Assembly: GCA_963662515.1 (NCBI GenBank)
Contig: OY759675.1
Location: 773,473 to 837,472 of the forward strand
DNA from: Sedimentisphaerales bacterium
Lineage (GTDB): Bacteria > Planctomycetota > Phycisphaerae > Sedimentisphaerales > SM23-30
Direction of reading: 5' to 3'
DNA length: 64,000 nucleotides
Part shown: positions 1 through 64,000 of the stretch, piece by piece
Layout: the number at the start of each line of letters is the position of its first letter
Position numbering within the stretch: the first letter of the stretch is position 1
Notes under the pieces: model-generated
Told to the model about the DNA's origin: nothing
Databases searched by the model: none
What the model saw: only the letters and a program-made list of their open reading frames with translations
Translations under genes and position numbers: made by a program

Positions 1-159
1 TCCCGTCAGGCTTACAATGATTCTGTTTTGTTCTTTAATAATAAGATCGAAATGTTCCCCAGTAATATAGTTGCCGGTATGTTCAACTTTAAGCAGGCCG
101 AAATGTTCGAGCTGGAAGAGCCTCAGGCCCGCATGGCCCCCAAAGTGAGCTTTAACTGA
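1..159 (+). CDS. LemA family protein, C-terminal fragment (start lies upstream of window)
   Basis: Frame 1 is open from base 1 to TGA at 157-159. It reads SRQAYNDSVLFFNNKIEMFPSNIVAGMFNFKQAEMFELEEPQARMAPKVSFN. The FPSNIVAGMF..F...E.F pattern is the conserved LemA C-terminus, and LemA genes commonly precede M48 protease genes as here. Confidence 0.7.
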   Translation, partial: SRQAYNDSVLFFNNKIEMFPSNIVAGMFNFKQAEMFELEEPQARMAPKVSFN

Positions 160-255
160 TAGTCTCTGGTTTTGGTTCTGGCTGTGCTAAAGCAGGTTGA
201 GCATCTCGAGGTGTATTTCGCCGGTGAGATATAACTGTGTTGAAAGAAAAGAGAT

Positions 256-1575
256 ATGTGGCAACTGATACAATTGAATAAACGCCGGTCGATAGTCCTG
301 CTGCTGATAATGGCCTTTATCATGCTCTTACTGGGCGGAATTATCGGTCAGGCAATCGGGACATTTTCCGCTAATTATCAGCCAGAGAAGATGACTGCCG
401 CAGTTGATCGCGGCGATCAGAACTGGCTGTTCAATGGCATGACAGATAATCTGCTGGAGAATCCCTGGTGGCTTTATGGTATGGCAGTTGCTTTTGCTCT
501 CTGGTTGATACAGGTGCTGGTGGCGTATTATGCCGGCGGTGATATTATGCTTTCGATCAGTGGAGCGATCGAGGTTGGGCCCAAAGATCACCAGGTATTG
601 TGCAATGTAGTGGAAGAAATGACCCTTGCCGCCGGGTTGAGTAAGCAGCCGCGTATATTCATTATCCCCGATGAGGCTCCGAATGCTTTTGCAACCGGCA
701 CAAAGCCGGAGAATTCAGCCGTTGCGGTAACTGCCGGACTGCTGGGACGGCTCAGGCGTGATGAATTGCAGGGAGTGATCGCTCATGAGATGTCGCATAT
801 ATTGAATCGTGACATAATGTTCATGACTATGGTGGGTATTATGCTTGGTACCATAGTCATGCTGTCAGATGTCTTTTTACGCAGTACTTTTTATGGCTCA
901 ATGCGCGGCAGTCGTTACAGCAGCCGCAATGACCGCAATAATGGCGGCGGGGCGGCGGTAATGCTTATAATTGCGATCCTGATGGCAATTATTGCTCCGC
1001 TGCTGGCCCAGTTGATCTACTTTGCCACCAGCCGCAAACGCGAGTATCTGGCCGATGCCTCTGCGGTGCGTCTTACTCGCAATCCCGAAGGGCTGGCCGA
1101 TGCCCTGGAGAAGATAGCCACTAACAGCCGGCCTATGCCTCATGCCAATCGTGTTACCGCACCGCTGTATATCAATAATCCTAATGCCTCTCGTTCTCTG
1201 GACAGCTTGACCAGCACTCATCCTCCCATCGCTAAGCGAATTGCGATACTGCGCAAGCTCGCCGGCACAGATGGCAGTTATCGCAGTTATGATAAGGCCT
1301 ATAGTTCCGTTAATGGCGGCAGTTGTGTGCCCGGTGCGGCCTTGGTCGATGATATGCCCGCGGCCCCGGTGGGTAATGTCGCTCGTTCAGCGGCAGCAGT
1401 CAGTGAGCCGATCGACAGGGTCAGTCAGCAAAGGCAGACAGGCGATCTTATCATGACCTTGAATGATTATAAGATATTGACCTGCACCTGCGGCCTGAAA
1501 TTAAAGATACCGCCTCGGTTCAGGCATAAAAAAGCTCAATGTCCTAAATGCGGTAAGGTTCATGTGCTGGCATAG
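256..1575 (+). CDS. M48-family (HtpX-like) zinc metalloprotease with extra C-terminal zinc-ribbon-like tail
   Basis: 439-aa ORF with an HExxH site in VIAHEMSHILNRD, a PNAFATG motif and several hydrophobic TM stretches. The C-terminal ~130 aa ends CTCG..(15)..CPKCG. Confidence 0.85.
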   Translation: MWQLIQLNKRRSIVLLLIMAFIMLLLGGIIGQAIGTFSANYQPEKMTAAVDRGDQNWLFNGMTDNLLENPWWLYGMAVAFALWLIQVLVAYYAGGDIMLSISGAIEVGPKDHQVLCNVVEEMTLAAGLSKQPRIFIIPDEAPNAFATGTKPENSAVAVTAGLLGRLRRDELQGVIAHEMSHILNRDIMFMTMVGIMLGTIVMLSDVFLRSTFYGSMRGSRYSSRNDRNNGGGAAVMLIIAILMAIIAPLLAQLIYFATSRKREYLADASAVRLTRNPEGLADALEKIATNSRPMPHANRVTAPLYINNPNASRSLDSLTSTHPPIAKRIAILRKLAGTDGSYRSYDKAYSSVNGGSCVPGAALVDDMPAAPVGNVARSAAAVSEPIDRVSQQRQTGDLIMTLNDYKILTCTCGLKLKIPPRFRHKKAQCPKCGKVHVLA

Positions 1576-1641
1576 AAAGCCAAAGCCTGTGTTGAAAAAG
1601 TGATCGGCAGCCAATGTGAAAGTGTGACAGTGTGAATGTAT

Positions 1642-3141
1642 TCAGCGGCTTATCTCGGCTCCGATGCTGATATTGCTGTTGGGGTCTATGGGGTTATTAA
1701 AGAAGTCGCGGGATCCAATCTTTTCGATCTTTTTCCCGGAATTGCGGGCCGGAGAATCTGGTCTGAGTTTATAGCCATCCAGAGTGTGCAGGCCGGTTGT
1801 GCCGCTGCCGGGCTTAAGGAAAAGCGGATCAGCGATTATTGCTGCTTTGTCTTGCGGCATATTTTCGTGCCTGCCGAAATAAAGATTATTGTCGAATATT
1901 GTATTGATGCCGCCTTCGAGCTGGTAAGAACACTGACCTTCGACAAAGAAAATATTATTGCTGAACTGAGTGTTTTGAGCATAGCCGTCCCAGTCGCCGT
2001 AGATCACCATGGGTACATTATGCTGCTTGTCGCGATAGATGATATTGTTATATATTCTGGTATTATTAACCGAGCTTCCGGAAATATGGAAGATACGGGA
2101 CGAGTCAATGCCATCGTTCTGACTGATATTGAAACGGACGACAGTATTAAGGCAGCCGATATTGGCATCTGATATCTTCGGGCCGCAGACCAGTAAGAAA
2201 CCGCCTTCATTGTCATGGCTGTAATTGTACTGAATGATAGTGTTCTGGCAGTTGTAATCGCTGTCGAATCCCTGACCGTCTTTAATGCCTTTGGTATTGC
2301 AGACCTCGTTAAACTGGATAATGGTATTATCGCAGGACCAGGGCCAGATGCCGGCGGCATAATCCTGGCATCTCATGCGGCAGCCGTTTACCAGGTTGTG
2401 TTCGACCAGGGCACCATCGCAGCCCCAGGGCTTAATGGCATCGCCGCCGCAATCTTCGATAACATTACCACGAATGATGACATTGGTGCTGGCAAACCAG
2501 TTATGTTTGCGGTTGATAAAGCTGCTCTGCATACAGATGCCATTGCGGTCGGTGCGGGTTAACTTGCAGTTTTCGATACGCAGGTCATTGAATCGCGACC
2601 TGATGTTTTTCGGGCCGCTTATATTCTGGGCCAATATGCCATGGCCTTCGGTTTCTTTTTCGAGACTGCCGTAAATGTCGCTTATGCTGACATTGTTTAT
2701 ATGAATATGTTCAGCTACCCCGAAATCGCGAAGTAATATTCTCAGGCCAACCTGATGTTTAACTCGTTCCGGTCCTTTATTAGTTATGGCAATATTAGAT
2801 ATTTCCCAATATTGAACATTCTGAAGCAGTATAGTTTCGTTAGCACCATTGCCATGAAAGATGGCTTTAGCTCCGCCGGCTTCAGTGAATAGTCTGATGG
2901 GTTGCTGCTCAGAACCCGAGTCTTTCAATTGTACTGTGCCGTGATATTCGGTGTCTGGTGCAATGTGAATGTTATCGCCGGGCTTAAAGGCTATCTGGTT
3001 AAGGGCGGCGACAGTCTTTAACGGCGAGAGCTTTTCTGTGCCGCTATTAGTATCGCTGCCAGATTCGGAGTTTAGATAATAATCAGCGGCTGATGTTATG
3101 GTACAGAGGGTCATGATGGCCGATGCAATGATTTGTTTCAT
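1642..3141 (-). CDS. secreted right-handed parallel beta-helix repeat protein (pectate-lyase-fold superfamily)
   Basis: 499-aa ORF with a signal-like N-terminus (MKQIIASAIMTLCTITSAADYY). It has repeated N/G/I-rich beta-helix turns such as IIRGNVIEDCGGDAIKPWGCDGALVEHNLVNGC and IIQFNEV..IIQYNYSHDNEGG. Confidence 0.6.
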   Translation of the reverse strand: MKQIIASAIMTLCTITSAADYYLNSESGSDTNSGTEKLSPLKTVAALNQIAFKPGDNIHIAPDTEYHGTVQLKDSGSEQQPIRLFTEAGGAKAIFHGNGANETILLQNVQYWEISNIAITNKGPERVKHQVGLRILLRDFGVAEHIHINNVSISDIYGSLEKETEGHGILAQNISGPKNIRSRFNDLRIENCKLTRTDRNGICMQSSFINRKHNWFASTNVIIRGNVIEDCGGDAIKPWGCDGALVEHNLVNGCRMRCQDYAAGIWPWSCDNTIIQFNEVCNTKGIKDGQGFDSDYNCQNTIIQYNYSHDNEGGFLLVCGPKISDANIGCLNTVVRFNISQNDGIDSSRIFHISGSSVNNTRIYNNIIYRDKQHNVPMVIYGDWDGYAQNTQFSNNIFFVEGQCSYQLEGGINTIFDNNLYFGRHENMPQDKAAIIADPLFLKPGSGTTGLHTLDGYKLRPDSPARNSGKKIEKIGSRDFFNNPIDPNSNISIGAEISR

Positions 3142-3190
3142 GAAATTACTCCGTCAGATAGCAGGCTGGACTGGTTATTATCTCTGGTAT

Positions 3191-4279
3191 TTACATTGCC
3201 ACTATCTGACATTTGCCAATGCTTTCGGGCAGGATATAAACAACTTTTCCGTCTCTGACCTTTTTGTCGTGCTTTATTGCCTCTTCTATTTGAGCTTGGC
3301 TGATCTCAGGGTGGTTCTCGAAATCGGCTTTGAGCGGCAGATTGAATCGCGTTAGCAGTTGGCTTATTCTTTGAGACTGTTCTTCGGTGAGTAAGCCGCG
3401 ATCAACAGCTAATTGGTTGGCATGAGCTATGCCGATAGCTACCGCTTCGCCATGATGATATTGATTTTCACCGTTAACTTTGAACAGTACCTCAACAGCG
3501 TGTCCGTAAGTGTGGCCATAGTTCAATATCTGGCGGAGATTGCCTTCTCTTTCGTCCTGAGATACGACAGAGGCCTTTACTTTTACATTTTCTGCGACCA
3601 GTTTTGTCATTGTCTCTGGTTTGCAGTTCAGAATGTTCTGGTAATTTTCTTCCATCCATTCAAAGAAGCTCAGGTTCTGGATCACGCCATGTTTAACCGA
3701 TTCTGCCAGGCCACAGGCCAGTTCCCGGGCGGGCAGGGTTTTTAAGGCGGCAACATCAGCCATGACAAAAGCCGGCTGATAGAAAGCACCGATCATGTTT
3801 TTGCCTCGCGGGTGATTTATGCCCGTCTTGCCACCGACACTGCTGTCAACCATAGCCAGCAGGCTGGTAGGCACCTGGACAAAGTTTGTTCCTCTTTTGA
3901 AGCTTGCTGCTGCATATCCGGCGAGATCGCCGATGACGCCGCCGCCCAGTGCAATTATAGTGTCAGAGCGTTCAATACCCAGGTCGAATAGTTCATCATA
4001 TATGCTAAAGAGAGTGTCTTTGCCTTTGGAGACTTCGCCGGGCTTTACTTCAATTACCCCTGCTTTGATCCCGGCATCATCCAGACTGTCCTTGGCTCTT
4101 TGGGCATAAAGTGTGCCTACATTGGAATCAGTTATCAATACGGCCTTTTTGCGACCCAGATGGAAGGCCAGTGTTTCGCCTAACGAGTTTAATATGTTGT
4201 CACCGATGTAGATAGGATAGCTACGCTCGCCAAGTTCTACCGGTACAATAGAGTTTTGTAATTGCTCGTAAATCTTCAT
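3191..4279 (-). CDS. aroB: 3-dehydroquinate synthase
   Basis: Contains GGGVIGDLAGYAAASFKRGTNFVQVPTSLLAMVDSSVGGKTGINHPRGKNMIGAFYQP and NYGHTYGHAVE, which are AroB signatures. I chose the ATG at 4279 (MKIYEQL), since the 26-codon upstream extension in the ORF track looks spurious. Confidence 0.9.
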   Translation of the reverse strand: MKIYEQLQNSIVPVELGERSYPIYIGDNILNSLGETLAFHLGRKKAVLITDSNVGTLYAQRAKDSLDDAGIKAGVIEVKPGEVSKGKDTLFSIYDELFDLGIERSDTIIALGGGVIGDLAGYAAASFKRGTNFVQVPTSLLAMVDSSVGGKTGINHPRGKNMIGAFYQPAFVMADVAALKTLPARELACGLAESVKHGVIQNLSFFEWMEENYQNILNCKPETMTKLVAENVKVKASVVSQDEREGNLRQILNYGHTYGHAVEVLFKVNGENQYHHGEAVAIGIAHANQLAVDRGLLTEEQSQRISQLLTRFNLPLKADFENHPEISQAQIEEAIKHDKKVRDGKVVYILPESIGKCQIVAM

Positions 4280-4425
4280 TTTCAGGTCTTTCCTGTATAT
4301 ATCTGCTATAAAAATGCTATTATCTCCTAATAATATCGTAAAAATAGCCCGAGGCAATGAATATTTGCCGTTTTGTTAGAATTAGTGAGGTATGATTGTG
4401 TCTGTATGGCACATATATTAGTATC

Positions 4426-4469
4426 AGAAAAACGAAAAAGCCCGTTAAGCAAAGCTTAGTCGGGCTTTT
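4426..4469 (-). terminator. putative rho-independent terminator of the MCP gene
   Basis: On the minus strand, AAAAGCCCG..CGGGCTTTTTCGTTTTT forms a stem followed by a T-run, about 30 nt after the MCP stop. Confidence 0.5.
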
Positions 4470-4496
4470 ATCGTGCATGGTGTGTTGTTTTAATCT

Positions 4497-5933
4497 CTAT
4501 TTATCAGTGCCAACCAGTTCAACGAGCTGGCTGACTACTTCATTCATTATTCTGGCCTGAGAGTCGATCTCATCGGCGGCATTAGCTGAATCTTCCACAT
4601 TGCAGGCATTAGTCTGTGTTACCTTGTCAATGGCAGAGACCGCCGAATTTAACTGTTGTATGCCTTCTGCCTGTTCGCTGTAAGCGATGCTGATCTCTTC
4701 TTCCAGTTTGGCAACAAATTCAATTGATTCGTTAATGGCCTCAAAGCTCTTGCCGACCTCTCCGACAATAGAAACGCCGCTCATGGCATTCTGGACTGAT
4801 TTTTCGATCAGTTGTGCGGTACTGCTGGCGGCCTGGGCCGACCTCATGGCCAGGTTACGAACTTCCTCGGCAACAACGGCAAATCCTTTGCCAGACTCTC
4901 CGGCACGAGCCGCTTCAACTGCGGCATTAAGAGCCAGCAGATTGGTCTGGAAGGCTATTTCGTTAATAGTTTTAACGATGGCCTGAGTTTCCTGTGAAGA
5001 GCGATTTATTTCCTGTATAGCCTGATTCATTCTGGTCATGGCCTCTATGCCGTTCTTAGATGAGTTACTGGCTTTGATAACATGTTTATTAGCTTCTTTA
5101 GTCTTGGCTACATTGCCTTCTGTCATGGTTGACATTTCTTCCAGTGAGGCAGAAGATTCTTCCAGGCCGGCAACCTGCTCATTTGTACCGTCCTTAATAA
5201 CAATGGCACTGGTCTTGATCTTGCCCGACATTTCGGTAAGCTGCTGACCAGCGGTACAAAGCTGGTTGATAACAGTATTGATAGGTCCTATAACAGATTT
5301 GCTGATGACAAACCAGGTTATTGCCAGGGCCACCAGGGCCAGACTGCCTGCTACTACAAGCAGGGTAATGTTCAGTTTGTTGGTATTGCTTGCTACCTGA
5401 GCCAGAGACGACTTAAGGTATCCGGCCATGTCAGTAGCCAGAGTTTCAAATTTGGCGAAATATTCATCTTTTTGTTTAGCAATTGACCCGGCCATTGACT
5501 CAGCCTGCTCGGTTGTCATGCCGGTGTTGGTGTCGCCAGCCATTGTGCCATATACTTTATTGGCTTTGGCAGTATAGTTCTTGTATTCTTCAACAAGCTT
5601 ATTGATCTCGATTATTTTGTCTTTACTTACGGCATTGTCGGTTACTATTGAGCCAAGAGCATTCTGTATGCTGTCGCTTTCGGCCTGAGCCAGTTTGATG
5701 TTTTCCACTTCGCCCAGCATTACTGCGTCCATGTATAACTTGGTCTGATTTTTGAAGGCGGCAAATGCCTGCTGGCTGTTTTGTGTGGCCGGGAATACTT
5801 TTTCGGCTATCTGGCTTAGCTTTTGACCATTCTGTGTGCCCAGAATATAACTGGCAAGAGAATTAGCCAGAATACCGACGAGCAAAATACCTACTACTGC
5901 CCATAGTTTTGCTTTAATGCCTATTTTTCTCAT
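4497..5933 (-). CDS. methyl-accepting chemotaxis protein
   Basis: 478 aa. It has an N-terminal TM segment, a ~170-aa periplasmic-like region and a second TM segment. The highly conserved MCP signalling hairpin is present ([39 protein letters not shown]). Confidence 0.9.
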
Positions 5934-6284
5934 TTGTCATTCCTTGTAAAACTTAATGTCAAAGTTGTCTAACAGCCTTCTGAGCCATTTTGATATTCGG
6001 TTATATGTTATGCTAACTGAAGTTTAGTGTTTATTCTTTATTATATAAATGTGTTTTACAGTATTTGAGTAATGTCTTTGTCGTTTAATGTTTCTATGGA
6101 TAGGAACTTGTGTTCCAATTCTTTATTTAACAGGTTGTTGTTGATTTTTTGGTACTGTGCCTTTTAATATTTTTCTTGCAAATAAAGCAGAAATAGATTA
6201 AAAAGGGGAAGATGTTAGTTTGATAAAAAATCATAGTAAAAATATTTGTAATAGGTGTATCTGAGTGTAATTATAGGACTAATA

Positions 6285-7511
6285 ATGTCAGAATACGATT
6301 TCAGTATAATTCAGTTTTTACGACAGCGATACTTTATGAGTCGCCAGCAGTTGGCTGAGAAATGTGGTGTATCGCGTCAGACTATATCTAATATAGAGCA
6401 AGGGCGTTTTGTCCCGTCCTTGCCTGTTATAATGCAGATATGCAGTTCACTGGACCTTAAGTATGGTGAGCTGATAAGTTATTGTCGGCGTATGCCCACC
6501 AGGTTAATAGAGGGTGAGTCGGTGGTGCTGCCAGATAATGCAGGGCGGGCAGTCTTGTACTCTTTGTCAGATAAGTCGTTGGCATATATAGAGTTAAATG
6601 CTGATGTATCTTATGTTCTCAAGAAGTATCAGGTGCAATGTATATATGTTATAGAAGGTACTGTGTCAATTTCGTGCAGTTGTTGTGAAAATGAGGCAGT
6701 AGCCGGTGACATGGTGACCCTTGAGGGTGTGGGGTGTCGTGTTGAGGTGAAAAATGGACCGGCACGAATAGTGGCAATGAGTTTGCCGGGTACGAATAAG
6801 GCATCTCAGCTGATGTTTGCCAGTAAAAAGACAGGCGTTAATCGTTTCTTTACTTTTAATGAAACAACTGCCGGTAAAGGTAAAGAAGAGTTGAGAGAGT
6901 TTGATTTTTCTATAATACGAGACTTGCGTAAGGCAAGAGGGTTTATTCAGGATGATTTTCTCGCCAGGTGTTCACTGACCTCCCAGACTTTACAGGCGAT
7001 TGAAAGGAATGATCGTTGCCCGGGTTTGTCAACCCTTGATCTGATAGCTGAAGCTCTTGATGTTGATCTGGTAGATATGCTGGAACTGGCCCGGCGCGGC
7101 AGTTGTCAGGTTGGCCAGACTCGTATGACTACCTTTGGCGGCAAAGGCGGCGATCGGGGTAATGTTGATATGGCTTTGAGCCAGATGCGTTTTGATAAGT
7201 ATCGCATGGGGTATCTGAGTAATGGAACTGGTCAGGAGGTAGAGGTTCCTTCTGAAAATGTATATATAGCCCAGGAAGAATTTGTCTTTGTAATTAATGG
7301 CAAGCAGTCCGTGATGATTGGCGAGACGGAACATAAACTCAAGGCAGGTCAGGGTTTACTTTTTGATGGGCGGGGAGTGCATAGTTATAAAGTATCTCAG
7401 GGTAATGAGAGTTTTGCAATTTTTACGCTAAAGCAGGATGCCTTATATAATGGGCCGGTTGACCAGAAAAGCGGTGGTACACTATATAAATTTGGCGATG
7501 TTCTGGCGTAA
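6285..7511 (+). CDS. transcriptional regulator with two tandem XRE-HTH + cupin modules
   Basis: HTH 1 is RQRYFMSRQQLAEKCGVSRQTISNIEQGRFVPSLPVIMQICSSL. HTH 2 is RKARGFIQDDFLARCSLTSQTLQAIERNDRCPGLSTLDLIAEAL. Each is followed by a ~100-aa beta-rich cupin-like segment. The start may be GTG 6255 or ATG 6285. Confidence 0.7.
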   Translation: MSEYDFSIIQFLRQRYFMSRQQLAEKCGVSRQTISNIEQGRFVPSLPVIMQICSSLDLKYGELISYCRRMPTRLIEGESVVLPDNAGRAVLYSLSDKSLAYIELNADVSYVLKKYQVQCIYVIEGTVSISCSCCENEAVAGDMVTLEGVGCRVEVKNGPARIVAMSLPGTNKASQLMFASKKTGVNRFFTFNETTAGKGKEELREFDFSIIRDLRKARGFIQDDFLARCSLTSQTLQAIERNDRCPGLSTLDLIAEALDVDLVDMLELARRGSCQVGQTRMTTFGGKGGDRGNVDMALSQMRFDKYRMGYLSNGTGQEVEVPSENVYIAQEEFVFVINGKQSVMIGETEHKLKAGQGLLFDGRGVHSYKVSQGNESFAIFTLKQDALYNGPVDQKSGGTLYKFGDVLA

Positions 7512-7544
7512 GATATAAATTTGATATAATAAATCAGGTCCTAT

Positions 7545-7581
7545 AACGGCATATTTCGAGATGAATATGCCGTTTTTTTTT
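7545..7581 (+). terminator. rho-independent terminator
   Basis: AACGGCATATT-loop-AATATGCCGTT followed by T9. Confidence 0.7.
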
Positions 7582-7824
7582 ATCTTTAAAAAAATCGGTT
7601 TTCAGTATTGGAAACAGCTTTTATGGTCATTATTAAGGCTGATAATGGGTGGCAATATTGAGTTAACTTCAGCATTTTAACTCTCTTATGGTGAAATCGG
7701 GGAAATAGACAATAGAAAAAAAGTATCATTGTCGATTATCTAGGCACATGAGTTTATCTCAATATAAAAGTCAGTAATTAAACAGAAGTTAAAGTAGTAA
7801 CATAATTATTACAGGAGACATTTC

Positions 7825-8283
7825 ATGAAGTTATTAAGAGCGACAATGATGGTTCTGGCAGTGTTTGGTGTTATGTTGACACAGACGGCCAGTGCTCAGG
7901 AAGTGGCCGCATCAGACATAGTGCTGGTGGCCAATGCCGATGTGCCGGGTACGACGCTGGACGCAGCGACCGTAGAAAATATCTTTACCGGTAAGACCTC
8001 ATCGGTAGGTGATAAGAAAGTAGAGATCACCATATTAAAAGCCGGAGCTGTGCATGAGGCATTCTTAAAACATTATATTAAGAAGACCGACAGTCAGTTC
8101 ATCAACAGTTGGAAGAAACTGGTATTTTCCGGTAAGAGCAAGATGCCCAAAGACTTTGCCACAGAAAAAGAGATGGTAGAGTATATAGCCAAGACTTCCG
8201 GTGCTATCGGTTATGTGCATGTTAATACTTCCAAGGATGGCAGTATTATGACAGACAAGGTTAAGGCAATAACAATTAAATAA
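7825..8283 (+). CDS. small secreted protein, copy 1 (resembles short PstS/PBP-like_2 substrate-binding-domain proteins)
   Basis: 152 aa with signal peptide MKLLRATMMVLAVFGVMLTQTASAQE. Motifs ..IFTGK...W..LVFSGKSKMP......E.V.YIA.T.GAIGYV recall phosphate-binding-protein-like domains. The functional call is tentative. Confidence 0.75.
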   Translation: MKLLRATMMVLAVFGVMLTQTASAQEVAASDIVLVANADVPGTTLDAATVENIFTGKTSSVGDKKVEITILKAGAVHEAFLKHYIKKTDSQFINSWKKLVFSGKSKMPKDFATEKEMVEYIAKTSGAIGYVHVNTSKDGSIMTDKVKAITIK

Positions 8284-8307
8284 TGGGATATGGTGAGGAT
8301 ACAGACT

Positions 8308-9486
8308 ATGAATAGGTATATAACATTAATAGCTATTATTATTACAGTTTTATTTATGACTGTTCCGGCCTCAGCTCTTGAGCTGGATATGACAGAAATA
8401 GGCTTCCCGATCGATAAGATCGAGATGCACGGCTTCTTTTCACAGGGTTATATGAAAAGCACCAATAATGATCTGTATGGAGACAGTCGTGATGGAACAT
8501 TAGACCTGCGTGACTTTGGCGTTAACTTTTCCGGTAATCTTACAGATGATCTGAGATTAGCGGCACAGTTTACTGGCTATTCGCTGGGTGAGCAGGGTGG
8601 CGATAAGATCAATCTGCATTATGGTTATGCTGATTACAGGCTTGTCGATGCTCTTGGTTTTCGTCTTGGTCGTGTTCGTGTGCCATCTGGTCTTTATAAT
8701 GAGACTCGTGACATTGATATGGTTCGCACCCATGTTTTCATGCCCCAGAGTGTTTATCCGGAAGAATATCGTGATTATTATGCTTCGGCAGATGCTTTTG
8801 TAACTTATGGTGGTGTTGACATGGAATCACTGGGCTTTTTGTCCTATCAGGGTCATGTTGGCAGATTGATAAATGATGATGATCCGGTAAGTGATGTGCC
8901 GCTTAGTATGCGTGCGCAAGGGTTAGAGAACAATGTATTTACCGATGGTCATAGCGCCGGAGCCCAGTTATTGTGGGAAACACCGGTTCAGGGTCTGCGT
9001 ACAGGCTGGACCTGGCGTCGCATAGACAACAATATGAGTAGTGAGTTTACTATACCAGGCGTGGGTACATTCCCGGTCCATACTCCTATAAAGAATGTTT
9101 CATTGCAGGTATGGTCATTAGAGTATGTAATAGATCGTCTTACTCTGATGAGTGAGTATTCCTATGTTTCAATAGACAGTGTTCCAAATTTCACAGGCTG
9201 GTACGCCGGTGCTGATTATGCTCTGACTGATAAGTTTTCTATAGGTGGTAACTATAGTCGTTACTCTTTGGAGCGTGGTGCCAGACCTGGTATCAATCCG
9301 GAGGATATTTACGGTCATCAGAATACAGTATCTGTTTATGGTAAGTATGACATAACAGCCAACTGGCTTATAAAGGCTCAGGTAGATATGAATCGCGGTT
9401 TAGCCCGCTATCAGGGCTTTTCTCGCTCGGCAGATGATGAGCTGGAAAGCATGTTATTCTCAGTTAAGACCACCTGGTCATTCTGA
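8308..9486 (+). CDS. outer-membrane beta-barrel (porin-like) protein, paralog 1
   Basis: Signal-like N-terminus (MNRYITLIAIIITVLFMTVPASALE), an alternating-hydrophobicity strand pattern and the C-terminal beta-signal ..SVKTTWSF (terminal Phe). The RBS GGTGAGGA lies 8 nt upstream. Confidence 0.8.
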   Translation: MNRYITLIAIIITVLFMTVPASALELDMTEIGFPIDKIEMHGFFSQGYMKSTNNDLYGDSRDGTLDLRDFGVNFSGNLTDDLRLAAQFTGYSLGEQGGDKINLHYGYADYRLVDALGFRLGRVRVPSGLYNETRDIDMVRTHVFMPQSVYPEEYRDYYASADAFVTYGGVDMESLGFLSYQGHVGRLINDDDPVSDVPLSMRAQGLENNVFTDGHSAGAQLLWETPVQGLRTGWTWRRIDNNMSSEFTIPGVGTFPVHTPIKNVSLQVWSLEYVIDRLTLMSEYSYVSIDSVPNFTGWYAGADYALTDKFSIGGNYSRYSLERGARPGINPEDIYGHQNTVSVYGKYDITANWLIKAQVDMNRGLARYQGFSRSADDELESMLFSVKTTWSF

Positions 9487-9512
9487 TAAGTATCTTTAAG
9501 TCAAAAAGTTGT

Positions 9513-9544
9513 AGCCGCAGGGGAAAATTCTCTGCGGCTTTTTA
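9513..9544 (+). terminator. rho-independent terminator after barrel 1
   Basis: AGCCGCAG-loop-CTGCGGCT followed by TTTTT. Confidence 0.7.
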
Positions 9545-9583
9545 TCCGTAATACAATATTTCCTATGGTATGGAGATGAAAAA

Positions 9584-10042
9584 ATGAAATTACTAAGAGC
9601 GACATTGATGGTATTGGCAGTGTTTGGTGTTATGTTGACACAGACGGCCAGTGCTCAGGAAGTGGCCGCATCAGACATAGTGCTGGTGGCCAATGCCGAT
9701 GTGCCGGGTACGACGCTGGACGCAGCGACCGTAGAAAATATCTTTACCGGTAAGACCTCATCGGTAGGTGATAAGAAAGTAGAGATCACCATATTAAAAG
9801 CCGGAGCTGTGCATGAGGCATTCTTAAAACATTATATTAAGAAGACCGACAGTCAGTTCATCAACAGTTGGAAGAAACTGGTATTTTCCGGTAAGAGCAA
9901 GATGCCCAAAGACTTTGCCACAGAAAAAGAGATGGTAGAGTATATAGCCAAGACTTCCGGTGCTATCGGTTATGTGCATGTTAATACTTCCAAGGATGGC
10001 AGTATTATGACAGACAAGGTTAAGGCAATAACAATTAAATAA
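9584..10042 (+). CDS. small secreted PBP-like protein, copy 2
   Basis: Nucleotide-identical to copy 1 from about codon 13 to the stop. The protein differs only at residue 8 (M to L). Confidence 0.75.
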   Translation: MKLLRATLMVLAVFGVMLTQTASAQEVAASDIVLVANADVPGTTLDAATVENIFTGKTSSVGDKKVEITILKAGAVHEAFLKHYIKKTDSQFINSWKKLVFSGKSKMPKDFATEKEMVEYIAKTSGAIGYVHVNTSKDGSIMTDKVKAITIK

Positions 10043-10065
10043 TGGGATATGGTGAGGATATGATA

Positions 10066-11244
10066 ATGAATAAGTATATAACAAAAATAGTGATGTTTAC
10101 GACAGCCTTGTTTATGGCTGTTCCTGTACTGGCGATAGAGCTGGACACAACTGAGATAGGTTTCCCAATCGAGAAGGTTGAGATGCACGGCTTCTTCGCC
10201 CAGGGCTATATGAAGAGTTCAAATAACAGCGTTTTTGGTGAAAGTCATGATGGTACACTTGATCTGCGTGACTTTGGTGTTAACTTCTCTGGCTATCTGA
10301 CAGAAGATATTCTTTTAGCTGTGCAGTTTATGGGTTACAGCCTGGGCGACCAGGGTGGTGACAAGATCAATCTGCATTATGGTATATTTGACTATAACTA
10401 TTGTGATGAACTTGGCTTCAGGGCCGGGCGTGTGCGTGTTCCGCTGGGGTTGTACAATGAGACTCGAGATATTGACATGCTTCGTACGAGCATCTTCCTG
10501 CCTCAGAGTGTTTACCCGGAGACCAGTCGTGATTATTTTGCTTCGACTGATGCGGTTTCTCTGTATGGTGGATTTGATCTGGAAGAAATGGGTTTCCTGT
10601 CATATCAGACCCATATAGGCAAGCTGATAAATGATGATGACCCAACCAGTGACCTGACATATCTCTTCAGGGGGCTGGGATTTTACGATATGCATTATGA
10701 AAATGGTAATAGTGCCGGAGCTCAGTTGTTGTGGGATACTCCGGTTCAGGGGTTGCGTACAGCCTGGAGCTGGCGTCGTATAGATAATACTGCTATAGGT
10801 ACAATTGAAGTTCCCGGCGTAGGTCCTTTGGCAATTCCGATAACAGTTACCAACCATTGTAATCAGGTCTGGTCAGTTGAATATCAGATAGATAAGCTGA
10901 CACTTTCAGCTGAGACCAGCAGAGTGACAATTGATGGTCTGCCGGATGCTACTGGTTGGTATGCCGGTGCAAATTATGAGATAACAGAAAAGTTCTCATT
11001 GGGCGGCAATTATAGTAGGTATGCTTACGATCGTGGTAATGCCTCAGGTACAAATCCTGATCTGATGAATGGTTTTCAGCATACAGTATCGCTTTATGGT
11101 AAGTACAATATCACACCAAGCTGGATAGTGAAGGCTCAGGTTGATATGAACAGAGGTACTGCGTTAAATCAGAATTTCTCTCGTACAGCAGGCGATGAAC
11201 TGGAAAGCACACTGTTTGCAGTTAAGACCAGCTGGTCATTCTGA
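10066..11244 (+). CDS. outer-membrane beta-barrel protein, paralog 2
   Basis: Same architecture as paralog 1 and ends AVKTSWSF. There are many substitutions and indels relative to paralog 1, especially at LINDDDPTSDLTYLFRGLGFYDMHYENGNS. Confidence 0.8.
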   Translation: MNKYITKIVMFTTALFMAVPVLAIELDTTEIGFPIEKVEMHGFFAQGYMKSSNNSVFGESHDGTLDLRDFGVNFSGYLTEDILLAVQFMGYSLGDQGGDKINLHYGIFDYNYCDELGFRAGRVRVPLGLYNETRDIDMLRTSIFLPQSVYPETSRDYFASTDAVSLYGGFDLEEMGFLSYQTHIGKLINDDDPTSDLTYLFRGLGFYDMHYENGNSAGAQLLWDTPVQGLRTAWSWRRIDNTAIGTIEVPGVGPLAIPITVTNHCNQVWSVEYQIDKLTLSAETSRVTIDGLPDATGWYAGANYEITEKFSLGGNYSRYAYDRGNASGTNPDLMNGFQHTVSLYGKYNITPSWIVKAQVDMNRGTALNQNFSRTAGDELESTLFAVKTSWSF

Positions 11245-11271
11245 TAATTATCCTTTAAGTCAAAAAATTGT

Positions 11272-11302
11272 AGCCGCAGGAGGGGGCTCCTGCGGCTTTT
11301 TG
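11272..11302 (+). terminator. rho-independent terminator after barrel 2
   Basis: AGCCGCAGG-loop-CCTGCGGCT followed by TTTTT. It is homologous to the terminator at 9513. Confidence 0.7.
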
Positions 11303-11341
11303 TCCGTAATACAATGTTTCCTATGGTATGGAGATGAAAAA

Positions 11342-11800
11342 ATGAAATTACTAAGAGCGACATTGATGGTATTGGCAGTGTTTGGTGTTATGTTGACACA
11401 GACAGCCAGTGCTCAGGAAGTGGCCGCATCAGACATAGTGCTGGTGGCCAATGCCGATGTGCCGGGTACGACGCTGGACGCAGCGACAGTAGAAAATATC
11501 TTTACCGGTAAGACCTCATCAGTAGGTGATAAGAAAGTAGAGATCACCATATTAAAAGCCGGAGCTGTGCATGAGGCCTTCTTAAAACATTATATTAAGA
11601 AGACCGACAGTCAGTTCATCAACAGTTGGAAGAAACTGGTATTTTCCGGTAAGAGCAAGATGCCCAAAGACTTTGCCACAGAAAAAGAGATGGTAGAGTA
11701 TATAGCCAAGACTTCCGGTGCTATCGGTTATGTGCATGTTAATACTTCCAAGGACGGCAGTATTATGACAGACAAGGTTAAGGCGATAACAATTAAATAA
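11342..11800 (+). CDS. small secreted PBP-like protein, copy 3
   Basis: Protein identical to copy 2. Six third-position nucleotide differences were seen by eye. The ORF-track start at 11195 reads through the terminator and is not credible. Confidence 0.75.
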   Translation: MKLLRATLMVLAVFGVMLTQTASAQEVAASDIVLVANADVPGTTLDAATVENIFTGKTSSVGDKKVEITILKAGAVHEAFLKHYIKKTDSQFINSWKKLVFSGKSKMPKDFATEKEMVEYIAKTSGAIGYVHVNTSKDGSIMTDKVKAITIK

Positions 11801-11823
11801 TGGGATATGGTGAGGATATGATC

Positions 11824-13008
11824 ATGGATAAGTATATAACAAAAATAGCAATGGTTATGACAGCCTTGTTTATGGCTGTTCCTGTGCTGGCGATAGAGTT
11901 TAATACTGCTGAGATAGGGTTCCCGATTGAAACAGTTGAAGTTCATGGATTTTTCAGCCAAGGTTATATGAAAAGCTCTAATAATAATGTATATTCCAAA
12001 TCACATGAAGGTACTTTGGATCTTAGGGATTTTGGTATAAACTTTTCTGGGTATCTAACAGAGGATATTCGGCTAGCGGCTCAATTTATGGGCTATTCGC
12101 TGGGAGATCTTGGAAAAGACCATATTAACCTGCATTATGGTTATGTTGACTATAACATAGCAGATGAACTTGGTTTCCGTGCAGGTCGTGTTCGTGTGCC
12201 GGCAGGTTTGTATAATGAGACTCGAGATATTGATATGCTCAGAACAAGTATTTTTTTACCACAAAGTGTATATCCTGAAGTATATCGAGATTTCTTTGCC
12301 TCTGTTGATGCGGTTTCAATTTATGGTAATATTGATTTAAATGATTTAGGGTCATTAAACTATTCAGCGCATGTTGGTACTTTGGTTAATGACGAAGACC
12401 CGGCCAGTGACCTGCCGTTTTTATATGGCAGCTCAGGTTTGTATGATATCTATTTTGACCGTGGATGTTCAGCTGGTGCTCAGCTTGTATGGTACACTCC
12501 TGTTAATGGTTTGGTTTTAGGCTGGACATGGCGTAGAATAGATAATATTATTCAAGCCAAAGTTGACACCCCCGGTGGGACAATTAATGTTACCCCAGAA
12601 ATTGATAATTTTGGCACTCAGATTTGGTCGGTTGAGTACACAACTGGGAAGTTGGTGCTAAATGGTGAGCTTACGGTTCTGACTGAACACAGAAACGGAA
12701 CTGGTCCGGCTGCTATGGGTTGGTACACCGGGGCAGAATATGAGTTGACCGACAAGTTTTCTGTAGGTGGTAATTATAGTACATATCATAATGAGGCAGG
12801 GGCGTCTTTCTTACGAAGGGCAGATCCGGTTCAGAATTATGAGGACACATTCTCTGTTTACGGTTGTTATGATATAACAGATAGCTGGCTGGTGAAGGCT
12901 CAGGTAGATTACAATAAAGGAACAGGCCGTCATCGTAATTCATATTCTTCCGCTACAGATGAGATCGATAGTGTGCTGTTTTCAGTTAAGACCACCTGGT
13001 CATTCTGA
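11824..13008 (+). CDS. outer-membrane beta-barrel protein, paralog 3
   Basis: Same family (GFPIE..HGFFSQGYMKSSNN..YNETRDIDMLRTSIFLPQSVYPE) and ends SVKTTWSF. Confidence 0.8.
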   Translation: MDKYITKIAMVMTALFMAVPVLAIEFNTAEIGFPIETVEVHGFFSQGYMKSSNNNVYSKSHEGTLDLRDFGINFSGYLTEDIRLAAQFMGYSLGDLGKDHINLHYGYVDYNIADELGFRAGRVRVPAGLYNETRDIDMLRTSIFLPQSVYPEVYRDFFASVDAVSIYGNIDLNDLGSLNYSAHVGTLVNDEDPASDLPFLYGSSGLYDIYFDRGCSAGAQLVWYTPVNGLVLGWTWRRIDNIIQAKVDTPGGTINVTPEIDNFGTQIWSVEYTTGKLVLNGELTVLTEHRNGTGPAAMGWYTGAEYELTDKFSVGGNYSTYHNEAGASFLRRADPVQNYEDTFSVYGCYDITDSWLVKAQVDYNKGTGRHRNSYSSATDEIDSVLFSVKTTWSF

Positions 13009-13273
13009 TATTAGCTAAATATTCAAGCATGGAAGCTCCAGTGTAAAATCTGCGGCTTTCATGCTTGTGATTTATCAGCTCCCAGAAACGAGTATGTTGT
13101 ATCAAGCATTGGTAATGTGGTGCCAGAGTATTAGATCAGATTGGGCGGGGGTCAGTCTGGTCATGTACTCTGGTAAGTAGTAAAAAGTTTATTCTGGTCA
13201 GGGATGACAGAGTAAGTACAGATAAGGTTGGGGCGAGAGCCCTTAATAGAAGATTATTGTAAGGAGTTAAAAT

Positions 13274-14461
13274 ATGTATAGATCGATGATTAAAGTAGCA
13301 TTAGTTTTTGCTGGTTTGTGTCTGGCGGTGCCGGTTTCGGCTATAGAGCTGGATACAACTGAGATCGGTTTCCCGATCGAGAAGATCCAGATGCATGGTT
13401 TCTTTTCGCAGGGTTTTATGAAGAGTTCCAATAATGATGTATATGAAGGCAGTCGTGATGGTTCCTTTGACCTGCGTGAGTATGGCGTGAATTTTAGTGG
13501 CAATCTTACCGATGAACTGCTGCTGGCTGCCCAGATTATGGGGTATAGCCTGGGTGGGCAGGGCGGTGATGAAATATTTCTGCATTATGGTCTGGCTGAT
13601 TATCGGGTGAACGATAATTTTGGTATAAGGGCCGGTCGTATGCGTATCCCGGCGGGTCTTTATAATGAGACTCGCGATATTGACATGGTGCGTAAGTCAG
13701 TTATTTTACCACAGAATGTATATTCAGAATATTATCGCGATTACTACTCAGCTCTCGATGGTGGTAGTATTTACGGTGGCTTTGATCTGGATGATCTGGG
13801 TTATCTCTCATATCAGGCCGGTATAGGCAAGCCGATAACTAATGAGAGTGAAACGGGTGATTTTCCTTATAATTTTGGTGCCTTTGGGAATGGTGTAGTA
13901 GAAGGTCTCCGTAATATAAGCTATGCTGAAACTCATAGTGCCAATTTTCAGTTACTTTATGAGACCCCGGTAGATGGTCTGCGTGTAGGATATACCTGGC
14001 GTCGGCTTGATGCTGAATTTGCCGGCGAAGGTTGGGTGCCGGCCTTTGGTGTATGGGTGCCAATGAGTTTAGATATGAAAAACTATGTTAATCAGATATA
14101 TTCAATAGAGTATCAGGTAGGTCGTTTGACGCTGGTAACCGAAGCAGTGGTTCGTACCTCTGATGGTACCAAGCAGAATCAGGGCTGGTACAGTGGCATA
14201 GATTATGATCTGACCGATAAACTTGGTGCTGGTGTTTATTATGCTGAGTATGTTTCTACTGATGAATCAACTGATTATAAGAAGGCTGACCAGAAGACTA
14301 TTTCGCTTTTCAGTCGTTATAATATAACTGATAGCTGGCTGGTAAAAGGGCAGGTTGACTTTAACGATGGTAATGGTAATGCCCCGTGGCCGACCAAGAG
14401 ATATGCTACAGACGGCGGCGACAGTGTATTGTTCTCAGTAAAGACCACCTGGTCGTTCTGA
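13274..14461 (+). CDS. outer-membrane beta-barrel protein, paralog 4 (no preceding small gene)
   Basis: Same family. It has its own RBS (TAAGGAG), is the most diverged of the four, and ends SVKTTWSF. Confidence 0.8.
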   Translation: MYRSMIKVALVFAGLCLAVPVSAIELDTTEIGFPIEKIQMHGFFSQGFMKSSNNDVYEGSRDGSFDLREYGVNFSGNLTDELLLAAQIMGYSLGGQGGDEIFLHYGLADYRVNDNFGIRAGRMRIPAGLYNETRDIDMVRKSVILPQNVYSEYYRDYYSALDGGSIYGGFDLDDLGYLSYQAGIGKPITNESETGDFPYNFGAFGNGVVEGLRNISYAETHSANFQLLYETPVDGLRVGYTWRRLDAEFAGEGWVPAFGVWVPMSLDMKNYVNQIYSIEYQVGRLTLVTEAVVRTSDGTKQNQGWYSGIDYDLTDKLGAGVYYAEYVSTDESTDYKKADQKTISLFSRYNITDSWLVKGQVDFNDGNGNAPWPTKRYATDGGDSVLFSVKTTWSF

Positions 14462-14485
14462 GATAGTGTTAATTATAGGACATTA

Positions 14486-14531
14486 AACGCATTATGTCGG
14501 AGTATAGCCCCGGCGTAATGCGTTTTTTTTT
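14486..14531 (+). terminator. rho-independent terminator closing the barrel array
   Basis: AAACGCATTAT-loop-GTAATGCGTTT followed by T9. Confidence 0.7.
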
Positions 14532-14904
14532 ATAGCCGGCAAAGCGGTATTGTGCGGTTATTGGTTTAATTTATAGTATATTCTTACATATGGAAGTTGA
14601 TTGTCGTGGTAGGGTATAAGTGGTAATTATGAGTGAACTTGCACGAGTGTGATGTAATATGCGTTAGTAATGCCAAAGATGACATATTAGCCTCTGATGA
14701 ACTCTGTGGTTTTGGGGGTTGATGTCAGCAAGACAGGCTTTTCTGGCTGTTTTTTTTGACTTTATCTGCTTATAGCACCCAAAAATATATCCGATGATAG
14801 AACGGGAGACTGTGTATGTAAATATATAGTCTGGGCGATATATTATTGGACTTTTCTCCTGATGCAGGCAAGGTCATTGGGGTCCGAAAAACTGAGGTCA
14901 GATT

Positions 14905-16047
14905 ATGACAATGGAAAATATGGTACAACGCAGATCAGAGGCTGTTTATATAGTTGATGAAGAGGGGCGTATAATACACAGCTGTCGTAATTATGCTGAT
15001 GGTGGCGTTAGTATGCTGCCGGAGCAGGGGAGTATTTGTTCGGTTATATGTCATAAGAGCCCTTGCGATAAATGTCTGCTGCAAACTGCCTTAGAGAGCG
15101 GTGAATGTCAGCATCAGCAGCGAAATGCAGATGGTGGTATTGTCCATGTTCGCATCTGGCCTATAAGTGCCGAGGTGCTGGGTAAGAAATTTGCCATACT
15201 GTTCTGGCAGGATATTTCCAGTCAGAAGAATATGGAGGCCCAGTTATACCATAGTCAGAAGCTCGAGGCTATAGGCGAGCTGGCCGCAGGCGTGGCCCAT
15301 GAGATCAATAATCCGCTGGGCTTTATCTATGGTAATCTCAAGGTCATGCAGGAGTATGCAGAGGTATTCAAAAAGAGCATGGAGCTGATGAGGCAGTTAG
15401 GTCAGGCAGGTCCGGATAAAGCGGAAAATCTACTGGAGCAGTTAGTTGCTCTTGATCAGGTCGAAGATCTGGAGACCATAGCAGCCGATATCGACAGTCT
15501 GCTGGCTGATAGTGTATCTGGTGCTGCCAGGGTGACTGAGATAGTGTCGAATCTCAAGTCATTTGCCCGTCCGGATTCTAAAGAGAAGCGGGATTACAGT
15601 GTAAATGATGGCCTGATAAGTACGCTTAAGATATTGAATAATGAGTTGAAATATAAATGTACGGTAATAACAGACTTTGAAGAGGTGCCTGATATAGAAT
15701 GTTATCCGGGCGAGCTTAACCAGGTATTTGTTAATATTATAGTTAATGCCGCCCAGGCGATAGCAGAGCATGGCGAGATACGAATAAAGACCTGGGCTCA
15801 GCAGGATAATATATGTATTGAGGTAGCAGATTCGGGTTGTGGTATCAAGCCCTGTGATATAGATCATATCTTTGACCCGTTTTTCAGTACCAAGCCAGTA
15901 GGTAAAGGTACGGGGTTGGGTTTGTCGGTCTCGCACGGCATAGTAGAAAAGCACGGCGGCCGAATAGAAGTTAAAAGTGAGCTGGGAGTCGGTACGGTTT
16001 TTACTATAATCCTGCCCGCCCAAAGACAGGCATCGTATCAAAAATGA
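14905..16047 (+). CDS. cytoplasmic sensor histidine kinase (Cys-rich PAS-like N-domain)
   Basis: H-box LAAGVAHEINNPL, N-box NIIVNAAQA, G1 DSGCGI and G2 GTGLGLSV. The N-terminal ~110 aa carries CSVICHKSPCDKC. No TM segment is seen. Confidence 0.85.
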   Translation: MTMENMVQRRSEAVYIVDEEGRIIHSCRNYADGGVSMLPEQGSICSVICHKSPCDKCLLQTALESGECQHQQRNADGGIVHVRIWPISAEVLGKKFAILFWQDISSQKNMEAQLYHSQKLEAIGELAAGVAHEINNPLGFIYGNLKVMQEYAEVFKKSMELMRQLGQAGPDKAENLLEQLVALDQVEDLETIAADIDSLLADSVSGAARVTEIVSNLKSFARPDSKEKRDYSVNDGLISTLKILNNELKYKCTVITDFEEVPDIECYPGELNQVFVNIIVNAAQAIAEHGEIRIKTWAQQDNICIEVADSGCGIKPCDIDHIFDPFFSTKPVGKGTGLGLSVSHGIVEKHGGRIEVKSELGVGTVFTIILPAQRQASYQK

Positions 16048-16054
16048 GGAAGTA

Positions 16055-17587
16055 ATGATTCGAGCGAAGATAAAAACAAAGATATGGCTGGTATTGGGCC
16101 TGCTGATGACCAGTATATTGGTCAATCATATTACCAGTAATATCTCTGCGCATTACAATGCAAAAAGGATTGCGACGGTACAAAATAATCTTATTCCCCT
16201 GGCCAGGGCTGGCGATTCCTGTGTGGTAATATATCAGAATCAGATAAGTATGTATCAGGACGCGGTTGTATTTGGCGATAAGAGCATATTGGATCAGGCA
16301 GGGAAATTGCGTATAGAAATTGCCCGCCGGTTTGAAGAAATGCTGGCTGATACATATCTCACGCCCGAGGCCAAGCAGAATATAGCCCGGATCTTTGATG
16401 ATTACAGTCAGTTTGCCATAGCAGCTGAATATGTATATGGTATGCTGGCCAGTAATGATGCCGATAAAGTGCTGGAAGCTCAGCGTCTGACCCCTGAGCT
16501 GAGCGATAACAGTGATAAATTGCTCAAACGCATTACAGTTATGTCTGAGCACCTTGGCAGTTTACTCCGTCAGGAACTGGCCGGTGTAGTGGGCAGTACT
16601 CATCGGGTTAATACTGTGCTTTTGGTAATTTCTCTGCTGGTGATCATTTTAGTAATGCTAATTAATATTTTCATTGTCAAGGTATCGATAATAAGGCCTG
16701 TGACTGATGTGTATGAACAGCTTGATAAAGTGCAGAAGACTCGTGAGATAGAAGGTAAGTTATATCAACGAAATCGACTTGAATCTCTGGGAGAGCTTGC
16801 CGGCGGTATTGCCAGTGAGATAAGTGAGCCCCTTAACAGGATACAAAAAGGGCTGACTTTGTTAAATGAATATTCCGAGGTAGTTCAGCAGGTGGTAAAG
16901 TTATCGGATGAGATATCTCAGGCGAAGCCGGAGCATTTACCAGAGCTGACTGGCAAACTACGCATGCTGCAACAGCGAACAGACTTTGCCGATGCAGTAG
17001 ATAATGCTGAAGAGGTGATCAGCGATTGTGCTGAATCGGTAGCCAAAGCCAATGGCATAATATCTGACATGCAGTCTTTTGTCAGTCTGGGCGATGGTGA
17101 GCCGGTTCGCTATAATGTGGTAGATGGTGTAAAATCGGTTTTGCAGATCATGCAGCGTGAGATCAGCGAAAAATGTACTGTGCGAGAAGATTTTGCGGTA
17201 GTATCTGATATAGTCTGTTATCCTGGCGAGGTGAACCAGGCCTTAATGAATGTATTACATAATGCAGTTCATGCTGTGGGGGGTGGCGGTTTGGTAGAGG
17301 TGAGCGTCTGGGAGGAAAGTGCCATAGTCAATGTCCAGATAAAGGATAATGGCTGCGGCATGAGTCCGGATGAGCTGGCTCACATATTTGATCCGTTTTA
17401 TTCCATGAGTAGTACTGAGCTTTGGCGTGGTCTGGGGCTGCCGGTAGCACAGAGTATAATACGAGGTATGAACGGTCAGATACTGGTCGATAGTCAGTTG
17501 GGTAAGGGTACGGTCTTTACAATAATGTTGCCGGTAGTAGCCAGGCAGAAACAGCAGATGCCAGCGGAAGTGCCGCAAGGTGAATAG
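16055..17587 (+). CDS. membrane sensor kinase-like protein lacking the phospho-acceptor His
   Basis: Two TM segments flank a ~170-aa helical periplasmic-like domain. The H-box position reads LAGGIASEISEPL, with Ser (codon 16814-16816) where the neighbouring kinase has His. The ATP-binding boxes are intact (NVLHNAVHA, DNGCGM, GLGLPV). Confidence 0.8.
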   Translation: MIRAKIKTKIWLVLGLLMTSILVNHITSNISAHYNAKRIATVQNNLIPLARAGDSCVVIYQNQISMYQDAVVFGDKSILDQAGKLRIEIARRFEEMLADTYLTPEAKQNIARIFDDYSQFAIAAEYVYGMLASNDADKVLEAQRLTPELSDNSDKLLKRITVMSEHLGSLLRQELAGVVGSTHRVNTVLLVISLLVIILVMLINIFIVKVSIIRPVTDVYEQLDKVQKTREIEGKLYQRNRLESLGELAGGIASEISEPLNRIQKGLTLLNEYSEVVQQVVKLSDEISQAKPEHLPELTGKLRMLQQRTDFADAVDNAEEVISDCAESVAKANGIISDMQSFVSLGDGEPVRYNVVDGVKSVLQIMQREISEKCTVREDFAVVSDIVCYPGEVNQALMNVLHNAVHAVGGGGLVEVSVWEESAIVNVQIKDNGCGMSPDELAHIFDPFYSMSSTELWRGLGLPVAQSIIRGMNGQILVDSQLGKGTVFTIMLPVVARQKQQMPAEVPQGE

Positions 17588-17588
17588 T

Positions 17589-18404
17589 ATGTCCCGAGAA
17601 GAAAAAGAGCTGAGAAAAGTACTTTTCGTTGATGATGAGCGGTCGATATTATCGACCTTGCAGCGGACACTGCGTCGTGAGCCTTATGAGATCATGACCT
17701 GTGATAATGCTCTTGATGCTCTGGAACTGGTGTCTGCTAACGATATAAATGTAGTCATAGCTGATCAGCGTATGCCTGATATGCCCGGTACAGAATTTCT
17801 GCAAAAAGTGCGTGAAATAAGCCCTGATACTGTTCGTGCGATCATATCGGGTTATGCCAATGCCGATATGATTGTTGACTCTATCAATCAGGGTGAAGTG
17901 TATCGATTTATTCCCAAGCCCTGGGAAGTGTCAGATCTTAAAGATGCGGTTAATCAATGTCTGCGTCATAGTGAAGTGCTGCTTGATAATCGGAACCTGA
18001 TACGAAAGGCTCATGCTCGTACGGTAGAGCTTAAGAGTCAGAAAGATTTGTTAGAAAACAAGGTAGAGCAGCGAAATATAATATTGGAATATACTCAGGA
18101 GATGCTGGAGTATATGCCGGTGTCAATGTTAGGTGTGAATATGAAAGGCGAGATATTGCTTTGTAATGAACATGCCCGCACTTCAATGGAAGAGTTGGTA
18201 GATTTTGAGCCTGGCTGTCAGTTAGTTCAGGTGTTTGGAGCAGAAGTATCTCGCCTGGCAGCAGAATCTCGTGATATGAGTTTGCGTGCGTGCCGAAGGT
18301 TTAATTTGCGTCGAGGTCAGTATGAATTTGAATTTATACCCCTAATGCGAAGTCGGATAAATGGACAATTAATAGTGATAAGGTATATAGGTCAGGTAGC
18401 CTGA
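17589..18404 (+). CDS. response regulator, REC + uncharacterised PAS-like C-terminal domain
   Basis: REC motifs are present: FVDDE, VVIADQRMPDMPG and KPW. No DNA-binding domain was recognised. Confidence 0.8.
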   Translation: MSREEKELRKVLFVDDERSILSTLQRTLRREPYEIMTCDNALDALELVSANDINVVIADQRMPDMPGTEFLQKVREISPDTVRAIISGYANADMIVDSINQGEVYRFIPKPWEVSDLKDAVNQCLRHSEVLLDNRNLIRKAHARTVELKSQKDLLENKVEQRNIILEYTQEMLEYMPVSMLGVNMKGEILLCNEHARTSMEELVDFEPGCQLVQVFGAEVSRLAAESRDMSLRACRRFNLRRGQYEFEFIPLMRSRINGQLIVIRYIGQVA

Positions 18405-18422
18405 TATGTGGGAGAGTAAATA

Positions 18423-19340
18423 ATGGAACGGAAGGTATTGATAGTTGATGATGAACTAAGCGTACTCAAGGCATTGGAGCGGGCCTTGCGGAAGGAAGGC
18501 TATGGTCTGTTGACAGCCGAAAGTGGTGAGCATGCCCTGGAGTTGCTCTCTGGTTACAAGGTGGCAGTGATCTTATCTGATATTAATATGCCCGGCATGA
18601 ATGGTATCGAGTTCCTTTCTCGTGCTCAGCAGGTATCTCCTGATTCGATCAAGATGGTATTGTCTGGCTATGCCGATATCGATCTGGTAATGGATGCGAT
18701 CAATCATGGTCATGTCTGGCGATATCTGACCAAGCCCTGGCAGCCGGAAGATGTGCGGGTAGCCATAGATAATGCTATGGGGTTGTATGATGTACGGGCT
18801 GAGCGAGAAAGCCTGCTGACTGCATTAGAGATAAAAAATCAGCAGCTGGTTAAGTGGAGCAATAAGCTCGAAGATATGGTTGATCGCCGTACTGAGCATA
18901 TACAAAATGAACTTATGCTTATGACCTGTCTTATGGAAGGCTGCGACCTGGAGTGCTTTTGCAGTAAGGTTATGCCCTTGTATGAAGAGCTGTTCGGTAC
19001 GGCTGATGTCAGTCTGTTCTCCGCTGCTGATGGTGTGTGCTATAATCGCTTTGGTATTGTAAATAAAGATCAGTGTCAGTGTGCCGATATCCTGGCCCAG
19101 GTACAGCAAGACAAGCAGCTTATTGCAGATAAGGATCAGGTAATGATTCCGGTTTTGAATAATGATATGCTGCTGGGGGCTTTGTGTATCAGGAATCATG
19201 CTGTATCATTGGATGATATTGGTCAGGACTATGAATCGTATATGGCTATAACATCAATAGCTATGCTGCACAATCTGATGAAGGTTAACACTCCGGACAT
19301 GATCAGGAATATAGAGAAGGTACTTCAGGAAATAGAATGA
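18423..19340 (+). CDS. response regulator, REC + uncharacterised (GAF-like?) C-terminal domain
   Basis: REC motifs are present: IVDDE, VILSDINMPGMNG and TKPW. The C-terminal ~170 aa is unassigned. Confidence 0.8.
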   Translation: MERKVLIVDDELSVLKALERALRKEGYGLLTAESGEHALELLSGYKVAVILSDINMPGMNGIEFLSRAQQVSPDSIKMVLSGYADIDLVMDAINHGHVWRYLTKPWQPEDVRVAIDNAMGLYDVRAERESLLTALEIKNQQLVKWSNKLEDMVDRRTEHIQNELMLMTCLMEGCDLECFCSKVMPLYEELFGTADVSLFSAADGVCYNRFGIVNKDQCQCADILAQVQQDKQLIADKDQVMIPVLNNDMLLGALCIRNHAVSLDDIGQDYESYMAITSIAMLHNLMKVNTPDMIRNIEKVLQEIE

Positions 19341-21334
19341 GTTCGGCAACTAGTATAAATGTGGTTGTTTCGGCTGATGGCAGTAAGGCAGTATTGCCCT
19401 TGCTTGCAGCTGAAAGTCCCGGCGGCATGCCAACCGATATGGACATGGTATTGGCAGCGCTGCGCGTTGACAATGTCGTTGCTCATATTGATAAAGATGC
19501 TATTGCCGCCGCTCTTGAACGAGCTGCTCAGACGCAGCGACCAGTGAATGATGTTGTTGCGGCTTATGCCCGTCTGGAACATGAGTTTCGGTTTTATGGT
19601 TATGAAAAGGGTATTGACACTCGCCAGTTGACTGATGAAATAAAGAATGCTCGTTTGGTTTATTCTCTGCTTTCAGGTGATCAGGAGGCAGAGCCGGCAA
19701 AAGCCCATTGGTGTGAGACTGGCAGATTATTGTATGAAGTTATATATGCAGACACTCAAAATATCTTTGGCGAAAAGCTGACTCGAAAGGCACTGCCCTT
19801 CGGACTGGGTGTTGGTAAGAATGTAGTAAATGATAAGACGGCGATAGGTTTCAGATATATATCTGATTCGCCGGGCTTTTTAGCTTTAGATGACCGCGAT
19901 GTAATGCATCTGGTGTCTCCTTTTGTTGTCTCAGAAGATAAAATGGTTATCTGGCTGCGGCTGGTACAGTTGCAAGACAAAAGTGCAATTGAGCTGGTAT
20001 TGAACGAGATCAGAAGATTGTATTCGCTGGTGATTTTGCCGCAGTGTCAGGAAGTTGGCCTGGAGGAAGCAATAGCTCAGGCAATAGAATTCTTTAACAG
20101 CGAGCAGGATTTCTTTGAATTGGTGGTGGCAAGGGGCCGCGATGTTGTGCCCGGTGAACCTGGTCGTATAGAATATCTGGTTAATCTTAATGGCAGGCCG
20201 CAGGATATTGATGCTCAGAGGGTCGATTACGGTGATTATACCCGATACTGTATGGTGCAGCAGGGTCAGGGGCTGGTTGAGATCATTCGTCCTGTACAAG
20301 GAGAAGCCGGCGTTGATGTTGTGGGTAATGTGATTGAGTGTGATCTGTTAGAAGAGCCTGTAATGAAAATTGCCGAATGCGTCGATGTTGATGAATCGGG
20401 TGGCCGAAAGTTGCTTCGTTCTGCAATGGATGGTTGTGTCTTTTTTGAAAAAGATTCTGTTAGGGTAACTGATACCGTTATTATCTCGGGTAATGTCGGA
20501 CCAGAAACAGGCAGTATAAAAAAGGGAGCCAGTTCGGTTATCGTCAAGGGTAATATACTCAGTGGCTATGCGGTTGAATCTGATAATTCAGTTATTATTG
20601 AAGGTAGTGTGGAAAATGGCGGACGGGTGAATTGCCGCCAGCTGGCAGTGCATAAAGGGGTATTTGGTAAAAAGAGCAGTGTTTATGTTACTGGCGATGC
20701 TGAGATCGGTTATATTCATGGTGGGGTGGTGCGGGTGCTGGGCAACCTTGTGGTATGTCGCTATTTAATGGAATCGGAAGTAACCTGTCGTGGGCAGCTT
20801 GTTGTGCAGGGGCAGGGGGCCAGCGGCAAGGAACGAGGTGCGGTTATTGGCGGCAATATCAGCGTGCTGGGCTCGGTTTTTCTTCATTCGGTGGGCAGTG
20901 GTTCAGAGCCGACCCGGGTCTGCTGCGGGATTGATGCTTATTTGTATAATAAGCTGCTTGTCTGCCGCAATATTATTTCTGGTCTGAATACTGAGGTTGT
21001 GCGTATGCAGCGCTCGATCGGGTTTAATCTGGGTAGTCCTGATGCGGTTAAGCGGCTTAAAAATATGTCAGCGGAGCAAAGGGAAGTTATTACTAGTAAA
21101 CTTGCCCAGATCAAGAAGATGCTGGTCCAGATCGACCAATATCAGCAGCAGATAAAAAAGGTTGAAGATAAAGCTCTGGCTCGCAATATGGCTGATCTGC
21201 GTTTGCAGGTTGAACGGCATGTTATTCCGCGTACTGTACTGGCTATCGGACTTGCCGAGATAGATATTACTACCCGCTTTAGCGGTATCTCAGCCCGCTT
21301 AAAAGAAAATGAAGTAGTGATCGAACCTATCTGA
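19337..21334 (+). CDS. DUF342/FapA-like protein
   Basis: 665 aa. The central region has Gly/Val-rich beta-helix-like repeats (GNVGPETGSI..VIVKGNILSGYAVESDNSVIIEGSVENGGRV..), followed by a C-terminal coiled coil. The start overlaps the upstream stop (ATGA). Confidence 0.6.
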   Translation: MSSATSINVVVSADGSKAVLPLLAAESPGGMPTDMDMVLAALRVDNVVAHIDKDAIAAALERAAQTQRPVNDVVAAYARLEHEFRFYGYEKGIDTRQLTDEIKNARLVYSLLSGDQEAEPAKAHWCETGRLLYEVIYADTQNIFGEKLTRKALPFGLGVGKNVVNDKTAIGFRYISDSPGFLALDDRDVMHLVSPFVVSEDKMVIWLRLVQLQDKSAIELVLNEIRRLYSLVILPQCQEVGLEEAIAQAIEFFNSEQDFFELVVARGRDVVPGEPGRIEYLVNLNGRPQDIDAQRVDYGDYTRYCMVQQGQGLVEIIRPVQGEAGVDVVGNVIECDLLEEPVMKIAECVDVDESGGRKLLRSAMDGCVFFEKDSVRVTDTVIISGNVGPETGSIKKGASSVIVKGNILSGYAVESDNSVIIEGSVENGGRVNCRQLAVHKGVFGKKSSVYVTGDAEIGYIHGGVVRVLGNLVVCRYLMESEVTCRGQLVVQGQGASGKERGAVIGGNISVLGSVFLHSVGSGSEPTRVCCGIDAYLYNKLLVCRNIISGLNTEVVRMQRSIGFNLGSPDAVKRLKNMSAEQREVITSKLAQIKKMLVQIDQYQQQIKKVEDKALARNMADLRLQVERHVIPRTVLAIGLAEIDITTRFSGISARLKENEVVIEPI

Positions 21335-21372
21335 ATCAGGGATTGATCACAAATATTTTAAGCCCCTGAGAC

Positions 21373-22320
21373 TTATTTCGGCGATGAGGCCAGTATATTC
21401 CAGGTCATTATGGCCAGGCCGGTCAGCAGTATGAGCAATCCCTCGATGCGTCCTATCCTGCGGTGTGTCCACATGCAAAATACTACCAGGGCGGTAAGTG
21501 GGACAAGCAGAGCGGCGGTAATATAGGCTGCTTTATCTACGGTCATGGGACTTATCATTACGGCAACGCCCAGTACGCCCAGAGTGTTGAAGAGATTGCT
21601 GCCGATAAGATTGCCTATAGATATGCCGTGATTTTTCTTTATGACCGCGGCTATCGATACCACCATTTCTGGCATTGAGGTCCCGGCGGCAACAACTGTC
21701 ATGCCAATTACCCATTCGCTCATACCAAAATAGCGGGCCAGTTCTACAGCGCCAAATACCAGAGCGTTACCGCCGGCTACTATGGTCAGAAGGGCAAATG
21801 CCAGTAAGAACCAATCGCTGGTTCGGGCGGGCTTATGCGGTATTTCATCATCTTCTACCAGGGTGGTATCTTTTTTGACTATAAGCCAGGTGAGATAGCC
21901 CAGCAGAGTGGTGAATAACACTATGCCTTCTATACGGGTCAGGCTCAGGTCGCGGAGCATAAAGGCTGACACCGCCGAAATAGCCAGTAAGATCAGGCCG
22001 TCTCGTTTTATGAGCGTGGGGCTTACCGCCAGCGGTGATAATAAGGCACAGCAGCCCAGAATGAAACCTATATTGAATATATTAGAGCCAACTACATTGG
22101 CAACAGAGACATTGTCGCTGCCGGAGATGGCGCCGGCTATAGTAACGGCGAATTCGGGAGCTGAGGTGCCAAAGGCTACTATGGTCAGGCCGATCACCAG
22201 GTCAGATATGCCGTACTTGCGGGCCAGACGGGCGGCGGAATCTACCAGCCAGTTTGCCCCCTGACCCAAGGCTATGCAACTTACCAGTATGATAGAAAAA
22301 TACAAAAATAACTGTTCCAT
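21373..22320 (-). CDS. Ca2+/Na+ antiporter (CaCA/YrbG family)
   Basis: Two alpha-repeat signatures, GTSAPE and GTSMPE, with about 10 TM segments. Confidence 0.85.
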   Translation of the reverse strand: MEQLFLYFSIILVSCIALGQGANWLVDSAARLARKYGISDLVIGLTIVAFGTSAPEFAVTIAGAISGSDNVSVANVVGSNIFNIGFILGCCALLSPLAVSPTLIKRDGLILLAISAVSAFMLRDLSLTRIEGIVLFTTLLGYLTWLIVKKDTTLVEDDEIPHKPARTSDWFLLAFALLTIVAGGNALVFGAVELARYFGMSEWVIGMTVVAAGTSMPEMVVSIAAVIKKNHGISIGNLIGSNLFNTLGVLGVAVMISPMTVDKAAYITAALLVPLTALVVFCMWTHRRIGRIEGLLILLTGLAIMTWNILASSPK

Positions 22321-22512
22321 TATATTCTCTCTGGCTTTACAGCCGCTCAAATCTTATCATTTATATTCATCTGCCCGGCATAAGCATATGCCTGACATTA
22401 TAATGCCATTATACTGACAGGCAGGAAAAAATAAATAAAGAAGTTGCAGCTCTATAGTCTTTATAGGAATAAGAGAAAATGGGAGGCGTTCCCTTTTAGT
22501 TTATTTTGAGGG

Positions 22513-22914
22513 TCAGCCTTTGGCTTTGGTGTACCAGTTATCATCTGAGGTATAATGTTTTACCTGCTCAAATAGTTTGCTGATCTGGTCGTATAGCATT
22601 TGGGCGTTATCGATCTTGCCTGCTTTGGCCTGAGTTTCTAATTGCAGTGCCAATATATGTATGGCTTCAATGCCGATATTGCCCGAAGTGCCCTTGATAG
22701 CATGTGCCAGCTCGCCTATTGACTGGGCATTGGCAGCGGCTACGGCATCGCCCAGTTTGCACAGGTTCTTTTCTATGCCGGTAAGACTTTCAGTGATTAT
22801 ATCCAGGATAAATTCATCTTCGATATCGTCGCCGATCCTCTCTATAATATCTCTGACATTAATGATCGGTTTATCAGTGCCGGTTTGTCTGTCTGTTTGT
22901 GTATCAGTCGTCAT
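22513..22914 (-). CDS. Hpt (histidine phosphotransfer) domain protein
   Basis: Contains the HAIKGTSGNIG motif in a four-helix-sized 133-aa protein. Confidence 0.8.
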   Translation of the reverse strand: MTTDTQTDRQTGTDKPIINVRDIIERIGDDIEDEFILDIITESLTGIEKNLCKLGDAVAAANAQSIGELAHAIKGTSGNIGIEAIHILALQLETQAKAGKIDNAQMLYDQISKLFEQVKHYTSDDNWYTKAKG

Positions 22915-22945
22915 GTCTATCCTCCGTTTTTTTTTGGTCTTTGGT

Positions 22946-25900
22946 TCAGATATGTGCTACCGTAATCCATTTATTTATACAATTTATTACTTTGTCTCGC
23001 TGGAGCGGCTTGGAAAGATAATCATTCATTCCGGCGTTAATGCAGTTTTTCCGGTCAGATTCAAAGGCATTTGCAGTCAGGGCGATAATAGGTATATCGA
23101 TTTCCAGTTCCCTTATCTTTCGCGTAGCCTCCAATCCGTCCATGACCGGCATTTGCATGTCCATGAGCACAACATCAAAAGTCTGCTGTTGCAGTTTCTC
23201 GATGGCTTCCTGACCATTGTGTGCTGTGTCGGTTTCGTATCCTGCCTTATTGAGTAGTTTAATAGTAAGTTTCAGGTTTACATCATCGTCATCGGCGATC
23301 AGCACTCGCACTGTTCTGCCGGGCAGGGCAGAGAGCTGCTGGTCATAGATCTGGTTGTCATTGCTTTGGTTGATATTGTTTTTAAGCTCCTGATCTGTAC
23401 CTAAAGGTAAAGTTACCAGAAAGAAAAACTTGCTGCCCTTGCCAACGGTGCTTTCCAGCAGCAGGTCAGAGTCCATCAGTTGTAAGATCCTTTTAGAAAT
23501 AGTCAGGCCCAGTCCGGTTCCGCCATACTTGCGTGTAGTTGAGCCATCGCCCTGGTTGAAGGCATCGTATATTTGTCTTTGTTTCTCAGGCGGAATGCCT
23601 ATGCCTGTGTCGCTGATCGCTATTTCCAGCATTGCGTCTTTGTCATCGCAATTTATGCACTCTATAGTTAATTCTATTTTGCCTTTCTCGGTAAACTTAG
23701 CGGCATTTCCCAGCAGGTTTAAGAGTACCTGCTGCATTCGATGTGGGTCGCCCTTAAGCCAGTGTGGTACATTTTCCTGAATATTACAGATCAGTTCTGT
23801 TTCAGGTTTTACTTTGGGCCTGATAATATTGCAGATGTCGTTAGTCATTTGCCAGATATCAAAGTCAATATTTTCAATATTCATTTTTCCTGCTTCGATC
23901 TTGGACAGGTCAAGAATGTCGTTGATAAGTGTCAGCAGGCTGTTACCGCTGCGGTTAATGGTCTGTACAATATCTCGCTGGTCTTCGGTCAGCTCACCTT
24001 CCATAAGCATGTCGCTGAAACCTAAAATGCTGTTCATAGGTGTGCGTATCTCATGGCTCATATTAGCCAGAAATTCGCTCTTGGTCTTATTGGCAATTTC
24101 TGCCATTTCAGCCAGTTGGTTGGCTCTGACATTGGCCTCTTCCAGTTTACTGATAGTTTCTTTCAGGTTCAGTTCAATATTCTTAGTGCGGGTAATGTCC
24201 AGGCTGGTCCCGATTATAGCTATGGGCTTACCGTTAGTATCCTTTTGTAATTGTGCCAGTGAATGGATATGTCTTACTACGCCATTGGCCCAGATTATCC
24301 GGAATTCAAAGTTTAGTTCTTTGACATCATTCAGGGTCATCTGGAACTGGTTATAATATTCCTGGCGGTCATCTGGATGTATGTATGACATCCACGAATT
24401 ATACTTGCCGTCGAATTGACCATCTTTGAATCCATAGAGCCGGCCCAATTGATTGTCTGCGGTGAATTTATTGGCGGCAATATCGTAGGACCAGATGCCT
24501 ACGCGTCCCGCTTTAGTCGCCATGGTAAGGTTATTAACGGCATTAGCCAATTCTGTTTCGGTTTTCTTTTGCTCACTGACATCAACAAAACATTCCAGTA
24601 ATTTTTCCTGACCGTTAAGAGATATTTTTTTAACAGTTTTCAATACAGGTATCTTACTGCCATCAGCCCGCATCATTTCCCGGTCTGAATTGTCGATCTC
24701 CTCGTTCAGGTCGATGATAGGGCATTTGTCTTTATCTGCCGGGCAGAGCAGCTTGTGGCATTTTTTGCCGATAAGATCATTTGCCGGGGCTCCAAATAAT
24801 ACAGAGACATGCGGGTTAATACTTTCTATCTTTTTGGTTACAGGGTCAATGATCGCCACGCCAATAGGCAGGCTTTCCATCAGTGATTTTTGCAATAGTT
24901 CACTGGCTTGCAGTTTGGCTGTTCGCTCGCTGATAAGGTTTTCGAGTTCCAGTCTGCGATGTTGTATTGAGCCGGCTATACTGACCAGGGCCACTGTTAG
25001 TATAATACCAATTATGATAGAATAGCGGAGAGCCCTTCTGGGGTAGAGAATGTCAAAGGTCTGGTCGCTATAAACCTTTACAAAATAACATCTGCCTAAT
25101 ACATATATTGGGCATGATATGCTAAGTTCAGTTTGTGGAGTATTGGCTTTGTCCCAGGACACCGCTACAGTCTGAACTGGCGTTTCTCTGGTCAGGGTAG
25201 ATAATTCAATGAGAGAAGAGTTATCTGGTGCAATTTGCTTTAGAAATGAAGACATTCTCAGCACGGCCATGGCAAAGCCTCTCAGCTCGTTTTGATTATT
25301 CTGCCTGTAGATCGGTCTGAGTATGAGTAAGCCTTTGGGGTCTTGCTCTCCTTGTAATAGTGTTACAGGTTCAGTGCAGGTACTAAGCCGGGTACGGATA
25401 GCTTCTTCAATGCCTCTGTGTCTGACCGATTCAGAGCCTATATCGAAGCCTCGGGCCATTTCATTAGTGTTACCCGGTGTTACCAGATAAATAGGGTAAT
25501 ATACCTCTCGGCCGATGGCTGGCTGGCGAAAGCCATTTTCATCTTTATGCCAGATGTTATAATTTGTTAACCCGGCGTTTCTTGCCTTCTGCTCGAATTC
25601 TATCTTGTTTTCGCTTTTTACTGCCGTAATCCATTCCCATCCCTGAATAGCCTTATTGGAAGTGAGGAATGAAGTGAAATTCAGAAATTCGTCATTGGTT
25701 ATATCTTCTCTGCTCTCCAGGAATTTTGCCAGGCTTTCAAGCTCTGTTTTTTGCAGATCATCAAAAGCGTCAATGACCGCTTCGGTTCTGGTACTGGCAA
25801 CATGGTTAAACGCATGGTGTCTGGCGTGTCTTTCGCTTTCTGTCATGCTCCAGGCAATATAGAGTGTGATCGTTATACCGATAACGGCAATGAGGCAAGG

Positions 25901-26596
25901 TTCAATATAGTATTGCCATCTGTTATTATCAAATATGCTTTTGTGCCTTGATGTCAGTATGAGCCAGAGGGTATAGATCAGCAGCAGTGCCAGGGCTAAT
26001 ATGAGCGGTGGTATAGCTGCTTTGGCCAGTTTCCTGTTCCATTGGCCTGCATCGGTATCAACTGCCAGAACTACCTGGGCGTTTTGATCGATGCTGTATA
26101 GCATAGGTATGGCCACTCCGACGAATTTTCCCCAGCGGTCAGTATATGGCCCTTCGATCTGGGCTATGCCGGTTGCGAACGCCTGTTTAAAACCCTGTGG
26201 TATATCTTTATAAACATCCCCGGCTAGTACCTCCTCTAATGAACCTTCCGGCTCGTTACAGACATAAAAGACGACAGAGTCGTCGTTTCTTTTGCCCATA
26301 AGATAGATGAAGCGGTATTTACTGTTGCTGGCCTTTAATGCCCCAAAATATTCCTTGAGCCTTTGGTATTCAGGCTTTTTAAGATCCTGTTTTGTACCTG
26401 TCAGTGTTTTAATGTCATTGAGATTTAATGACTTTGCAATAAGGCGGGCATCGTCAAGCAGGTCGGCACGCATGGTGTGGTTAGTACGAACGATCTCCCA
26501 CATAGTCAGTATTAAGATGCCGACTAAAATAAACGCAAGGACGGCCAGCGTTCGCCGGTTTCCCTTTGAATGAGAGTGCGGATTTGTTGTATCCAT
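22946..26596 (-). CDS. hybrid sensor histidine kinase/response regulator (CHASE + PAS x2 + HisKA + HATPase + REC)
   Basis: 1216 aa. It has a CHASE-like extracytoplasmic domain between TM segments and PAS regions, one of which carries CHKLLCPADKDKC. Other motifs are H-box FLANMSHEIRTPMN, G2 GGTGLGLTIS and REC DVVLMDMQMPVMDG. Confidence 0.9.
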   Translation of the reverse strand: MDTTNPHSHSKGNRRTLAVLAFILVGILILTMWEIVRTNHTMRADLLDDARLIAKSLNLNDIKTLTGTKQDLKKPEYQRLKEYFGALKASNSKYRFIYLMGKRNDDSVVFYVCNEPEGSLEEVLAGDVYKDIPQGFKQAFATGIAQIEGPYTDRWGKFVGVAIPMLYSIDQNAQVVLAVDTDAGQWNRKLAKAAIPPLILALALLLIYTLWLILTSRHKSIFDNNRWQYYIEPCLIAVIGITITLYIAWSMTESERHARHHAFNHVASTRTEAVIDAFDDLQKTELESLAKFLESREDITNDEFLNFTSFLTSNKAIQGWEWITAVKSENKIEFEQKARNAGLTNYNIWHKDENGFRQPAIGREVYYPIYLVTPGNTNEMARGFDIGSESVRHRGIEEAIRTRLSTCTEPVTLLQGEQDPKGLLILRPIYRQNNQNELRGFAMAVLRMSSFLKQIAPDNSSLIELSTLTRETPVQTVAVSWDKANTPQTELSISCPIYVLGRCYFVKVYSDQTFDILYPRRALRYSIIIGIILTVALVSIAGSIQHRRLELENLISERTAKLQASELLQKSLMESLPIGVAIIDPVTKKIESINPHVSVLFGAPANDLIGKKCHKLLCPADKDKCPIIDLNEEIDNSDREMMRADGSKIPVLKTVKKISLNGQEKLLECFVDVSEQKKTETELANAVNNLTMATKAGRVGIWSYDIAANKFTADNQLGRLYGFKDGQFDGKYNSWMSYIHPDDRQEYYNQFQMTLNDVKELNFEFRIIWANGVVRHIHSLAQLQKDTNGKPIAIIGTSLDITRTKNIELNLKETISKLEEANVRANQLAEMAEIANKTKSEFLANMSHEIRTPMNSILGFSDMLMEGELTEDQRDIVQTINRSGNSLLTLINDILDLSKIEAGKMNIENIDFDIWQMTNDICNIIRPKVKPETELICNIQENVPHWLKGDPHRMQQVLLNLLGNAAKFTEKGKIELTIECINCDDKDAMLEIAISDTGIGIPPEKQRQIYDAFNQGDGSTTRKYGGTGLGLTISKRILQLMDSDLLLESTVGKGSKFFFLVTLPLGTDQELKNNINQSNDNQIYDQQLSALPGRTVRVLIADDDDVNLKLTIKLLNKAGYETDTAHNGQEAIEKLQQQTFDVVLMDMQMPVMDGLEATRKIRELEIDIPIIALTANAFESDRKNCINAGMNDYLSKPLQRDKVINCINKWITVAHI

Positions 26597-26665
26597 GTTT
26601 TGCGTCTGCTGTTTTAGGGGTTGGTCTGAATAATCTGGTTGCTGTGTCTGTATGGTGAAATCAGA

Positions 26666-27073
26666 TCAACCGGCATTGACAGTGAGCAGGCCAAGCTCCT
26701 GTACCTTATTCAGTAGTTTGTCTTTGTCCAGTGGTTTGACCAGATATTCTTCGCAGCCTGCCTTAAACGCGCCAAAGACATTTACCGGGTCATTCATCGC
26801 TGTGGTCATGATGATCTTAACCTGTTTTTTATAGTCGATCTTATGCTGCTCTTCATAGCGTCTTATTTGTTGCAGGGTTTCATGGCCGTTTTGGTTGGGC
26901 ATGCTGATGTCCAGGCAGATCAGGTCATAAGGCATACCTAATATGTGGGCATCAGCGAACTTGTCGTATCCTTCCTGGCCATCACAGGCAAAATCACATT
27001 CGGAAATTCCCTTGAGAATACCAGAGATCAGCATACAAGTACCTTTGTCATCGTCGATTATAAGTGTTTTCAT
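26666..27073 (-). CDS. single-domain response regulator (REC only)
   Basis: 135 aa with IIDDD, LICLDISMPNQNG and a conserved Lys (YLVKP). Confidence 0.85.
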   Translation of the reverse strand: MKTLIIDDDKGTCMLISGILKGISECDFACDGQEGYDKFADAHILGMPYDLICLDISMPNQNGHETLQQIRRYEEQHKIDYKKQVKIIMTTAMNDPVNVFGAFKAGCEEYLVKPLDKDKLLNKVQELGLLTVNAG

Positions 27074-27301
27074 TTTTTCCCCAGTCTGATCTTATATCAG
27101 CTTTGAATGTTGTCTAAAAACTACGCCAGTCTGTATATCGGTAAAACAACTACCCTGACTTATTGGCTGGCTTATTGTTTCATGTAGATATATATTTTTT
27201 TTGGGGCGGTTGGTCATAACGCCATTCAAACCAGTCTTTTATATCAGGTAAGAAATTGTCAGTGAGTAAGTTTTAAGTTGCCAGTTTGTGTTATGCGGAC
27301 C

Positions 27302-27919
27302 TTAGAGTGTTTTTACGGCATTTGCATAGTATTGGCAGGCGACTTCTGGCGGTGGTACGATCTGGCCGGTTTTCAGTTTGTATCTCACTATCGGGTAGCG
27401 ATTGGCCAGGGTGCGATAATCGGTACGGGCGGCCATTGCCAGTTGTTGATATTCTTCTTTGCCAGTGTGTTTGTGCATGAAGGTAAAGGCTTCTTCCAAT
27501 TGCCCGCTATGCAGCAATCTGAAGTATGTCTGCCAGTTCTGGGGCAGGCCGCAATATGGGGCGGTCTGGCTGGTTATGCCCATGGATGCCAGAAAGGCAA
27601 TTGCTGCGGTGCCGTACATGCAGTGCATAATGTCGTTAATGGCCCGGTCCCAGCCATCGGCTTCAATAGCACAGAAGATAATATCAACGGCCCGTTTGCT
27701 CTTATTGTTGTCGCGGTTGGGCATAAACTTAAAGAGTGAGATAATACCGCTGGGCCGAAATACATTTTGCTGGCGATAAGCAGATATGATCTTGTCGAAC
27801 TCCTGTGGTGTTATTTTGTGGCTCTGGCAGTAAGTGATGATCTCTTCGAGTATGCCCGGCGTGTCGCTATAGTTCCAGCCAAAGGCCCGTAATTTTGCAG
27901 TTATATATGTGGCTATCAT
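27302..27919 (-). CDS. hypothetical protein (possible mobile-element remnant)
   Basis: 205-aa ORF whose start overlaps the upstream stop (ATGA). No motif was recognised. Confidence 0.5.
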   Translation of the reverse strand: MIATYITAKLRAFGWNYSDTPGILEEIITYCQSHKITPQEFDKIISAYRQQNVFRPSGIISLFKFMPNRDNNKSKRAVDIIFCAIEADGWDRAINDIMHCMYGTAAIAFLASMGITSQTAPYCGLPQNWQTYFRLLHSGQLEEAFTFMHKHTGKEEYQQLAMAARTDYRTLANRYPIVRYKLKTGQIVPPPEVACQYYANAVKTL

Positions 27920-28470
27920 CTTGCACCTCCTGTAATCTGATTTTGAAATTGCATAGAGAGCTGGTTCATCTGCTGACGATATCTGATGAGAAAGTCAGGT
28001 ATCGCCGGGCTGTTGGAATTGCTGTTTTTATCGCTTAAAATTGAATGTGTGTGTTTATATTCATTTATTCTTTTATTATTTATATTATGTGGTGGGGTTT
28101 CGCCGCCTGTAGCAGGTGGCATCTGGTCACCTCTGGCCGGTGGCATTTGCCCACCTGCCCGCGGAGTGGTTTTGGGGGCTTGGGTCGCTGGCGGCAGAGC
28201 TGTCAGCAGGTCAATTACTTTAGCTGTAACATTAAGAACCCGTCGTGGTTTTGTTCCGCTATTGACCAGCAGATTTTTTGTTCGCAGACGAGACAGGGCC
28301 ATGACAATGGTCTTGCGATTAGTGTGCAGCAGGCTGGCCAGTTGCTCATTACTCTGACGCAGGCCATCAGGCAGGGCCCCTGCCAGAGCCAATATCTGCA
28401 TTTCATACACCGACTTGATATGCAGGCTGTTGAGACTAAGCGGAAAGGTGCAGTAGGATAATTCATTCAT
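27916..28470 (-). CDS. winged-helix/HTH protein with Pro-rich repeat linker
   Basis: Contains LRQSNEQLASLLHTNRKTIVMALSRLRTKNLLV (HTH-like), followed by GGQMPPARGDQMPPATGGETPP. This resembles phage/plasmid replication or regulatory HTH proteins, but the assignment is uncertain. Confidence 0.5.
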   Translation of the reverse strand: MNELSYCTFPLSLNSLHIKSVYEMQILALAGALPDGLRQSNEQLASLLHTNRKTIVMALSRLRTKNLLVNSGTKPRRVLNVTAKVIDLLTALPPATQAPKTTPRAGGQMPPARGDQMPPATGGETPPHNINNKRINEYKHTHSILSDKNSNSNSPAIPDFLIRYRQQMNQLSMQFQNQITGGAR

Positions 28471-29346
28471 TTTTTCATCTCCGTTATATGGTTGTTGATA
28501 TAACGCCCCAGGGCGGTTTTTCCAGGTGTCACATTAACACCTCACGCACTTACACCCACTGGCTGGATACTGAGATGGGATAAGGAGATGAAAATGCTTG
28601 TATTTATTTCCTAACTGTTTGTAAATAAAGGTGATAAAAAATATTATTATTTCAGTAATTCCTTCCCCGCTGGCTGGAAAGTGCGCTGATTTTTATTGTG
28701 GGGAGTAATGGTTACTGCCTGTTTAGCGACTTTGGAAAGGATTGTTTTCACGGGTCGTCTGTTTTTTTGATATACCTGATAAAAGAGATATTGGCTTCAC
28801 ATTTTTCAATAATATGCTTGAATCGAAATCGGAAAAATGTAATAATGCAGACTAAACAATTTAATGATTGTACCGTTTTTTGGATGTTATACAGGAAATC
28901 ACTACTCCTATCGAATAGTAACATCAGGCGGCACTCTCACAGCCATTGTATTTATACAGGGGTTGCTGAGGGTGCTATGCTTTGTTGTGTTCTATTCGGG
29001 TTTGTAGTGAACCTCCTGTAAGCATAACGGCGTAGCGCCCTTGCTGACCTCTGTTTTTTTTATGCGCGGTGGGTTAATTCGGGTGATTTAGGCCGAGTGA
29101 TAGGCGTTTGTTTTACAAAATAAGTTTTTTCTTATGGGCGATTGGTTATGGTACCTGTATAATCTGGTGAGGTTGTTATACATTTAATATAGACACTCAA
29201 TTTTGGCTCGGTATGGTTTTGTTCCGGCTCACCTCCCATTGGGTCAGATAAGGCCATATCAACTTTATTTAATGTCTGGGTAATTAGGCATTTCGGCGTT
29301 GGGCCGGGGTGTTATTGATAGTTTCATTTTATGGTAAGGAGTCTTT

Positions 29347-32190
29347 ATGATGAGAATGTTTGTGAGAGCAGGTTTGCTGTTTATGGCTTTCGCCGGGATT
29401 GTCAGAGCTGATGAGATATTGGGTACTTGTGTTACCTGTACCGGGCCGGTGGCTGCAATCGCCAACAGTCCGACAGGGTTGGCTGGTCTGCCAATAACCT
29501 TTGATGAGTTTGCTATGGATACGGCAATAACAGATCAATATTCCTCTTTAGGAATAATCTTTGATGGAGAAAACCCGCGGATTACTGATGATGGTTCCAA
29601 TCCGTTCCCCCCGGTTTTAGCGGGTTTTGAGCCGGAAAGGTATATGGGTGATATTGAAGGTTATTTTGTTAATCCATATAATCCCACGCGGACGATAACA
29701 GTTTCGTGGTTCTCATTTACCGCAGGTTATTTTGATGAGACGGGAAAAACCCTGCTGGAATGGTTTGATATTAACGGTAACAAACTTGGTGAGATGGAAA
29801 ATACTGAAACAGGGATTCAGACTTTCTATGTTGAGGGTTTTGGTATTGCCTCGTGGCGGATTGGCGGTACGGAAGATGGTAATGGTTTTGCGATTGACAA
29901 TATCAACTTTGGCGGGTTGAATCTGATTGATTTTGACATTTCCGATGATGTGGAAGATGGTCAGTGTGTGTCGCCGGAAGATAATGTTAAGCTGACAATC
30001 TGTTTTACAAATGATTCTGATATTACTTATAATGATGCAATTATAAAACTGTACCTCGATAAGGGTGTTACTTACCCCTATGCTGACTGGACTATTGATG
30101 AGAACATGATCTCATATCCACCAGATCCGTGGTATGACCCGAATTATCACGCTTATACCTGGGAGATAGGCGATTTGGCTCCGGACGATACGGCTTGTGT
30201 GGATATAGAGGTAAATATAAATGAAGCAGCTATACCGGGAATGGAGTTGCTCAATGTGGCGGAGCTGACAGCACTGGTCTGCCGGGATTATCTGGTCACA
30301 GACCCGAACACTGAACCTAATACTTATATCAGCGTTTGCGAGGTTGAAGTAATAGCCCGCAGCGTGGAAAAGACGGTGGTTTGCTGCTGGGGCGATTATG
30401 ATAAAATCTTCGTTGACCAGTACGCCACTGGAATTTGCAATGGCTTGAGCTGGCAGAACGCTTTCAGCGGGACCGATGGCCTGAGCAAGGCCTTGTACAG
30501 AGCAGCACATTCAAGCTGTACCGGGCCTTATACGATCTATATCGCCAGCGGAAACTACTTCCCCGGAACGCAGGAAGATGACAGCTTTGTTCTGCCCGAA
30601 GGAACGCAGATTTACGGCGGCTTCCCCACCGGCGGCTGTGATTTCAGCCAGAGGAATCCGAAGGTTTATGAAGCACTGCTGGATGGCTGGCTTGAAACTG
30701 GGGTATTTGCCAGTAAAGTTGTAACAATGGAAAATAACACTTTACTTGATGGGGTGGCCGTAACCAGAGGTATGACATATAATGTTTATGGCTCTGTTGT
30801 TGACTTTACTCTGAAGAATTGTTTTATTAAGGAAGGTTTCCAGTATGGTGTTTACGCTACCAATGGGAATGTTGCCATAGAACGCTGCAAAATTCAGGAA
30901 AATGAAAGAGATGGTATTTATCACAGTGGAACCGGTTTTGCTCTTAATGTTCTGAATTCATGGATAATGCGAAACGGTAGAAATGGTATAAATACTTATG
31001 CTTCATCGCCAATCGTCATGAATAGTATCATTTCTGAAAGTGATATGAATGATGAAGGTAATATTGGTATAAAAGTTATTGACCCTTCAGCAACACCTGT
31101 TATTTACAATAATACTATTGCCAATAATAAAAGTGCTGGCGTATATTATAGCGACACTGGCACAGTTGTTGATCCCAATGATCCTAATACTGTAACTTAT
31201 ACCTACCCGGATATTCAAAATTGTATCATCTATTTCAACAATGGAGGTCATGAGCAGATAAGCGGTGTTTCACCTGATGATGTAGCTTCTTATAGCTGTA
31301 TTCAGGATTGTAACAGTGTAAATAACAACATCAATGCCAACCCGGGATTTGCCTATGTAACAGACCTCAACGGAACACCCAACCCTGCGAACTATCATTT
31401 ATCGGCCACATCCTCAATGAAAGACATGGGAAGCCCCTATCTGGATTATTCCGGTCAAACCGATTATGATACTGAAGATCGATATGATGGTTATGCTGTA
31501 GATATAGGAGCTGATGAGATTCATTCTTGCAGTGGTGATTATTCGCCAGAAGATTTCAAAAGTGAAGCTGACTTTAATGCCGATGGTATAGTTAATCTGA
31601 AAGATTTCCAGCAGATTTCTGGATCATGGCTGAGCCATGACCCCAATGATTTATCTTGGAATGACCCTAATTCAACTTTGAACTGGGCCGATGTTTGTAA
31701 TCTTGCTGATGCAGGTTCCAGTCAGTATGCAATAGACATTGCCGACCTGGAAGTGTTTGTTTCTGAAAACGGCTGGCTCTGGCAAGCCTGCTGGTATGGA
31801 GCTGGTCAGACAGTTGTGGCTGAAACAATGACAATGATGGCTCTCCCTGAAACATCGGCTTTGGAAATTTCTTCAATGGAAAGTATGTCTTTATCGTCAG
31901 CAAGTTTGACGAGCATGACAAGTGATGAAACTGATAATGTATCATCGTTTGTGAGAGTCTCCACAATAATGATAATGGAAGAACCATTACTTGTAGAGGA
32001 AGAAGTGAATCCCTATGCAGAACTGAGTAATGCCGAGCTTGCTCAGTTTGTTAGGGATATTAAAGACCTGAAAGAGATTGTACAACTACAAGTCAGCTCA
32101 GGCGGTGAAGATAGTGAAGATATAACGGAAATTCTGGAATTCTTTGATGGAATTCTGAAAGAAGTTAAAGAATCCATGCAAAAACAATAA
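29347..32190 (+). CDS. large secreted protein: parallel beta-helix repeats + dockerin-like Ca-binding repeat + acidic tail
   Basis: Signal peptide MMRMFVRAGLLFMAFAGIVRADE. The beta-helix repeats span about residues 480-600 (NCFIKEGFQYGVYATNGNVAIERCKIQENERDGIY..). A DFNADGIVNLKDF dockerin/EF-hand-like motif is present. Confidence 0.75.
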   Translation: MMRMFVRAGLLFMAFAGIVRADEILGTCVTCTGPVAAIANSPTGLAGLPITFDEFAMDTAITDQYSSLGIIFDGENPRITDDGSNPFPPVLAGFEPERYMGDIEGYFVNPYNPTRTITVSWFSFTAGYFDETGKTLLEWFDINGNKLGEMENTETGIQTFYVEGFGIASWRIGGTEDGNGFAIDNINFGGLNLIDFDISDDVEDGQCVSPEDNVKLTICFTNDSDITYNDAIIKLYLDKGVTYPYADWTIDENMISYPPDPWYDPNYHAYTWEIGDLAPDDTACVDIEVNINEAAIPGMELLNVAELTALVCRDYLVTDPNTEPNTYISVCEVEVIARSVEKTVVCCWGDYDKIFVDQYATGICNGLSWQNAFSGTDGLSKALYRAAHSSCTGPYTIYIASGNYFPGTQEDDSFVLPEGTQIYGGFPTGGCDFSQRNPKVYEALLDGWLETGVFASKVVTMENNTLLDGVAVTRGMTYNVYGSVVDFTLKNCFIKEGFQYGVYATNGNVAIERCKIQENERDGIYHSGTGFALNVLNSWIMRNGRNGINTYASSPIVMNSIISESDMNDEGNIGIKVIDPSATPVIYNNTIANNKSAGVYYSDTGTVVDPNDPNTVTYTYPDIQNCIIYFNNGGHEQISGVSPDDVASYSCIQDCNSVNNNINANPGFAYVTDLNGTPNPANYHLSATSSMKDMGSPYLDYSGQTDYDTEDRYDGYAVDIGADEIHSCSGDYSPEDFKSEADFNADGIVNLKDFQQISGSWLSHDPNDLSWNDPNSTLNWADVCNLADAGSSQYAIDIADLEVFVSENGWLWQACWYGAGQTVVAETMTMMALPETSALEISSMESMSLSSASLTSMTSDETDNVSSFVRVSTIMIMEEPLLVEEEVNPYAELSNAELAQFVRDIKDLKEIVQLQVSSGGEDSEDITEILEFFDGILKEVKESMQKQ

Positions 32191-32202
32191 AATAAGTTAA
32201 TT

Positions 32203-32236
32203 TACCTGCCGTCATGTGTTATAATGACGGCAGGTA
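32203..32236 (+). other. 13-bp perfect stem hairpin between large gene and PEP-CTERM gene
   Basis: TACCTGCCGTCAT-GTGTTATA-ATGACGGCAGGTA with no U-tract. A copy is conserved at 33077-33110. Confidence 0.6.
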
Positions 32237-32252
32237 GATTTATTATAGGAGT

Positions 32253-32892
32253 ATGCGTATGAAATATTTATTGTTATTGGTGATGTTTATTTTCACGAGT
32301 AGCTTAATAGCTTCTGCAGCTATAACTGGAATTCGCGGTAAGGCTAATGATGGATATTTGCTTAAAGGTGAATATGACTATGATGTTAATGTAACAGAAA
32401 CAAGTATATTATCAGTAATGGGGGGGGGGGGGCGACAGCATTACCGTTTCAGATTATGGAAGACTTAATATTTCCAGTACTTCAAAACTAAACAATAGCT
32501 CCGGCAGTGCTGGTGGTGTCTGGACAATTGGTTTGAACAATTACAGTTCGCTCATCTTTTCTGGCGGTGAAACAAATGACATATCTGTTTATAATAATTC
32601 GACAGTATTGCTTACCGGAGGAAAAATCAATAATCTAGCTAGTTACCAAAGCGTTAACGGCAATCCTCATATAACCATAGAGTGTTTGAAGGGTTGGTCT
32701 GTGGCTTATAACAATGGCATACCTAAGATTATGTATGGCAATTGGGCCGATGGCACACCATTTGAAATAAACTTTATCAACAATAAGTATTTCAAACCGG
32801 TATTTGAAAATATGAATATAGTAATTGTGCCAGAACCGGGAGCAATTGCCCTGTTAAGTCTGGGCGGCTTAATCCTGAAACGGCGCAGATAA
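32253..32892 (+). pseudogene. PEP-CTERM protein gene interrupted by frameshift in a G13 tract (candidate phase-variable gene)
   Basis: The ORFs 32253-32468 and 32533-32892 are two frames of one gene. The frame following the G tract reads GDSITVSDYGRLNISSTSKLNNSSGSAGGVWTIGLNNYSSLIFSGGETN, collinear with the paralog at 33135. Removing one G restores a 212-aa protein ending VPEPGAIALLSLGGLILKRRR. Confidence 0.8.
32420..32432 (+). repeat. homopolymeric G13 tract inside coding sequence
   Basis: Counted directly: atG GGGGGGGGGG GGc. Confidence 0.95.
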
Positions 32893-32910
32893 TAAAAAAC
32901 AGACAATTAC

Positions 32911-32943
32911 AAGCCGGATTAAACCTCCGGCTTTTTTATTTTC
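32911..32943 (+). terminator. rho-independent terminator
   Basis: AAGCCGGA-loop-TCCGGCTT followed by TTTTTATTTT. Confidence 0.7.
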
Positions 32944-32975
32944 CGAGCGAAGCGAGTCGGGCCGCCGGACCTTCC

Positions 32976-33063
32976 GGCTGAAGATAGCGAAGATTTAACA
33001 GATTTAATAGATTTCTTTGACGAAATCCTGGCAGATGTTCAGGAAACACTGCAAAAAGAATAA
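32976..33063 (+). pseudogene. remnant of the 3' end of a paralog of the 947-aa gene
   Basis: Reads AEDSEDLTDLIDFFDEILADVQETLQKE*, compared with GGEDSEDITEILEFFDGILKEVKESMQKQ* at 32100-32190. The same hairpin follows in both places. Confidence 0.65.
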
Positions 33064-33076
33064 ATTTATGATAAAT

Positions 33077-33110
33077 TACCTGCCGTTATTTGCTATAATG
33101 ACGGCAGGTA
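33077..33110 (+). other. conserved hairpin (paralog of 32203-32236)
   Basis: TACCTGCCGTTAT-loop-ATAATGACGGCAGGTA. Confidence 0.6.
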
Positions 33111-33134
33111 ATATTTTAATAAGGTGTAGATTTA

Positions 33135-33776
33135 ATGAAATACATGACACAATTTGTTTTTGCTTTGTTGTTCTGTGTGGCTCATTTGTTTGGTAGTATT
33201 ATTTGTGATGGCCCGGCCAGTGACGGTTTTCTTAGAACTGGGGAATATGACGATACAATTGTTGTAAATAGTAACAGTTCTCTTAATGTTAATGGTGGTG
33301 CCTCTGATAGAATTACAGTTGAAGATTCAGCTAAACTTATCATTTCAATAACATCATCATTAAGCAATCAGCCTAAAAATAGGGGCGGTGTCTGGACAAT
33401 AATTTTGCGAGACGAAAGTAATTTAACCTTTTCTGGAGGAGCGACAAATAAAATATATACTGGTGGAAATTCAACAACTATCCTAACAGGTGGCCAGATA
33501 AATTCCATTGCTAGCCAGCAGAGAATTACTAATGGAACCCATATTGAAATATACTGCAATGAAGGCTGGTTATGGAAATACAACTCGTACAGCGAGATTA
33601 AAGGAATAATTGGTAACTGGCGAGATGGCACACCGTTTGACATAGCCTTTATTGATGATTCATCGAACTACTTCCCGGCTACATGGAAAAATATCGAAGT
33701 AATCACACCCGAACCGGCTTCAATGCTATTGTTAAGTCTGGGCGGTGTGCTGATAAAGAAACGCCGCAGACAGTAA
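33135..33776 (+). CDS. PEP-CTERM sorting-domain protein
   Basis: 213 aa with an N-terminal signal. The C-terminus is TPEPASMLLLSLGGVLIKKRRRQ, i.e. a PEP motif, a TM helix and a basic cluster. Confidence 0.85.
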   Translation: MKYMTQFVFALLFCVAHLFGSIICDGPASDGFLRTGEYDDTIVVNSNSSLNVNGGASDRITVEDSAKLIISITSSLSNQPKNRGGVWTIILRDESNLTFSGGATNKIYTGGNSTTILTGGQINSIASQQRITNGTHIEIYCNEGWLWKYNSYSEIKGIIGNWRDGTPFDIAFIDDSSNYFPATWKNIEVITPEPASMLLLSLGGVLIKKRRRQ

Positions 33777-33791
33777 CAAATCAACAAACGC

Positions 33792-33823
33792 AAGCCGGAT
33801 TAAAACCCCGGCTTTTTTATTTT
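33792..33823 (+). terminator. rho-independent terminator
   Basis: AAGCCGG-loop-CCGGCTT followed by TTTTTATTTT. It is homologous to the terminator at 32911. Confidence 0.7.
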
Positions 33824-33985
33824 CCGAGTCAGCCAAAGGCTGATCTTACTCTACGAGTTATGATGACGCAAGCAACTGGTTTGTAGCTGGTTAGCTATGC
33901 TATGGTTCAGCTAGCCTTAATTATCCCTGAAGCCTTTGTCATATGCCCCTATGTTCTTATGTCCTTTTATGCCAACTATCACATC

Positions 33986-34014
33986 TTGCATTGCCTGTCA
34001 GTATCGACTATAAT
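33986..34014 (+). promoter_or_regulatory. sigma70-like promoter upstream of plsC
   Basis: TTGCAT, a 17-nt spacer, then TATAAT, ending 15 nt before the ATG. This would imply a very short leader. Confidence 0.35.
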
Positions 34015-34028
34015 TCACCTCTTATATC

Positions 34029-34736
34029 ATGACAGAGACAATCAATACAAGAGAGGGAGCATCTGACGCCGGTTTGGTTCAGGGCTCAGGCGTTAATGGC
34101 AGGCCCAAGCTGTTTTACCGGCTGGTACGGGGTAGTTTCCGGGTGCTTTTGCAGATTTTCTGGCGTTTTCGCACAGTAGGTCAGGAAAACATACCTTTGG
34201 ACGGCCCAGTTTTGCTCGTGGGTAATCATCAGAGTTATCTTGACCCGGTCACCTGTTCCTGCGGCATGAAGCGAGAGCTGGACTTTATGGCCCGCGAGAG
34301 CTTGTTTAAGGGGTGGTTTGGTAAGGTCATAAGCAATCTTAATGCTTTCCCTGTCCGTCGGGGTGAGGCTGATATGCGTGCGATCCGGGATATTGTTGAT
34401 CGTCTGGAGCAGCAGCGAGCGGTAATGATCTTTCCGGAGGGTACGCGTAGTGCTGACGGTCAGGTCAGGGATTTCAAAAATGGTTTTGTACTGATCGCCC
34501 GTAAGGCAAAGGCGGCTATTGTGCCGGTGGCGGTTGATGGCACCTGGGACGCATGGCCTCGTCAGCGTAAGTTGCCGCGTTTGCGTAAGATAAAGATAGA
34601 ATACGGCCAGGTTATTACCGCTGCCCAGGTCAAGGCTATGGACCGCGATGAGCTGCTCAATAAGGTGACAGGTGAAGTTCGCCGGTTGCAGAATAAGCTG
34701 CGAGTTGAGAATGGTCGCGAGCCTTATGCCTACTAA
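34029..34736 (+). CDS. plsC: 1-acyl-sn-glycerol-3-phosphate acyltransferase
   Basis: Contains the HX4D motif (GNHQSYLDP) and the FPEGTRS motif. Confidence 0.85.
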   Translation: MTETINTREGASDAGLVQGSGVNGRPKLFYRLVRGSFRVLLQIFWRFRTVGQENIPLDGPVLLVGNHQSYLDPVTCSCGMKRELDFMARESLFKGWFGKVISNLNAFPVRRGEADMRAIRDIVDRLEQQRAVMIFPEGTRSADGQVRDFKNGFVLIARKAKAAIVPVAVDGTWDAWPRQRKLPRLRKIKIEYGQVITAAQVKAMDRDELLNKVTGEVRRLQNKLRVENGREPYAY

Positions 34737-34842
34737 CACGCAGGCCTGACCGTCGTTTTGTGAATTGAACAGAGAGATAGAATGAGAGCCGAGAAGCAGG
34801 TCTTATTAAGATGCTTTTGTGGTTACTCATCCAGGAGATACA

Positions 34843-35511
34843 ATGACAATACAATTACCCCCGACAGGAACGATAGAGGTTGCACCATCGATATTAAGTG
34901 CTGACTTTGCCAATCTGGGCCGCGATGTGGCTCTGGTAGAGCCAGCGGTTAATATGCTGCATATAGATGTAATGGACGGCCATTTTGTGCCTAATATCAC
35001 TATTGGCCCGCTGGTGGTGAAGGCACTTCGTCCGCACAGTAAGCTGTTCTTTGATGTGCATCTTATGATAAGTGATGCCCCGCGTTATGCTCCGGAATAT
35101 GTCAAGGCAGGAGCTGATGGCATAACCTTCCATCTGGAGGCGGTTGCCGACCCGGCAGGGTTCATAGCTGATATGCGTAAGCTGGGCGTAAGTGTGGGCG
35201 TGACGGTCAAGCCGGGGACGCCGGTTGAGTTGCTCAGGGCGGTTGTGGCCGATGTTGACATGGTACTGCTTATGGCAGTTGAGCCTGGCTTTGGCGGTCA
35301 GAAGTTCATGCCTGAGAGTATTGACAGATGCCGGGCGATTAAGGCAATGCTTCGTCCGGACCAGCGTCTGGAAGTTGATGGGGGAATTTATCCTGGCAGT
35401 ACCGGCCCATCGATAATAGCCGCAGGGGCTGACACCCTGGTGGCCGGCAATGCCATCTTCGCCAGCCCTGACCCGCTGGCAGCGATAAAATTGTTAAGTG
35501 AAGGAAGATGA
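34843..35511 (+). CDS. rpe: ribulose-phosphate 3-epimerase
   Basis: Contains APSILSADFANLG, HIDVMDGHFVPNITIGP, MAVEPGFGGQKF and VDGGI. Confidence 0.9.
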   Translation: MTIQLPPTGTIEVAPSILSADFANLGRDVALVEPAVNMLHIDVMDGHFVPNITIGPLVVKALRPHSKLFFDVHLMISDAPRYAPEYVKAGADGITFHLEAVADPAGFIADMRKLGVSVGVTVKPGTPVELLRAVVADVDMVLLMAVEPGFGGQKFMPESIDRCRAIKAMLRPDQRLEVDGGIYPGSTGPSIIAAGADTLVAGNAIFASPDPLAAIKLLSEGR

Positions 35512-35524
35512 ATGTGATGGAAGA

Positions 35525-35740
35525 AGTAATAAGATATAAGATATAAGTTGACAAGCTCCGGTGTCGCTTTGCGACGAGTTTTATGGCTTCGCAGCATTAT
35601 AAACGGTTCAAATTATTTATATCTGAATGTTGCGGAGCTTTAAAACAGCATCTGTCTCAAGGCCGGCACCAGGGCCCCGATGTGAAATCGGGATTTCGGA
35701 TTACCTCAACCTACCAACTTATATCTTATATCTTATTACT
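35525..35740. repeat. long-palindrome MITE-like intergenic element, copy 1 (inverted relative to copies 2 and 3)
   Basis: The left arm is AGTAATAAGATATAAGATATAAGTTGACAAGCTCCGGTGTC. The right end is CAACTTATATCTTATATCTTATTACT. The internal module GGTGTCGCTTTGCGAC..GGCTTCGCAGC is shared with the other copies. Confidence 0.8.
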
Positions 35741-35760
35741 GTTTTCAAAGGACCCAAATT

Positions 35761-37713
35761 ATGGCATTGATCGGATTACGAAACATATCATTAAGCTACG
35801 GCGGGCCGCCGGTGTTGGAAAATATCGACCTGGCAATTGAGCCTGGTGAACGCATTTGCTTACTTGGCCGTAATGGTGCGGGTAAGTCAACGCTCATGAA
35901 GATAATAACCGGTGAGTTACAGGTTGATACTGGTGAGGTTATTCGCCAGCAGGGTCTGCGTACCGCTTATCTCTCGCAGCAGGTGCCGCTGGGCTGCGAT
36001 AAAGATGTTTTTGCCGTTGTCGCTGAAGGTGCCGGCAATGTCGGTGAGCTGCTCAGTGAGTTTCATCATCTCAGTCATGAGGTGTCATTAAATCCTGACC
36101 CAGCTATGATCGAGAAGCTCGATGAAGTGCAGACCCGCATGAATGCCATCAATTGCTGGCAGGCCAATCAGCAGGTCGAGTCGATAATAACTCGTATGGG
36201 CCTTGATGGCGAGGCTTTGTTCAGCAGTCTTAGTGCCGGTCTTAAGAGGCGGGTGCTATTGGCCAAAGGACTGGTCTGTAAACCAGATATTCTCTTGCTC
36301 GATGAGCCGACTAACCATCTGGACATTGATGCGGTAATGTGGGTGGAAGATTTCCTGCTCAAGTATGAAGGTACGCTGGTATTTGTTACACACGACCGGG
36401 CCTTTTTGCAAAAGCTCGCTACTCGGATCATCGATGTTGACCGCACGCGTATTGTCAGTTTTGAGTGCAGTTATGATAAATATCTCGAACGCAAAGACCA
36501 GATGATCGCCGATGAATTGCGTCAGAATGAGCTTTTCGATAAGCGGCTGGCCGAAGAGGAAGTGTGGATCAGGCAGGGAGTGCGCGAACGGCGTACCCGT
36601 AATGAAGGGCGAGTGCGTCGCCTGAAAGCCATGCGGGAAGATCGCAAGGAACGCAAAGAGCTTATCGGCAAGGTCAAAGTCGAACTGCAATCAGGACCAA
36701 CTACCGGCCGGAAGGTTATCGAGGCCAAGCATATCGGCTTTAGCTATAATGCTGATAAGAGTAATCCGATTGTAAAGGATTTCTCGACTATTATCCAGCG
36801 AGGCGACCGCGTTGGCATTATCGGCCGCAACGGTTCAGGTAAGACTACGCTGATAAAGCTGCTGCTGGGTCAGCTCGAGACCAATTGCGGCGGTCATGTT
36901 CGTCATGGTACAAATCTGGAAGTGGCCTATTTTGACCAGCTCCATTCTTCGCTTGATCTGGAGCAGACGGTGCAGGAAAATCTCTGCCCCGGAACTGATA
37001 AAATAGTCATAAATGATAAGCCCCGTCATGTATTGGGCTATCTCAAAGACTTTCTCTTTACTCCTAAGCAGGCCCGCAATGTAGTGGCCAATCTTTCCGG
37101 CGGTGAACGCAATCGCCTGCTGCTGGCCAAGCTCTTTGCCCAGCCGGCCAATGTGCTGGTTCTTGATGAGCCGACTAATGATCTTGATATGGAAACTCTG
37201 GAGCTGCTCGAAGAATTATTGCTGGAATATGAAGGCACGATACTTATGGTCAGCCACGACCGGCAGTTCCTCAATAATGTCGTTACCAGTACTATTGCCC
37301 TGGAGGGCAACGGCGTAGTGAAGGAATACGGCGGCGGATTTGATGATTGGCTCATTCAGAGCGGCATGCTGGAAAAGAAAGTCAGTCTGCAAAATAACTC
37401 GCCCGCCAGAGAGCAGGAAAAAGAACAGCGGGCCGCGGCCTTTGAAGAGGCCAAACAGGCCAAAAAGCAGGCTAAGCCCCGTAAGATGAGCTTTAATGAA
37501 CGCAAGGAATTAGATGCTATGCCCGCCCTTATCGAAAAGCTCGAAGCCCAGCTCGCGGCCATAAACGAGACAATGAGCGATCCGGCTTTTTTCAAAAAAG
37601 ATGTCGCCACAGTAACTGCCGCCACTAATAAAGCCGCCCAGTTAGATGAACAACTGCAACAAGCCTACACCCGCTGGGAACAACTCGAACAACTAGCCGC
37701 CGATTGTAATTGA
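35761..37713 (+). CDS. uup: ABC-F family ATPase Uup
   Basis: Two ABC cassettes (GRNGAGKST and GRNGSGKTT, LSGG signatures). The linker reads EEEVWIRQGVRERRTRNEGRVRRLKAMR, and there is a C-terminal coiled coil. It is collinear with E. coli Uup as I recall that sequence. Confidence 0.85.
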   Translation: MALIGLRNISLSYGGPPVLENIDLAIEPGERICLLGRNGAGKSTLMKIITGELQVDTGEVIRQQGLRTAYLSQQVPLGCDKDVFAVVAEGAGNVGELLSEFHHLSHEVSLNPDPAMIEKLDEVQTRMNAINCWQANQQVESIITRMGLDGEALFSSLSAGLKRRVLLAKGLVCKPDILLLDEPTNHLDIDAVMWVEDFLLKYEGTLVFVTHDRAFLQKLATRIIDVDRTRIVSFECSYDKYLERKDQMIADELRQNELFDKRLAEEEVWIRQGVRERRTRNEGRVRRLKAMREDRKERKELIGKVKVELQSGPTTGRKVIEAKHIGFSYNADKSNPIVKDFSTIIQRGDRVGIIGRNGSGKTTLIKLLLGQLETNCGGHVRHGTNLEVAYFDQLHSSLDLEQTVQENLCPGTDKIVINDKPRHVLGYLKDFLFTPKQARNVVANLSGGERNRLLLAKLFAQPANVLVLDEPTNDLDMETLELLEELLLEYEGTILMVSHDRQFLNNVVTSTIALEGNGVVKEYGGGFDDWLIQSGMLEKKVSLQNNSPAREQEKEQRAAAFEEAKQAKKQAKPRKMSFNERKELDAMPALIEKLEAQLAAINETMSDPAFFKKDVATVTAATNKAAQLDEQLQQAYTRWEQLEQLAADCN

Positions 37714-37768
37714 ACCAAGGAAATTGCGAGTGAACTGTTATAGTGTGTTACAGCAGTATGCCAAGTGG

Positions 37769-38677
37769 TCAGCAGGTGTCTGGTCTTGCTTTTTCACTAC
37801 CTGTTTTCCCGCAAAAATTACGGAAAGCAGTTAATGATCTTGTATGATATTTATTTCTGTTAGTCAGGCAGTACAGATTTCTGCGAAGATTCAGAAAAGG
37901 GGTATCTAAAGTTTTAAGAACCCCGTTATCTAAAGAATCTTTGATTACCAGTTTGGAAAGGCAGCTTATGCCCAGATTGTTTTTTACTGCCATTTTTATA
38001 GCTTGTGAATGACCGAGCTCATACCTGACTATAATGTTGTCAATTTTCCCTCTTATGGCATTCTCAAAGATCTCTCGTGTGCCGGAACCTTGTTCCCTGA
38101 GAATCCATTCTGCATTAGCAAGGTCATTTATGCTTATTTTTCTTTTTTTAGTGAGTGGGTGTTCAGGTGAAGCAAAAATCACAAGGTCGTCATGTCGCCA
38201 TTTTGAGATTACTATGTCTGAGTGACGACATATTCCTTCGATAAAACCGATATCAATATTATAGTTCAGCAACTCTTTTACTATATAGTCTGTGTTACCT
38301 ACCTGAAGTGACAGTTTGACCTCGGGGTATTCTCGGGAAAAATTGCCAATAATATCGGGTATGAGATAGTTTCCTACGGTTGAGCTTGCCCCGATCTTAA
38401 CCGAACCAGTATCGTGATCTCTGGTCAGAATATTGTTTATGTCTCCGATTTTGGCCAGAATTTCCCTGATCTCGGGTAAGATACTTTGTCCGTTATTGTT
38501 AATATGCAACCTTCTGCCGCTTCGGTCAAACAAGGGGCAGCCTAATTGCTTCTCCAGTTCGGCCAAAGCCAAACTGGCTGCAGCCTGAGTCATGAATAGT
38601 GTCTCTGCTGCTGCGGTGACAGTCCCCTGAGACGCAATTGCAGTAAAGACTTCCATTTGTCTTACCGTAATATTCAT
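37769..38677 (-). CDS. LysR-family transcriptional regulator
   Basis: N-terminal HTH (MEVFTAIASQGTVTAAAETLFMTQAAASLALAELEKQLGCPLFDR) plus a substrate-binding domain. It is divergent from a YeiH-like gene. Confidence 0.85.
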   Translation of the reverse strand: MNITVRQMEVFTAIASQGTVTAAAETLFMTQAAASLALAELEKQLGCPLFDRSGRRLHINNNGQSILPEIREILAKIGDINNILTRDHDTGSVKIGASSTVGNYLIPDIIGNFSREYPEVKLSLQVGNTDYIVKELLNYNIDIGFIEGICRHSDIVISKWRHDDLVIFASPEHPLTKKRKISINDLANAEWILREQGSGTREIFENAIRGKIDNIIVRYELGHSQAIKMAVKNNLGISCLSKLVIKDSLDNGVLKTLDTPFLNLRRNLYCLTNRNKYHTRSLTAFRNFCGKTGSEKARPDTC

Positions 38678-38857
38678 TTTTACCTTTGGGCAAAGCTATA
38701 TTATATATAAGAATTTATTATGTTTATTATATATATTATATATTTTACTTATATCTATTTTCAAGTTAAATTTATACAGGCCGCCAGATGATTGTTAGTA
38801 AATTGATGTGCGGTTTATGTGTTACAGACTGCGGTAATAATAAATTAAGGATTAGAA

Positions 38858-39823
38858 ATGAATATTAGTAGTACAGTATTAAATAATTATCGTAGAATAG
38901 TTTATATTTTCTTAGTTGTTCTTATGTGTTTACCGTGGGTTAGTCCGTCGTGGGCATTGGGGGCAGGTATATTATATTCATTGCTTATAGGCAATCCCTT
39001 GCAGAATTTTACCCATAAAACATCAAGAATATTGCTGCAGTGGTCTGTTGTAGGATTAGGATTCGGTATGAATTTTTATGGTGTCTGGCAGGCAGGTAAA
39101 ACCGGTTTTGGTTTTACCGTAGTAAGTATTTTTGGTACATTGGTGTTTGGCTTGTTGCTTGGTCGTCTGCTCAAGGTTGAGAGTCAGGTATCGACACTGG
39201 TATCATGTGGTACTTCTATATGCGGCGGCAGTGCGATTGCTGCCGTTGGGGCGGTATTAGATGCTGATGCCAAAGCTATGTCGGTATCTCTCTGTACGGT
39301 TTTTATGCTTAATGCTGCAGCCCTATTTGTGTTTCCGCCATTAGGTCAACTGGCAGGAATGGATGGGCCACATTTTGGATTGTGGTCAGCTATCGCCATT
39401 CATGATACCAGTTCTGTGGTGGGAGCTGCGGCAAGATATGGTCATGACGCACTTGAGGTCGCAACGCCAGTAAAACTGGTTCGTGCCCTGTGGATCGTTC
39501 CGATCACTTTTGGTATTGCCGCTTTCCGGAAAAAAAAGAAAAATTCAGTAAAATTCCCGTGGTTTATTGTGTATTTTCTTGTTGCTGTGGCCATAACTAC
39601 ACTATTTCCGCAATATGGTAATGTTTACCATGCTATAAACATTATTGCAAAGCAGGGACTGGCTGTTACCTTGTTTTTTATTGGTTCTGGCCTGTCTTAT
39701 GAAGCTATCAGTGCGGTAGGGTTAAAACCAGTGCTTCAGGGTGTTTTGCTCTGGGTTGCAATATCAACAATCAGTTTTATGGCTGTTAATATGGCTGATG
39801 TTGGCGGTCTGCCTGGGTATTAG
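38858..39823 (+). CDS. YeiH/UPF0324-family membrane protein (putative sulfate exporter family)
   Basis: 321 aa with about 10 TM segments. The SCGTSICGGSAIAA motif is typical of the family. The divergent LysR neighbour mirrors the E. coli yeiE-yeiH arrangement. Confidence 0.7.
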   Translation: MNISSTVLNNYRRIVYIFLVVLMCLPWVSPSWALGAGILYSLLIGNPLQNFTHKTSRILLQWSVVGLGFGMNFYGVWQAGKTGFGFTVVSIFGTLVFGLLLGRLLKVESQVSTLVSCGTSICGGSAIAAVGAVLDADAKAMSVSLCTVFMLNAAALFVFPPLGQLAGMDGPHFGLWSAIAIHDTSSVVGAAARYGHDALEVATPVKLVRALWIVPITFGIAAFRKKKKNSVKFPWFIVYFLVAVAITTLFPQYGNVYHAINIIAKQGLAVTLFFIGSGLSYEAISAVGLKPVLQGVLLWVAISTISFMAVNMADVGGLPGY

Positions 39824-39890
39824 GTTTTGTGACGCGGGCGGCGACCAATCATAAACGCTTACCTGCAACAGTCTGGTTTCTGGCCAGAAT

Positions 39891-40307
39891 TTACAGTTGT
39901 ATTCGAAATGGCCGGCAGGTGTTGGCGGTGCTGGTGCTGGTGAGCCATTTGAGGGCTTCGGCTTCGCTGGTGAAGATACGCAGGCGGTAGCCGTTGGCGG
40001 TACAGAGCTGCTGAAAGAATTCGAGATTTTCGATGCCGGTATAATTTTCGTTATAGATAATGGCGGTTTTGGCTTCGCTGGCAGTTGGTGATTCCTGAAC
40101 TACTTTTGCCAGGTCGATCATTTCCAGAGTGTCCAGTGTCAGCTTGAGCTGGGCGATGTCGCAAAGAATGAGATAGCAATTATGCTCCAGAACCATTGTA
40201 GAGCAGTTCATGCACAGCTCTTTGATCTCGTTGAAGGTCAGCTCATTGCTAAGCTCTGATATTCTGATAATTTTGTAAACCGGGTCGAATTTAATATTGA
40301 ATTTCAC
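39891..40307 (-). CDS. hypothetical protein, STAS/SpoIIAA-like fold suspected
   Basis: I preferred GTG 40307 because AAGGAG lies 8 nt upstream. The C-terminal FTSEAEALKWL resembles STAS-like sensor partner proteins. The functional call is weak. Confidence 0.45.
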   Translation of the reverse strand: MKFNIKFDPVYKIIRISELSNELTFNEIKELCMNCSTMVLEHNCYLILCDIAQLKLTLDTLEMIDLAKVVQESPTASEAKTAIIYNENYTGIENLEFFQQLCTANGYRLRIFTSEAEALKWLTSTSTANTCRPFRIQL

Positions 40308-40655
40308 CTGTTCCTCACTCCTTAAACCATAGGGTAAAATCTTTTGCCACATTCTCAAAGTCTTTAATACAAGAGATTTATCGTACAAGAGGGACAAATT
40401 CCATTACAAAAAAATCCACCTTTGCAATATTTATGGGCTAAGCCTGTTGGCAGGGTAAAAAACGCCAGTTGTTTTGTGTTGGTGAGTTAGTGGATAATGA
40501 AATCTTAAACCAGAAGCCAGCCGGGTTCGGAAAGGTTTAAATAATAACAACTTCACACACAGCCAACTCAAACTACTATAAAGATCCAGCGAGTATTCGA
40601 GCGGTTATCCTGTCAAATGCTATTTCTGGCGTTAGCAATCAATTTTACAGAAGTC

Positions 40656-40683
40656 TTGACAAAATCAGTAATTTTGGTATAAT
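40656..40683 (+). promoter_or_regulatory. near-consensus sigma70 promoter with extended -10
   Basis: TTGACA, a 16-nt spacer ending in TGg, then TATAAT. It lies ~58 nt upstream of the 77-aa ORF. Confidence 0.5.
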
Positions 40684-40741
40684 AACCCGTCTTTAGTACA
40701 AGTAAAATATGTAAATATCGATATACAGGAGAGTTACAAAC

Positions 40742-40975
40742 ATGGGTCAGAGACGCGACAGATTAGATGGGCGTATGGAAAATCAGAAGATCACTCGCAA
40801 TGAGAATTCTCTGAAGAAGGACAAAGAAGCTGTCCGTAGAAGAGAAGACATTGTCAAGCTGATCAATGCTGGCACATTTCCCTATACCCCGACAGTGATG
40901 AGCTGGCTGAGTATGGAAATGGGTAAGAAGTCAAGTCAGTTGACCGAAGCTGAAGTGAAGGCATTTCTGGCCTGA
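40742..40975 (+). CDS. small basic hypothetical protein
   Basis: 77 aa with RBS AGGAGAG, a strong promoter upstream and a terminator downstream. No family was recognised. Confidence 0.6.
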   Translation: MGQRRDRLDGRMENQKITRNENSLKKDKEAVRRREDIVKLINAGTFPYTPTVMSWLSMEMGKKSSQLTEAEVKAFLA

Positions 40976-41049
40976 GCCTGAGTATGCATTAAATTCAGCT
41001 TGCCTTAGTTGCTGGTGATATGCCAGGGCGATGTGTGAGAGTATATATT

Positions 41050-41086
41050 AACGCCGGACATTTTAATATGATGTCCGGCGTTTTTA
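41050..41086 (+). terminator. rho-independent terminator
   Basis: AACGCCGGACAT-loop-ATGTCCGGCGTT followed by TTTTATT. Confidence 0.75.
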
Positions 41087-41168
41087 TTGAGTGTCAGTCG
41101 GGTATTTGCTATAATTGTGCATTCTAAGGCAAGATCAGGAGCAATAATACGCGGTTTTTAGAGTTAAT

Positions 41169-43058
41169 ATGCAAAAAGAATCAGAGACAAGAGAGTTACT
41201 GACAAAGATTCTGGCCAATTCCGGTCAGGCGGTGGTCGTACTGGACGCTCAGGGTATAATTAAGCTGGCCAATGATCGTTCGCTTGAGTTTCTGGCTCAG
41301 GGCAATAGTGATTGTGTCGGTGATCCTTTTGGAACACTGGTCAACGATCAGGGCGGCGGCCTGCTGACTGACTTACGCGCTATGGCTGGTTCTGCCGGTG
41401 GTTGCTGTGAGGTAGATCAATTGCTTACTCTGGCAGGCGGACGGGTTTTGAATGTCCGGATCAGGGCAGTGATAAGTGGTACTGATCTTATTTTGTACAT
41501 AGATGATAATGCCGATGTTGACTGGCTGCGTCGTCAATTGCAGATGACAACCGAGCAGATGGAACGCAATCTTTTGGTCGCCCGTGAGAAGGAAAGTTAT
41601 CTTCGCTCTATATTTCGCAGTTCCGGCATAGGTATAGCCTTGTTAAACCTGAATGGCTCTATAGTGGAGTGTAATGCGGTATATCAACAGCTGACCGGCA
41701 GAACGGTTGACCAGTTGCGTATGAAGTCTTTCGCTGCATATCTGCACCCGGAAGATATGCGCGGGGCAACAGGCATATTTAATGATCTGGCGGCGGGTAA
41801 ATGTGCCCACTATCAGATCGAGCAAAGGCAGATGTTGCCTGATAATGACCAATACGCCTGGGTTAAGGTTTCTGCTTCTCTTATTCGCTCAGTGAGCGGT
41901 CGGCCCGATTATGCCCTCTTTATTGTAGAAGATATATCAGAGCAGAAGAAGGCTGAATTGTCATTCCGCCAGAGCGAGCTCAAATATAGAGCCCTTTTTG
42001 AGGGTATGCTTGATGGTTTTGCCTGTCATAAAGCTGTTCGCAATGCCTCTGGTGAGATAGAGCGATATGAGTTTACCGAGGTTAATGATGCCTGTGCCGA
42101 TATATTAAAGCTCACTCGCGAGCAAATAATAGGCAAGTCGCTGGTCGAAGTTGCTGCACTTACTGATTTTACTCTGGAATGGGACAAGCTCTATCATAAG
42201 GTCGATCAATGTCGAATACATATCCGTCATGATATCTACTCGTACAATCAGGGCAGGTGGTATTCTGTTTTAGCTTATAGTCCGCAGCCGGATTATTTTG
42301 TTACCTACATAGAAGATATAACCGAGCGTCGTCAGATCGAGGAAGAGATACGCGTGTTTGCAACAGAGCTGGAATGTAGTAATCGAGAGCTGGAGCATTT
42401 CGTGACTCGTGCATCTGGTGAGCTTTCCGGTCGGTTAGAGCAGATAGCAACAACGATAACCGAGCTCAATGAAGATCAGCAGGTGGCCCAGTCTCATCAG
42501 GCGGGACGCTCGCTGTCTGCTATTGTTGGTCATTGTGATAGTTTGCAGGGTATGCTTGATGGTTTGCTGGTCTATTCTCGTATGGTGTATCGTGGTAATC
42601 CGCTGGAAAATGTCGATCTCAACGAAATTATGCTGACGGTAAAGACTATTCTGGCCAGCCGTCTGGCTCAGGGTGATCTGGTTCTGCAATGGGGTAATAT
42701 GCCGGTGGTTTATGCCGATCGTCAGCAGATAGAGATGATGTTCGTTAAGATAATCGAGGCCCTTGACCTCTTTGCCTTGCCTGGTGCATTGCAGGTGGGT
42801 ATATCTGCGGTGCAGTCGGGTAAATATTGGAGTATCAACCTGGCGGCCAGTCCGGTAGATATGCCTCAGAAACTCTTGCGTATCATCTTTGATGTCTTCC
42901 GTTCCTTTGAATATCGCAATAAAACCTATAGTACCGGCATACACCTGCCCTTGTGCAAGAAGATCATGGAAAGGCATGAGGGACAGATCGCTGTAGCTCT
43001 GTCAGAGTCCGATAAGTGTGTATTCCACCTTACTTTTCCCATTCCCTCAGTAGAATAG
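41169..43058 (+). CDS. multi-PAS histidine-kinase-like protein with degenerate catalytic motifs (pseudokinase)
   Basis: It has three PAS-like regions. At the H-box position it reads LEHFVTRASGELSGRLE, with Gly (codon 42417-42419) in place of His. The N-box is ..IIEALDLF (no Asn), G1 is absent (LAASPVD) and G2 is degenerate (STGIHL). Confidence 0.75.
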   Translation: MQKESETRELLTKILANSGQAVVVLDAQGIIKLANDRSLEFLAQGNSDCVGDPFGTLVNDQGGGLLTDLRAMAGSAGGCCEVDQLLTLAGGRVLNVRIRAVISGTDLILYIDDNADVDWLRRQLQMTTEQMERNLLVAREKESYLRSIFRSSGIGIALLNLNGSIVECNAVYQQLTGRTVDQLRMKSFAAYLHPEDMRGATGIFNDLAAGKCAHYQIEQRQMLPDNDQYAWVKVSASLIRSVSGRPDYALFIVEDISEQKKAELSFRQSELKYRALFEGMLDGFACHKAVRNASGEIERYEFTEVNDACADILKLTREQIIGKSLVEVAALTDFTLEWDKLYHKVDQCRIHIRHDIYSYNQGRWYSVLAYSPQPDYFVTYIEDITERRQIEEEIRVFATELECSNRELEHFVTRASGELSGRLEQIATTITELNEDQQVAQSHQAGRSLSAIVGHCDSLQGMLDGLLVYSRMVYRGNPLENVDLNEIMLTVKTILASRLAQGDLVLQWGNMPVVYADRQQIEMMFVKIIEALDLFALPGALQVGISAVQSGKYWSINLAASPVDMPQKLLRIIFDVFRSFEYRNKTYSTGIHLPLCKKIMERHEGQIAVALSESDKCVFHLTFPIPSVE

Positions 43059-43186
43059 TAATTTATTTTTGCTTGCGATAAGTATGTTATTGTCTTAATG
43101 GCTTGATTTTATTGTAGTTATGTTAAAAACACTTTTTTTTGTCTCTGTCTTGACTTTTGTTTATATCCATCGTATTATCGTAATAT

Positions 43187-43477
43187 ATGAATAATTCAAT
43201 GAACAGTAAAGTGTTAGATTTTGAGAAGGATAGCGAATTATTAAAGGCTTTGGCTCACCCGGTGCGATTGCGTATAGTGTGTGGGTTGATGTCCGGCGAT
43301 GGCTGTAATGTAAATAAGATCGTAGAGAATTTGCAGTTACCACAATCGACAGTGTCGCAGCATCTGGCGATATTGCGTGGACAGGGGGTAATAAGCTATC
43401 GAAAAGATGGGGTTAAAACCTGTTATTGGGTAACTGATGAGCGTGTGAAAAAACTCATAAATGTTCTTAAAGCGTAA
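43187..43477 (+). CDS. ArsR/SmtB-family transcriptional regulator
   Basis: Contains LKALAHPVRLRIVCGL and LPQSTVSQHLAILR. Two Cys residues occur in VCGLMSGDGC. Confidence 0.85.
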   Translation: MNNSMNSKVLDFEKDSELLKALAHPVRLRIVCGLMSGDGCNVNKIVENLQLPQSTVSQHLAILRGQGVISYRKDGVKTCYWVTDERVKKLINVLKA

Positions 43478-43528
43478 CTGTTTACAGTGTTTATAAAAGA
43501 GCAAAGTTAACTGTGAAATAAATTGTTT

Positions 43529-43718
43529 AGTAATAAGATATAAGATATAAGTTGATAAGCTCTTGTGTCGGCCCTGAGGCCGACGGCTGGTTTAAAGGCT
43601 CTGCAACCAGACAGAGCAGACAAGTTTGTCTAGTCTGTACCGCTGCGAAGCCTTTAAAAGAGGTCCCGACCTGTCGGGACACCGGAGCTTATCAACTTAT
43701 ATCTTATATCTTATTACT
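43529..43718. repeat. long-palindrome MITE-like intergenic element, copy 2
   Basis: It has perfect 34-bp terminal inverted repeats: AGTAATAAGATATAAGATATAAGTTGATAAGCTC ... GAGCTTATCAACTTATATCTTATATCTTATTACT. Internal sub-hairpins are GTCGGCC..GGCCGAC, AGACAA..TTGTCT and GTCCCGAC..GTCGGGAC. Confidence 0.85.
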
Positions 43719-43834
43719 GTAACCGTGTGAACGGTTACCTTAAAGGTGTATAAAATAAGGCGTTATGCAATAGTAGTCAGTTTATTGGCTTTGCATGACT
43801 GTCGAATAAACGGGTTAGAACAGGAGATAGTACA

Positions 43835-45514
43835 ATGGCGTTAAAAGTGGTAATAGTAGGTGGTGTGGCTGCCGGTCCGAAGGTTGCTTCAAGAATAGTT
43901 CGTTTATGCCCGGAGGCAGAGGTAACCTTGTTTGAGATGGGTGAGTTCCTCAGTTATGCCGGGTGCGGCTTGCCTTATTATATTTCGGGTGTAGTAAAAG
44001 AGCAGAAGGAGCTGATGAGTACGCCGGTTGGCGTGGTGCGTGATCCGGTCTTTTTCCAGAATGTCAAAAATGTGAAGATCTGCAATCATACCGAAGTGAC
44101 TGCAATTGACCGCCAGAATAAGAAAGTGTCAGCCCGTAATCTCAAGGATAATACTACTTGTGAGGTTGCTTATGATAAACTCGTACTGGCAACAGGTGCA
44201 TCTTCTTTTGTTCCTCCGATCGAGGGGACAAAACTTCAGCATGTTTACACTTTACATGGTGTGGAAGATGCCGAAGGTATCAAAGCCAGTTTTAAGGAAA
44301 GATCGGCTCAGAATGTAACTATAGTTGGCGGCGGTCTGATCGGTATAGAAATGGCTGAGGCCTTTGCTGAGATGGGCGCAAGAGTAACAGTGGTTGAGGC
44401 CATGGATCAGATACTTACTTTTTTAGACTGGGAAATGGCTTTGCAGGTAGTTAAGCATCTCAATGCCAAAGGGGTGAAAGTGCTTACCGGCACAAAGGTA
44501 AGTGCCCTGGTTGGTAATGGCTCGGTAGAGAAAGTTGTTACTGATAAAGGCGAAATACCCAGTGAGATAGCTATTATTGCCGTTGGCGTAAGGCCCAGCA
44601 GCTCTCTAGCCAAAGCAGCCGGTCTGACAGTTGGCAAAGGCGGTGGTATTGTCGTTAATGACAAGATGCAGACTTCTGACCCGGATATTTTTGCCGCAGG
44701 CGATTGTGTGGAAATGACTAATATTATAACAGGCAAGCCGTGTTATGTGCCGCTTGGTTCAACGGCCAATAAGCAGGGGCGTGTAGCGGCTGATAATATC
44801 TGTGGTAGCGGCCGCGACCGGTTCCCCGGTGTATTAGGCACAGCTATCTGTAAGGTTTTTGATTTTGCCGTTGGTGCTACTGGTCTGTCAGAGTCAAGGG
44901 CAAAGGCTGAAGGCTATGATGTAATTACAGTTCTGACGCCGGCTCCCGATAAGGCCCATTTCTATCCGACAGCTAAAACGGTTATGCTCAAGCTGGTGGT
45001 AGATAAAGCAACTCGCCGGTTATTAGGTATGCAGGGCGTTGGCCCGGGTGATGCCGATAAACGGATAGATGTGGCAGCTACAGCAATAACAGCAAAGATG
45101 ACCGTTGATGATATAGCGAATCTTGACCTGGCCTATGCCCCGCCTTTTGCCCCGGCGATGGATAATATAATCACAGCGGCCAATATAGCTCGCAATAAGC
45201 TCGATGGCATATTTGAGTCAGTGACCCCGATGGAAGTCAAGGCCATGCAGGATGCCGGGCAGGATATTTTCCTGTTGGATGTGCGTACGCCAGATGAATA
45301 TAATGCCGCCCGTATCCCTGGCGGTGTACTTATCCCGCTGGGTAAAGTTCGCAGCAGTCTGGACAAGATCCCGCACGATAAGCCGGTGATCGCATTCTGC
45401 AAAATATCATTACGAGGCTATGAGGCTGCCCTGATATTAAAGGCAAACGGCTATACCAATGTAAAGGTAATGGACGGTGGTGTTGTAATGTGGCCTTATG
45501 GGCTTGAAAGCTGA
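43835..45514 (+). CDS. CoA-disulfide reductase-family FAD oxidoreductase with C-terminal rhodanese domain
   Basis: GGVAAG is the FAD-binding motif, and the redox Cys lies in SYAGCGLPYYI. A second dinucleotide fold is marked by VGGGLIGIE. The C-terminal rhodanese domain has its active-site Cys in AFCKISLRG. Confidence 0.8.
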   Translation: MALKVVIVGGVAAGPKVASRIVRLCPEAEVTLFEMGEFLSYAGCGLPYYISGVVKEQKELMSTPVGVVRDPVFFQNVKNVKICNHTEVTAIDRQNKKVSARNLKDNTTCEVAYDKLVLATGASSFVPPIEGTKLQHVYTLHGVEDAEGIKASFKERSAQNVTIVGGGLIGIEMAEAFAEMGARVTVVEAMDQILTFLDWEMALQVVKHLNAKGVKVLTGTKVSALVGNGSVEKVVTDKGEIPSEIAIIAVGVRPSSSLAKAAGLTVGKGGGIVVNDKMQTSDPDIFAAGDCVEMTNIITGKPCYVPLGSTANKQGRVAADNICGSGRDRFPGVLGTAICKVFDFAVGATGLSESRAKAEGYDVITVLTPAPDKAHFYPTAKTVMLKLVVDKATRRLLGMQGVGPGDADKRIDVAATAITAKMTVDDIANLDLAYAPPFAPAMDNIITAANIARNKLDGIFESVTPMEVKAMQDAGQDIFLLDVRTPDEYNAARIPGGVLIPLGKVRSSLDKIPHDKPVIAFCKISLRGYEAALILKANGYTNVKVMDGGVVMWPYGLES

Positions 45515-45535
45515 TTGAGAGATAGAGGATTAAAT

Positions 45536-46540
45536 ATGATCGTATTTCGTGTTTTAAGTATATTACAGAAGAATCTGGTTTATTCCATACCGGCTTTTAT
45601 GCTGGCAGGTATTATTGTCGGATGGCTGGCTGATGTTTCGTTTTTGAAGGCTGCTGTTATGCCGCTGACTTTCCTTATGGTGTATCCGATGATGGTGAAT
45701 ATGCAGTTGAAAAAGCTGTTTACTCATGGTGATACCAGGTTGCAATTGCTGACTCAGTTGATCAATTTCGGCATAATACCTTTTGTTGCCTTTGGTATTG
45801 GTAAGCTGTTCTTTGCTGATGCACCTCTGATCGCATTGGGGCTTTTACTGGCTTCCCTGCTGCCAACCAGCGGTATGACTATATCATATACCGGCTTTGC
45901 CAAAGGAAATATGAATGCCGCGGTGAAGATGACGGTTGTTGGGCTTATTCTCGGTTCGCTGGCTGCTCCGTTCTATGCCCGTTATCTGATGGGTGCGGTA
46001 ATAGAGATACCGCTGGCCAATATTTTCGGTCAGATAGTGCTTATGGTCTTTCTGCCTCTGCTTGCCGGTAATATTACTCAGCGGGTATTGGTCAATCGAT
46101 ATGGTCAGGAGAAGTACAACGCTGACCTGAAAAATAAATTCCCGCTCTTTTCTACTCTGGGTGTTTTGGGTATAGTCTTTGTGGCTATGGCTCTGAAGTC
46201 TCGTACTATAATTGCCCAGCCGGCTTTATTGATAAAGCTGATCGTGCCGTTACTTTTGCTCTATCTGTTTAATTTCGGCTTGAGTACGATAATTGGCAAG
46301 CTGCTTCTTACTCGCAATGATGCCATAGCTCTGGTCTATGGAACGGTAATGAGAAATCTCTCGATAGCTCTGGCTATTGCTATGACCGTTTTTGGCAAGC
46401 AGGGTTCAGACATAGCCCTGATAATCGCTATGGCCTATATTATTCAGGTGCAGGGCGCAGCCTGGTATGGCAAATTTTCTGACAAGATATTTGGTGAGCC
46501 TGAGCCGGTGACTCCTACGAGTTGTCGGGCTGCTTCCTGA
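45536..46540 (+). CDS. ACR3/BASS-superfamily membrane transporter
   Basis: About 10 TM segments, with the LPTSGMT motif typical of arsenical-resistance-3 / bile-acid:Na+ symporter-fold proteins. I chose ATG 45536, which follows an RBS. Confidence 0.65.
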   Translation: MIVFRVLSILQKNLVYSIPAFMLAGIIVGWLADVSFLKAAVMPLTFLMVYPMMVNMQLKKLFTHGDTRLQLLTQLINFGIIPFVAFGIGKLFFADAPLIALGLLLASLLPTSGMTISYTGFAKGNMNAAVKMTVVGLILGSLAAPFYARYLMGAVIEIPLANIFGQIVLMVFLPLLAGNITQRVLVNRYGQEKYNADLKNKFPLFSTLGVLGIVFVAMALKSRTIIAQPALLIKLIVPLLLLYLFNFGLSTIIGKLLLTRNDAIALVYGTVMRNLSIALAIAMTVFGKQGSDIALIIAMAYIIQVQGAAWYGKFSDKIFGEPEPVTPTSCRAAS

Positions 46541-46553
46541 TAAATAACTTGCT

Positions 46554-46601
46554 AAAAAAAAGCGGAGAGTTGAACTTTTGTTCGCTCTCCGCTTTTTTTT
46601 T
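46554..46601. terminator. bidirectional terminator between convergent genes
   Basis: A8-GCGGAGAG-loop-CTCTCCGC-T9. Confidence 0.75.
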
Positions 46602-46623
46602 ATCTCTATTTGTCGGGCAGGTT

Positions 46624-47454
46624 TTATTCGAAGGTGATCGTATCGCCGCAATGGCAGATCCTGACCCGGTCGGGCATGCTTTCCTGCATGGCCTTAACGG
46701 CTCTTTCGCCTGTGCAGTGTAGTGGAATTATCTGTTTGATATCACGCTTGAGCAATTCTGTGACAGTCTGGTCGATTTTTTCCTGATTGGCGTTTTCCAG
46801 GTGCATACCGCCAATGACGGCATGGATCGGTTTATTATTGCTGATCTTGTCTATATAGTCCAAAGTGTTGACAACTCCGGCGTGAGCACAGCCCAGTAAA
46901 ACCACAAGTCCCAGGTCGGTTTTGATAAATACCGCCTGATCGTCAAGGACATGGTCTGGTTTTGCCCCATTTATATTGAGCGAGAATTTTGCCTCTGGTT
47001 TTTCAAAAGGACAGTTTCTCGGTATGCCGCCGGTTACCCCTATGCCAGGAGTTATTACGGTGGGAGTGTCGGTAAACACTTTCCAGTGTTTGTTGATTAT
47101 CTGACGGGAACGACGCGGCATGCCTATATAATGCATGCCATCGGGTCGCCGACTGTAACGGCCCCAGCAGGCCTTCGAGTGCATACAGACACTGGCTTCT
47201 GGTGCCAGCTTTAATACTGCCGGAGCGCCGCCTGCGTGGTCGTAATGACCATGACTCAGGACTAATATGTCTGTCTGGCTCAGGTCAATCCCAAGTGCCA
47301 GAGCATTCTGGGCAACTAAACCGCTCTGACCGGCATCGAGAAGAACTTTGTGATCTCGATAGTCGATCCATAGCGACAAGCCATGTTCTACTCCAAGATC
47401 AGAACGCTCTGTGGTATTTTCAACCAGTATCGTTATTTTCAGGTGGTTAGACAT
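46624..47454 (-). CDS. MBL-fold metallo-hydrolase (COG1237-like)
   Basis: Contains the HxHxDH motif (SHGHYDHAGG) and the N-terminal LKITILVENT pattern. Further His residues occur at CAHAG and PLHCTG. Confidence 0.75.
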   Translation of the reverse strand: MSNHLKITILVENTTERSDLGVEHGLSLWIDYRDHKVLLDAGQSGLVAQNALALGIDLSQTDILVLSHGHYDHAGGAPAVLKLAPEASVCMHSKACWGRYSRRPDGMHYIGMPRRSRQIINKHWKVFTDTPTVITPGIGVTGGIPRNCPFEKPEAKFSLNINGAKPDHVLDDQAVFIKTDLGLVVLLGCAHAGVVNTLDYIDKISNNKPIHAVIGGMHLENANQEKIDQTVTELLKRDIKQIIPLHCTGERAVKAMQESMPDRVRICHCGDTITFE

Positions 47455-47524
47455 CTACATACTCCTGTAAAGTAAACCTTTATTATACAGAACGGAGTCA
47501 ATTGGGCCAATGAAATAATCCTGC

Positions 47525-47561
47525 AAAAAAAAAGGATACTTTCCCGTTAAGAAAAGTATCC
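47525..47561 (-). terminator. rho-independent terminator on minus strand, upstream of the MBL gene
   Basis: On the minus strand: GGATACTTT-loop-AAAGTATCC followed by T9. Confidence 0.6.
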
Positions 47562-47647
47562 CCGAATTGTGTTCGTTTGCGTCTTCTGTGAATGTCACAT
47601 CATAGCAAACTTGAATAGGAGCTCATTTGCTTATATTGAATAAGCTG
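47525..47647 (-). ncRNA. candidate ~120-nt small RNA (promoter-to-terminator unit, no ORF)
   Basis: On the minus strand, TTGCTT (47682-47677), a 17-nt spacer and TACAAT (47659-47654) form a promoter. About 125 nt downstream is the terminator at 47561-47525. The only ORF in between is 8 codons long. Confidence 0.2.
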
Positions 47648-48288
47648 AAGCCCATTGTAGAATATTGCATTATTCTAAGCAAGAGTTTTTTAAAAAAATG
47701 TTTTGCATTTATTTTAATAATAGGACTTTATTTGTCTTTTTCGTTACTTTGGATAATTTAAGGCCTATATTATTGTTGATTATTGTGAGTCTCAAAATTG
47801 GTGATGATTTAGAGGTTTAGCTTTCTTGTTTTTCTAAGTTATTTCTTTGCAAGTAGTTATGCTTAGCTAGATCTTGTTTTGGCTGATTTTCCTTTATTTT
47901 ATACATTATTATCATGCAACGATTCTACAGATGGAATGATTTGGTGATTCAAGAATGTAAATATGGTTGAAAGTGGACTTGCTGTTTTATATGTGAACTT
48001 TCAGAAGGATTAGGATTGTAATGAGATTATTATAGCACTATATTGCATTTTTTGTCATTCTATGGAATGGGGTATTGTTGTGGTATCGTATATGGATATT
48101 TCTTCGATTGCTATATGGTTTTTAAGTGTTAAAATGGTTAATGTGGTTTAAGTTTAAGGCCCCAAGAGTTGGCTAGATTACTAAAGTGCAATTAAACCAT
48201 AGTTTTAACTGCTAAATTATGCTTGAATAAAAAAGGCTTTTTTAAGACAATTAATGAGAGTAAACACACAAACAGGAGAAGATCGTTT

Positions 48289-49389
48289 ATGTCTATAATC
48301 GCTGTAAAGACAAAAGAACAATGTAAATACGACATTTTATCACTCGGAGAAGTAATGCTTCGCTTAGACCCGGGTGAGGGGCGTATCCGTACGGCCCGCA
48401 GTTTTAAGGCTTGGGAAGGCGGAGGTGAATATAATGTAGCTCGTGGCCTGAGACGCTGTTTTGGTCAGCGTGCGGCCCTGGTAACAGCCTTTGCCAAGAA
48501 CGATATTGGCCTGCTCCTGGAGGATCTGATCCTGCAGGGCGGTGTGGATATGTCGTATGTTAAGTGGGTTGATTATGATGGCATTGGGCGTACCGTTCGC
48601 AATGGCCTGAACTTCACTGAGCGCGGCTTTGGTATTCGCGGTGCGGTGGGTTGCAGTGATCGTGGTATAACGGCGGCCTCGCAGCTCAAGGCTGGCGATA
48701 TCGACTGGGAACAGATATTCGGGGTTGATGGCGTACGCTGGCTGCATACCGGCGGGATATATGCCGGGCTTTCTGAGACAACGCCCGGCGTGATCCTGGA
48801 AGCGGTCAAGGCCGCCAAGAAATATGGCACAATAGTCTCTTACGACCTTAACTATCGCCCGTCAATGTGGAAAGCGGTAGGTGGGCAGGCCAAATGCCAG
48901 CAGGTCAATAAAGAGATCGCCCGCTATGTCGATGTAATGATCGGTAATGAGGAAGATTTCACCGCCTGTCTGGGTCTGGAAGTTGAGGGCGTCGATCATA
49001 ACCTTACTAATCTGGATACAGCCGCCTTTGAAAAGATGATAGCCGCGGCGGTTAAGGAATATCCCAATTTCAAGGCTACCGGCACAACGCTCCGCAGCGT
49101 AAAGTCAGCGACGATAAACGACTGGGGCGCGATCTGCTGGGCAGGTGGCAAGTTCTATCATGCCACGCATCGCAAGGACCTGGAGATAATGGACCGGGTT
49201 GGCGGTGGCGACAGTTTCGCCTCCGGCCTGATCTACGGCCTGATGGAACTGGGTGACGCTCAGCTTGCGGTGGAATATGGTGCAGCTCATGGCGCACTGG
49301 CGATGACTACGCCGGGCGATACCACAATGGCCAGTCTTTCCGAGGTGAAAAAACTGGTCGGTGGCGGCGGCGCTCGTGTTGATCGATAA
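48289..49389 (+). CDS. kdgK: 2-dehydro-3-deoxygluconokinase (PfkB family)
   Basis: Contains GEVMLRLDP and GGGEYNVA, plus the C-terminal GGGDSFASGLIYG motif. The RBS AGGAGA lies 8 nt before ATG 48289. The gene sits in a hexuronate-operon context. Confidence 0.8.
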   Translation: MSIIAVKTKEQCKYDILSLGEVMLRLDPGEGRIRTARSFKAWEGGGEYNVARGLRRCFGQRAALVTAFAKNDIGLLLEDLILQGGVDMSYVKWVDYDGIGRTVRNGLNFTERGFGIRGAVGCSDRGITAASQLKAGDIDWEQIFGVDGVRWLHTGGIYAGLSETTPGVILEAVKAAKKYGTIVSYDLNYRPSMWKAVGGQAKCQQVNKEIARYVDVMIGNEEDFTACLGLEVEGVDHNLTNLDTAAFEKMIAAAVKEYPNFKATGTTLRSVKSATINDWGAICWAGGKFYHATHRKDLEIMDRVGGGDSFASGLIYGLMELGDAQLAVEYGAAHGALAMTTPGDTTMASLSEVKKLVGGGGARVDR

Positions 49390-49479
49390 TAAACAGCCGG
49401 GACTTGTTCCTGGTGCCGAGCAGAAGGCTCACGAGGTTCGAGTTTTCTGTCCCTTTTAGAACTAATAGAAAGTGTGAAC

Positions 49480-50118
49480 ATGTTAGACAGATTAAAAGCC
49501 AATCCGGTTATTCCGGTAATAGTAATAGATGATGAGAATGATGCCTGTCCGCTGGCCGAGGCTTTACTCGCTGGTGGTATGGATGTTATCGAAGTTACAT
49601 TTCGTACAGCCGCTGCCGCCGGTGCTATAAAGAAGATCAAGCAGGCATTTCCCCAGATGCTGCTGGGGGCAGGTACAGTGGTAACGCCAGATAAGGCAAA
49701 GTCTGCGCTGGATAGCGGCGTTGATTTTGGCCTGGCTCCCGGCTGTAATCCAGAGATCATTCGGATATTTCAGCAGGCAGGAACCTTATTTATACCAGGG
49801 GTAATGACCCCTTCTGATATTGAGTCAGCTCTGTCGGTTGGTTGTACAATGCTTAAGTTCTTCCCGGCGGCTCAGGCCGGTGGTGTCAATATGCTCAAGG
49901 CGATGAGTGCCCCTTATTTGTCGATGGGCGTGAAGTTCTGCCCGACTGGCGGCATAAGTCTGGATAATATGAACGAATATCTCAGTTTGCCAATGGTAAG
50001 TAATATTGGCGGCTCGTGGCTGGCCACCAAACAGCAGATAGCCGATAAGCAGTGGGCAGTTATCACTCAACAGGTAAAAGATGCTCTGGCCAAAGCTAAA
50101 ACCGTAGAAAAAAAGTAA
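49480..50118 (+). CDS. eda: KDPG/KHG aldolase
   Basis: Contains PVIVIDD, GMDVIEVTFRT, GAGTVVTP and KFFPA motifs. Confidence 0.85.
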   Translation: MLDRLKANPVIPVIVIDDENDACPLAEALLAGGMDVIEVTFRTAAAAGAIKKIKQAFPQMLLGAGTVVTPDKAKSALDSGVDFGLAPGCNPEIIRIFQQAGTLFIPGVMTPSDIESALSVGCTMLKFFPAAQAGGVNMLKAMSAPYLSMGVKFCPTGGISLDNMNEYLSLPMVSNIGGSWLATKQQIADKQWAVITQQVKDALAKAKTVEKK

Positions 50119-50149
50119 TTGCTGTTAGTTATGACAGCCGGAAAGAAAT

Positions 50150-51550
50150 ATGAAAAAGTTTATACGAGAAGATTTCGCACTGCAGAGTGAGCAGGCAAAG
50201 CAGTTATATCATGACTATGCCAAGGCTCTGCCGATAATTGATTTTCATTGTCATCTGCCGCCGCAAGAGGTGGCTCAGAATAAGAAATGGGACAATATTG
50301 CTCAGCTCTGGCTTGGCGGCGACCATTACAAATGGCGGGTCATGCGGTCAAATGGTATCAGCGAGGATTACTGTACCGGCAGGGCGTCTGACCGGGATAA
50401 ATTCCAGAAGTTCGCTGAGACCATGCCTTACCTGCTGCGTAACCCGATGTACCACTGGTGTCATCTGGAGCTGGCCAGGTATTTTGGTATAGATGACCTG
50501 CTGCTGGGACCCGATACTGCCCAGGAAGTATGGGATCGTACCAGTGAGCAGCTTAAAAATATCTCAGCCCGTTCGCTGATGGTAGATAGTAAGGTCGAGC
50601 TGGTCTGCACTACTGATGATCCGGTTGACTCATTAGAATATCATAAGGCCGTTTCTGCCGATACAACTTTCGCAGTTAAGGTACTGCCTACCTGGCGGCC
50701 GGATAAAGCGATGAAGATAGGCGATACACGCAGCTTTAATGAGTACCTGGATAAACTCAGCGTTGCAGCCGGCATAAAGATAAATGTCTATGAAGACCTC
50801 ATCAATGCTCTGCGTGCCCGGCATGACTATTTCCATGAAATGGGCTGTCGTATTTCTGACCGCGGACTGGAAGGTGTGCCCTCTGAATCATTTACTGAAA
50901 AAGAGATAGATGATATTTTCTTCCGTGTGCGGGCTGGTGATACGGTCAATGAAAATGAAGTGGTAAAGTTCCAGTCGTCAATGCTGCTGGAGCTGGCGAT
51001 CATGGACAGTGAAAAAGACTGGACCATGCAGCTGCACATCGGGGCGATGCGTAATAATAATACCGCCATGTATAATCGACTGGGGCCTGACACCGGATTC
51101 GATTCTATTGGCGATTATTGCTATGCCGCCGATCTGAGCCGGTTTTTGAACAGGCTGACCTCGATCAATCATCTGCCCAAGACCATATTGTATAATCTGC
51201 ATCCCAAAGATAATGAGATGCTGGCAACTATGCTGGGTAATTTCCAGGATGGTACAGTGGCCGGCAAGCTACAGCTTGGTAGTGGCTGGTGGTTCCTTGA
51301 TCAGAAAGCGGGCATGGAAAATCAGATCGAGGCCCTTTCGCAGCTTGGTCTGCTCAGGCGGTTCGTGGGTATGGTAACTGACAGCCGGTCGTTCCTGTCC
51401 TATACCCGCCATGAGTATTTCCGGCGGATATTATGTAATATACTGGGTAATGATATGGCTGCCGGTCTGCTGCCTGATGACCCAGAGCTGGTGGGCAGGC
51501 TGGTAGAAGATGTGTCGTATAATAATGCGGCGAGATATTTTGGATTTTAA
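50150..51550 (+). CDS. uxaC: glucuronate isomerase
   Basis: Contains IIDFHCHLPPQEVAQNKKWDNIAQLWLGGDHYKWRVMRSNG, and 466 aa is the typical length. Confidence 0.9.
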   Translation: MKKFIREDFALQSEQAKQLYHDYAKALPIIDFHCHLPPQEVAQNKKWDNIAQLWLGGDHYKWRVMRSNGISEDYCTGRASDRDKFQKFAETMPYLLRNPMYHWCHLELARYFGIDDLLLGPDTAQEVWDRTSEQLKNISARSLMVDSKVELVCTTDDPVDSLEYHKAVSADTTFAVKVLPTWRPDKAMKIGDTRSFNEYLDKLSVAAGIKINVYEDLINALRARHDYFHEMGCRISDRGLEGVPSESFTEKEIDDIFFRVRAGDTVNENEVVKFQSSMLLELAIMDSEKDWTMQLHIGAMRNNNTAMYNRLGPDTGFDSIGDYCYAADLSRFLNRLTSINHLPKTILYNLHPKDNEMLATMLGNFQDGTVAGKLQLGSGWWFLDQKAGMENQIEALSQLGLLRRFVGMVTDSRSFLSYTRHEYFRRILCNILGNDMAAGLLPDDPELVGRLVEDVSYNNAARYFGF

Positions 51551-51595
51551 TTTTTTATATTACCGTTTTAAGGTGAAAAGAAGTATAGGTTAATT

Positions 51596-52405
51596 ATGAA
51601 TGAATTGTTTGACATTAAGGATCGTGTTATAGTTATTACTGGTGCTGCTGGCGTGCTGGCAGGCAATACTACCAAATATATGCTGGAGCAGGGGGCGCAG
51701 GTTGTGTTGCTGGATCTGTTCCAGGATAAGGTTGATGCCGCAGTGGCAGAGTTGGGCTCTGACCGGGCTTGTGGGTATGCCTGCAGTGTACTGGATCAGG
51801 CGGCTCTCGATGCGGTCTATGATAAGATCATGGCGAAGTTTGGCCGGGTCGATGTGCTGATCAATGGTGCCGGCGGTAATATGCCAGGTGCTACTATCGG
51901 GCCGGATAAATCGCTGTTCGATCTCAATATGGAAGATTACAGCAAGGCTCTCGATCTGAACCTGAAGGGTACACTGATGCCGACGCTTACTTTTGCCAAA
52001 GCCTTTGTCAAGCAGGGTAAGGGCTGCGTGATAAACTTCTCCTCGATGAGCTCAACTCAGGCGATGACCAGGGTGCTGGGCTATTCCAATGCCAAGGCGG
52101 CGATCGATAACTTCACCCGCTGGATGGCGACCGAGCTGGCCATTCGTCATGGCGATGGTATTCGGGTCAATGCCGTTGCCCCGGGCTTCTTTATCGGCAA
52201 TCAGAATCGTGCCCTGCTTATCAATGAAGATGGCAGCTATACCAAACGCGGCCAGCAGGTGATCGACAAGACCCCATTCCGTCGCTTTGGCCAGGCCGAT
52301 GAAGTGCCAGGTACGATCCACTTCCTTATCTCCGACGCCGCCAAATTCGTTACCGGCGTGGTAGTCCCCATTGACGGCGGCTTCAGCTGCTTTAGCGGGG
52401 TGTGA
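51596..52405 (+). CDS. SDR-family oxidoreductase (probable D-mannonate/fructuronate oxidoreductase)
   Basis: Contains TGAAGVLAG (the Rossmann fold) plus NGAGGN and YSNAKAA (the YxxxK motif). Its position between uxaC and uxuA supports the role. Confidence 0.7.
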   Translation: MNELFDIKDRVIVITGAAGVLAGNTTKYMLEQGAQVVLLDLFQDKVDAAVAELGSDRACGYACSVLDQAALDAVYDKIMAKFGRVDVLINGAGGNMPGATIGPDKSLFDLNMEDYSKALDLNLKGTLMPTLTFAKAFVKQGKGCVINFSSMSSTQAMTRVLGYSNAKAAIDNFTRWMATELAIRHGDGIRVNAVAPGFFIGNQNRALLINEDGSYTKRGQQVIDKTPFRRFGQADEVPGTIHFLISDAAKFVTGVVVPIDGGFSCFSGV

Positions 52406-52410
52406 GAGGA

Positions 52411-52594
52411 AGTAATAAGAAATATGAAATAAGAAATAAGCTCTCGAATCTCGCTCCGCTCGAAACTTTCTGATTTTAGGAAAGCCATTGCAAATACAAG
52501 CCAGAAAACCAGCTTATCTTATAGATGCGAAGCCTTTAAACCAGGTCGCACAGCGACACCTTAGCTTATTTCTTGTTTCTTATTTCTTATTTCT
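52411..52594. repeat. long-palindrome MITE-like intergenic element, copy 3 (variant arms)
   Basis: The arms are AGTAATAAGAAATATGAAATAAGAAATAAGCT ... AGCTTATTTCTTGTTTCTTATTTCTTATTTCT, complementary at 29 of 32 positions. The internal GCGAAGCCTTTAAA..GGTCGCACAGCGACACC module is shared with copies 1 and 2. Confidence 0.8.
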
Positions 52595-52653
52595 CTCCCC
52601 CCAATAACCAGACACAATAATAATTACAGATAAACAACAGGATCCACCAAACT

Positions 52654-53871
52654 ATGTTCTTAGAAGAAACCTTTCGCTGGTACGGGCCATCAGACCCGGT
52701 TACCCTCAGTGACATTAAGCAGTGCGGCTGTGAGGGTGTTATTACCTCGCTGCACCATATCCCTTACGGCGCGGCCTGGCCGGTAGCTGATATCCGCAAA
52801 CGCAAGGCCGAGCTGGCCGAATATGGCCTGCGATGGTCGGCGGTCGAATCTGTGCCCGTCTCGGAAGATATCAAGACCCGCACCGGCGATTATAAACAGC
52901 ATATCGAGAATTATAAAGAGACGATAAAGAATCTCGGCTCTGAAGGGGTCGATGTTGTCATTTATAATTTCATGCCGGTACTCGATTGGGTGCGGACCGA
53001 CCTCAAGCATAAGCTGCCTGATGGTACGACCTGCCTCTATTTCGATCCGGTTCACTTTGCCGCCTTTGAGATATTCCTGCTCAAGCGAGCCGGGGCTGAG
53101 TCTGACTATACGCCCGAACAGCTCAAAAAGGCCAAAGTGTTCTTTGACTCTATGACCACCGAACAGGTCAAGAAGTTCGAGCGGTCGATCATCGATGTTT
53201 TCCCCGGCTGTAAGATGGGGCTTAATATCGAAGATGTGCGTAAGATGCTGGCCAAGTACGATAAGATCGACCGCAAGCAGTTGCAGGAGCATCTGCGGCT
53301 GTTCCTGAAAGAGGTCGGCCCGGTCTGTGACCAGTATGGTGTGCGGATGGCAATTCATCCCGATGACCCGCCATACCAGATCCTGGGCCTGCCGCGTATC
53401 GTGTGTGTGGAGCAGGATGTCAAAGAGCTGCTGGCTATGTATGACTCGCCCGCTAACGGCCTGTGCTTCTGTACCGGCTCATACAGTGCCAACCTCGATA
53501 ACGACCTGCCCGGCATGATCGCCCGTTATGGCCACCGCATCAATGTTGCCCACCTGCGCAGTACCCAGAAGAACGCCGATGGCAGCTTCTTCGAAGCCAA
53601 CCATCTGGAAGGCTCCGTCGATATGTATAATGTCGTGAAGAACCTGCTCACCGAGCAGAAGAAGCGTAAGGATGCCGGTCGCAAAGACTGGCGCCTGAGC
53701 TTCCGGCCCGATCACGGCCATGACATGCTCGACGACCAGAAGAAGCCAGACGCTCCCAATCCCGGCTATACCTGCATCGGCCGCATGCGCGGCCTGGCCG
53801 AGATAAGAGGCCTGGAACTGGGCATAGCCCAAAGCACCTGGGGCACCAAAGCCAAACAGGAATTACTCTGA
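52654..53871 (+). CDS. uxuA: mannonate dehydratase
   Basis: N-terminus EETFRWYGPSDPVTLSDIKQ, an internal RMAIHPDDPP motif and a length of 405 aa. Confidence 0.9.
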   Translation: MFLEETFRWYGPSDPVTLSDIKQCGCEGVITSLHHIPYGAAWPVADIRKRKAELAEYGLRWSAVESVPVSEDIKTRTGDYKQHIENYKETIKNLGSEGVDVVIYNFMPVLDWVRTDLKHKLPDGTTCLYFDPVHFAAFEIFLLKRAGAESDYTPEQLKKAKVFFDSMTTEQVKKFERSIIDVFPGCKMGLNIEDVRKMLAKYDKIDRKQLQEHLRLFLKEVGPVCDQYGVRMAIHPDDPPYQILGLPRIVCVEQDVKELLAMYDSPANGLCFCTGSYSANLDNDLPGMIARYGHRINVAHLRSTQKNADGSFFEANHLEGSVDMYNVVKNLLTEQKKRKDAGRKDWRLSFRPDHGHDMLDDQKKPDAPNPGYTCIGRMRGLAEIRGLELGIAQSTWGTKAKQELL

Positions 53872-53927
53872 GAATCTTCCCCTTTGGGGTTTATTACTAT
53901 TGAATAAATTAAGTCCCATTGATTCAA

Positions 53928-56186
53928 TTATTTTGAGTCAGTGGGACTATTTTTTATATCAACAACTTCAGAATGGTTTATTGGTCCGCATGGTACATCT
54001 TTATCCATCTTCTGGTATTTTTCTAGGTCGGTCATGGGCTTCCATTCAAAGCCATCTTTTATTTTTCCTGAGATCAAATGACCATTTTGAAAGAAAAGTA
54101 TTTCATGTGGCATGTTATCTTGTAAAATTTCCATATTGCCGTCGAGGAATCCATTGTTCCAGTTTGCTGTTGCTGCGATTTTACCTCGATTGAACATTTT
54201 GCATGTTCCGTGATATAGATTACCATCTGGTGATAGTTCAGTTTCTTTGATTATAAAGTTTTTGTTGCCGTATCCATAAACCACTTCTTTAATGTAGGTT
54301 TTTCCATCAGCGTTATTTTCTGAGACTAAATAGCTGTTTATGAACTTTTGTTGAAACATATCCATTGAGAGGGCCAGACCAAATGCAAGTCCGCCATACC
54401 CTATCACAAATAAAATCAGCCATGAAAATAAGGTAGCGAACATGCTAGTAGGTTTACTGGTAATTTTTTCCCAAATGTCAAGAGTGCATTGGGCCAAAAC
54501 TTTGTCCTGCTTGATCTTTCGCTTATCTCTGAGATGATTATTTATAAGTTCAAGAGCAAGGTCTGGAATTGTTATAGAATTATCTGTGCAATTTTCATTT
54601 TCAGGTATCAAGTCATGATATTGTTGTCTGAATGTCTGGATAAAACGCCAGTTGTGCCATGCGGCTTGAATACCCGTAAAATTGAAAAAAGCTAATATAT
54701 ATATTATGAAATCATCCGTTCGCATTGCAAGAATCATAAACAAACAAAAGGCGATCACTCGCATAATTATTTCGCAAAATGGTACTCTGCTGTACAGTGT
54801 GTGGTTAATAACCCAACCGCCATCTAATGGTAATAGTGGGAGCAGATTGAATCCGTTAATTATCAGGAATAAAATGCCGATCTGATTGAGCTTGTCACTA
54901 TTATATGTGAATGATAGCCAGATCATGGCAATGCCAATAATTATTCCTGGTAATGGTCCTGCAAGAGAAACGGCGACTTTTTTCCATGTTTTAACATTGT
55001 GGGATTGGCCAGAGACCGCTGCGCCTATGAAAGGAATAAAAAACATCTGTAAGTTTTTGTATCCGGATAATTTCATGGCAAGGTAGTGACCAGTTTCATG
55101 TACAAATAGTACTATGAGTAGGTTAATTACAAAGTCGAGCCCCCAATTGAACCAGCCAAGATTAAAAAATAATACAAGTGAGATAAGTAAGAATAGTAAG
55201 GCTTTTGCGGGGTGATTTTTCCGAAGTAGAGCTTCTTGTAAATTCCTGCGAAGTTCCGGATGTGTATTGTTGGACATGTCGCTATTAAATGGTGTTTGAG
55301 GTGGTGTGTTATCATATATTAGTGGTTCAGTTTGTGTTAGCAGACAAGTTTCTTCGGTCTGAGTATCTGATTGTGTCGATGCTGACTTTTCGTACCAGAA
55401 TCCAAGTTTCTTTTGTCTTTCAATGTATGTTGGCCACTTTTTGCGTAGCTGTTCGACAGGCTCGCCAGCAAACAGGATTTGCAGGTCTTCCCAAGTGATG
55501 AGACATCCTTTTTCCAACAGGCTGTTTTTCTTTAATTTTATTTCAATGTTAATTGCGGAAACAAGGTCATTATCGGTCAGTATTGGTACGGCTTTGACCT
55601 CAGGCTTATCCTGAGTATAATTCGCAATACTTTTGAGATGGCTTTTAATCAGTTCGTCAATAGAACTTAGACCGGGATAGGAATTGATTATTTTACAACC
55701 CCAATTTAAGGGGATTAAATAATTGTCCAAGGCATGGGTTGTAATTATAGTGTTGTCAGAAAGCAGAGTTTCCAGAGTAAAGTTATGTAATTCACCCTTG
55801 TTGTTTTTTGTAAGGAGATGATTGGAGGTAATGGTGGCAGTTATGGTACCTGTCTCATTTCTCATTGTTCTGAAAATATTTTTGGGTCTGGAAATAGATC
55901 TCTTTCCAGTCACATGGCAAATGTCAGCAAGATGTTTAAACCCGTGACTTGTTAATTGGCTTGTCACTGTATAGTAGTACTGACTGTTAAGGTGGGGATA
56001 GTCTTCAAGATTGATAAAAGCGATTTCTATTCCGCCGAGGTGGATTTTATTAATCAGCTTGATATAATAATCAGCGTTATGAGACTGATAATTTTTAGCG
56101 GTTTTATAGAATATATATATAACAAAAGTTACAGGAATCAGCCAGTAAGTATTCCTGACAATAGAATCAAAAAAATCTGACATCAC
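53928..56186 (-). CDS. M50 (site-2-protease-like) membrane metalloprotease fused to N-terminal unknown domain and C-terminal MORN/YwqK-like repeats
   Basis: Contains HETGHYLAM (HExxH) in a TM region and NLLPLLPLDGG downstream. The C-terminus is ..YHGTCKMFNRGKIAATANWNNGFLDGNMEILQDN..FFQNGHLISGK. Confidence 0.7.
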   Translation of the reverse strand: MMSDFFDSIVRNTYWLIPVTFVIYIFYKTAKNYQSHNADYYIKLINKIHLGGIEIAFINLEDYPHLNSQYYYTVTSQLTSHGFKHLADICHVTGKRSISRPKNIFRTMRNETGTITATITSNHLLTKNNKGELHNFTLETLLSDNTIITTHALDNYLIPLNWGCKIINSYPGLSSIDELIKSHLKSIANYTQDKPEVKAVPILTDNDLVSAINIEIKLKKNSLLEKGCLITWEDLQILFAGEPVEQLRKKWPTYIERQKKLGFWYEKSASTQSDTQTEETCLLTQTEPLIYDNTPPQTPFNSDMSNNTHPELRRNLQEALLRKNHPAKALLFLLISLVLFFNLGWFNWGLDFVINLLIVLFVHETGHYLAMKLSGYKNLQMFFIPFIGAAVSGQSHNVKTWKKVAVSLAGPLPGIIIGIAMIWLSFTYNSDKLNQIGILFLIINGFNLLPLLPLDGGWVINHTLYSRVPFCEIIMRVIAFCLFMILAMRTDDFIIYILAFFNFTGIQAAWHNWRFIQTFRQQYHDLIPENENCTDNSITIPDLALELINNHLRDKRKIKQDKVLAQCTLDIWEKITSKPTSMFATLFSWLILFVIGYGGLAFGLALSMDMFQQKFINSYLVSENNADGKTYIKEVVYGYGNKNFIIKETELSPDGNLYHGTCKMFNRGKIAATANWNNGFLDGNMEILQDNMPHEILFFQNGHLISGKIKDGFEWKPMTDLEKYQKMDKDVPCGPINHSEVVDIKNSPTDSK

Positions 56187-56272
56187 GACACTCCAGTAAT
56201 TATTATTGTAGTTACCTACTTGATTATACAGAAATACCTACATGGTTCCAGTTAGAATAATTGAATAACAAT

Positions 56273-56710
56273 TTATACTTCCAATATAAATGTGACCGGC
56301 CCATCGTTTAGGCTGGTCACTTGCATATTGGCGGCGAATTTGCCGTATTGGGTATTGATATTGTTCTTAGCAAGCTTTTCACCGAGGTAGAGGTATAGCT
56401 TTTCGGCGGTGGCCGGGTCGGCGGCCAGATCGAAGCCCGGCCTGCGGCCCTTACGGCAGTCGCCGTAGAGTGTGAATTGACTGACCAGCAGTACCGAACC
56501 ACCGACATCAAGCAGGCTGCGGTTCATCTTATCATTTTCATCGGCAAATATCCGCAGATTGGCGATCTTATCTGCCATGAAATCTGCCTGCTGGACGGTA
56601 TCGCCTTTGGCGATTCCCAGATATATAAGCAGACCACAGTCGATCTGGCCGGTAATCTGGTCATCAACTTTAACCTGAGCATATTTAACTCTTTGTATAA
56701 CAATCTTCAT
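56273..56710 (-). CDS. dtd: D-aminoacyl-tRNA deacylase
   Basis: Contains MKIVIQRV, GLLIYLGI and SQFTLYGDCRKGRRPGF. The length is 145 aa. Confidence 0.9.
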   Translation of the reverse strand: MKIVIQRVKYAQVKVDDQITGQIDCGLLIYLGIAKGDTVQQADFMADKIANLRIFADENDKMNRSLLDVGGSVLLVSQFTLYGDCRKGRRPGFDLAADPATAEKLYLYLGEKLAKNNINTQYGKFAANMQVTSLNDGPVTFILEV

Positions 56711-56839
56711 GGCAGTACTTTAAGATTTTTCTTAAATAAAGTAAAGCATAACTTTGTAATTTGTTGTTTCGATGCAATTGGCAGATAAAGCCTGGTTTTG
56801 GTACTGGATTTTTTGTGCGAAATTACTATACTTTGCCCT

Positions 56840-57256
56840 ATGGAAAATCCGCTTAACAAAATAGCATCATTTCAGGGGCTGGGCATTACAGTTGTCCGGG
56901 ACGATGACGATAATGTCGTGCTGCAAATGCCTTTGTCTGGTAATACCAATGACAAAGGAACGATGTTTGCCGGGTCGATCTATTCGCTTATGGTACTGGC
57001 CGGCTGGAAACTGGCTATGAACTCTGCCGATGCCGCCGGCAAGCCCGGCAATGTAGTCATTAGCGATGCCTCGGTCAAATACCTCAGACCCATCACTCAA
57101 GATTGTCAGGCAACAGCCCAACTGACCCGCCCATATTTTGTAAACACCTACGGAAGCGGATGTTGTGATATAAGAGTAACCATTATAAACGCCCAAAACA
57201 AACTCTGTGCCGACTTTGCCGGCCAATACCGCATTCTGCCAGAGACAGGTACCTGA
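56840..57256 (+). CDS. hotdog-fold thioesterase (YiiD C-terminal-like)
   Basis: 138 aa with NDKGTMFAGSIYSLMVLAGW typical of PaaI/YiiD-type thioesterases. I preferred ATG 56840. Confidence 0.6.
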   Translation: MENPLNKIASFQGLGITVVRDDDDNVVLQMPLSGNTNDKGTMFAGSIYSLMVLAGWKLAMNSADAAGKPGNVVISDASVKYLRPITQDCQATAQLTRPYFVNTYGSGCCDIRVTIINAQNKLCADFAGQYRILPETGT

Positions 57257-57360
57257 ACTGAGCCAAACCAAAATCAGCATTTTCAGCAGAAGAATTTCAA
57301 TAACACCCTGCAGTTAAACATCTTAAACGAAACTGTACTTAGTACATTTAATTGTACTCT
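57110..57360 (+). repeat. direct repeat copy 1 (thioesterase 3' end + spacer + REP motif)
   Basis: Collinear with 63347-63600, with scattered mismatches (roughly 9 in 10 positions match, by eye). Confidence 0.85.
57322..57356 (+). repeat. REP-like hairpin motif i
   Basis: CTTAAACGAAACTGTACTTAGTACATTTAATTGTA, with core hairpin TGTAC-TTA-GTACA. Confidence 0.7.
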
Positions 57361-57396
57361 TTATGTTTAAAAGCAGAACAGAATTGGGACAGTCAC

Positions 57397-58883
57397 GAAT
57401 GGCGGTAGATTAAGGAAATTATAGACAAAAAGCCTCCGCAGCCGATAGGTGTAGTAACAACAAAACACTTTCGACAAGGAGGCTATTATGTCTGCTATGG
57501 ATTTCGGCAAAAACAGAGGTAAAACTTTAGGAATTTCTGATAAGTTGGAAGATTGTACACTCAATTCAATTCGCAAAGTATTGTCTGACGCTATGATTGA
57601 ACGGGCATGTCGCAGTTGTAATTATCATTTCCGTCACAGGGTGATCACCCCGGTGGTAGTCGTATTACACCTGATAATGTCAGCGATGTGGCCGGAAGAT
57701 TCGTTTAATGCAAGTTGGCAGACAATCTGGGCGAATTTGGTTGCCAGCAATTATTCACTTGCTGGTCATTGTCCTGCCCGTGGATCTGTGAGTACGGCGA
57801 GAAACCATTTGCCTCTGGCTGTAATGAAAGAGATATTTAATTATCTTTCGCAATTGGCACAGAAATTATCAGAAAGGTATGACAAGTGGAGAGGTCACCG
57901 AGTTGTTCTTGTTGATGGTACATGTTTTACCACAGCTGACAATGCCCAATTGGAAAAGGAATTTGGGGTTCCTTTTGGCTTTCATGGCAAGGGTCGATAT
58001 CCTCTGGTCCGGCTTGTTACATTATGCCTGAGTAATACTATGACTATACTCAATTACAATGTTGGCAGATATGCCACCGATGAAAATGCCCTTCTGGAGC
58101 CAATGCTTAAAACACTCAGAAAAGGCGATTTGCTGCTGGCGGACCGGCATTATGCCGGGGCAAACCTGTATTGGCGTTATCTGCAGAATGGTCTGGAATT
58201 TCTGACAAGGGTTAATCAGAACCTCAAGATGTCTAAAGTTAAGCCATTACTGAAGTATAGCACTAATGATTTTATTGGCTATATGAAAGTATCAGCTATT
58301 CATTGTCGGAATAATCCAGACTTGCCAGAGAAGATAAAAGTGAGATTTATACGAGCTGAAATTACTATTCGCGGCAGGAAATCCTCTTTCTGGTTCGTCA
58401 CTTCCCTGTTGGATGCCGACCGTTATCCAGCAGAGGAAATTGTCGGTCTTTACGCTGACCGCTGGCGAATAGAGACTCTGCTTCGGGAAGTAAAAATCAA
58501 TGCTCATGCTGATATTTTACGCAGCCAGAAAGTTGAAGGGGTTTACCGGGAAATAGCAGCCAGAATGTCAGCGATAAATGTAATAAGGAACATAATGCTG
58601 GAAGCTGCTGTTGAACATAATATAGAGGACCCGCTCAGAATAAGTTTTTGTGAAACAGTACGGATAATTCTGGCCTTTGCCCCAGTAATGGCCATTCGCC
58701 CGATACAACAATTGCCCGTGATATATAATGCGATGCACAGAGAAATAGTCAGTCATCTGGTCCCATGGAGACCAGGCAGGAACGAACCAAGAGCAATAAC
58801 CCACGAACCAAAACATTACCCCAAATTAAAGGAAACCAGAGAACAATGGAGAAACACCTATGCCGCTTAATCTACCGCCATTC
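57397..58883 (+). mobile_element. IS4-family insertion sequence (1487 bp) with 18-bp IRs and 11-bp target-site duplication
   Basis: IRL is GAATGGCGGTAGATTAAG (57397-57414). IRR is CTTAATCTACCGCCATTC (58866-58883). The direct repeat GGGACAGTCAC abuts both ends (57386-57396 and 58884-58894). Confidence 0.9.
57488..58870 (+). CDS. IS4-family DDE transposase
   Basis: Contains VLVDGTCF, LLLADRHYAG and YADRWRIETLLREVK (the Y-2-R-3-E-6-K signature). The stop codon lies inside IRR. Confidence 0.9.
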   Translation: MSAMDFGKNRGKTLGISDKLEDCTLNSIRKVLSDAMIERACRSCNYHFRHRVITPVVVVLHLIMSAMWPEDSFNASWQTIWANLVASNYSLAGHCPARGSVSTARNHLPLAVMKEIFNYLSQLAQKLSERYDKWRGHRVVLVDGTCFTTADNAQLEKEFGVPFGFHGKGRYPLVRLVTLCLSNTMTILNYNVGRYATDENALLEPMLKTLRKGDLLLADRHYAGANLYWRYLQNGLEFLTRVNQNLKMSKVKPLLKYSTNDFIGYMKVSAIHCRNNPDLPEKIKVRFIRAEITIRGRKSSFWFVTSLLDADRYPAEEIVGLYADRWRIETLLREVKINAHADILRSQKVEGVYREIAARMSAINVIRNIMLEAAVEHNIEDPLRISFCETVRIILAFAPVMAIRPIQQLPVIYNAMHREIVSHLVPWRPGRNEPRAITHEPKHYPKLKETREQWRNTYAA

Positions 58884-58901
58884 GGGACAGTCACCGATTT
58901 T

Positions 58902-58925
58902 GTAAGCGAAACTATACCTGGTACC
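58902..58925 (+). repeat. degenerate REP-like motif ii
   Basis: GTAAGCGAAACTATACCTGGTACC, compared with the consensus TTAAACGAAACTGTACTTAGTACA. Confidence 0.4.
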
Positions 58926-58952
58926 ATCCGGTTGTTATCGGCTAAATTGAAA

Positions 58953-59159
58953 TTACATTCCATCTTCAATTTCAAGGCGTGTCAACAGGTGAAAGTAGTG
59001 ACATTGCTTATTAGCATTAGTTTTATTAAGACGCTCTACCTCCAAATTAGCACGCTCTAAAGTTAATACAACTTTCTTCACTGTTATCCTAGACTGAATA
59101 TCACAGTCATCTAGAAAATCATCGGACCTAATAATTGCATATACATGTTTTGTAGTCAT
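58953..59159 (-). CDS. putative immunity protein of cassette C
   Basis: 68-aa ORF whose ATG overlaps the toxin stop (ATGA). Confidence 0.55.
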   Translation of the reverse strand: MTTKHVYAIIRSDDFLDDCDIQSRITVKKVVLTLERANLEVERLNKTNANKQCHYFHLLTRLEIEDGM

Positions 59160-59482
59160 TTTATTGCTTTAGCTCCTCCCTCAGTTAAATATCCAAGTAA
59201 TTCTCGAGTATTTGCATGATATACACCACCAGTTTTATCGAATATAACATCAGGATTGCCCGTTATACCTTCCTTTATGGCATGTAATCGTTCGCTTGCA
59301 AGTTTTGGATCAATACCATGATATTCTTTTAACCTTCTTGTTACCTCATCCCAGTTTTTGATTGGTTTGTAATCATCTGGGAGTTTGTACACATTCTTCA
59401 TCGCCTTATTATGCACCAGCACGCCGGAGGCGGTTACGGCATAATTATGATATTGGACTACGGCGAGGTTGTAAACCTTTAT
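59156..59482 (-). CDS. orphan polymorphic-toxin C-terminal cassette C (Hint-tail leader + ~80-aa unknown toxin tip)
   Basis: The open frame reads IKVYNLAVVQYHNYAVTASGVLVHNKAMKNVYKL...GGAKAIK*. There is no ATG at the leader, and the ORF track starts at the internal GTG (59422). Confidence 0.65.
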   Translation of the reverse strand: MKVYNLAVVQYHNYAVTASGVLVHNKAMKNVYKLPDDYKPIKNWDEVTRRLKEYHGIDPKLASERLHAIKEGITGNPDVIFDKTGGVYHANTRELLGYLTEGGAKAIK

Positions 59483-59483
59483 T
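59403..59483 (-). repeat. conserved leader repeat, copy C
   Basis: Near-identical nucleotide block encoding (K)VYNLAVVQYHNYAVTASGVLVHNKA. Confidence 0.9.
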
Positions 59484-59994
59484 TACATATGCCAAATTTA
59501 TTTTTTAGAAAACTGATAACTTTTTTCATCTCTTCCAACGGACAAGTAGTAAGCTCGTCACATGAAGCTAAGCCATTATCAATCGCATACTGACTTGGGC
59601 CATATTTGCAACAATTTTTCATATACGATGGATAATCATAATTTGCATATATTTCCTGTAATCGCTCGATTTTATCTTCAGGTGAACTTGTGCTATCGGC
59701 AAGAACTATGAGTTCTACCAATAACCACTTTTCCAAACATTCATAATCATTATCTATAGTAGAACAAATAAGCTGTTCAAGAAAATATTTTAATTCATCT
59801 TCTTTACAATCTTCTGCACCAGCCAAAAGACTAATATATTTATTGTACTCTCCTGAAGAGTCTTGAAGAGATTTTACTGCAAAGTTTATTATGTCAGACT
59901 TTGTTACTAATTTTCTCTCAAAGCCAACTAAAAGCACATTCCAATCAATCAGCCCCCAAGCCTCAAGGATCTCAATAGGTTTCTTAAAAAGCAT
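59479..59994 (-). CDS. putative immunity protein of cassette B
   Basis: 171-aa acidic, Cys-containing ORF. Its ATG overlaps the toxin stop by 1 nt (TAATG). Confidence 0.6.
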   Translation of the reverse strand: MLFKKPIEILEAWGLIDWNVLLVGFERKLVTKSDIINFAVKSLQDSSGEYNKYISLLAGAEDCKEDELKYFLEQLICSTIDNDYECLEKWLLVELIVLADSTSSPEDKIERLQEIYANYDYPSYMKNCCKYGPSQYAIDNGLASCDELTTCPLEEMKKVISFLKNKFGICK

Positions 59995-60407
59995 TATTTA
60001 CCTCCAGGTAGTTGATTTGGGTATCCTGTTACATTGCCGTCTGGTATAAATCTTCGATGAGTAACGGCTTGATTGTCAATAATCCACTCGAATAAGCCTG
60101 CATTTCCGTTCAAACTTCCTTTAATCTGATACAAGTCAGCATTACCAATAACCTTTCCTCCCGGTCCTTTGGTAGGAATCGTGAAATATTGTGCTTCAGG
60201 TACGAAATTATCAATAATGCCTGGGAAAGAATGTTGCACATCTTGTTTGAGAGCACTTCCTATTCTTGGTAATCCTTGAATTGGATTCTCATACGGACTA
60301 TACAGAGCCTTATTATGCACCAGCACGCCAGAGGCGGTTACGGCGTAATTATGGTGTACTACGGCGAGGTTGTAAACCTTTATTTTGGCCGGGTTCGTAA
60401 GTGTATT
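59994..60407 (-). CDS. orphan polymorphic-toxin C-terminal cassette B (Hint-tail leader + ~100-aa unknown toxin tip)
   Basis: The open frame reads ..AKIKVYNLAVVHHNYAVTASGVLVHNKALYSPYENP...GLFEWIIDNQAVTHRRFIPDGNVTGYPNQLPGGK*. Confidence 0.65.
   Translation of the reverse strand, partial: NTLTNPAKIKVYNLAVVHHNYAVTASGVLVHNKALYSPYENPIQGLPRIGSALKQDVQHSFPGIIDNFVPEAQYFTIPTKGPGGKVIGNADLYQIKGSLNGNAGLFEWIIDNQAVTHRRFIPDGNVTGYPNQLPGGK
60307..60390 (-). repeat. conserved leader repeat, copy B (one codon shorter)
   Basis: Same block as 61041-61127 with a 3-nt deletion (VVQYHNY becomes VVHHNY). Confidence 0.9.
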
Positions 60408-60411
60408 TTAA

Positions 60412-60696
60412 TCACTCTCTCAAGGATTTATTCCAAAAAATGAACTTACTGTAAAGGTTGCCATCAAATACAGGGGCTTTATTGAGACCCATTTCGCAAA
60501 TCAGATCACACCACTGTTTAAAATTGTATCCAGATGGAGCCTGCTTCGTTTTCATCAATTCGATGATAAGGCCTTCAAAAGCCATTTCGTATTCTCCATG
60601 TATATAATAATGATCTACTTCACTAATAGCATCTTCAGATAGAATTCTTCTTGATGCTTCAATAATAATTCCAATTTGATTTTCTAGTGTCATCAT
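60412..60696 (-). CDS. putative immunity protein of cassette A
   Basis: The ATGATG start at 60696 lies 10 nt after the toxin stop, with AAGGA as RBS. The product is ~94 aa. The longer ORF-track version (to 60846) overlaps the toxin. Confidence 0.55.
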   Translation of the reverse strand: MMTLENQIGIIIEASRRILSEDAISEVDHYYIHGEYEMAFEGLIIELMKTKQAPSGYNFKQWCDLICEMGLNKAPVFDGNLYSKFIFWNKSLRE

Positions 60697-60706
60697 TAAA
60701 TTCCTT

Positions 60707-61189
60707 TTATGGATTTTTAGGTGTATTAAGAGGGTAGCTTGTAGATATTCGGCCTGGATATGTAGTGTGACTATCTGGATAAAAATCAACTCGAATTTGA
60801 ACTCCATCTCGAGTTCCGATTGAATATGGAGAGTCCCATTTTCCAATCCCTCTTATTGCCCCAGGGTCAGTTGCAACATCAGATACGTTATGTAAAATTT
60901 CGCCATCACTCCAACTTGCCGGGAATTCTGTTTTACCCGACATCCCAGCCCCACTTCTGTGGCGGTTCAAGATATGTGTACTTCTAAAATCTGTCAGATC
61001 AACAAGATTAGTAGTTGGTTCACTATATGGACTATGCAGAGCCTTATTATGCACCAGCACGCCGGAGGCGGTTACGGCGTAGTTATGATATTGGACTACG
61101 GCGAGGTTGTAAACCTTTATTTTGGCCAGGCGGGTGGGAAAATAAATGTACTTAGTACATTTATTTGTAAGTCTTTTAATAGTATGGTA
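60707..61189 (-). CDS. orphan polymorphic-toxin C-terminal cassette A (Hint-tail leader + EndoU-like RNase tip)
   Basis: Reads ..KVYNLAVVQYHNYAVTASGVLVHNKALHSPYSEPTT..FRSTHILNRHRSGAGMSGKTEFPASWSDGEILHNVSDVATDP..GTRDGVQIRVDF. This matches the bacterial EndoU toxin pattern (HIL..H....GKSEFP..WSD..I...ISDVATDP...GTRDGV.I.V) as I recall it. Homology to the other leaders begins near 61128. Confidence 0.65.
   Translation of the reverse strand, partial: YHTIKRLTNKCTKYIYFPTRLAKIKVYNLAVVQYHNYAVTASGVLVHNKALHSPYSEPTTNLVDLTDFRSTHILNRHRSGAGMSGKTEFPASWSDGEILHNVSDVATDPGAIRGIGKWDSPYSIGTRDGVQIRVDFYPDSHTTYPGRISTSYPLNTPKNP
61041..61127 (-). repeat. conserved leader repeat, copy A
   Basis: On the minus strand: GGCCAAAATAAAGGTTTACAACCTCGCCGTAGTCCAATATCATAACTACGCCGTAACCGCCTCCGGCGTGCTGGTGCATAATAAGGC. 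Confidence 0.9.
61141..61169. repeat. REP-like hairpin motif iii (11-bp stem)
   Basis: AATAAATGTAC-TTA-GTACATTTATT, ~110 bp upstream of the RAYT start. Confidence 0.7.
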
Positions 61190-61665
61190 TTATATAAATA
61201 TATCTGTTGAAAATGCAGATTTTGATATTGTGTTTTTTGTTTGGGATTTGACTTTTGTTTTGGTGCTGCCATAAGATTTTTATGCCCAGAACGAAGCGAA
61301 AGACAATAGGTGGTTACTTTTATCATGTTATGAATCGTGCTAATGGCCGGTTGCGGATATTTCAGAAAGAAGGCGATTATATCGCTTTTGAGAATGTTCT
61401 GGCTGAAGGGCAGGTTCGTACCGGTATGCGAATCTGTGGCTATTGCATAATGGGCAATCACTGGCACCTACTGCTCTGGCCCGAAAATGATGGTGACCTG
61501 TCGGATTTTATGCATTGGATAACGCTGACTCATGCCAGTCGCTATTGTCAATCCCCCATTTTTTGGGCCAGTCATAAGTGTAATAATTTACGATCTCACA
61601 CATTCACTTAGCTTTTTTTGTTTTGCCCCCTCGTAAGAGGATGGGGGGCAAAATAATAAAAGCGG

Positions 61666-62463
61666 TCAGCCAACTGCATTCAAATATCGTCCCGGTACTT
61701 CATTACCCAGAGATTCATGCGGTCGCTCATAATTGTATTCGTATATCCACCTATCGGTTATTTCTCTTACCTCCGACAGGCTGCCAAAGGCATACATATC
61801 CAATATCTCCTCCCGATAGGTACGATTGAATCTTTCGATAAATCCATTCTGGGCTGGTTTGCCCGGCTCTATAAATCCTATGGTCACATTATTCTTCTTT
61901 GCCCAGACTGATAAGACTGTCGATATAAACTCCGGGCCATTGTCACATCTGAGTTTCTTCGGATATGCACCTGAATGCATTGCCAGGGCTTCCAGGGTTC
62001 GGACCACTCGCTCGGAAGTCAGAGAATAATCTATCTCTATCGCCAGGCACATACGATTACTGTCATCTATTACATTAAAGGTTCTGAACCTTCTGCCGCT
62101 TGTCAGGCTGTCGCTCATAAAGTCTATCGACCAGCTGCTATTTATCTCCGCTGGAGCTGTTAATGGTTCTGGATTTCTTACCGGAAGACGCTTTTTAGGC
62201 CGTTTACGCATATTTAAGCCTTCTTCACAATATATACGATATACTCGCTTATGGTTATCTGCTATGCCTTGCTGACGCAATTTACTTAGCAGCTTCTTAA
62301 AGCCATATCTGCTATAGCGTACCGCCAGATCTTGCAGCATACCTGCTACAAGACTATCATCTTTTAACTTTGGCTCATACTCATACTGGCTTCTGGATAT
62401 ATCCAGTGCCCGGCAGGCGTGGCGTTTACTTAATCCGTATTCCGTTACCGCTTCTTGTGCCAA
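61666..62463 (-). CDS. IS3-family transposase OrfB (DDE integrase core)
   Basis: Contains WSIDFMSD, RCDNGPEF and the YNYERPHESLG region. The frame is open upstream to 62496. Confidence 0.9.
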   Translation of the reverse strand: MAQEAVTEYGLSKRHACRALDISRSQYEYEPKLKDDSLVAGMLQDLAVRYSRYGFKKLLSKLRQQGIADNHKRVYRIYCEEGLNMRKRPKKRLPVRNPEPLTAPAEINSSWSIDFMSDSLTSGRRFRTFNVIDDSNRMCLAIEIDYSLTSERVVRTLEALAMHSGAYPKKLRCDNGPEFISTVLSVWAKKNNVTIGFIEPGKPAQNGFIERFNRTYREEILDMYAFGSLSEVREITDRWIYEYNYERPHESLGNEVPGRYLNAVG

Positions 62464-62482
62464 CTCCTTCCTTTGAGCTGGC

Positions 62483-62749
62483 TTAGAAATGTTTTTCTAT
62501 CAGACCTTTTAATGCCCGATTCTCCAGGCTCAGTTCCGCAAACATCTGCTTCAACCGGCGGTTCTCGTCTTCCAGTTCCTTGAGCTTACGCATATCCGAT
62601 AATTCCATGCCGCCATACTTACTTCGCCATTTATAAATCGCACTCTGCGCTACGCCGTGCTTGCGACATAAATCACTTACCTTTACACCTGATTCCAGCT
62701 CTTTTAATACCGAAAATATCTCGCTCTCACTAAATCTTGATTTACGCAT
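62483..62749 (-). CDS. IS3-family transposase OrfA (HTH)
   Basis: Reads MRKSRFSESEIFSVLKELESGVKVSDLCRKHGVAQSAIYKWRSKYGG..LKELEDENRRLKQMFAELSLEN. Confidence 0.9.
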   Translation of the reverse strand: MRKSRFSESEIFSVLKELESGVKVSDLCRKHGVAQSAIYKWRSKYGGMELSDMRKLKELEDENRRLKQMFAELSLENRALKGLIEKHF

Positions 62750-63306
62750 AAGTTATGCTCTCCATTTGTATCTAACATAGTACCATTATACCATATTATT
62801 ACTCTTATGCATGGACCTATTTTAGGGGATACTTACCCTATCATGTGGCTCATGCCACGGCCGGCATGGGGCACATCTATAAAGGGACATATAAGAGTTT
62901 CCCTTTCCAGACTGGCCGCCATTATCTGCGGATATTGCGTTATGTAGAGGCCAACCCGCTTCGAGCCTCGCTGGTCAGTGAGCCGGGCCAATGGCCCTGG
63001 AGTAGCTACCACTTTCACTGCGGGCAGAGCGTTGCCAAGCCGCTGACTATCTGCCCCAGCCCGATCGAATTGCCCGGCAATTGGCCAGAGCAGGTTCGTA
63101 CGCCGGTCAGTCGTCACCATGCCGAGCAAATCGCAATTTCTATTAAAAGAGGCAGTCCGCTGGGTGATTCGGACTGGCAACAGCAAACCGCCGAAATACT
63201 AGAGATAAAACCAAGCATGAACCCAGTCGGTCGCCCCAGAATAATCATCGGGGAATAATCTGCATTTTCGACATATGAAGTAATATAACGCCTCTTTAGT
63301 AAATAT

Positions 63307-63331
63307 CTTAAGCGAAACTGTACTTAGTACC
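63307..63331 (+). repeat. REP-like motif iv
   Basis: CTTAAGCGAAACTGTACTTAGTACC, ~50 bp after the RAYT stop. Confidence 0.6.
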
Positions 63332-63346
63332 TTTTTCGTTGGCTAT

Positions 63347-63600
63347 GCAACAGCCCAACTGACCCGCCCATATTTTTTAAACACTTACGGCAGCGGATGT
63401 TGTGATATAAGAGTAACCATTATAGACGCCCAGAACAAACTCTGTGCCGACTTCGCCGGCCAATACCGCATTCTGCCAGAGCCAAGTGCTTGAACCCAAG
63501 CCAAACCAAAATCAGCATTTTCAGCAGAAGAATTTATATAACATCCTGAAATTAAATATCTTAAACGAAACTGTACTTAGTACATTTAATTGTAATCTCT
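63347..63600 (+). repeat. direct repeat copy 2 (displaced thioesterase 3' fragment + spacer + REP motif v)
   Basis: The fragment would encode ATAQLTRPYFLNTYGSGCCDIRVTIIDAQNKLCADFAGQYRILPEPSA*. The intact gene end encodes ATAQLTRPYFVNTYGSGCCDIRVTIINAQNKLCADFAGQYRILPETGT*. REP motif v lies at 63560-63594. Confidence 0.85.
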
Positions 63601-63653
63601 ACGTTACAATAGGTTATCGCCACAACCCGCAATCAACTAACCATACAATGTGA

Positions 63654-63682
63654 AATAACTGTAATTAGTACATTTAATTGTA
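63654..63682 (+). repeat. REP-like motif vi
   Basis: AATAACTGTAATTAGTACATTTAATTGTA. Confidence 0.55.
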
Positions 63683-63713
63683 ATCATTATTTACTAAAAC
63701 AATACATTTGTTA

Positions 63714-64000
63714 TCAGGGTGTATTTAGTTTCCGAAGTTGATTAACCGGAGCGCAATCATCGGTAAGTAACTGGGTGAGTGGGTGGGGTTTGGCGTTGGG
63801 GGCAAGCATAGCAGCGATCTGGATAAGGTTGAATGACAGTTGGAGCTTATTCTGGAGTGTGCTGGTTTTTTGCATTGCCTGCTGAGAGGTTATGGCAGGG
63901 CAGTCCGGGCCGGGGGCAACGATAATGGCATTGCCATTACCGCAATATACCTGAGATTGGTCAAAAACACTGAGGAAGGTCTTAAACTCGGCTTCAAACA
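63714..64000 (-). CDS. hypothetical protein, C-terminal part (start beyond window)
   Basis: The minus-strand frame is open from the window edge to TGA (63716-63714). It reads FEAEFKTFLSVFDQSQVYCGNGNAIIVAPGPDCPAITSQQAMQKTSTLQNKLQLSFNLIQIAAMLAPNAKPHPLTQLLTDDCAPVNQLRKLNTP*. Confidence 0.4.
   Translation of the reverse strand, partial: FEAEFKTFLSVFDQSQVYCGNGNAIIVAPGPDCPAITSQQAMQKTSTLQNKLQLSFNLIQIAAMLAPNAKPHPLTQLLTDDCAPVNQLRKLNTP

Follow-up and report, generated by a model that had tools for sequence, protein, structure and literature searches.

Small secreted proteins (S) and outer-membrane barrels (B), encoded side by side in the 64,000-nucleotide stretch of DNA analyzed here (the window), represent a gene module that, judged from gene neighborhoods in other genomes, is widespread and usually adjoins chemoreceptors or sensor kinases with one shared periplasmic domain. 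This module is apparently undescribed; the literature searched gave no published description of the S+B pair, in agreement with the first-pass annotation, which had not recognized it as a known system. We assign about an even chance to the reading that this region forms the input end of a sensory system that spans the envelope and is composed of the porin B, the periplasmic protein S and an inner-membrane sensor.

The tandem array of three S+B units and a solo fourth barrel, as originally proposed, is confirmed by the open reading frames, all on the forward strand; the S genes of the three operons start 1759 and then 1758 bp apart. S1 (7825..8283), S2 (9584..10042) and S3 (11342..11800) each encode 152 amino acids and precede the predicted porins B1 (8308..9486; longest ORF from 8290), B2 (10066..11244; longest ORF from 10042) and B3 (11824..13008; longest ORF from 11800), which are assigned to barrel clade I; the solo porin B4 (13274..14461) falls into clade II, the kinase-linked lineage, in the barrel tree. 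All four barrels terminate in TTWSF or TSWSF. An S remnant was not found in the 265-bp spacer upstream of B4, and the 64-kb window contains no further copies of S or B. The claim that each unit has its own terminator holds for B1 and B2, which are followed by terminator-like hairpins in the terminator scan (9513..9539 and 11272..11297), and for B4, with a hairpin and T-run at 14485..14525, but not for B3; the hairpin at 13024..13067, read by eye and uncalled by the scan, is degenerate and keeps only the 3' half of the unit terminator (CTGCGGCTTT) with a weak T-run. The array is not an artefact of assembly, since the barrels differ strongly between units and comparable arrays are found in related genomes.

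The S protein had been characterized as a signal-peptide protein with a PstS-like half-domain, and HMM, profile and Foldseek matches agree. The predicted structure of S, with about 128 amino acids in its mature form, is a single lobe of five strands and five helices (pLDDT 90) that matches lobe II of PstS in Foldseek (E 6e-7, probability 1.0); the S profile also matches PstS chains (E 7.5e-8), and the PstS stretches matched in Foldseek and profile searches are residues 74-181 and 95-204. Foldseek aligns approximately 130 S residues to half of targets that are 240-320 residues long (TMt 0.22-0.38). The PBP_like_2 match, covering profile positions 76-199 of 267, scores 26.4 bits versus a cut-off of 27, and TIGR02136 scores 16.7 versus 206.6. 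The lobe II phosphate ligands of Escherichia coli (R135, D137, S139, G140, T141) correspond to L, A, A, V and H in S, and at these ligands the profile alignment to 1ixh places 'VVRRADGSGTSF' opposite 'TILKAGAVHEAF'. S is thus modeled as a secreted lobe II of a PstS-type binding protein without the phosphate-binding residues; a full PstS-type phosphate-binding protein is ruled out by the single lobe, the replaced ligands, the sub-threshold scores and the absence of pstCAB. Tandem S-S proteins occur in other organisms, and three fusions, each represented by one cluster among the 150 listed, combine S with other domains: a BlaR1-type membrane transducer with two S domains as its extracytoplasmic part (P0056), S fused to a TonB C-terminal domain (P0076), and S fused to a YfiR-like domain (P0103). 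The S-S proteins and the two-S transducer point to S acting in pairs and serving as a sensory domain. Homology of S itself to YfiR was not detected when the S profile was compared to the YfiR-like domain (DUF4154) in hhalign (probability 0.2%).

The barrels are predicted to be 16-stranded outer-membrane porins; the earlier assignment to outer-membrane barrels is borne out by the AlphaFold model of B1 (pLDDT 86.6), which shows 16 strands, a long loop (L3) that connects strands 5 and 6, and short periplasmic turns, and by Foldseek matches to porins at E values of about 1e-13 (TMq 0.55-0.63), with an identity of only 10-16%. Porin_4 scores 25.6, 24.4 and 26.1 on B1 to B3 against a gathering threshold of 27, in the C-terminal third only, and Pfam gives no Porin_4 match in B4. 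OprO and OprP are the top-scoring structures for B1 (TMq 0.61-0.63 at 11-12% identity); membership of B in this family was rejected on the Porin_O_P match, which is limited to B1 (E 0.13, 11.9 bits versus a cut-off of 20.9). On the model, the conserved block HGFFxQGYMKS maps to strand 1, and YNETRDIDMxR and LPQSVYPE map to L3. The hypervariable block quoted in the first-pass annotation maps to L4, and the idea that such blocks form surface loops mainly holds, for L4, L7 and L8 of the predicted structure. These loops are the least conserved regions among the four paralogues (L7 14%, L8 32%, L4 36%), and the outer wall in the outward-facing half of the barrel varies as well; conservation is 67-83% in the N-terminal segment (79%) and the periplasmic turns (T4 and T6 75-83%). 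The best-conserved strands are 1-5 and 15-16, the strands that make the trimer interface in OmpF-type porins. The N-terminal segment EIGFP is conserved in the B family, and the L3 signature GLYNETRDIDMxR is nearly invariant across phyla; the suggestion of diversified specificity is weakened, since few parts of the barrel are as conserved as the L3 constriction loop (75% identity in the four paralogues).

A conserved periplasmic face below variable surface loops would also suit trans-envelope signalling without solute relay. In that scheme, the barrels would be surface receptors whose variable loops detect differing external cues or envelope states, and S would shuttle as a constant coupler between the conserved periplasmic face of the barrels and the sensor domain, following a logic like that of YfiB-YfiR-YfiN or of TonB-dependent transducers. 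Several barrels served by one S, the lack of an own S for B4, the S fusions to TonB, YfiR-like and BlaR1-type partners, and the poor suitability of a single lobe for clamping a ligand speak for such coupling; yet the most conserved family signature sits in the pore-constricting L3, which suggests that a role as a channel has been conserved, the barrel fold is that of diffusion porins, S is not a YfiR homolog, and the fusions amount to a single cluster each. We consider this coupling scheme unlikely.

The contrast between a constant S and differing barrels, noted at the outset, is real: one S residue changes, versus 51-65% protein identity among the four barrels. S1 and S2 differ at five nucleotides, all within the first 31, with a single residue change (M8L), and are identical from nucleotide 32 through 18 nucleotides beyond the stop codon; the six nucleotide differences between S2 and S3 are all synonymous. 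In a sliding window, unit-to-unit identity is 97-100% over S and falls to about 70% at the barrel (40-87%). The description of the barrels as rapidly diverging is not supported, given saturated silent sites (dS 1.5 to infinite), dN/dS ratios of 0.16-0.28, and orthologues in other genomes: P0203 for B1 (89% identity), P0024 for B2 (93%), and for B4 the MAG barrel sB3 (68%), which has its own S. Loop L4 is largely kept between B1, B2 and their respective orthologues, and B3 groups with the barrel of locus L092. In neighbor-joining trees without support values, S tracks the genome and the barrels track the paralogue lineage; the two S copies of the MAG JXM68 have four substitutions in common relative to the S of the window. 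These sequence comparisons, in which S shows 0-6 silent differences and the barrels saturated dS, support the view that gene conversion keeps the S copies identical and that the barrels are old paralogues; the S/B contrast exists because S is homogenized, not because the barrels change fast. A similar asymmetry is found in five of nine unrelated arrays (S-S 90-93%, B-B 46-71% identity).

The number of barrels, a matter compatible with any of the mechanisms considered here, could be owed to surface variation as the main purpose of the array, with porin paralogues of differing loops evading phage, bacteriocins or grazers and S in a housekeeping role. Variation concentrated in L4, L7, L8 and the half of the barrel that faces outward, units with their own terminators, and the recurrence of arrays in unrelated lineages agree with this explanation, which we regard as possible but doubtful: invertible segments or switchable repeats were not found, dN/dS is well below 1 even in the loops (0.12-0.43, with dS saturated), and orthologues have largely kept their loops.

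The sensory genes that flank the array, overlooked in the first-pass annotation, are predicted to belong to the S+B system. Upstream, a methyl-accepting chemotaxis protein (MCP) is encoded on the reverse strand (4497..5933; Pfam MCPsignal), followed on the forward strand by a regulator that combines two HTH_3 domains with a C-terminal cupin (6255..7511; Pfam) and a terminator-like hairpin (7545-7574; terminator scan). Downstream, all on the forward strand, are the soluble histidine kinase HK1 with a cysteine-rich N-terminal region (14905..16047; Pfam HisKA, HATPase_c), the membrane histidine kinase HK2 (16055..17587; Pfam HATPase_c), RR1 (17580-18404) and RR2 (18423-19340), each with a receiver domain and an unassigned C-terminal part, and a FapA-like protein (19337-21334); the regulator and HK1 are syntenic in loci L001 and L091. 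The periplasmic N-terminal domain of the MCP (Nsens, about 200 amino acids) is homologous to the periplasmic domain of HK2; the outputs of the two proteins differ. In HK2, TarH and 4HB_MCP_1 match below the Pfam threshold. The MCP domain is also homologous to sensors adjoining S+B in L002, L005 and L011, and the domain common to MCP and HK2 accompanies the pair in other phyla too.

Across 86 loci from several phyla, of which the metagenome loci are phylogenetically clustered and comprise the 80 best S matches, the barrel adjoins S in 80 of 91 testable cases, and a gene with an Nsens-type domain is present beside S in 49 loci (25 of the 39 loci of at least 6 kb); where it is present, gene order is nearly always B, S, sensor (chemoreceptor or kinase). 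In L014 the B-S pair is located among genes read as CheA, CheW, CheY and CheB, between two MCPs; among relatives, L092 and L093 have, of this system, just the MCP and a single S-B pair, with orthologous MCPs divergent beside the pair, and L091 has the order Reg-S-B-HK1-HK2-RR-RR-FapA. By these neighborhoods, the genetic coupling of S to sensor genes with the shared periplasmic domain is strong. In L092, an alkaline phosphatase gene is located two genes downstream of the pair; in L011, acs is found downstream.

B-S pairs without a nearby sensor (L021, L024, L076, L077) and Desulfobacterales S genes without a nearby barrel (L006-L008) imply that the pair may have a sensor-independent role. The pair might be a nutrient-uptake accessory, with B as a substrate-specific porin, S serving the same substrate as a sink or chaperone in the periplasm, sensors that merely regulate or accompany, and an array that provides dosage or condition-specific porin variants. 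The conserved core is indeed B+S, porin/binding-protein uptake pairs are well known (OprP/PstS, LamB/MalE, OprB/GltB), and the alkaline phosphatase and acs neighbors would fit; nevertheless, no inner-membrane transporter accompanies the pair in the window or among annotated neighbors in related loci (ABC permease or ATPase genes are absent from 256 to 26596 in the window, and no ABC transporter adjoins the pair in L001 or L091-L093), the sensor gene directly adjoins S in most loci, and L028 has an S-sensor pair without B. We regard an uptake accessory as quite improbable.

In the sensory-input reading that we prefer, a small, probably anionic solute would pass in through B and be bound by S, probably as paired lobes; S with its ligand would dock on the sensor domain of the chemoreceptor (4497-5933) or the kinase HK2 (16055-17587), which form the sensor tier here, both with the one shared helical periplasmic domain. 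Docked S would drive chemotaxis via the MCP, and a phosphorelay via HK2/HK1, RR1/RR2 and the FapA-like protein. Two ancestral modules may have been joined in this genome: the chemoreceptor-linked pair (barrel clade I) would have expanded to three units, and the kinase-linked pair (clade II, B4) would have lost its S. With S copies identical by gene conversion, all barrels would share one S and one set of sensors; the old barrel paralogues keep eyelet, N-terminal half and periplasmic face and differ at the cell surface. As a caveat, closing on a ligand, as a two-lobe binding protein does, is not possible for a single lobe, and the phosphate ligands of PstS are replaced in S; both points argue against sensory input.

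The closest known precedents for sensing through a binding protein are found in Pseudomonas. PstS activates the chemoreceptor CtpL in Pseudomonas aeruginosa (PMC8050422); S resembles PstS in its homology to lobe II, its secretion and its tie to a chemoreceptor, which is genetic for S and functional for PstS-CtpL, but it has one lobe, replaced phosphate ligands, no pstCAB nearby and a porin family of its own as partner. In the OprB-GltB-GtrS/PctA glucose system, the binding protein has two targets, a sensor kinase that it activates and a chemoreceptor to which it binds (PMC7927077); here, too, porin and binding-protein genes share an operon, as in S+B, but the system has an ABC transporter, a full two-lobe binding protein, other porin and binding-protein families, and no tandem arrays. 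Ordinary OprP/PstS phosphate uptake, named in the first-pass annotation as an example of a known pairing that would count against its proposal, does not account for these genes, because S has one lobe, phosphate ligands are absent and no ABC transporter is nearby. Binding-protein-dependent sensors (MBP-Tar, PstS-CtpL, GltB-GtrS, LuxP-LuxQ) hold the ligand in a cleft between two lobes, whereas the S monomer is predicted to be single-lobed; the S-S tandems are a hint that two lobes may assemble. With general 16-stranded porins (OmpF, OmpT, Omp32, OmpM1; Porin_4), the modeled B shares the strand number, long L3, short periplasmic turns and C-terminal aromatic signal; it differs in its low identity, sub-threshold Porin_4 scores, and its own L3 signature and EIGFP segment. 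YfiBNR consists of an outer-membrane protein, a small periplasmic protein and an inner-membrane signalling enzyme. It shares with S+B this three-tier envelope architecture, and an S-YfiR fusion protein exists (P0103); yet the outer-membrane partner of S is a barrel and not a Pal-like lipoprotein, S is no YfiR homolog, and output runs through an MCP or a kinase here and through a diguanylate cyclase in YfiBNR.

The array consists of three head-to-tail units, each made up of a gene for a small secreted protein (S1-S3, 152 aa) and, 24 nt further on, a gene for an outer-membrane, porin-like barrel (B1-B3, ~392 aa); ORF listing and repeat finding placed the S starts at 7825, 9584 and 11342, at spacings of 1759 and 1758 bp, as the first-pass annotation had described. 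A fourth barrel (B4, 13274-14461) stands alone without an S gene, again as described; by tblastn, the 64-kb window holds no further S or B copy, and the 265-bp spacer upstream of B4 holds no S remnant. The mechanically listed ORF at 11195-11800 (+; 201 aa) corresponds to S3, which truly starts at 11342; the additional N-terminal residues are spurious and overlap the end of B2. The proposal that every unit ends in its own terminator was borne out in part: terminator-like hairpins follow B1, B2 and B4, as well as the HTH-cupin regulator gene upstream of S1, but after B3 just the 3′ half of the hairpin persists, a relic at 13049-13059. The unit terminators at 9513-9539 and 11272-11297 have the outer stem (AGCCGCAG/CTGCGGCT) in common and differ in inner stem and loop, and only ~44 nt separate a hairpin from the next S start. 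The leaders and spacers (positions 6000-16000) gave no Rfam match to a known RNA or riboswitch at E ≤ 0.1, and a common operator was sought across five intergenic regions with no result except the terminator remnant. A phase-variation switch was ruled out, the B4 terminator hairpin being the sole long inverted repeat; composition is uniform across the region and gives no sign of a foreign island.

The two genes of the unit have very different histories. The 5 nucleotide differences between S1 and S2 all lie in the first 31 nt; the rest of the two genes matches, as do the 18 nt after the stop codon. Between S2 and S3 there are six differences, all of them synonymous. In sliding windows, nucleotide identity is 97-100% over S, falls abruptly to ~65-75% at the barrel start, and varies between 40 and 87% along the barrel; at the protein level, the window barrels are 51-65% identical. 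The contrast between constant S and divergent barrels noted in the first-pass annotation is therefore real, but the rapid barrel evolution that it assumed is not, since silent sites in the barrels are saturated (pS 0.65-0.78) and the orthologues of B1 and B2 in other assemblies are 89% and 93% identical, with nearly unchanged L4 loops. B4 shares 68% identity with barrel 3 of a related Sedimentisphaerales MAG (OY763926), more than with any barrel of its own genome. For the S copies, in turn, identity is 99-100% inside the window and 79-93% inside MAG OY763926, yet only 68-72% between these genomes; in a third MAG (JXM68), both copies have four substitutions in common relative to the window S, and in the first two S genes of MAG OY763926 long identical tracts flank a divergent patch. 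Neighbour-joining trees, computed without support values, separate the barrels into two deep clades and cluster S by genome. The contrast arises because S evolves in concert, by gene conversion, and not because the barrels evolve fast; the array is a clean case of selective concerted evolution, in which one gene of an operon is homogenised while its neighbour diverges. Barrel dN/dS is 0.16-0.28 overall and 0.12-0.43 in surface loops; crude Nei-Gojobori estimates remained below 1 everywhere, although saturated dS leaves this test for positive selection on the loops without power.

The syntenic locus of MAG OY763926 comprises a methyl-accepting chemotaxis protein (MCP) gene on the minus strand, the HTH-cupin regulator, three S-B pairs, two histidine kinases (HK1 and HK2), two response regulators and FapA. 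Locus L091 has a single pair in the order regulator, S, B, HK1, HK2, two response regulators and FapA, and in L092 and L093 a single S-B pair adjoins a divergently oriented MCP gene. The barrel clades follow this division: clade II (B4, the third barrel of MAG OY763926, and those of L091 and of the spirochaete locus L005) is linked to kinases, and clade I (B1-B3, the first two barrels of MAG OY763926, and those of L092 and L093) to MCPs. Since both kinds occur in the window, it joins two ancestral modules, an MCP-linked pair that was triplicated and a kinase-linked pair that has lost its S. Three genomes have an M48 peptidase gene in the vicinity of the module (window 256-1575, +; L091 6353-7165; L093 1229-2035), and in L091 and L093 it also adjoins an Rnf/Nqr cluster; its proximity probably reflects conserved synteny and not a functional link. 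The sole phosphate-related neighbor seen was an alkaline phosphatase gene in L092 (11863-13263), two genes downstream of the S-B pair.

Downstream of B4, HK1 (14905-16047, +) is a soluble histidine kinase, conserved in the related MAG at 62% identity. Its N-terminal ~110 residues contain six cysteines, SICSVICHKSPCDKC among them, suggestive of a site for a metal or redox cofactor. After HK2 (16055-17587, +), two response regulators with receiver domains and a FapA-like (DUF342) protein occupy 17580-21334 (+); the C-terminal halves of both regulators had no Pfam match. A large hybrid histidine kinase (CHASE, PAS, HisKA, HATPase and receiver domains; 22946-26596, -) is encoded directly past this sensory operon.

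The periplasmic N-terminal ~200 residues of HK2 and of the window MCP (4497-5933, -) are homologous to each other and to sensors adjoining S-B pairs at three other places: a kinase in a spirochaete MAG, an MCP in a JGI metagenome, and an MCP in Thalassotalea sp. G2M2-11 (L011 7027-12683, NZ_JADNYL010000001), with the genes ordered MCP, porin-like ORF, S (WP_206483498, WP_206483499 and WP_206483500) and acetyl-CoA synthetase. The acetyl-CoA synthetase gene may hint at a carboxylate ligand; Thalassotalea sp. G2M2-11 is a culturable gammaproteobacterium and a possible experimental model. Pfam matches of this sensor domain (TarH, 4HB_MCP_1) were all sub-threshold, and a word-index search seeded with it returned one fragment only. 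An S-seeded metagenome scan yielded 79 loci; together with the earlier loci, 86 were scanned with local HMMs for S, B and the sensor domain, and gave 102 S genes, counts that refer to the best 80 matches to S and to phylogenetically non-independent loci. A same-strand barrel adjoined 80 of the 91 testable S genes (66 as B-then-S, 10 as S-then-B, 4 flanked on both sides), and 49 of the 86 loci contained a sensor-domain gene, nearly always in the order B, S, MCP; among the 39 loci of at least 6 kb, a barrel was found in 36 and the sensor domain in 25. Two MCPs enclose the pair in L014, where the flanking ORFs are putative CheA, CheW, CheY and CheB genes, judged by size and N-terminal sequence. 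Tandem (B-S)n arrays recur elsewhere, with three pairs in L051 and two pairs in eight or more further loci. Of nine arrays compared, five have S copies that are 90-93% identical as against 46-71% for the barrels. Some B-S pairs have no nearby sensor, and no barrel accompanies S in three cases from Desulfobacterales. Among these three, the S homolog of Desulfosudis (L008 10444-12201) is preceded by LptF and LptG and followed by a Ser/Thr protein kinase.

S carries a Sec-type signal peptide, read directly from the sequence, that ends in ASA and has no lipobox. Its match to PBP_like_2 scores slightly below the Pfam threshold and covers one lobe (profile positions 76-199 of 267); the AlphaFold model, built with 22 homologs as input, is likewise a single alpha/beta lobe (pLDDT 90). 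The top Foldseek matches in the PDB are PstS proteins (E 6e-7), ~130 residues covering half of each target, and the S-family profile aligns to residues 74-181 of pneumococcal PstS and 95-204 of E. coli PstS. In this profile alignment the E. coli ligand residues R135, D137, S139, G140 and T141 are replaced by L, A, A, V and H, so the phosphate site of PstS is not kept; a near-invariant His, or Arg in some distant members, occupies the equivalent helix N-terminus. Ordinary OprP/PstS phosphate uptake was rejected on account of the single lobe, the missing phosphate ligands, the lack of a nearby transporter and the insignificant Porin_O_P match of the barrels. Where S carries a name in the sources, it is "hypothetical" or the misleading "phosphate ABC transporter substrate-binding protein"; B is likewise named "hypothetical" and belongs to no assigned family. 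Among 1.84 billion representatives, a profile search found 5,962 clusters of S-like single-lobe proteins at 50% identity (E ≤ 1e-10). The 150 matches listed are mostly 135-160 aa long and include tandem S-S proteins, a BlaR1-type M56 membrane transducer with two tandem S domains at its end (P0056), and fusions of S to a YfiR-like domain (P0103) and to a TonB C-terminal domain (TonB_C; P0076); these fusions, from one cluster each, only hint that S may work in pairs and in envelope signaling. Two other candidates were discarded: S is not a YfiR homolog, and the TtpB component of Vibrio TonB2 systems is not a small PstS-like protein, TtpB2 being a DUF3450 protein (PMC6957404).

The barrel model (27 homologs as input, pLDDT 86.6) has 16 strands, a 35-residue loop between strands 5 and 6 in the L3 position, short turns on the side opposite L3, and WSF at the C-terminus. 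Foldseek matched it to general porins and OprP/OprO (E ~1e-13, TMq 0.55-0.63, 10-16% identity); Porin_4 matches were below the Pfam threshold, and NCBIfam and PDB sequence searches with the barrels gave no match. To locate the variation, seven barrels (four from the window, three from the related MAG) were aligned and placed on the model. Among the four window paralogs, identity is high in the N-terminal segment (79%), strands 1-3 and 5 (76-80%), L3 (75%), the periplasmic turns T1, T4, T6 and T7 (67-83%) and strands 15-16 (74-81%), and low in the loops L7 (14%), L8 (32%) and L4 (36%) and in strands 8-11 (36-44%). The conserved blocks of the first-pass annotation fall on strand 1 and L3, and the hypervariable block it quoted falls on surface loop L4, as it had anticipated; the L3 motif GLYNETRDIDMxR is near-invariant throughout the barrel family. 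A comparison of variability at lumen-facing and lipid-facing positions, assigned by hydrophobic parity, was uninformative (60% versus 53%). In OmpF-type porins the trimer interface is formed by the strands equivalent to the conserved barrel strands, and these may correspond by analogy.

The anatomy of the module, the linkage of its porin, S and sensor-domain genes, the gene conversion of S and the placement of the barrel variation are shown directly; the mechanism is an inference, in which a solute would enter through B and be bound by S, probably by two lobes together, and S would then dock on the sensor domain. Binding-protein-dependent sensing has a precedent in PstS-CtpL and other sensors of this type (PMC8050422) and a second in the gltBFGK-oprB operon, which encodes a binding protein that activates GtrS and also binds PctA (PMC7927077). 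In the main rival reading, which fits the same data as well, the barrels would be receptors and S would shuttle between their conserved periplasmic face and the sensor. A bolder version appears improbable: S would be a constant periplasmic coupler that physically joins chemoreceptors and kinases of the inner membrane to a family of barrels serving as variable receptors at the cell surface. If it were true, information would cross the outer membrane by a TonB-independent route not recognised before, with gene conversion holding the coupler uniform over an expandable receptor set. New channel specificities are disfavored as the reason for several barrels because the eyelet is conserved; variation of the cell surface, or barrel expression that depends on conditions, is the likelier reason.

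The S family is large and unstudied, and its conserved linkage to one sensor domain on chemoreceptors and kinases is a candidate explanation of how many orphan sensors receive their input in Planctomycetota, Spirochaetota, Moduliflexus, Gammaproteobacteria and the uncultured bacteria of JGI metagenomes; natural single-lobe binding proteins also bear on the origin of two-lobe binding proteins. No description of the S-B pairing was found in the literature searched. The system is classed as a variant of binding-protein-mediated sensing; it differs from the known systems in its single-lobe binding protein, in its dedicated porin family and dedicated sensor domain, in having no transporter, and in its expandable arrays with selective gene conversion.

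Follow-up and report, generated by a model that had tools for sequence, protein, structure and literature searches.

Layout of the array

The window analyzed here, a 64-kb stretch of DNA from a member of the Sedimentisphaerales (Planctomycetota), contains three cassettes in head-to-tail order on the minus strand, at positions 58953-61135. The order within each cassette is the same: a repeat of 82-100 nt, an unrelated toxin tip of 83-112 aa, and a tightly coupled small gene. The repeat codes for the end of a pretoxin HINT domain, its final ~26 residues (…KVYNLAVV(Q)(Y/H)HNYAVTASGVLVHN, with KA directly beyond the junction) and is detected as an 82-nt direct repeat (family D1) in three copies, at 59403-59484, 60307-60388, and 61041-61122, the middle of which has a 3-nt deletion. 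A 23-mer from the repeat occurs three times in the window, versus 0.00 expected in shuffles. The translated peptides read (A)KIKVYNLAVVQYHNYAVTASGVLVHNKA, except that copy 2 has VVHHNY, and after each of them comes an open tip, all different (112, 105, and 83 aa). These copies and their translations bear out an earlier note on this DNA, which had described three head-to-tail minus-strand cassettes with a conserved ~26-aa segment; its statement that unrelated C-terminal domains follow the segment also holds, although the sizes that it gave (60-100 aa) are slightly low.

We refer to the portions of Hint kept in the cassettes, the last 26 to 30 codons in each case, as handles. Handle 1 (61046-61135, minus strand) holds the 3′ terminus of a PT-HINT coding sequence (…AKIKVYNLAVVQYHNYAVTASGVLVHN) and is severed upstream by a REP unit; the frame ahead of it closes at a TAA at 61190-61192, 24 codons ahead of KVYN, just where the earlier note had placed its end. 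Handle 2 (60312-60394, minus strand) is a Hint tail minus one codon (VVHHNY), and handle 3 (59408-59484, minus strand), the shortest, starts within the stop codon of imm2, the small gene of the second cassette. All three are delimited by repeat, translation, and codon alignment, and handle 1 also by its alignment to PF07591. The handles contain no ATG: their sole in-frame start is a GTG (MLVHNK…), which is where a gene call in a public protein collection begins tip 3, and no Shine-Dalgarno-like sequence lies ahead of it (the sequence there is CCTCCGGC). In a codon alignment of five copies from two genomes, six handle codons vary synonymously only and about four nonsynonymously, and the handle looks to be under selection at the codon level.

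Identity of the handle

The handle tail aligns to positions 107-136 of the 137 in PF07591 (PT-HINT), at E values of 0.008-0.012 and with a score that falls under the gathering cut-off only on account of the shortness of the fragment. A tail-profile search yielded 11 matches, all of them weak, short PT-HINT fragments, and all 11 proteins are annotated as PT-HINT / PF07591; by motif comparison, the tail ends in the form (V/I)(L/V)VHN of the PT-HINT C-terminal block. By profile and motif, then, the conserved segment is assigned to the PT-HINT C terminus, in agreement with the earlier claim that it matches the C-terminal blocks of Hint domains. A complete Hint fold (with an N-terminal nucleophile block and a TxxH block) is absent, the frames closing upstream of the last 26-30 residues, and we classify the handles as Hint fragments, not functional domains.

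An integron-like array with attC-type sites was considered and rejected because the handles, folded as single-stranded DNA, do no better than shuffles (z of -0.5 to -2.1). There is also no integron integrase near the array, where the only recombinase genes are those of IS transposases and a broken RAYT (REP-associated tyrosine transposase).

The tips and their partner genes

Tip 1 (60707-61045 including the stop codon, minus strand) is a predicted EndoU-type RNase toxin domain of 112 aa that matches PF14436 at 30.9 bits, versus a cut-off of 25.3. It shares 60-73% identity with 58 EndoU tips bearing varied N-terminal modules (EndoU tips elsewhere sit behind HINT or Rhs modules) and keeps the family-invariant H24, H29, and K38 in a 25-sequence alignment that includes it; a PDB sequence search returned no solved structure. 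By profile match and invariant residues, it is identified as an EndoU RNase. After its stop codon (TAA) come 10 nt that include AAGGA and then the ATG of imm1 (60412-60696, minus strand), which encodes 94 aa, the putative immunity protein of tip 1; the exact sequence also occurs in a public protein collection. It has 28% identity (E 8e-5) with the product of a gene at an independent locus (L010), where a 2530-aa TcdB/Rhs toxin is followed by an orphan EndoU tip and the imm1-like gene. There is a weak hint of MafI in imm1 (E 0.039), which is sub-threshold at 13.8 bits versus the family cut-off of 31.

Tip 2 (59994-60311, minus strand) is a predicted toxin domain of 105 aa with an invariant THRRF, from a large family (738 cluster representatives at E≤1e-3) that has no Pfam model. 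Its homologues have RHS, SpvB/TcdB, or PT-HINT trunks, and the tip ends no more than 5 aa from the C terminus in 143 of the 150 best of them. The AF2 model (pLDDT 89.8) consists of one helix and a four-strand sheet; a Foldseek comparison with the PDB gave nothing significant, and a sequence search of the PDB gave no match. Conserved residues are D24, H27, E75, and H85-R-R-F88. Ntox19 is an RNase toxin of the alpha+beta BECR fold, with the signature D, H, DxxxR, E, HxxF and Imm38 or Imm40 as its partner (PMC3482391); compared by signature, no DxxxR was identified in tip 2, which does have an Imm38 partner and may be Ntox19-like. That partner, imm2 (59479-59994, minus strand), is joined to the tip by a TAATG with GGAGG upstream and encodes a 171-aa protein that matches PF10004 (E 1.1e-18, 67.9 bits versus a cut-off of 25), which places it in the predicted immunity family DUF2247, also known as Imm38, partner of Ntox19 (PMC3482391). 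Its identity to a DUF2247 protein encoded after an RHS-tip2 toxin elsewhere (L011) is 32% (E 1e-28).

Tip 3 (59156-59407, minus strand) is an 83-aa predicted toxin domain (HGIDPxLASERLHAIK…TGGVY…GGAK). One homologue (P0095) joins PT-HINT to the tip at the same VLVHNKAM junction, and two others (P0096 and P0097) have the tip after Rhs DPLGL. The domain has no Pfam match and, in sequence and Foldseek searches, no PDB match; its AF2 pLDDT is 74. The ATG of imm3 (58953-59159, minus strand) overlaps the end of the tip in an ATGA, and the gene encodes 68 aa, the putative immunity protein of tip 3; the product of a 74-aa gene after an Rhs-HINT-tip3 toxin (L008) matches it at 55% identity (E 4e-18).

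Profile-profile comparison finds no relationship among the tips, and all three are open, with family-invariant residues kept. The profile searches that the earlier note had proposed identify tip 1 as EndoU (PF14436) and imm2 as DUF2247 (PF10004) and leave tips 2 and 3 without a match in Pfam, as also in NCBIfam. Several further claims of that note stand. The tips are assigned as real C-terminal domains of polymorphic toxins, on the evidence of an EndoU score above cut-off, the C-terminal position of tip 2 among its homologues, and the occurrence of tip 3 after PT-HINT or Rhs DPxGL. All three proposed modes of translational coupling (ATGA, TAATG, and a 10-nt spacing) are seen at the junctions. 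The small open reading frames, which it had called cognate immunity genes, are identified as the partners of their tips by the recurrence of the same pairings at the independent loci (L010 for tip 1, L011 for tip 2, and L008 for tip 3).

Flanking mobile elements

A REP-containing unit (61140-61224, minus strand) directly adjoins the truncated handle 1; its core palindrome, AAATAAATGTACTTAGTACATTTATTT at 61140-61166, is perfect, and the unit is an inverted copy of sequences at 57269-57353 and 63507-63591. Beyond it lies a RAYT gene (61255-63258, plus strand) in two halves, 61255-61611 and 62845-63258, which match NCBIfam NF047646 (REP_Tyr_transpos) at positions 2-83 and 101-146, so that the REP hairpin and RAYT gene reported upstream of the array in the earlier note are both present. 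The halves are split by an IS3-family insertion (junction read from the sequence), whose OrfA (62483-62749, minus strand) and OrfB (61666-62463, minus strand; rve / HTH_21 domains) lie inside the RAYT gene. A duplicated gene fragment also lies upstream of the array, besides the REP unit and the interrupted RAYT gene. Immediately downstream of the array is an IS4-like element (57388-58892, plus strand) with DDE_Tnp_1 / Nterm_IS4 domains and 27-nt inverted repeats that are 93% complementary; no obvious target-site duplication was found in its flanks. A degenerate REP-like sequence (58903-58925, plus strand; family D6) sits between imm3 and this element, and a 260-nt duplication of 90% identity occurs on both sides of the whole 6-kb block. 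An Rfam search of the window gave no match.

Searches for a parent gene

Searched by tblastn with complete PT-HINT domains and the C terminus of an Rhs protein, the window gave matches to the three tails only, and neither an N-terminal Hint part nor an Rhs trunk was detected, as expected from the earlier claim that the window holds no trunk or Rhs region. No full-length toxin gene sharing the handle was found upstream of the array in the window, and there are no CdiA or hemagglutinin repeats here. Among 5.8 billion public proteins searched, the source genome's own not included, none has a near-identical tail. Scans with the handle 23-mer returned one locus only from a genome collection (L001) and 0 matches from viral sequences, and a metagenome scan with a codon-degenerate KVYNLAV…GVLVHN pattern found six loci, all generic inteins or PT-HINT toxins, with this handle in none of them.

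The one locus found in the genome collection belongs to a second, diverged Sedimentisphaerales genome, which bears a similar array. No trunk gene occurs within 5.7 kb upstream of this sister array, which lies behind a truncated Mutator transposase and includes one frameshifted Hint remnant. Handle DNA is 86-96% identical between the two genomes, and when 10 housekeeping proteins of the window were compared, the sister genome supplied no cluster mate at ≥90% for any of them.

Interpretation of the array

We read the array as three displaced (orphan) tip/immunity cassettes of an Rhs-type polymorphic toxin system with a pretoxin HINT release module, a reading to which we give a probability of about 0.8. 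[quoted passage not shown] Once the toxin is exported, its Hint domain, now complete, would cleave between HN and K to release the tip. Within the array itself, the tips are probably not made because the one in-frame start that the handle offers has nothing resembling a Shine-Dalgarno sequence ahead of it, and the immunity genes probably are made because their ATG starts are preceded by AAGGA or GGAGG; immunity proteins so produced would guard against the same toxins arriving from neighbors. The same division has been described for orphan cdiA-CT modules, which have no initiation signals, and their cdiI genes, which do (PMC4725963). It is plausible that the array works as a silent archive for a parent gene located elsewhere. 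Observations that run against an archive are that tblastn detects no parent gene in the window, that no public protein searched (the source genome's own not included) has a near-identical tail, and that the sister array is likewise without a trunk within 5.7 kb upstream; short handles (82-100 nt) and flanking mobile elements fit decay as well as they fit an archive.

Decay is the substance of the most serious competing explanation, which we consider possible and a good deal less probable than displaced cassettes: the trunk was lost or separated by an IS- or REP-associated rearrangement, no compatible parent is left, and selection acts on the immunity genes only, as a shield against the toxins of neighbors, with the tips still intact because the loss was recent. 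The surroundings suit such a history, given the REP unit adjoining the truncated handle 1, the broken RAYT gene upstream, the downstream IS4-like element with no target-site duplication, and the 260-nt, 90% duplication flanking the 6-kb block, as do the sister array (behind its truncated transposase and with a frameshifted Hint remnant) and the fact that, among public proteins other than the source genome's own, no long protein carries a near-identical tail. It sits poorly, however, with three open tips that keep their invariant residues and with handles whose variation is mostly synonymous and whose DNA identity reaches 86-96% in genomes with housekeeping proteins below 90%, neither of which would be expected of unselected sequence unless transfer was very recent. 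Another idea is that the cassettes express themselves, a promoter in each handle and the in-frame GTG yielding both tip and immunity protein inside the cell in the manner of a toxin-antitoxin pair. Of the promoter-like sequences in the region, the three that match best (10 of 12) do occupy equivalent sites, one per handle, some 25 nt ahead of the GTG (TTTACA-17-TATCAT, or CATAAT as the second hexamer in the deleted copy), the public gene call puts the start of tip 3 at that GTG, and internal promoters in the conserved region of main and orphan Salmonella rhs genes are known to drive toxin/immunity expression (PMC7043789). Yet promoter-like sites in the region are no more frequent than in shuffles (12 versus a mean of 10.9), the consensus is that of sigma-70 and may not apply in Planctomycetota, the hexamers coincide with codons already constrained by Hint function, and the GTG has no Shine-Dalgarno-like sequence before it; we regard self-expression as unlikely.

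Least credible, to the point of near-dismissal, is that the segments are leftovers of self-splicing inteins or homing elements with no tie to toxin delivery. The tail does give a weak Intein_splicing match (E 0.03-0.06), and the degenerate pattern scan also caught genuine inteins (L002 and L004), but the PT-HINT model outscores the intein model, every tail-profile match is a PT-HINT protein, and what follows the tail is a toxin domain and an immunity gene, with no host extein. A true intein was rejected, the toxin lying beyond the junction and the residue after HN being Lys at +1, where splicing needs Cys, Ser, or Thr. To return to displaced cassettes, we also entertain, as a long shot, an extension in which the Hint-tail handle is a DNA-level docking sequence common to diverged Sedimentisphaerales: the cassettes would move between species and persist without a parent, carried by IS or REP/RAYT rearrangements, with a promoter in the handle driving at least the immunity genes.

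Relation to known systems

The array consists of orphan cassettes of polymorphic toxin systems, an already well-documented kind, and leaves the accepted picture unchanged. Its closest counterparts are the solo cassettes of HINT-using polymorphic toxin loci (Zhang et al. 2012, PMC3482391), which have the same order of toxin and then immunity gene, unrelated tips, and a constant pre-toxin segment, and in whose catalogue EndoU/BECR RNases, Imm38 (DUF2247), and Rhs trunks with HINT all appear. Those cassettes accompany a complete toxin gene, whereas here no trunk is detected in 64 kb and mobile elements bracket the array; the lineage, Sedimentisphaerales, and the lack of a Pfam model for tips 2 and 3 set it apart as well.

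Salmonella and other enterobacteria have orphan rhs-CT/rhsI modules, which were reportedly described by Koskiniemi in 2014. In these modules (Starsta 2020, PMC7043789), truncated toxin genes with a short region common to the main gene are each followed by an immunity gene, and in Salmonella this conserved region holds internal promoters, much as the handles here hold promoter-like hexamers. The Salmonella orphan, however, lies directly beside the main rhs gene, and its common region is the Rhs core with PxxxxDPxGL (PMC7043789); here, it is the Hint C terminus, with no main gene adjacent. Orphan cdiA-CT/cdiI modules likewise form arrays of tip/immunity pairs in which the initiation signals are on the immunity genes, not the tips, and have been proposed as toxin reservoirs or kin-discrimination determinants; they differ in their CdiB/CdiA two-partner secretion, their usual VENN junction, and their position downstream of cdiBAI (PMC4725963).

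Polyimmunity loci resemble the array in having immunity genes of unrelated families in one orientation, with DUF2247/Imm38 frequent among them, and are often found beside recombinases, but their definition excludes any toxin cassette between the immunity genes (Zhang et al. 2012, PMC3482391). A polyimmunity locus was rejected for this array because an intact tip precedes each immunity gene. Neisseria carries alternative mafB-CT/mafI cassettes, 3′ toxin segments that are silent and paired with immunity genes, follow an expressed toxin, and are swapped through recombination; their N-terminal module and secretion route differ from those here, and the match of imm1 to MafI is well under the cut-off.

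What the locus contributes is an extension of the orphan-cassette design to the Sedimentisphaerales, a little-studied anaerobic sediment lineage of Planctomycetota, with the Hint C terminus as the common handle instead of the Rhs core or a VENN motif. With arrays that lack a nearby trunk gene but have a nearly identical DNA handle in two diverged genomes, it can be asked if they serve as live reservoirs or immunity banks or are instead relics. Tips 2 and 3, which have neither Pfam models nor solved structures, are predicted toxin families worth describing, and for tip 2 this analysis provides a confident structure model.

Three cassettes share a Hint-tail handle

An 82-nt direct repeat occurs three times on the minus strand of the window (59403-59484, 60307-60388, and 61041-61122; repeat search of the window), and a 23-mer within it has three occurrences versus 0.00 expected in shuffled sequences. 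Copies 1 and 3 of this repeat, which we term the handle, translate as …(A)KIKVYNLAVVQYHNYAVTASGVLVHNKA…, and copy 2 has a one-codon deletion that yields VVHHNY; past the HN, the frames remain open for 112, 105, and 83 aa in copies 1, 2, and 3, respectively, and are mutually unrelated. The earlier note had described three minus-strand cassettes, each with a conserved segment followed by an unrelated tip, and this arrangement bears it out; its tip length of 60 to 100 aa holds for the 83-aa tip but not for those of 105 and 112 aa.

The same note had assigned the conserved segment to the C-terminal blocks of Hint domains, in agreement with our alignments: the handle tail matches the last 30 positions of the pretoxin HINT (PT-HINT) domain (PF07591 positions 107-136 of 137), aligns more poorly to Intein_splicing, and agrees in motif comparison with the usual PT-HINT VYNFxVxDxHTYYVxxxGVLVHN. 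When a profile of five tails was run against 5.8 billion proteins (excluding those of the source genome), all 11 matches carried PF07591. Across the five handle copies in two Sedimentisphaerales genomes, a codon alignment has six codons that vary only synonymously and about four that vary nonsynonymously; these small numbers fit either a peptide under purifying selection or uniformity through recombination or recent transfer. The reading as true intein remnants was rejected, as Lys occupies the +1 position and toxin sequence lies downstream.

Toxin tips and their immunity genes

The tips, i.e., the C-terminal toxin domains behind the handles, are mutually unrelated in profile-profile comparison also. 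Tip 1 is a bacterial EndoU nuclease (Pfam, 30.9 bits versus a cutoff of 25.3) that shares 60 to 73% identity with tips located elsewhere behind PT-HINT, Rhs, or other modules. Tip 2 has 738 homologues (E ≤ 1e-3) among 1.84 billion cluster representatives, and in 143 of the 150 best of these, the domain ends no more than 5 residues from the C terminus; trunks of the long homologues contain RHS repeats, SpvB/TcdB, or PT-HINT. No Pfam or NCBIfam model matched tip 2. A confident AlphaFold model (pLDDT 89.8) packs a single helix against a sheet of four strands, and neither sequence nor structure comparison gave tip 2 a significant neighbor in the PDB. Its conserved residues comprise D, H, E, and HRRF; within the large family that the domain defines (59994-60311; P0098-P0247), R16, D24, E75, and H85-R86-R87 are among the invariant residues, and T84 and F88 nearly so. 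The gene that follows, imm2, encodes DUF2247 (E 1e-18). Zhang et al. (2012) equate DUF2247 with Imm38 and name Ntox19 as its partner; Ntox19 is marked by the residues D, H, DxxxR, E, HxxF and is predicted to be an RNase of the BECR fold (PMC3482391). Because of this partner and the conserved D, H, E, and HRRF, a putative assignment of tip 2 as an Ntox19-like RNase is reasonable but unproven. Tip 3 has three homologues: P0095 combines PT-HINT with a tip-3 homologue across a VLVHNKAM junction identical to that in the array, and P0096 and P0097 carry it behind an Rhs DPLGL motif. Family, model, and structure comparisons assigned no activity to tip 3.

Behind each tip lies a small ORF (imm1 to imm3), coupled in the manner first reported: a 10-nt gap containing AAGGA separates the tip 1 stop from the imm1 start, tip 2 and imm2 are joined by TAATG with GGAGG upstream, and tip 3 and imm3 overlap by ATGA. 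The pairings recur at three comparison loci in other genomes. At L008, a YD/Rhs protein extends, via a frameshift, into PT-HINT and a tip-3 homologue, and the next gene (74 aa) has 55% identity to imm3 (E 4e-18). L011 encodes a 1117-aa RHS protein with a C-terminal tip-2 domain, directly followed by a DUF2247 gene with 32% identity to imm2 (E 1e-28). L010 is the textbook layout of toxin, immunity gene, and orphan tip: a 2530-aa SpvB/TcdB/RHS toxin, the immunity gene of that toxin, an orphan EndoU tip, and a 96-aa gene with 28% identity to imm1 (E 8e-5). On this recurrence, imm1 to imm3 are the predicted cognate partners of the tips. Past a transposase, L008 also holds a further ORF pair (4420-5584; 148 aa and 234 aa) that has no Pfam match and could be another toxin/immunity cassette.

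The finding of the earlier note is thus real and was correctly read, in that its polymorphic-toxin tips are seen in the EndoU domain of tip 1 and the Rhs, TcdB, and PT-HINT trunks on homologues of tips 2 and 3, and its cognate immunity genes in the pairings at the three loci. With a probability of about 80%, the array consists of orphan toxin/immunity cassettes of polymorphic toxin systems, an already known kind; of modest interest are the Hint-tail handle and the two toxin domains (tips 2 and 3) without a family model.

Genomic neighborhood of the array

As had been claimed, the reading frame 5′ of cassette 1 is closed, ending at a TAA (61190-61192) 24 codons ahead of KVYN, with a REP hairpin and a RAYT gene upstream, and no trunk lies in the window: when full PT-HINT domains and the C terminus of an Rhs protein served as tblastn queries, the 64 kb yielded the three tails only. 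The frame crosses a perfect palindrome (61140-61166). Other large ORFs of the window resemble, by eye, sensor kinase, beta-helix surface protein, and sugar-acid metabolism genes. Directly adjoining the truncated handle 1 is an ~85-nt REP-containing unit present in four copies in the window, three on the plus strand and the one at handle 1 inverted. Upstream, the RAYT gene (61255-63258, including its insertion) is split into halves corresponding to NF047646 positions 2-83 and 101-146 by a minus-strand IS3-family element (OrfA, 62483-62749; OrfB, 61666-62463). The junctions, read as …AGTCGCTAT|TGTCAATCC… and …TTACCCTAT|CATGTGG…, contain a possible 3-bp TAT duplication, and the interrupted RAYT copy is probably inactive.

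Downstream of imm3, a degenerate REP precedes an IS4-like element (57388-58892) with 27-nt terminal inverted repeats. Its flanks, …CAGAATTGG and ACCGATTTTG…, contain no recognizable target-site duplication, and a second transposase of at least 90% identity is encoded on the same chromosome; as such, the junction may derive from recombination between IS copies. A direct duplication of ~260 nt (57110-57367 and 63347-63605; 90% identity), comprising the 3′ end of a hotdog thioesterase gene (56798-57256) and the REP unit that follows it, flanks the whole ~6.2-kb block of IS4-like element, cassette array, and interrupted RAYT. This placement of the two copies suggests insertion or rearrangement of the block as a whole.

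Elsewhere in the window (7825-14461) are four tandem paralogues of ~400 aa (8290-9486, 10042-11244, 11800-13008, and 13274-14461) with the common ending …FSVKTTWSF and an ORF of 152 to 201 aa before each of the first three, which together resemble duplicates of an outer-membrane protein module.

Proposed cassette exchange and its alternatives

The array most likely fits the published model in which a constant 5′ gene body recombines with alternative 3′ cassettes that are toxin-immunity pairs, such that one crossover carries both (PMC3482391). The crossover substrate would be the coding segment of the Hint C terminus, and the parent, judging from L008, L010, and L011, would probably be a PT-HINT-bearing protein of the Rhs/YD (or TcdB-like) type. 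Hint domains cleave after HN, and tips would be released by such cleavage. In orphan cdiA-CT/cdiI modules, tips lack initiation signals and immunity genes have them (PMC4725963); the array is alike, as its immunity genes have initiation signals and its handles contain neither an ATG nor a Shine-Dalgarno-like sequence for the tips.

The array might instead be a relic whose parent is gone and in which selection acts on the immunity genes only. Mobile elements surround it, and no long protein among the 5.8 billion (the source genome's own left out) bears a near-identical tail; however, the tips are intact and the handle is conserved, and we consider this reading doubtful. Rather improbable is expression of each cassette from a promoter inside its handle, as in Salmonella, where main and orphan rhs tips are transcribed from promoters within the common conserved region (PMC7043789). 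The three best sigma-70-like matches of the region are equivalently placed, one per handle (61085-61113, 60348-60376, and 59447-59475, minus strand), and read TTTACA, 17 nt, TATCAT; in the handle with the 3-nt deletion, CATAAT shifts into the 17-nt spacing. A GTG opening MLVHNK… lies ~25 nt downstream of these hexamers, but no Shine-Dalgarno-like sequence precedes it, and promoter-like sites, scored by a sigma-70 consensus that may not apply in this phylum, are not enriched in the array region. Two further readings, a polyimmunity locus and an integron-like array, were rejected.

Hint-tail cassettes in other genomes

Outside the source genome, a scan of the genome collection found the handle 23-mer in one genome only, a different Sedimentisphaerales MAG (OY763926.1; locus L001). 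None of ten housekeeping proteins of the window had a 90% cluster mate from this genome, whose proteome is in the collection. L001 contains two tip-plus-small-ORF cassettes with a common ~325-nt repeat that in one cassette encodes an in-frame Hint remnant of ~70 aa and in the other is frameshifted. Similarity to the window is limited to the handle (86 to 96% DNA identity). Upstream of the cassettes is a truncated Mutator transposase, and within 5.7 kb there is neither an Rhs nor a Hint trunk. That arrays in two diverged Sedimentisphaerales genomes both seem detached from any trunk gene is again of modest interest. A short repeated motif, CCTGACACCTTTTAATTTCCCC (396-429, 1438-1471, 2559-2615, and 3337-3417), borders the L001 cassettes and the truncated transposase.

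Orphan cassettes keeping just the Hint tail occur in an unrelated lineage also, because an ORF on a metagenome contig (L006) opens just before such a tail. On another contig from the same study (L005), a long protein carries PT-HINT in full together with a tip; the L006 ORF opens only 21 codons before the Hint tail of L005 (…EKTEKVIHDEPIKVYNFAV…GVLVHNSC), and the tip into which it runs is a different one.
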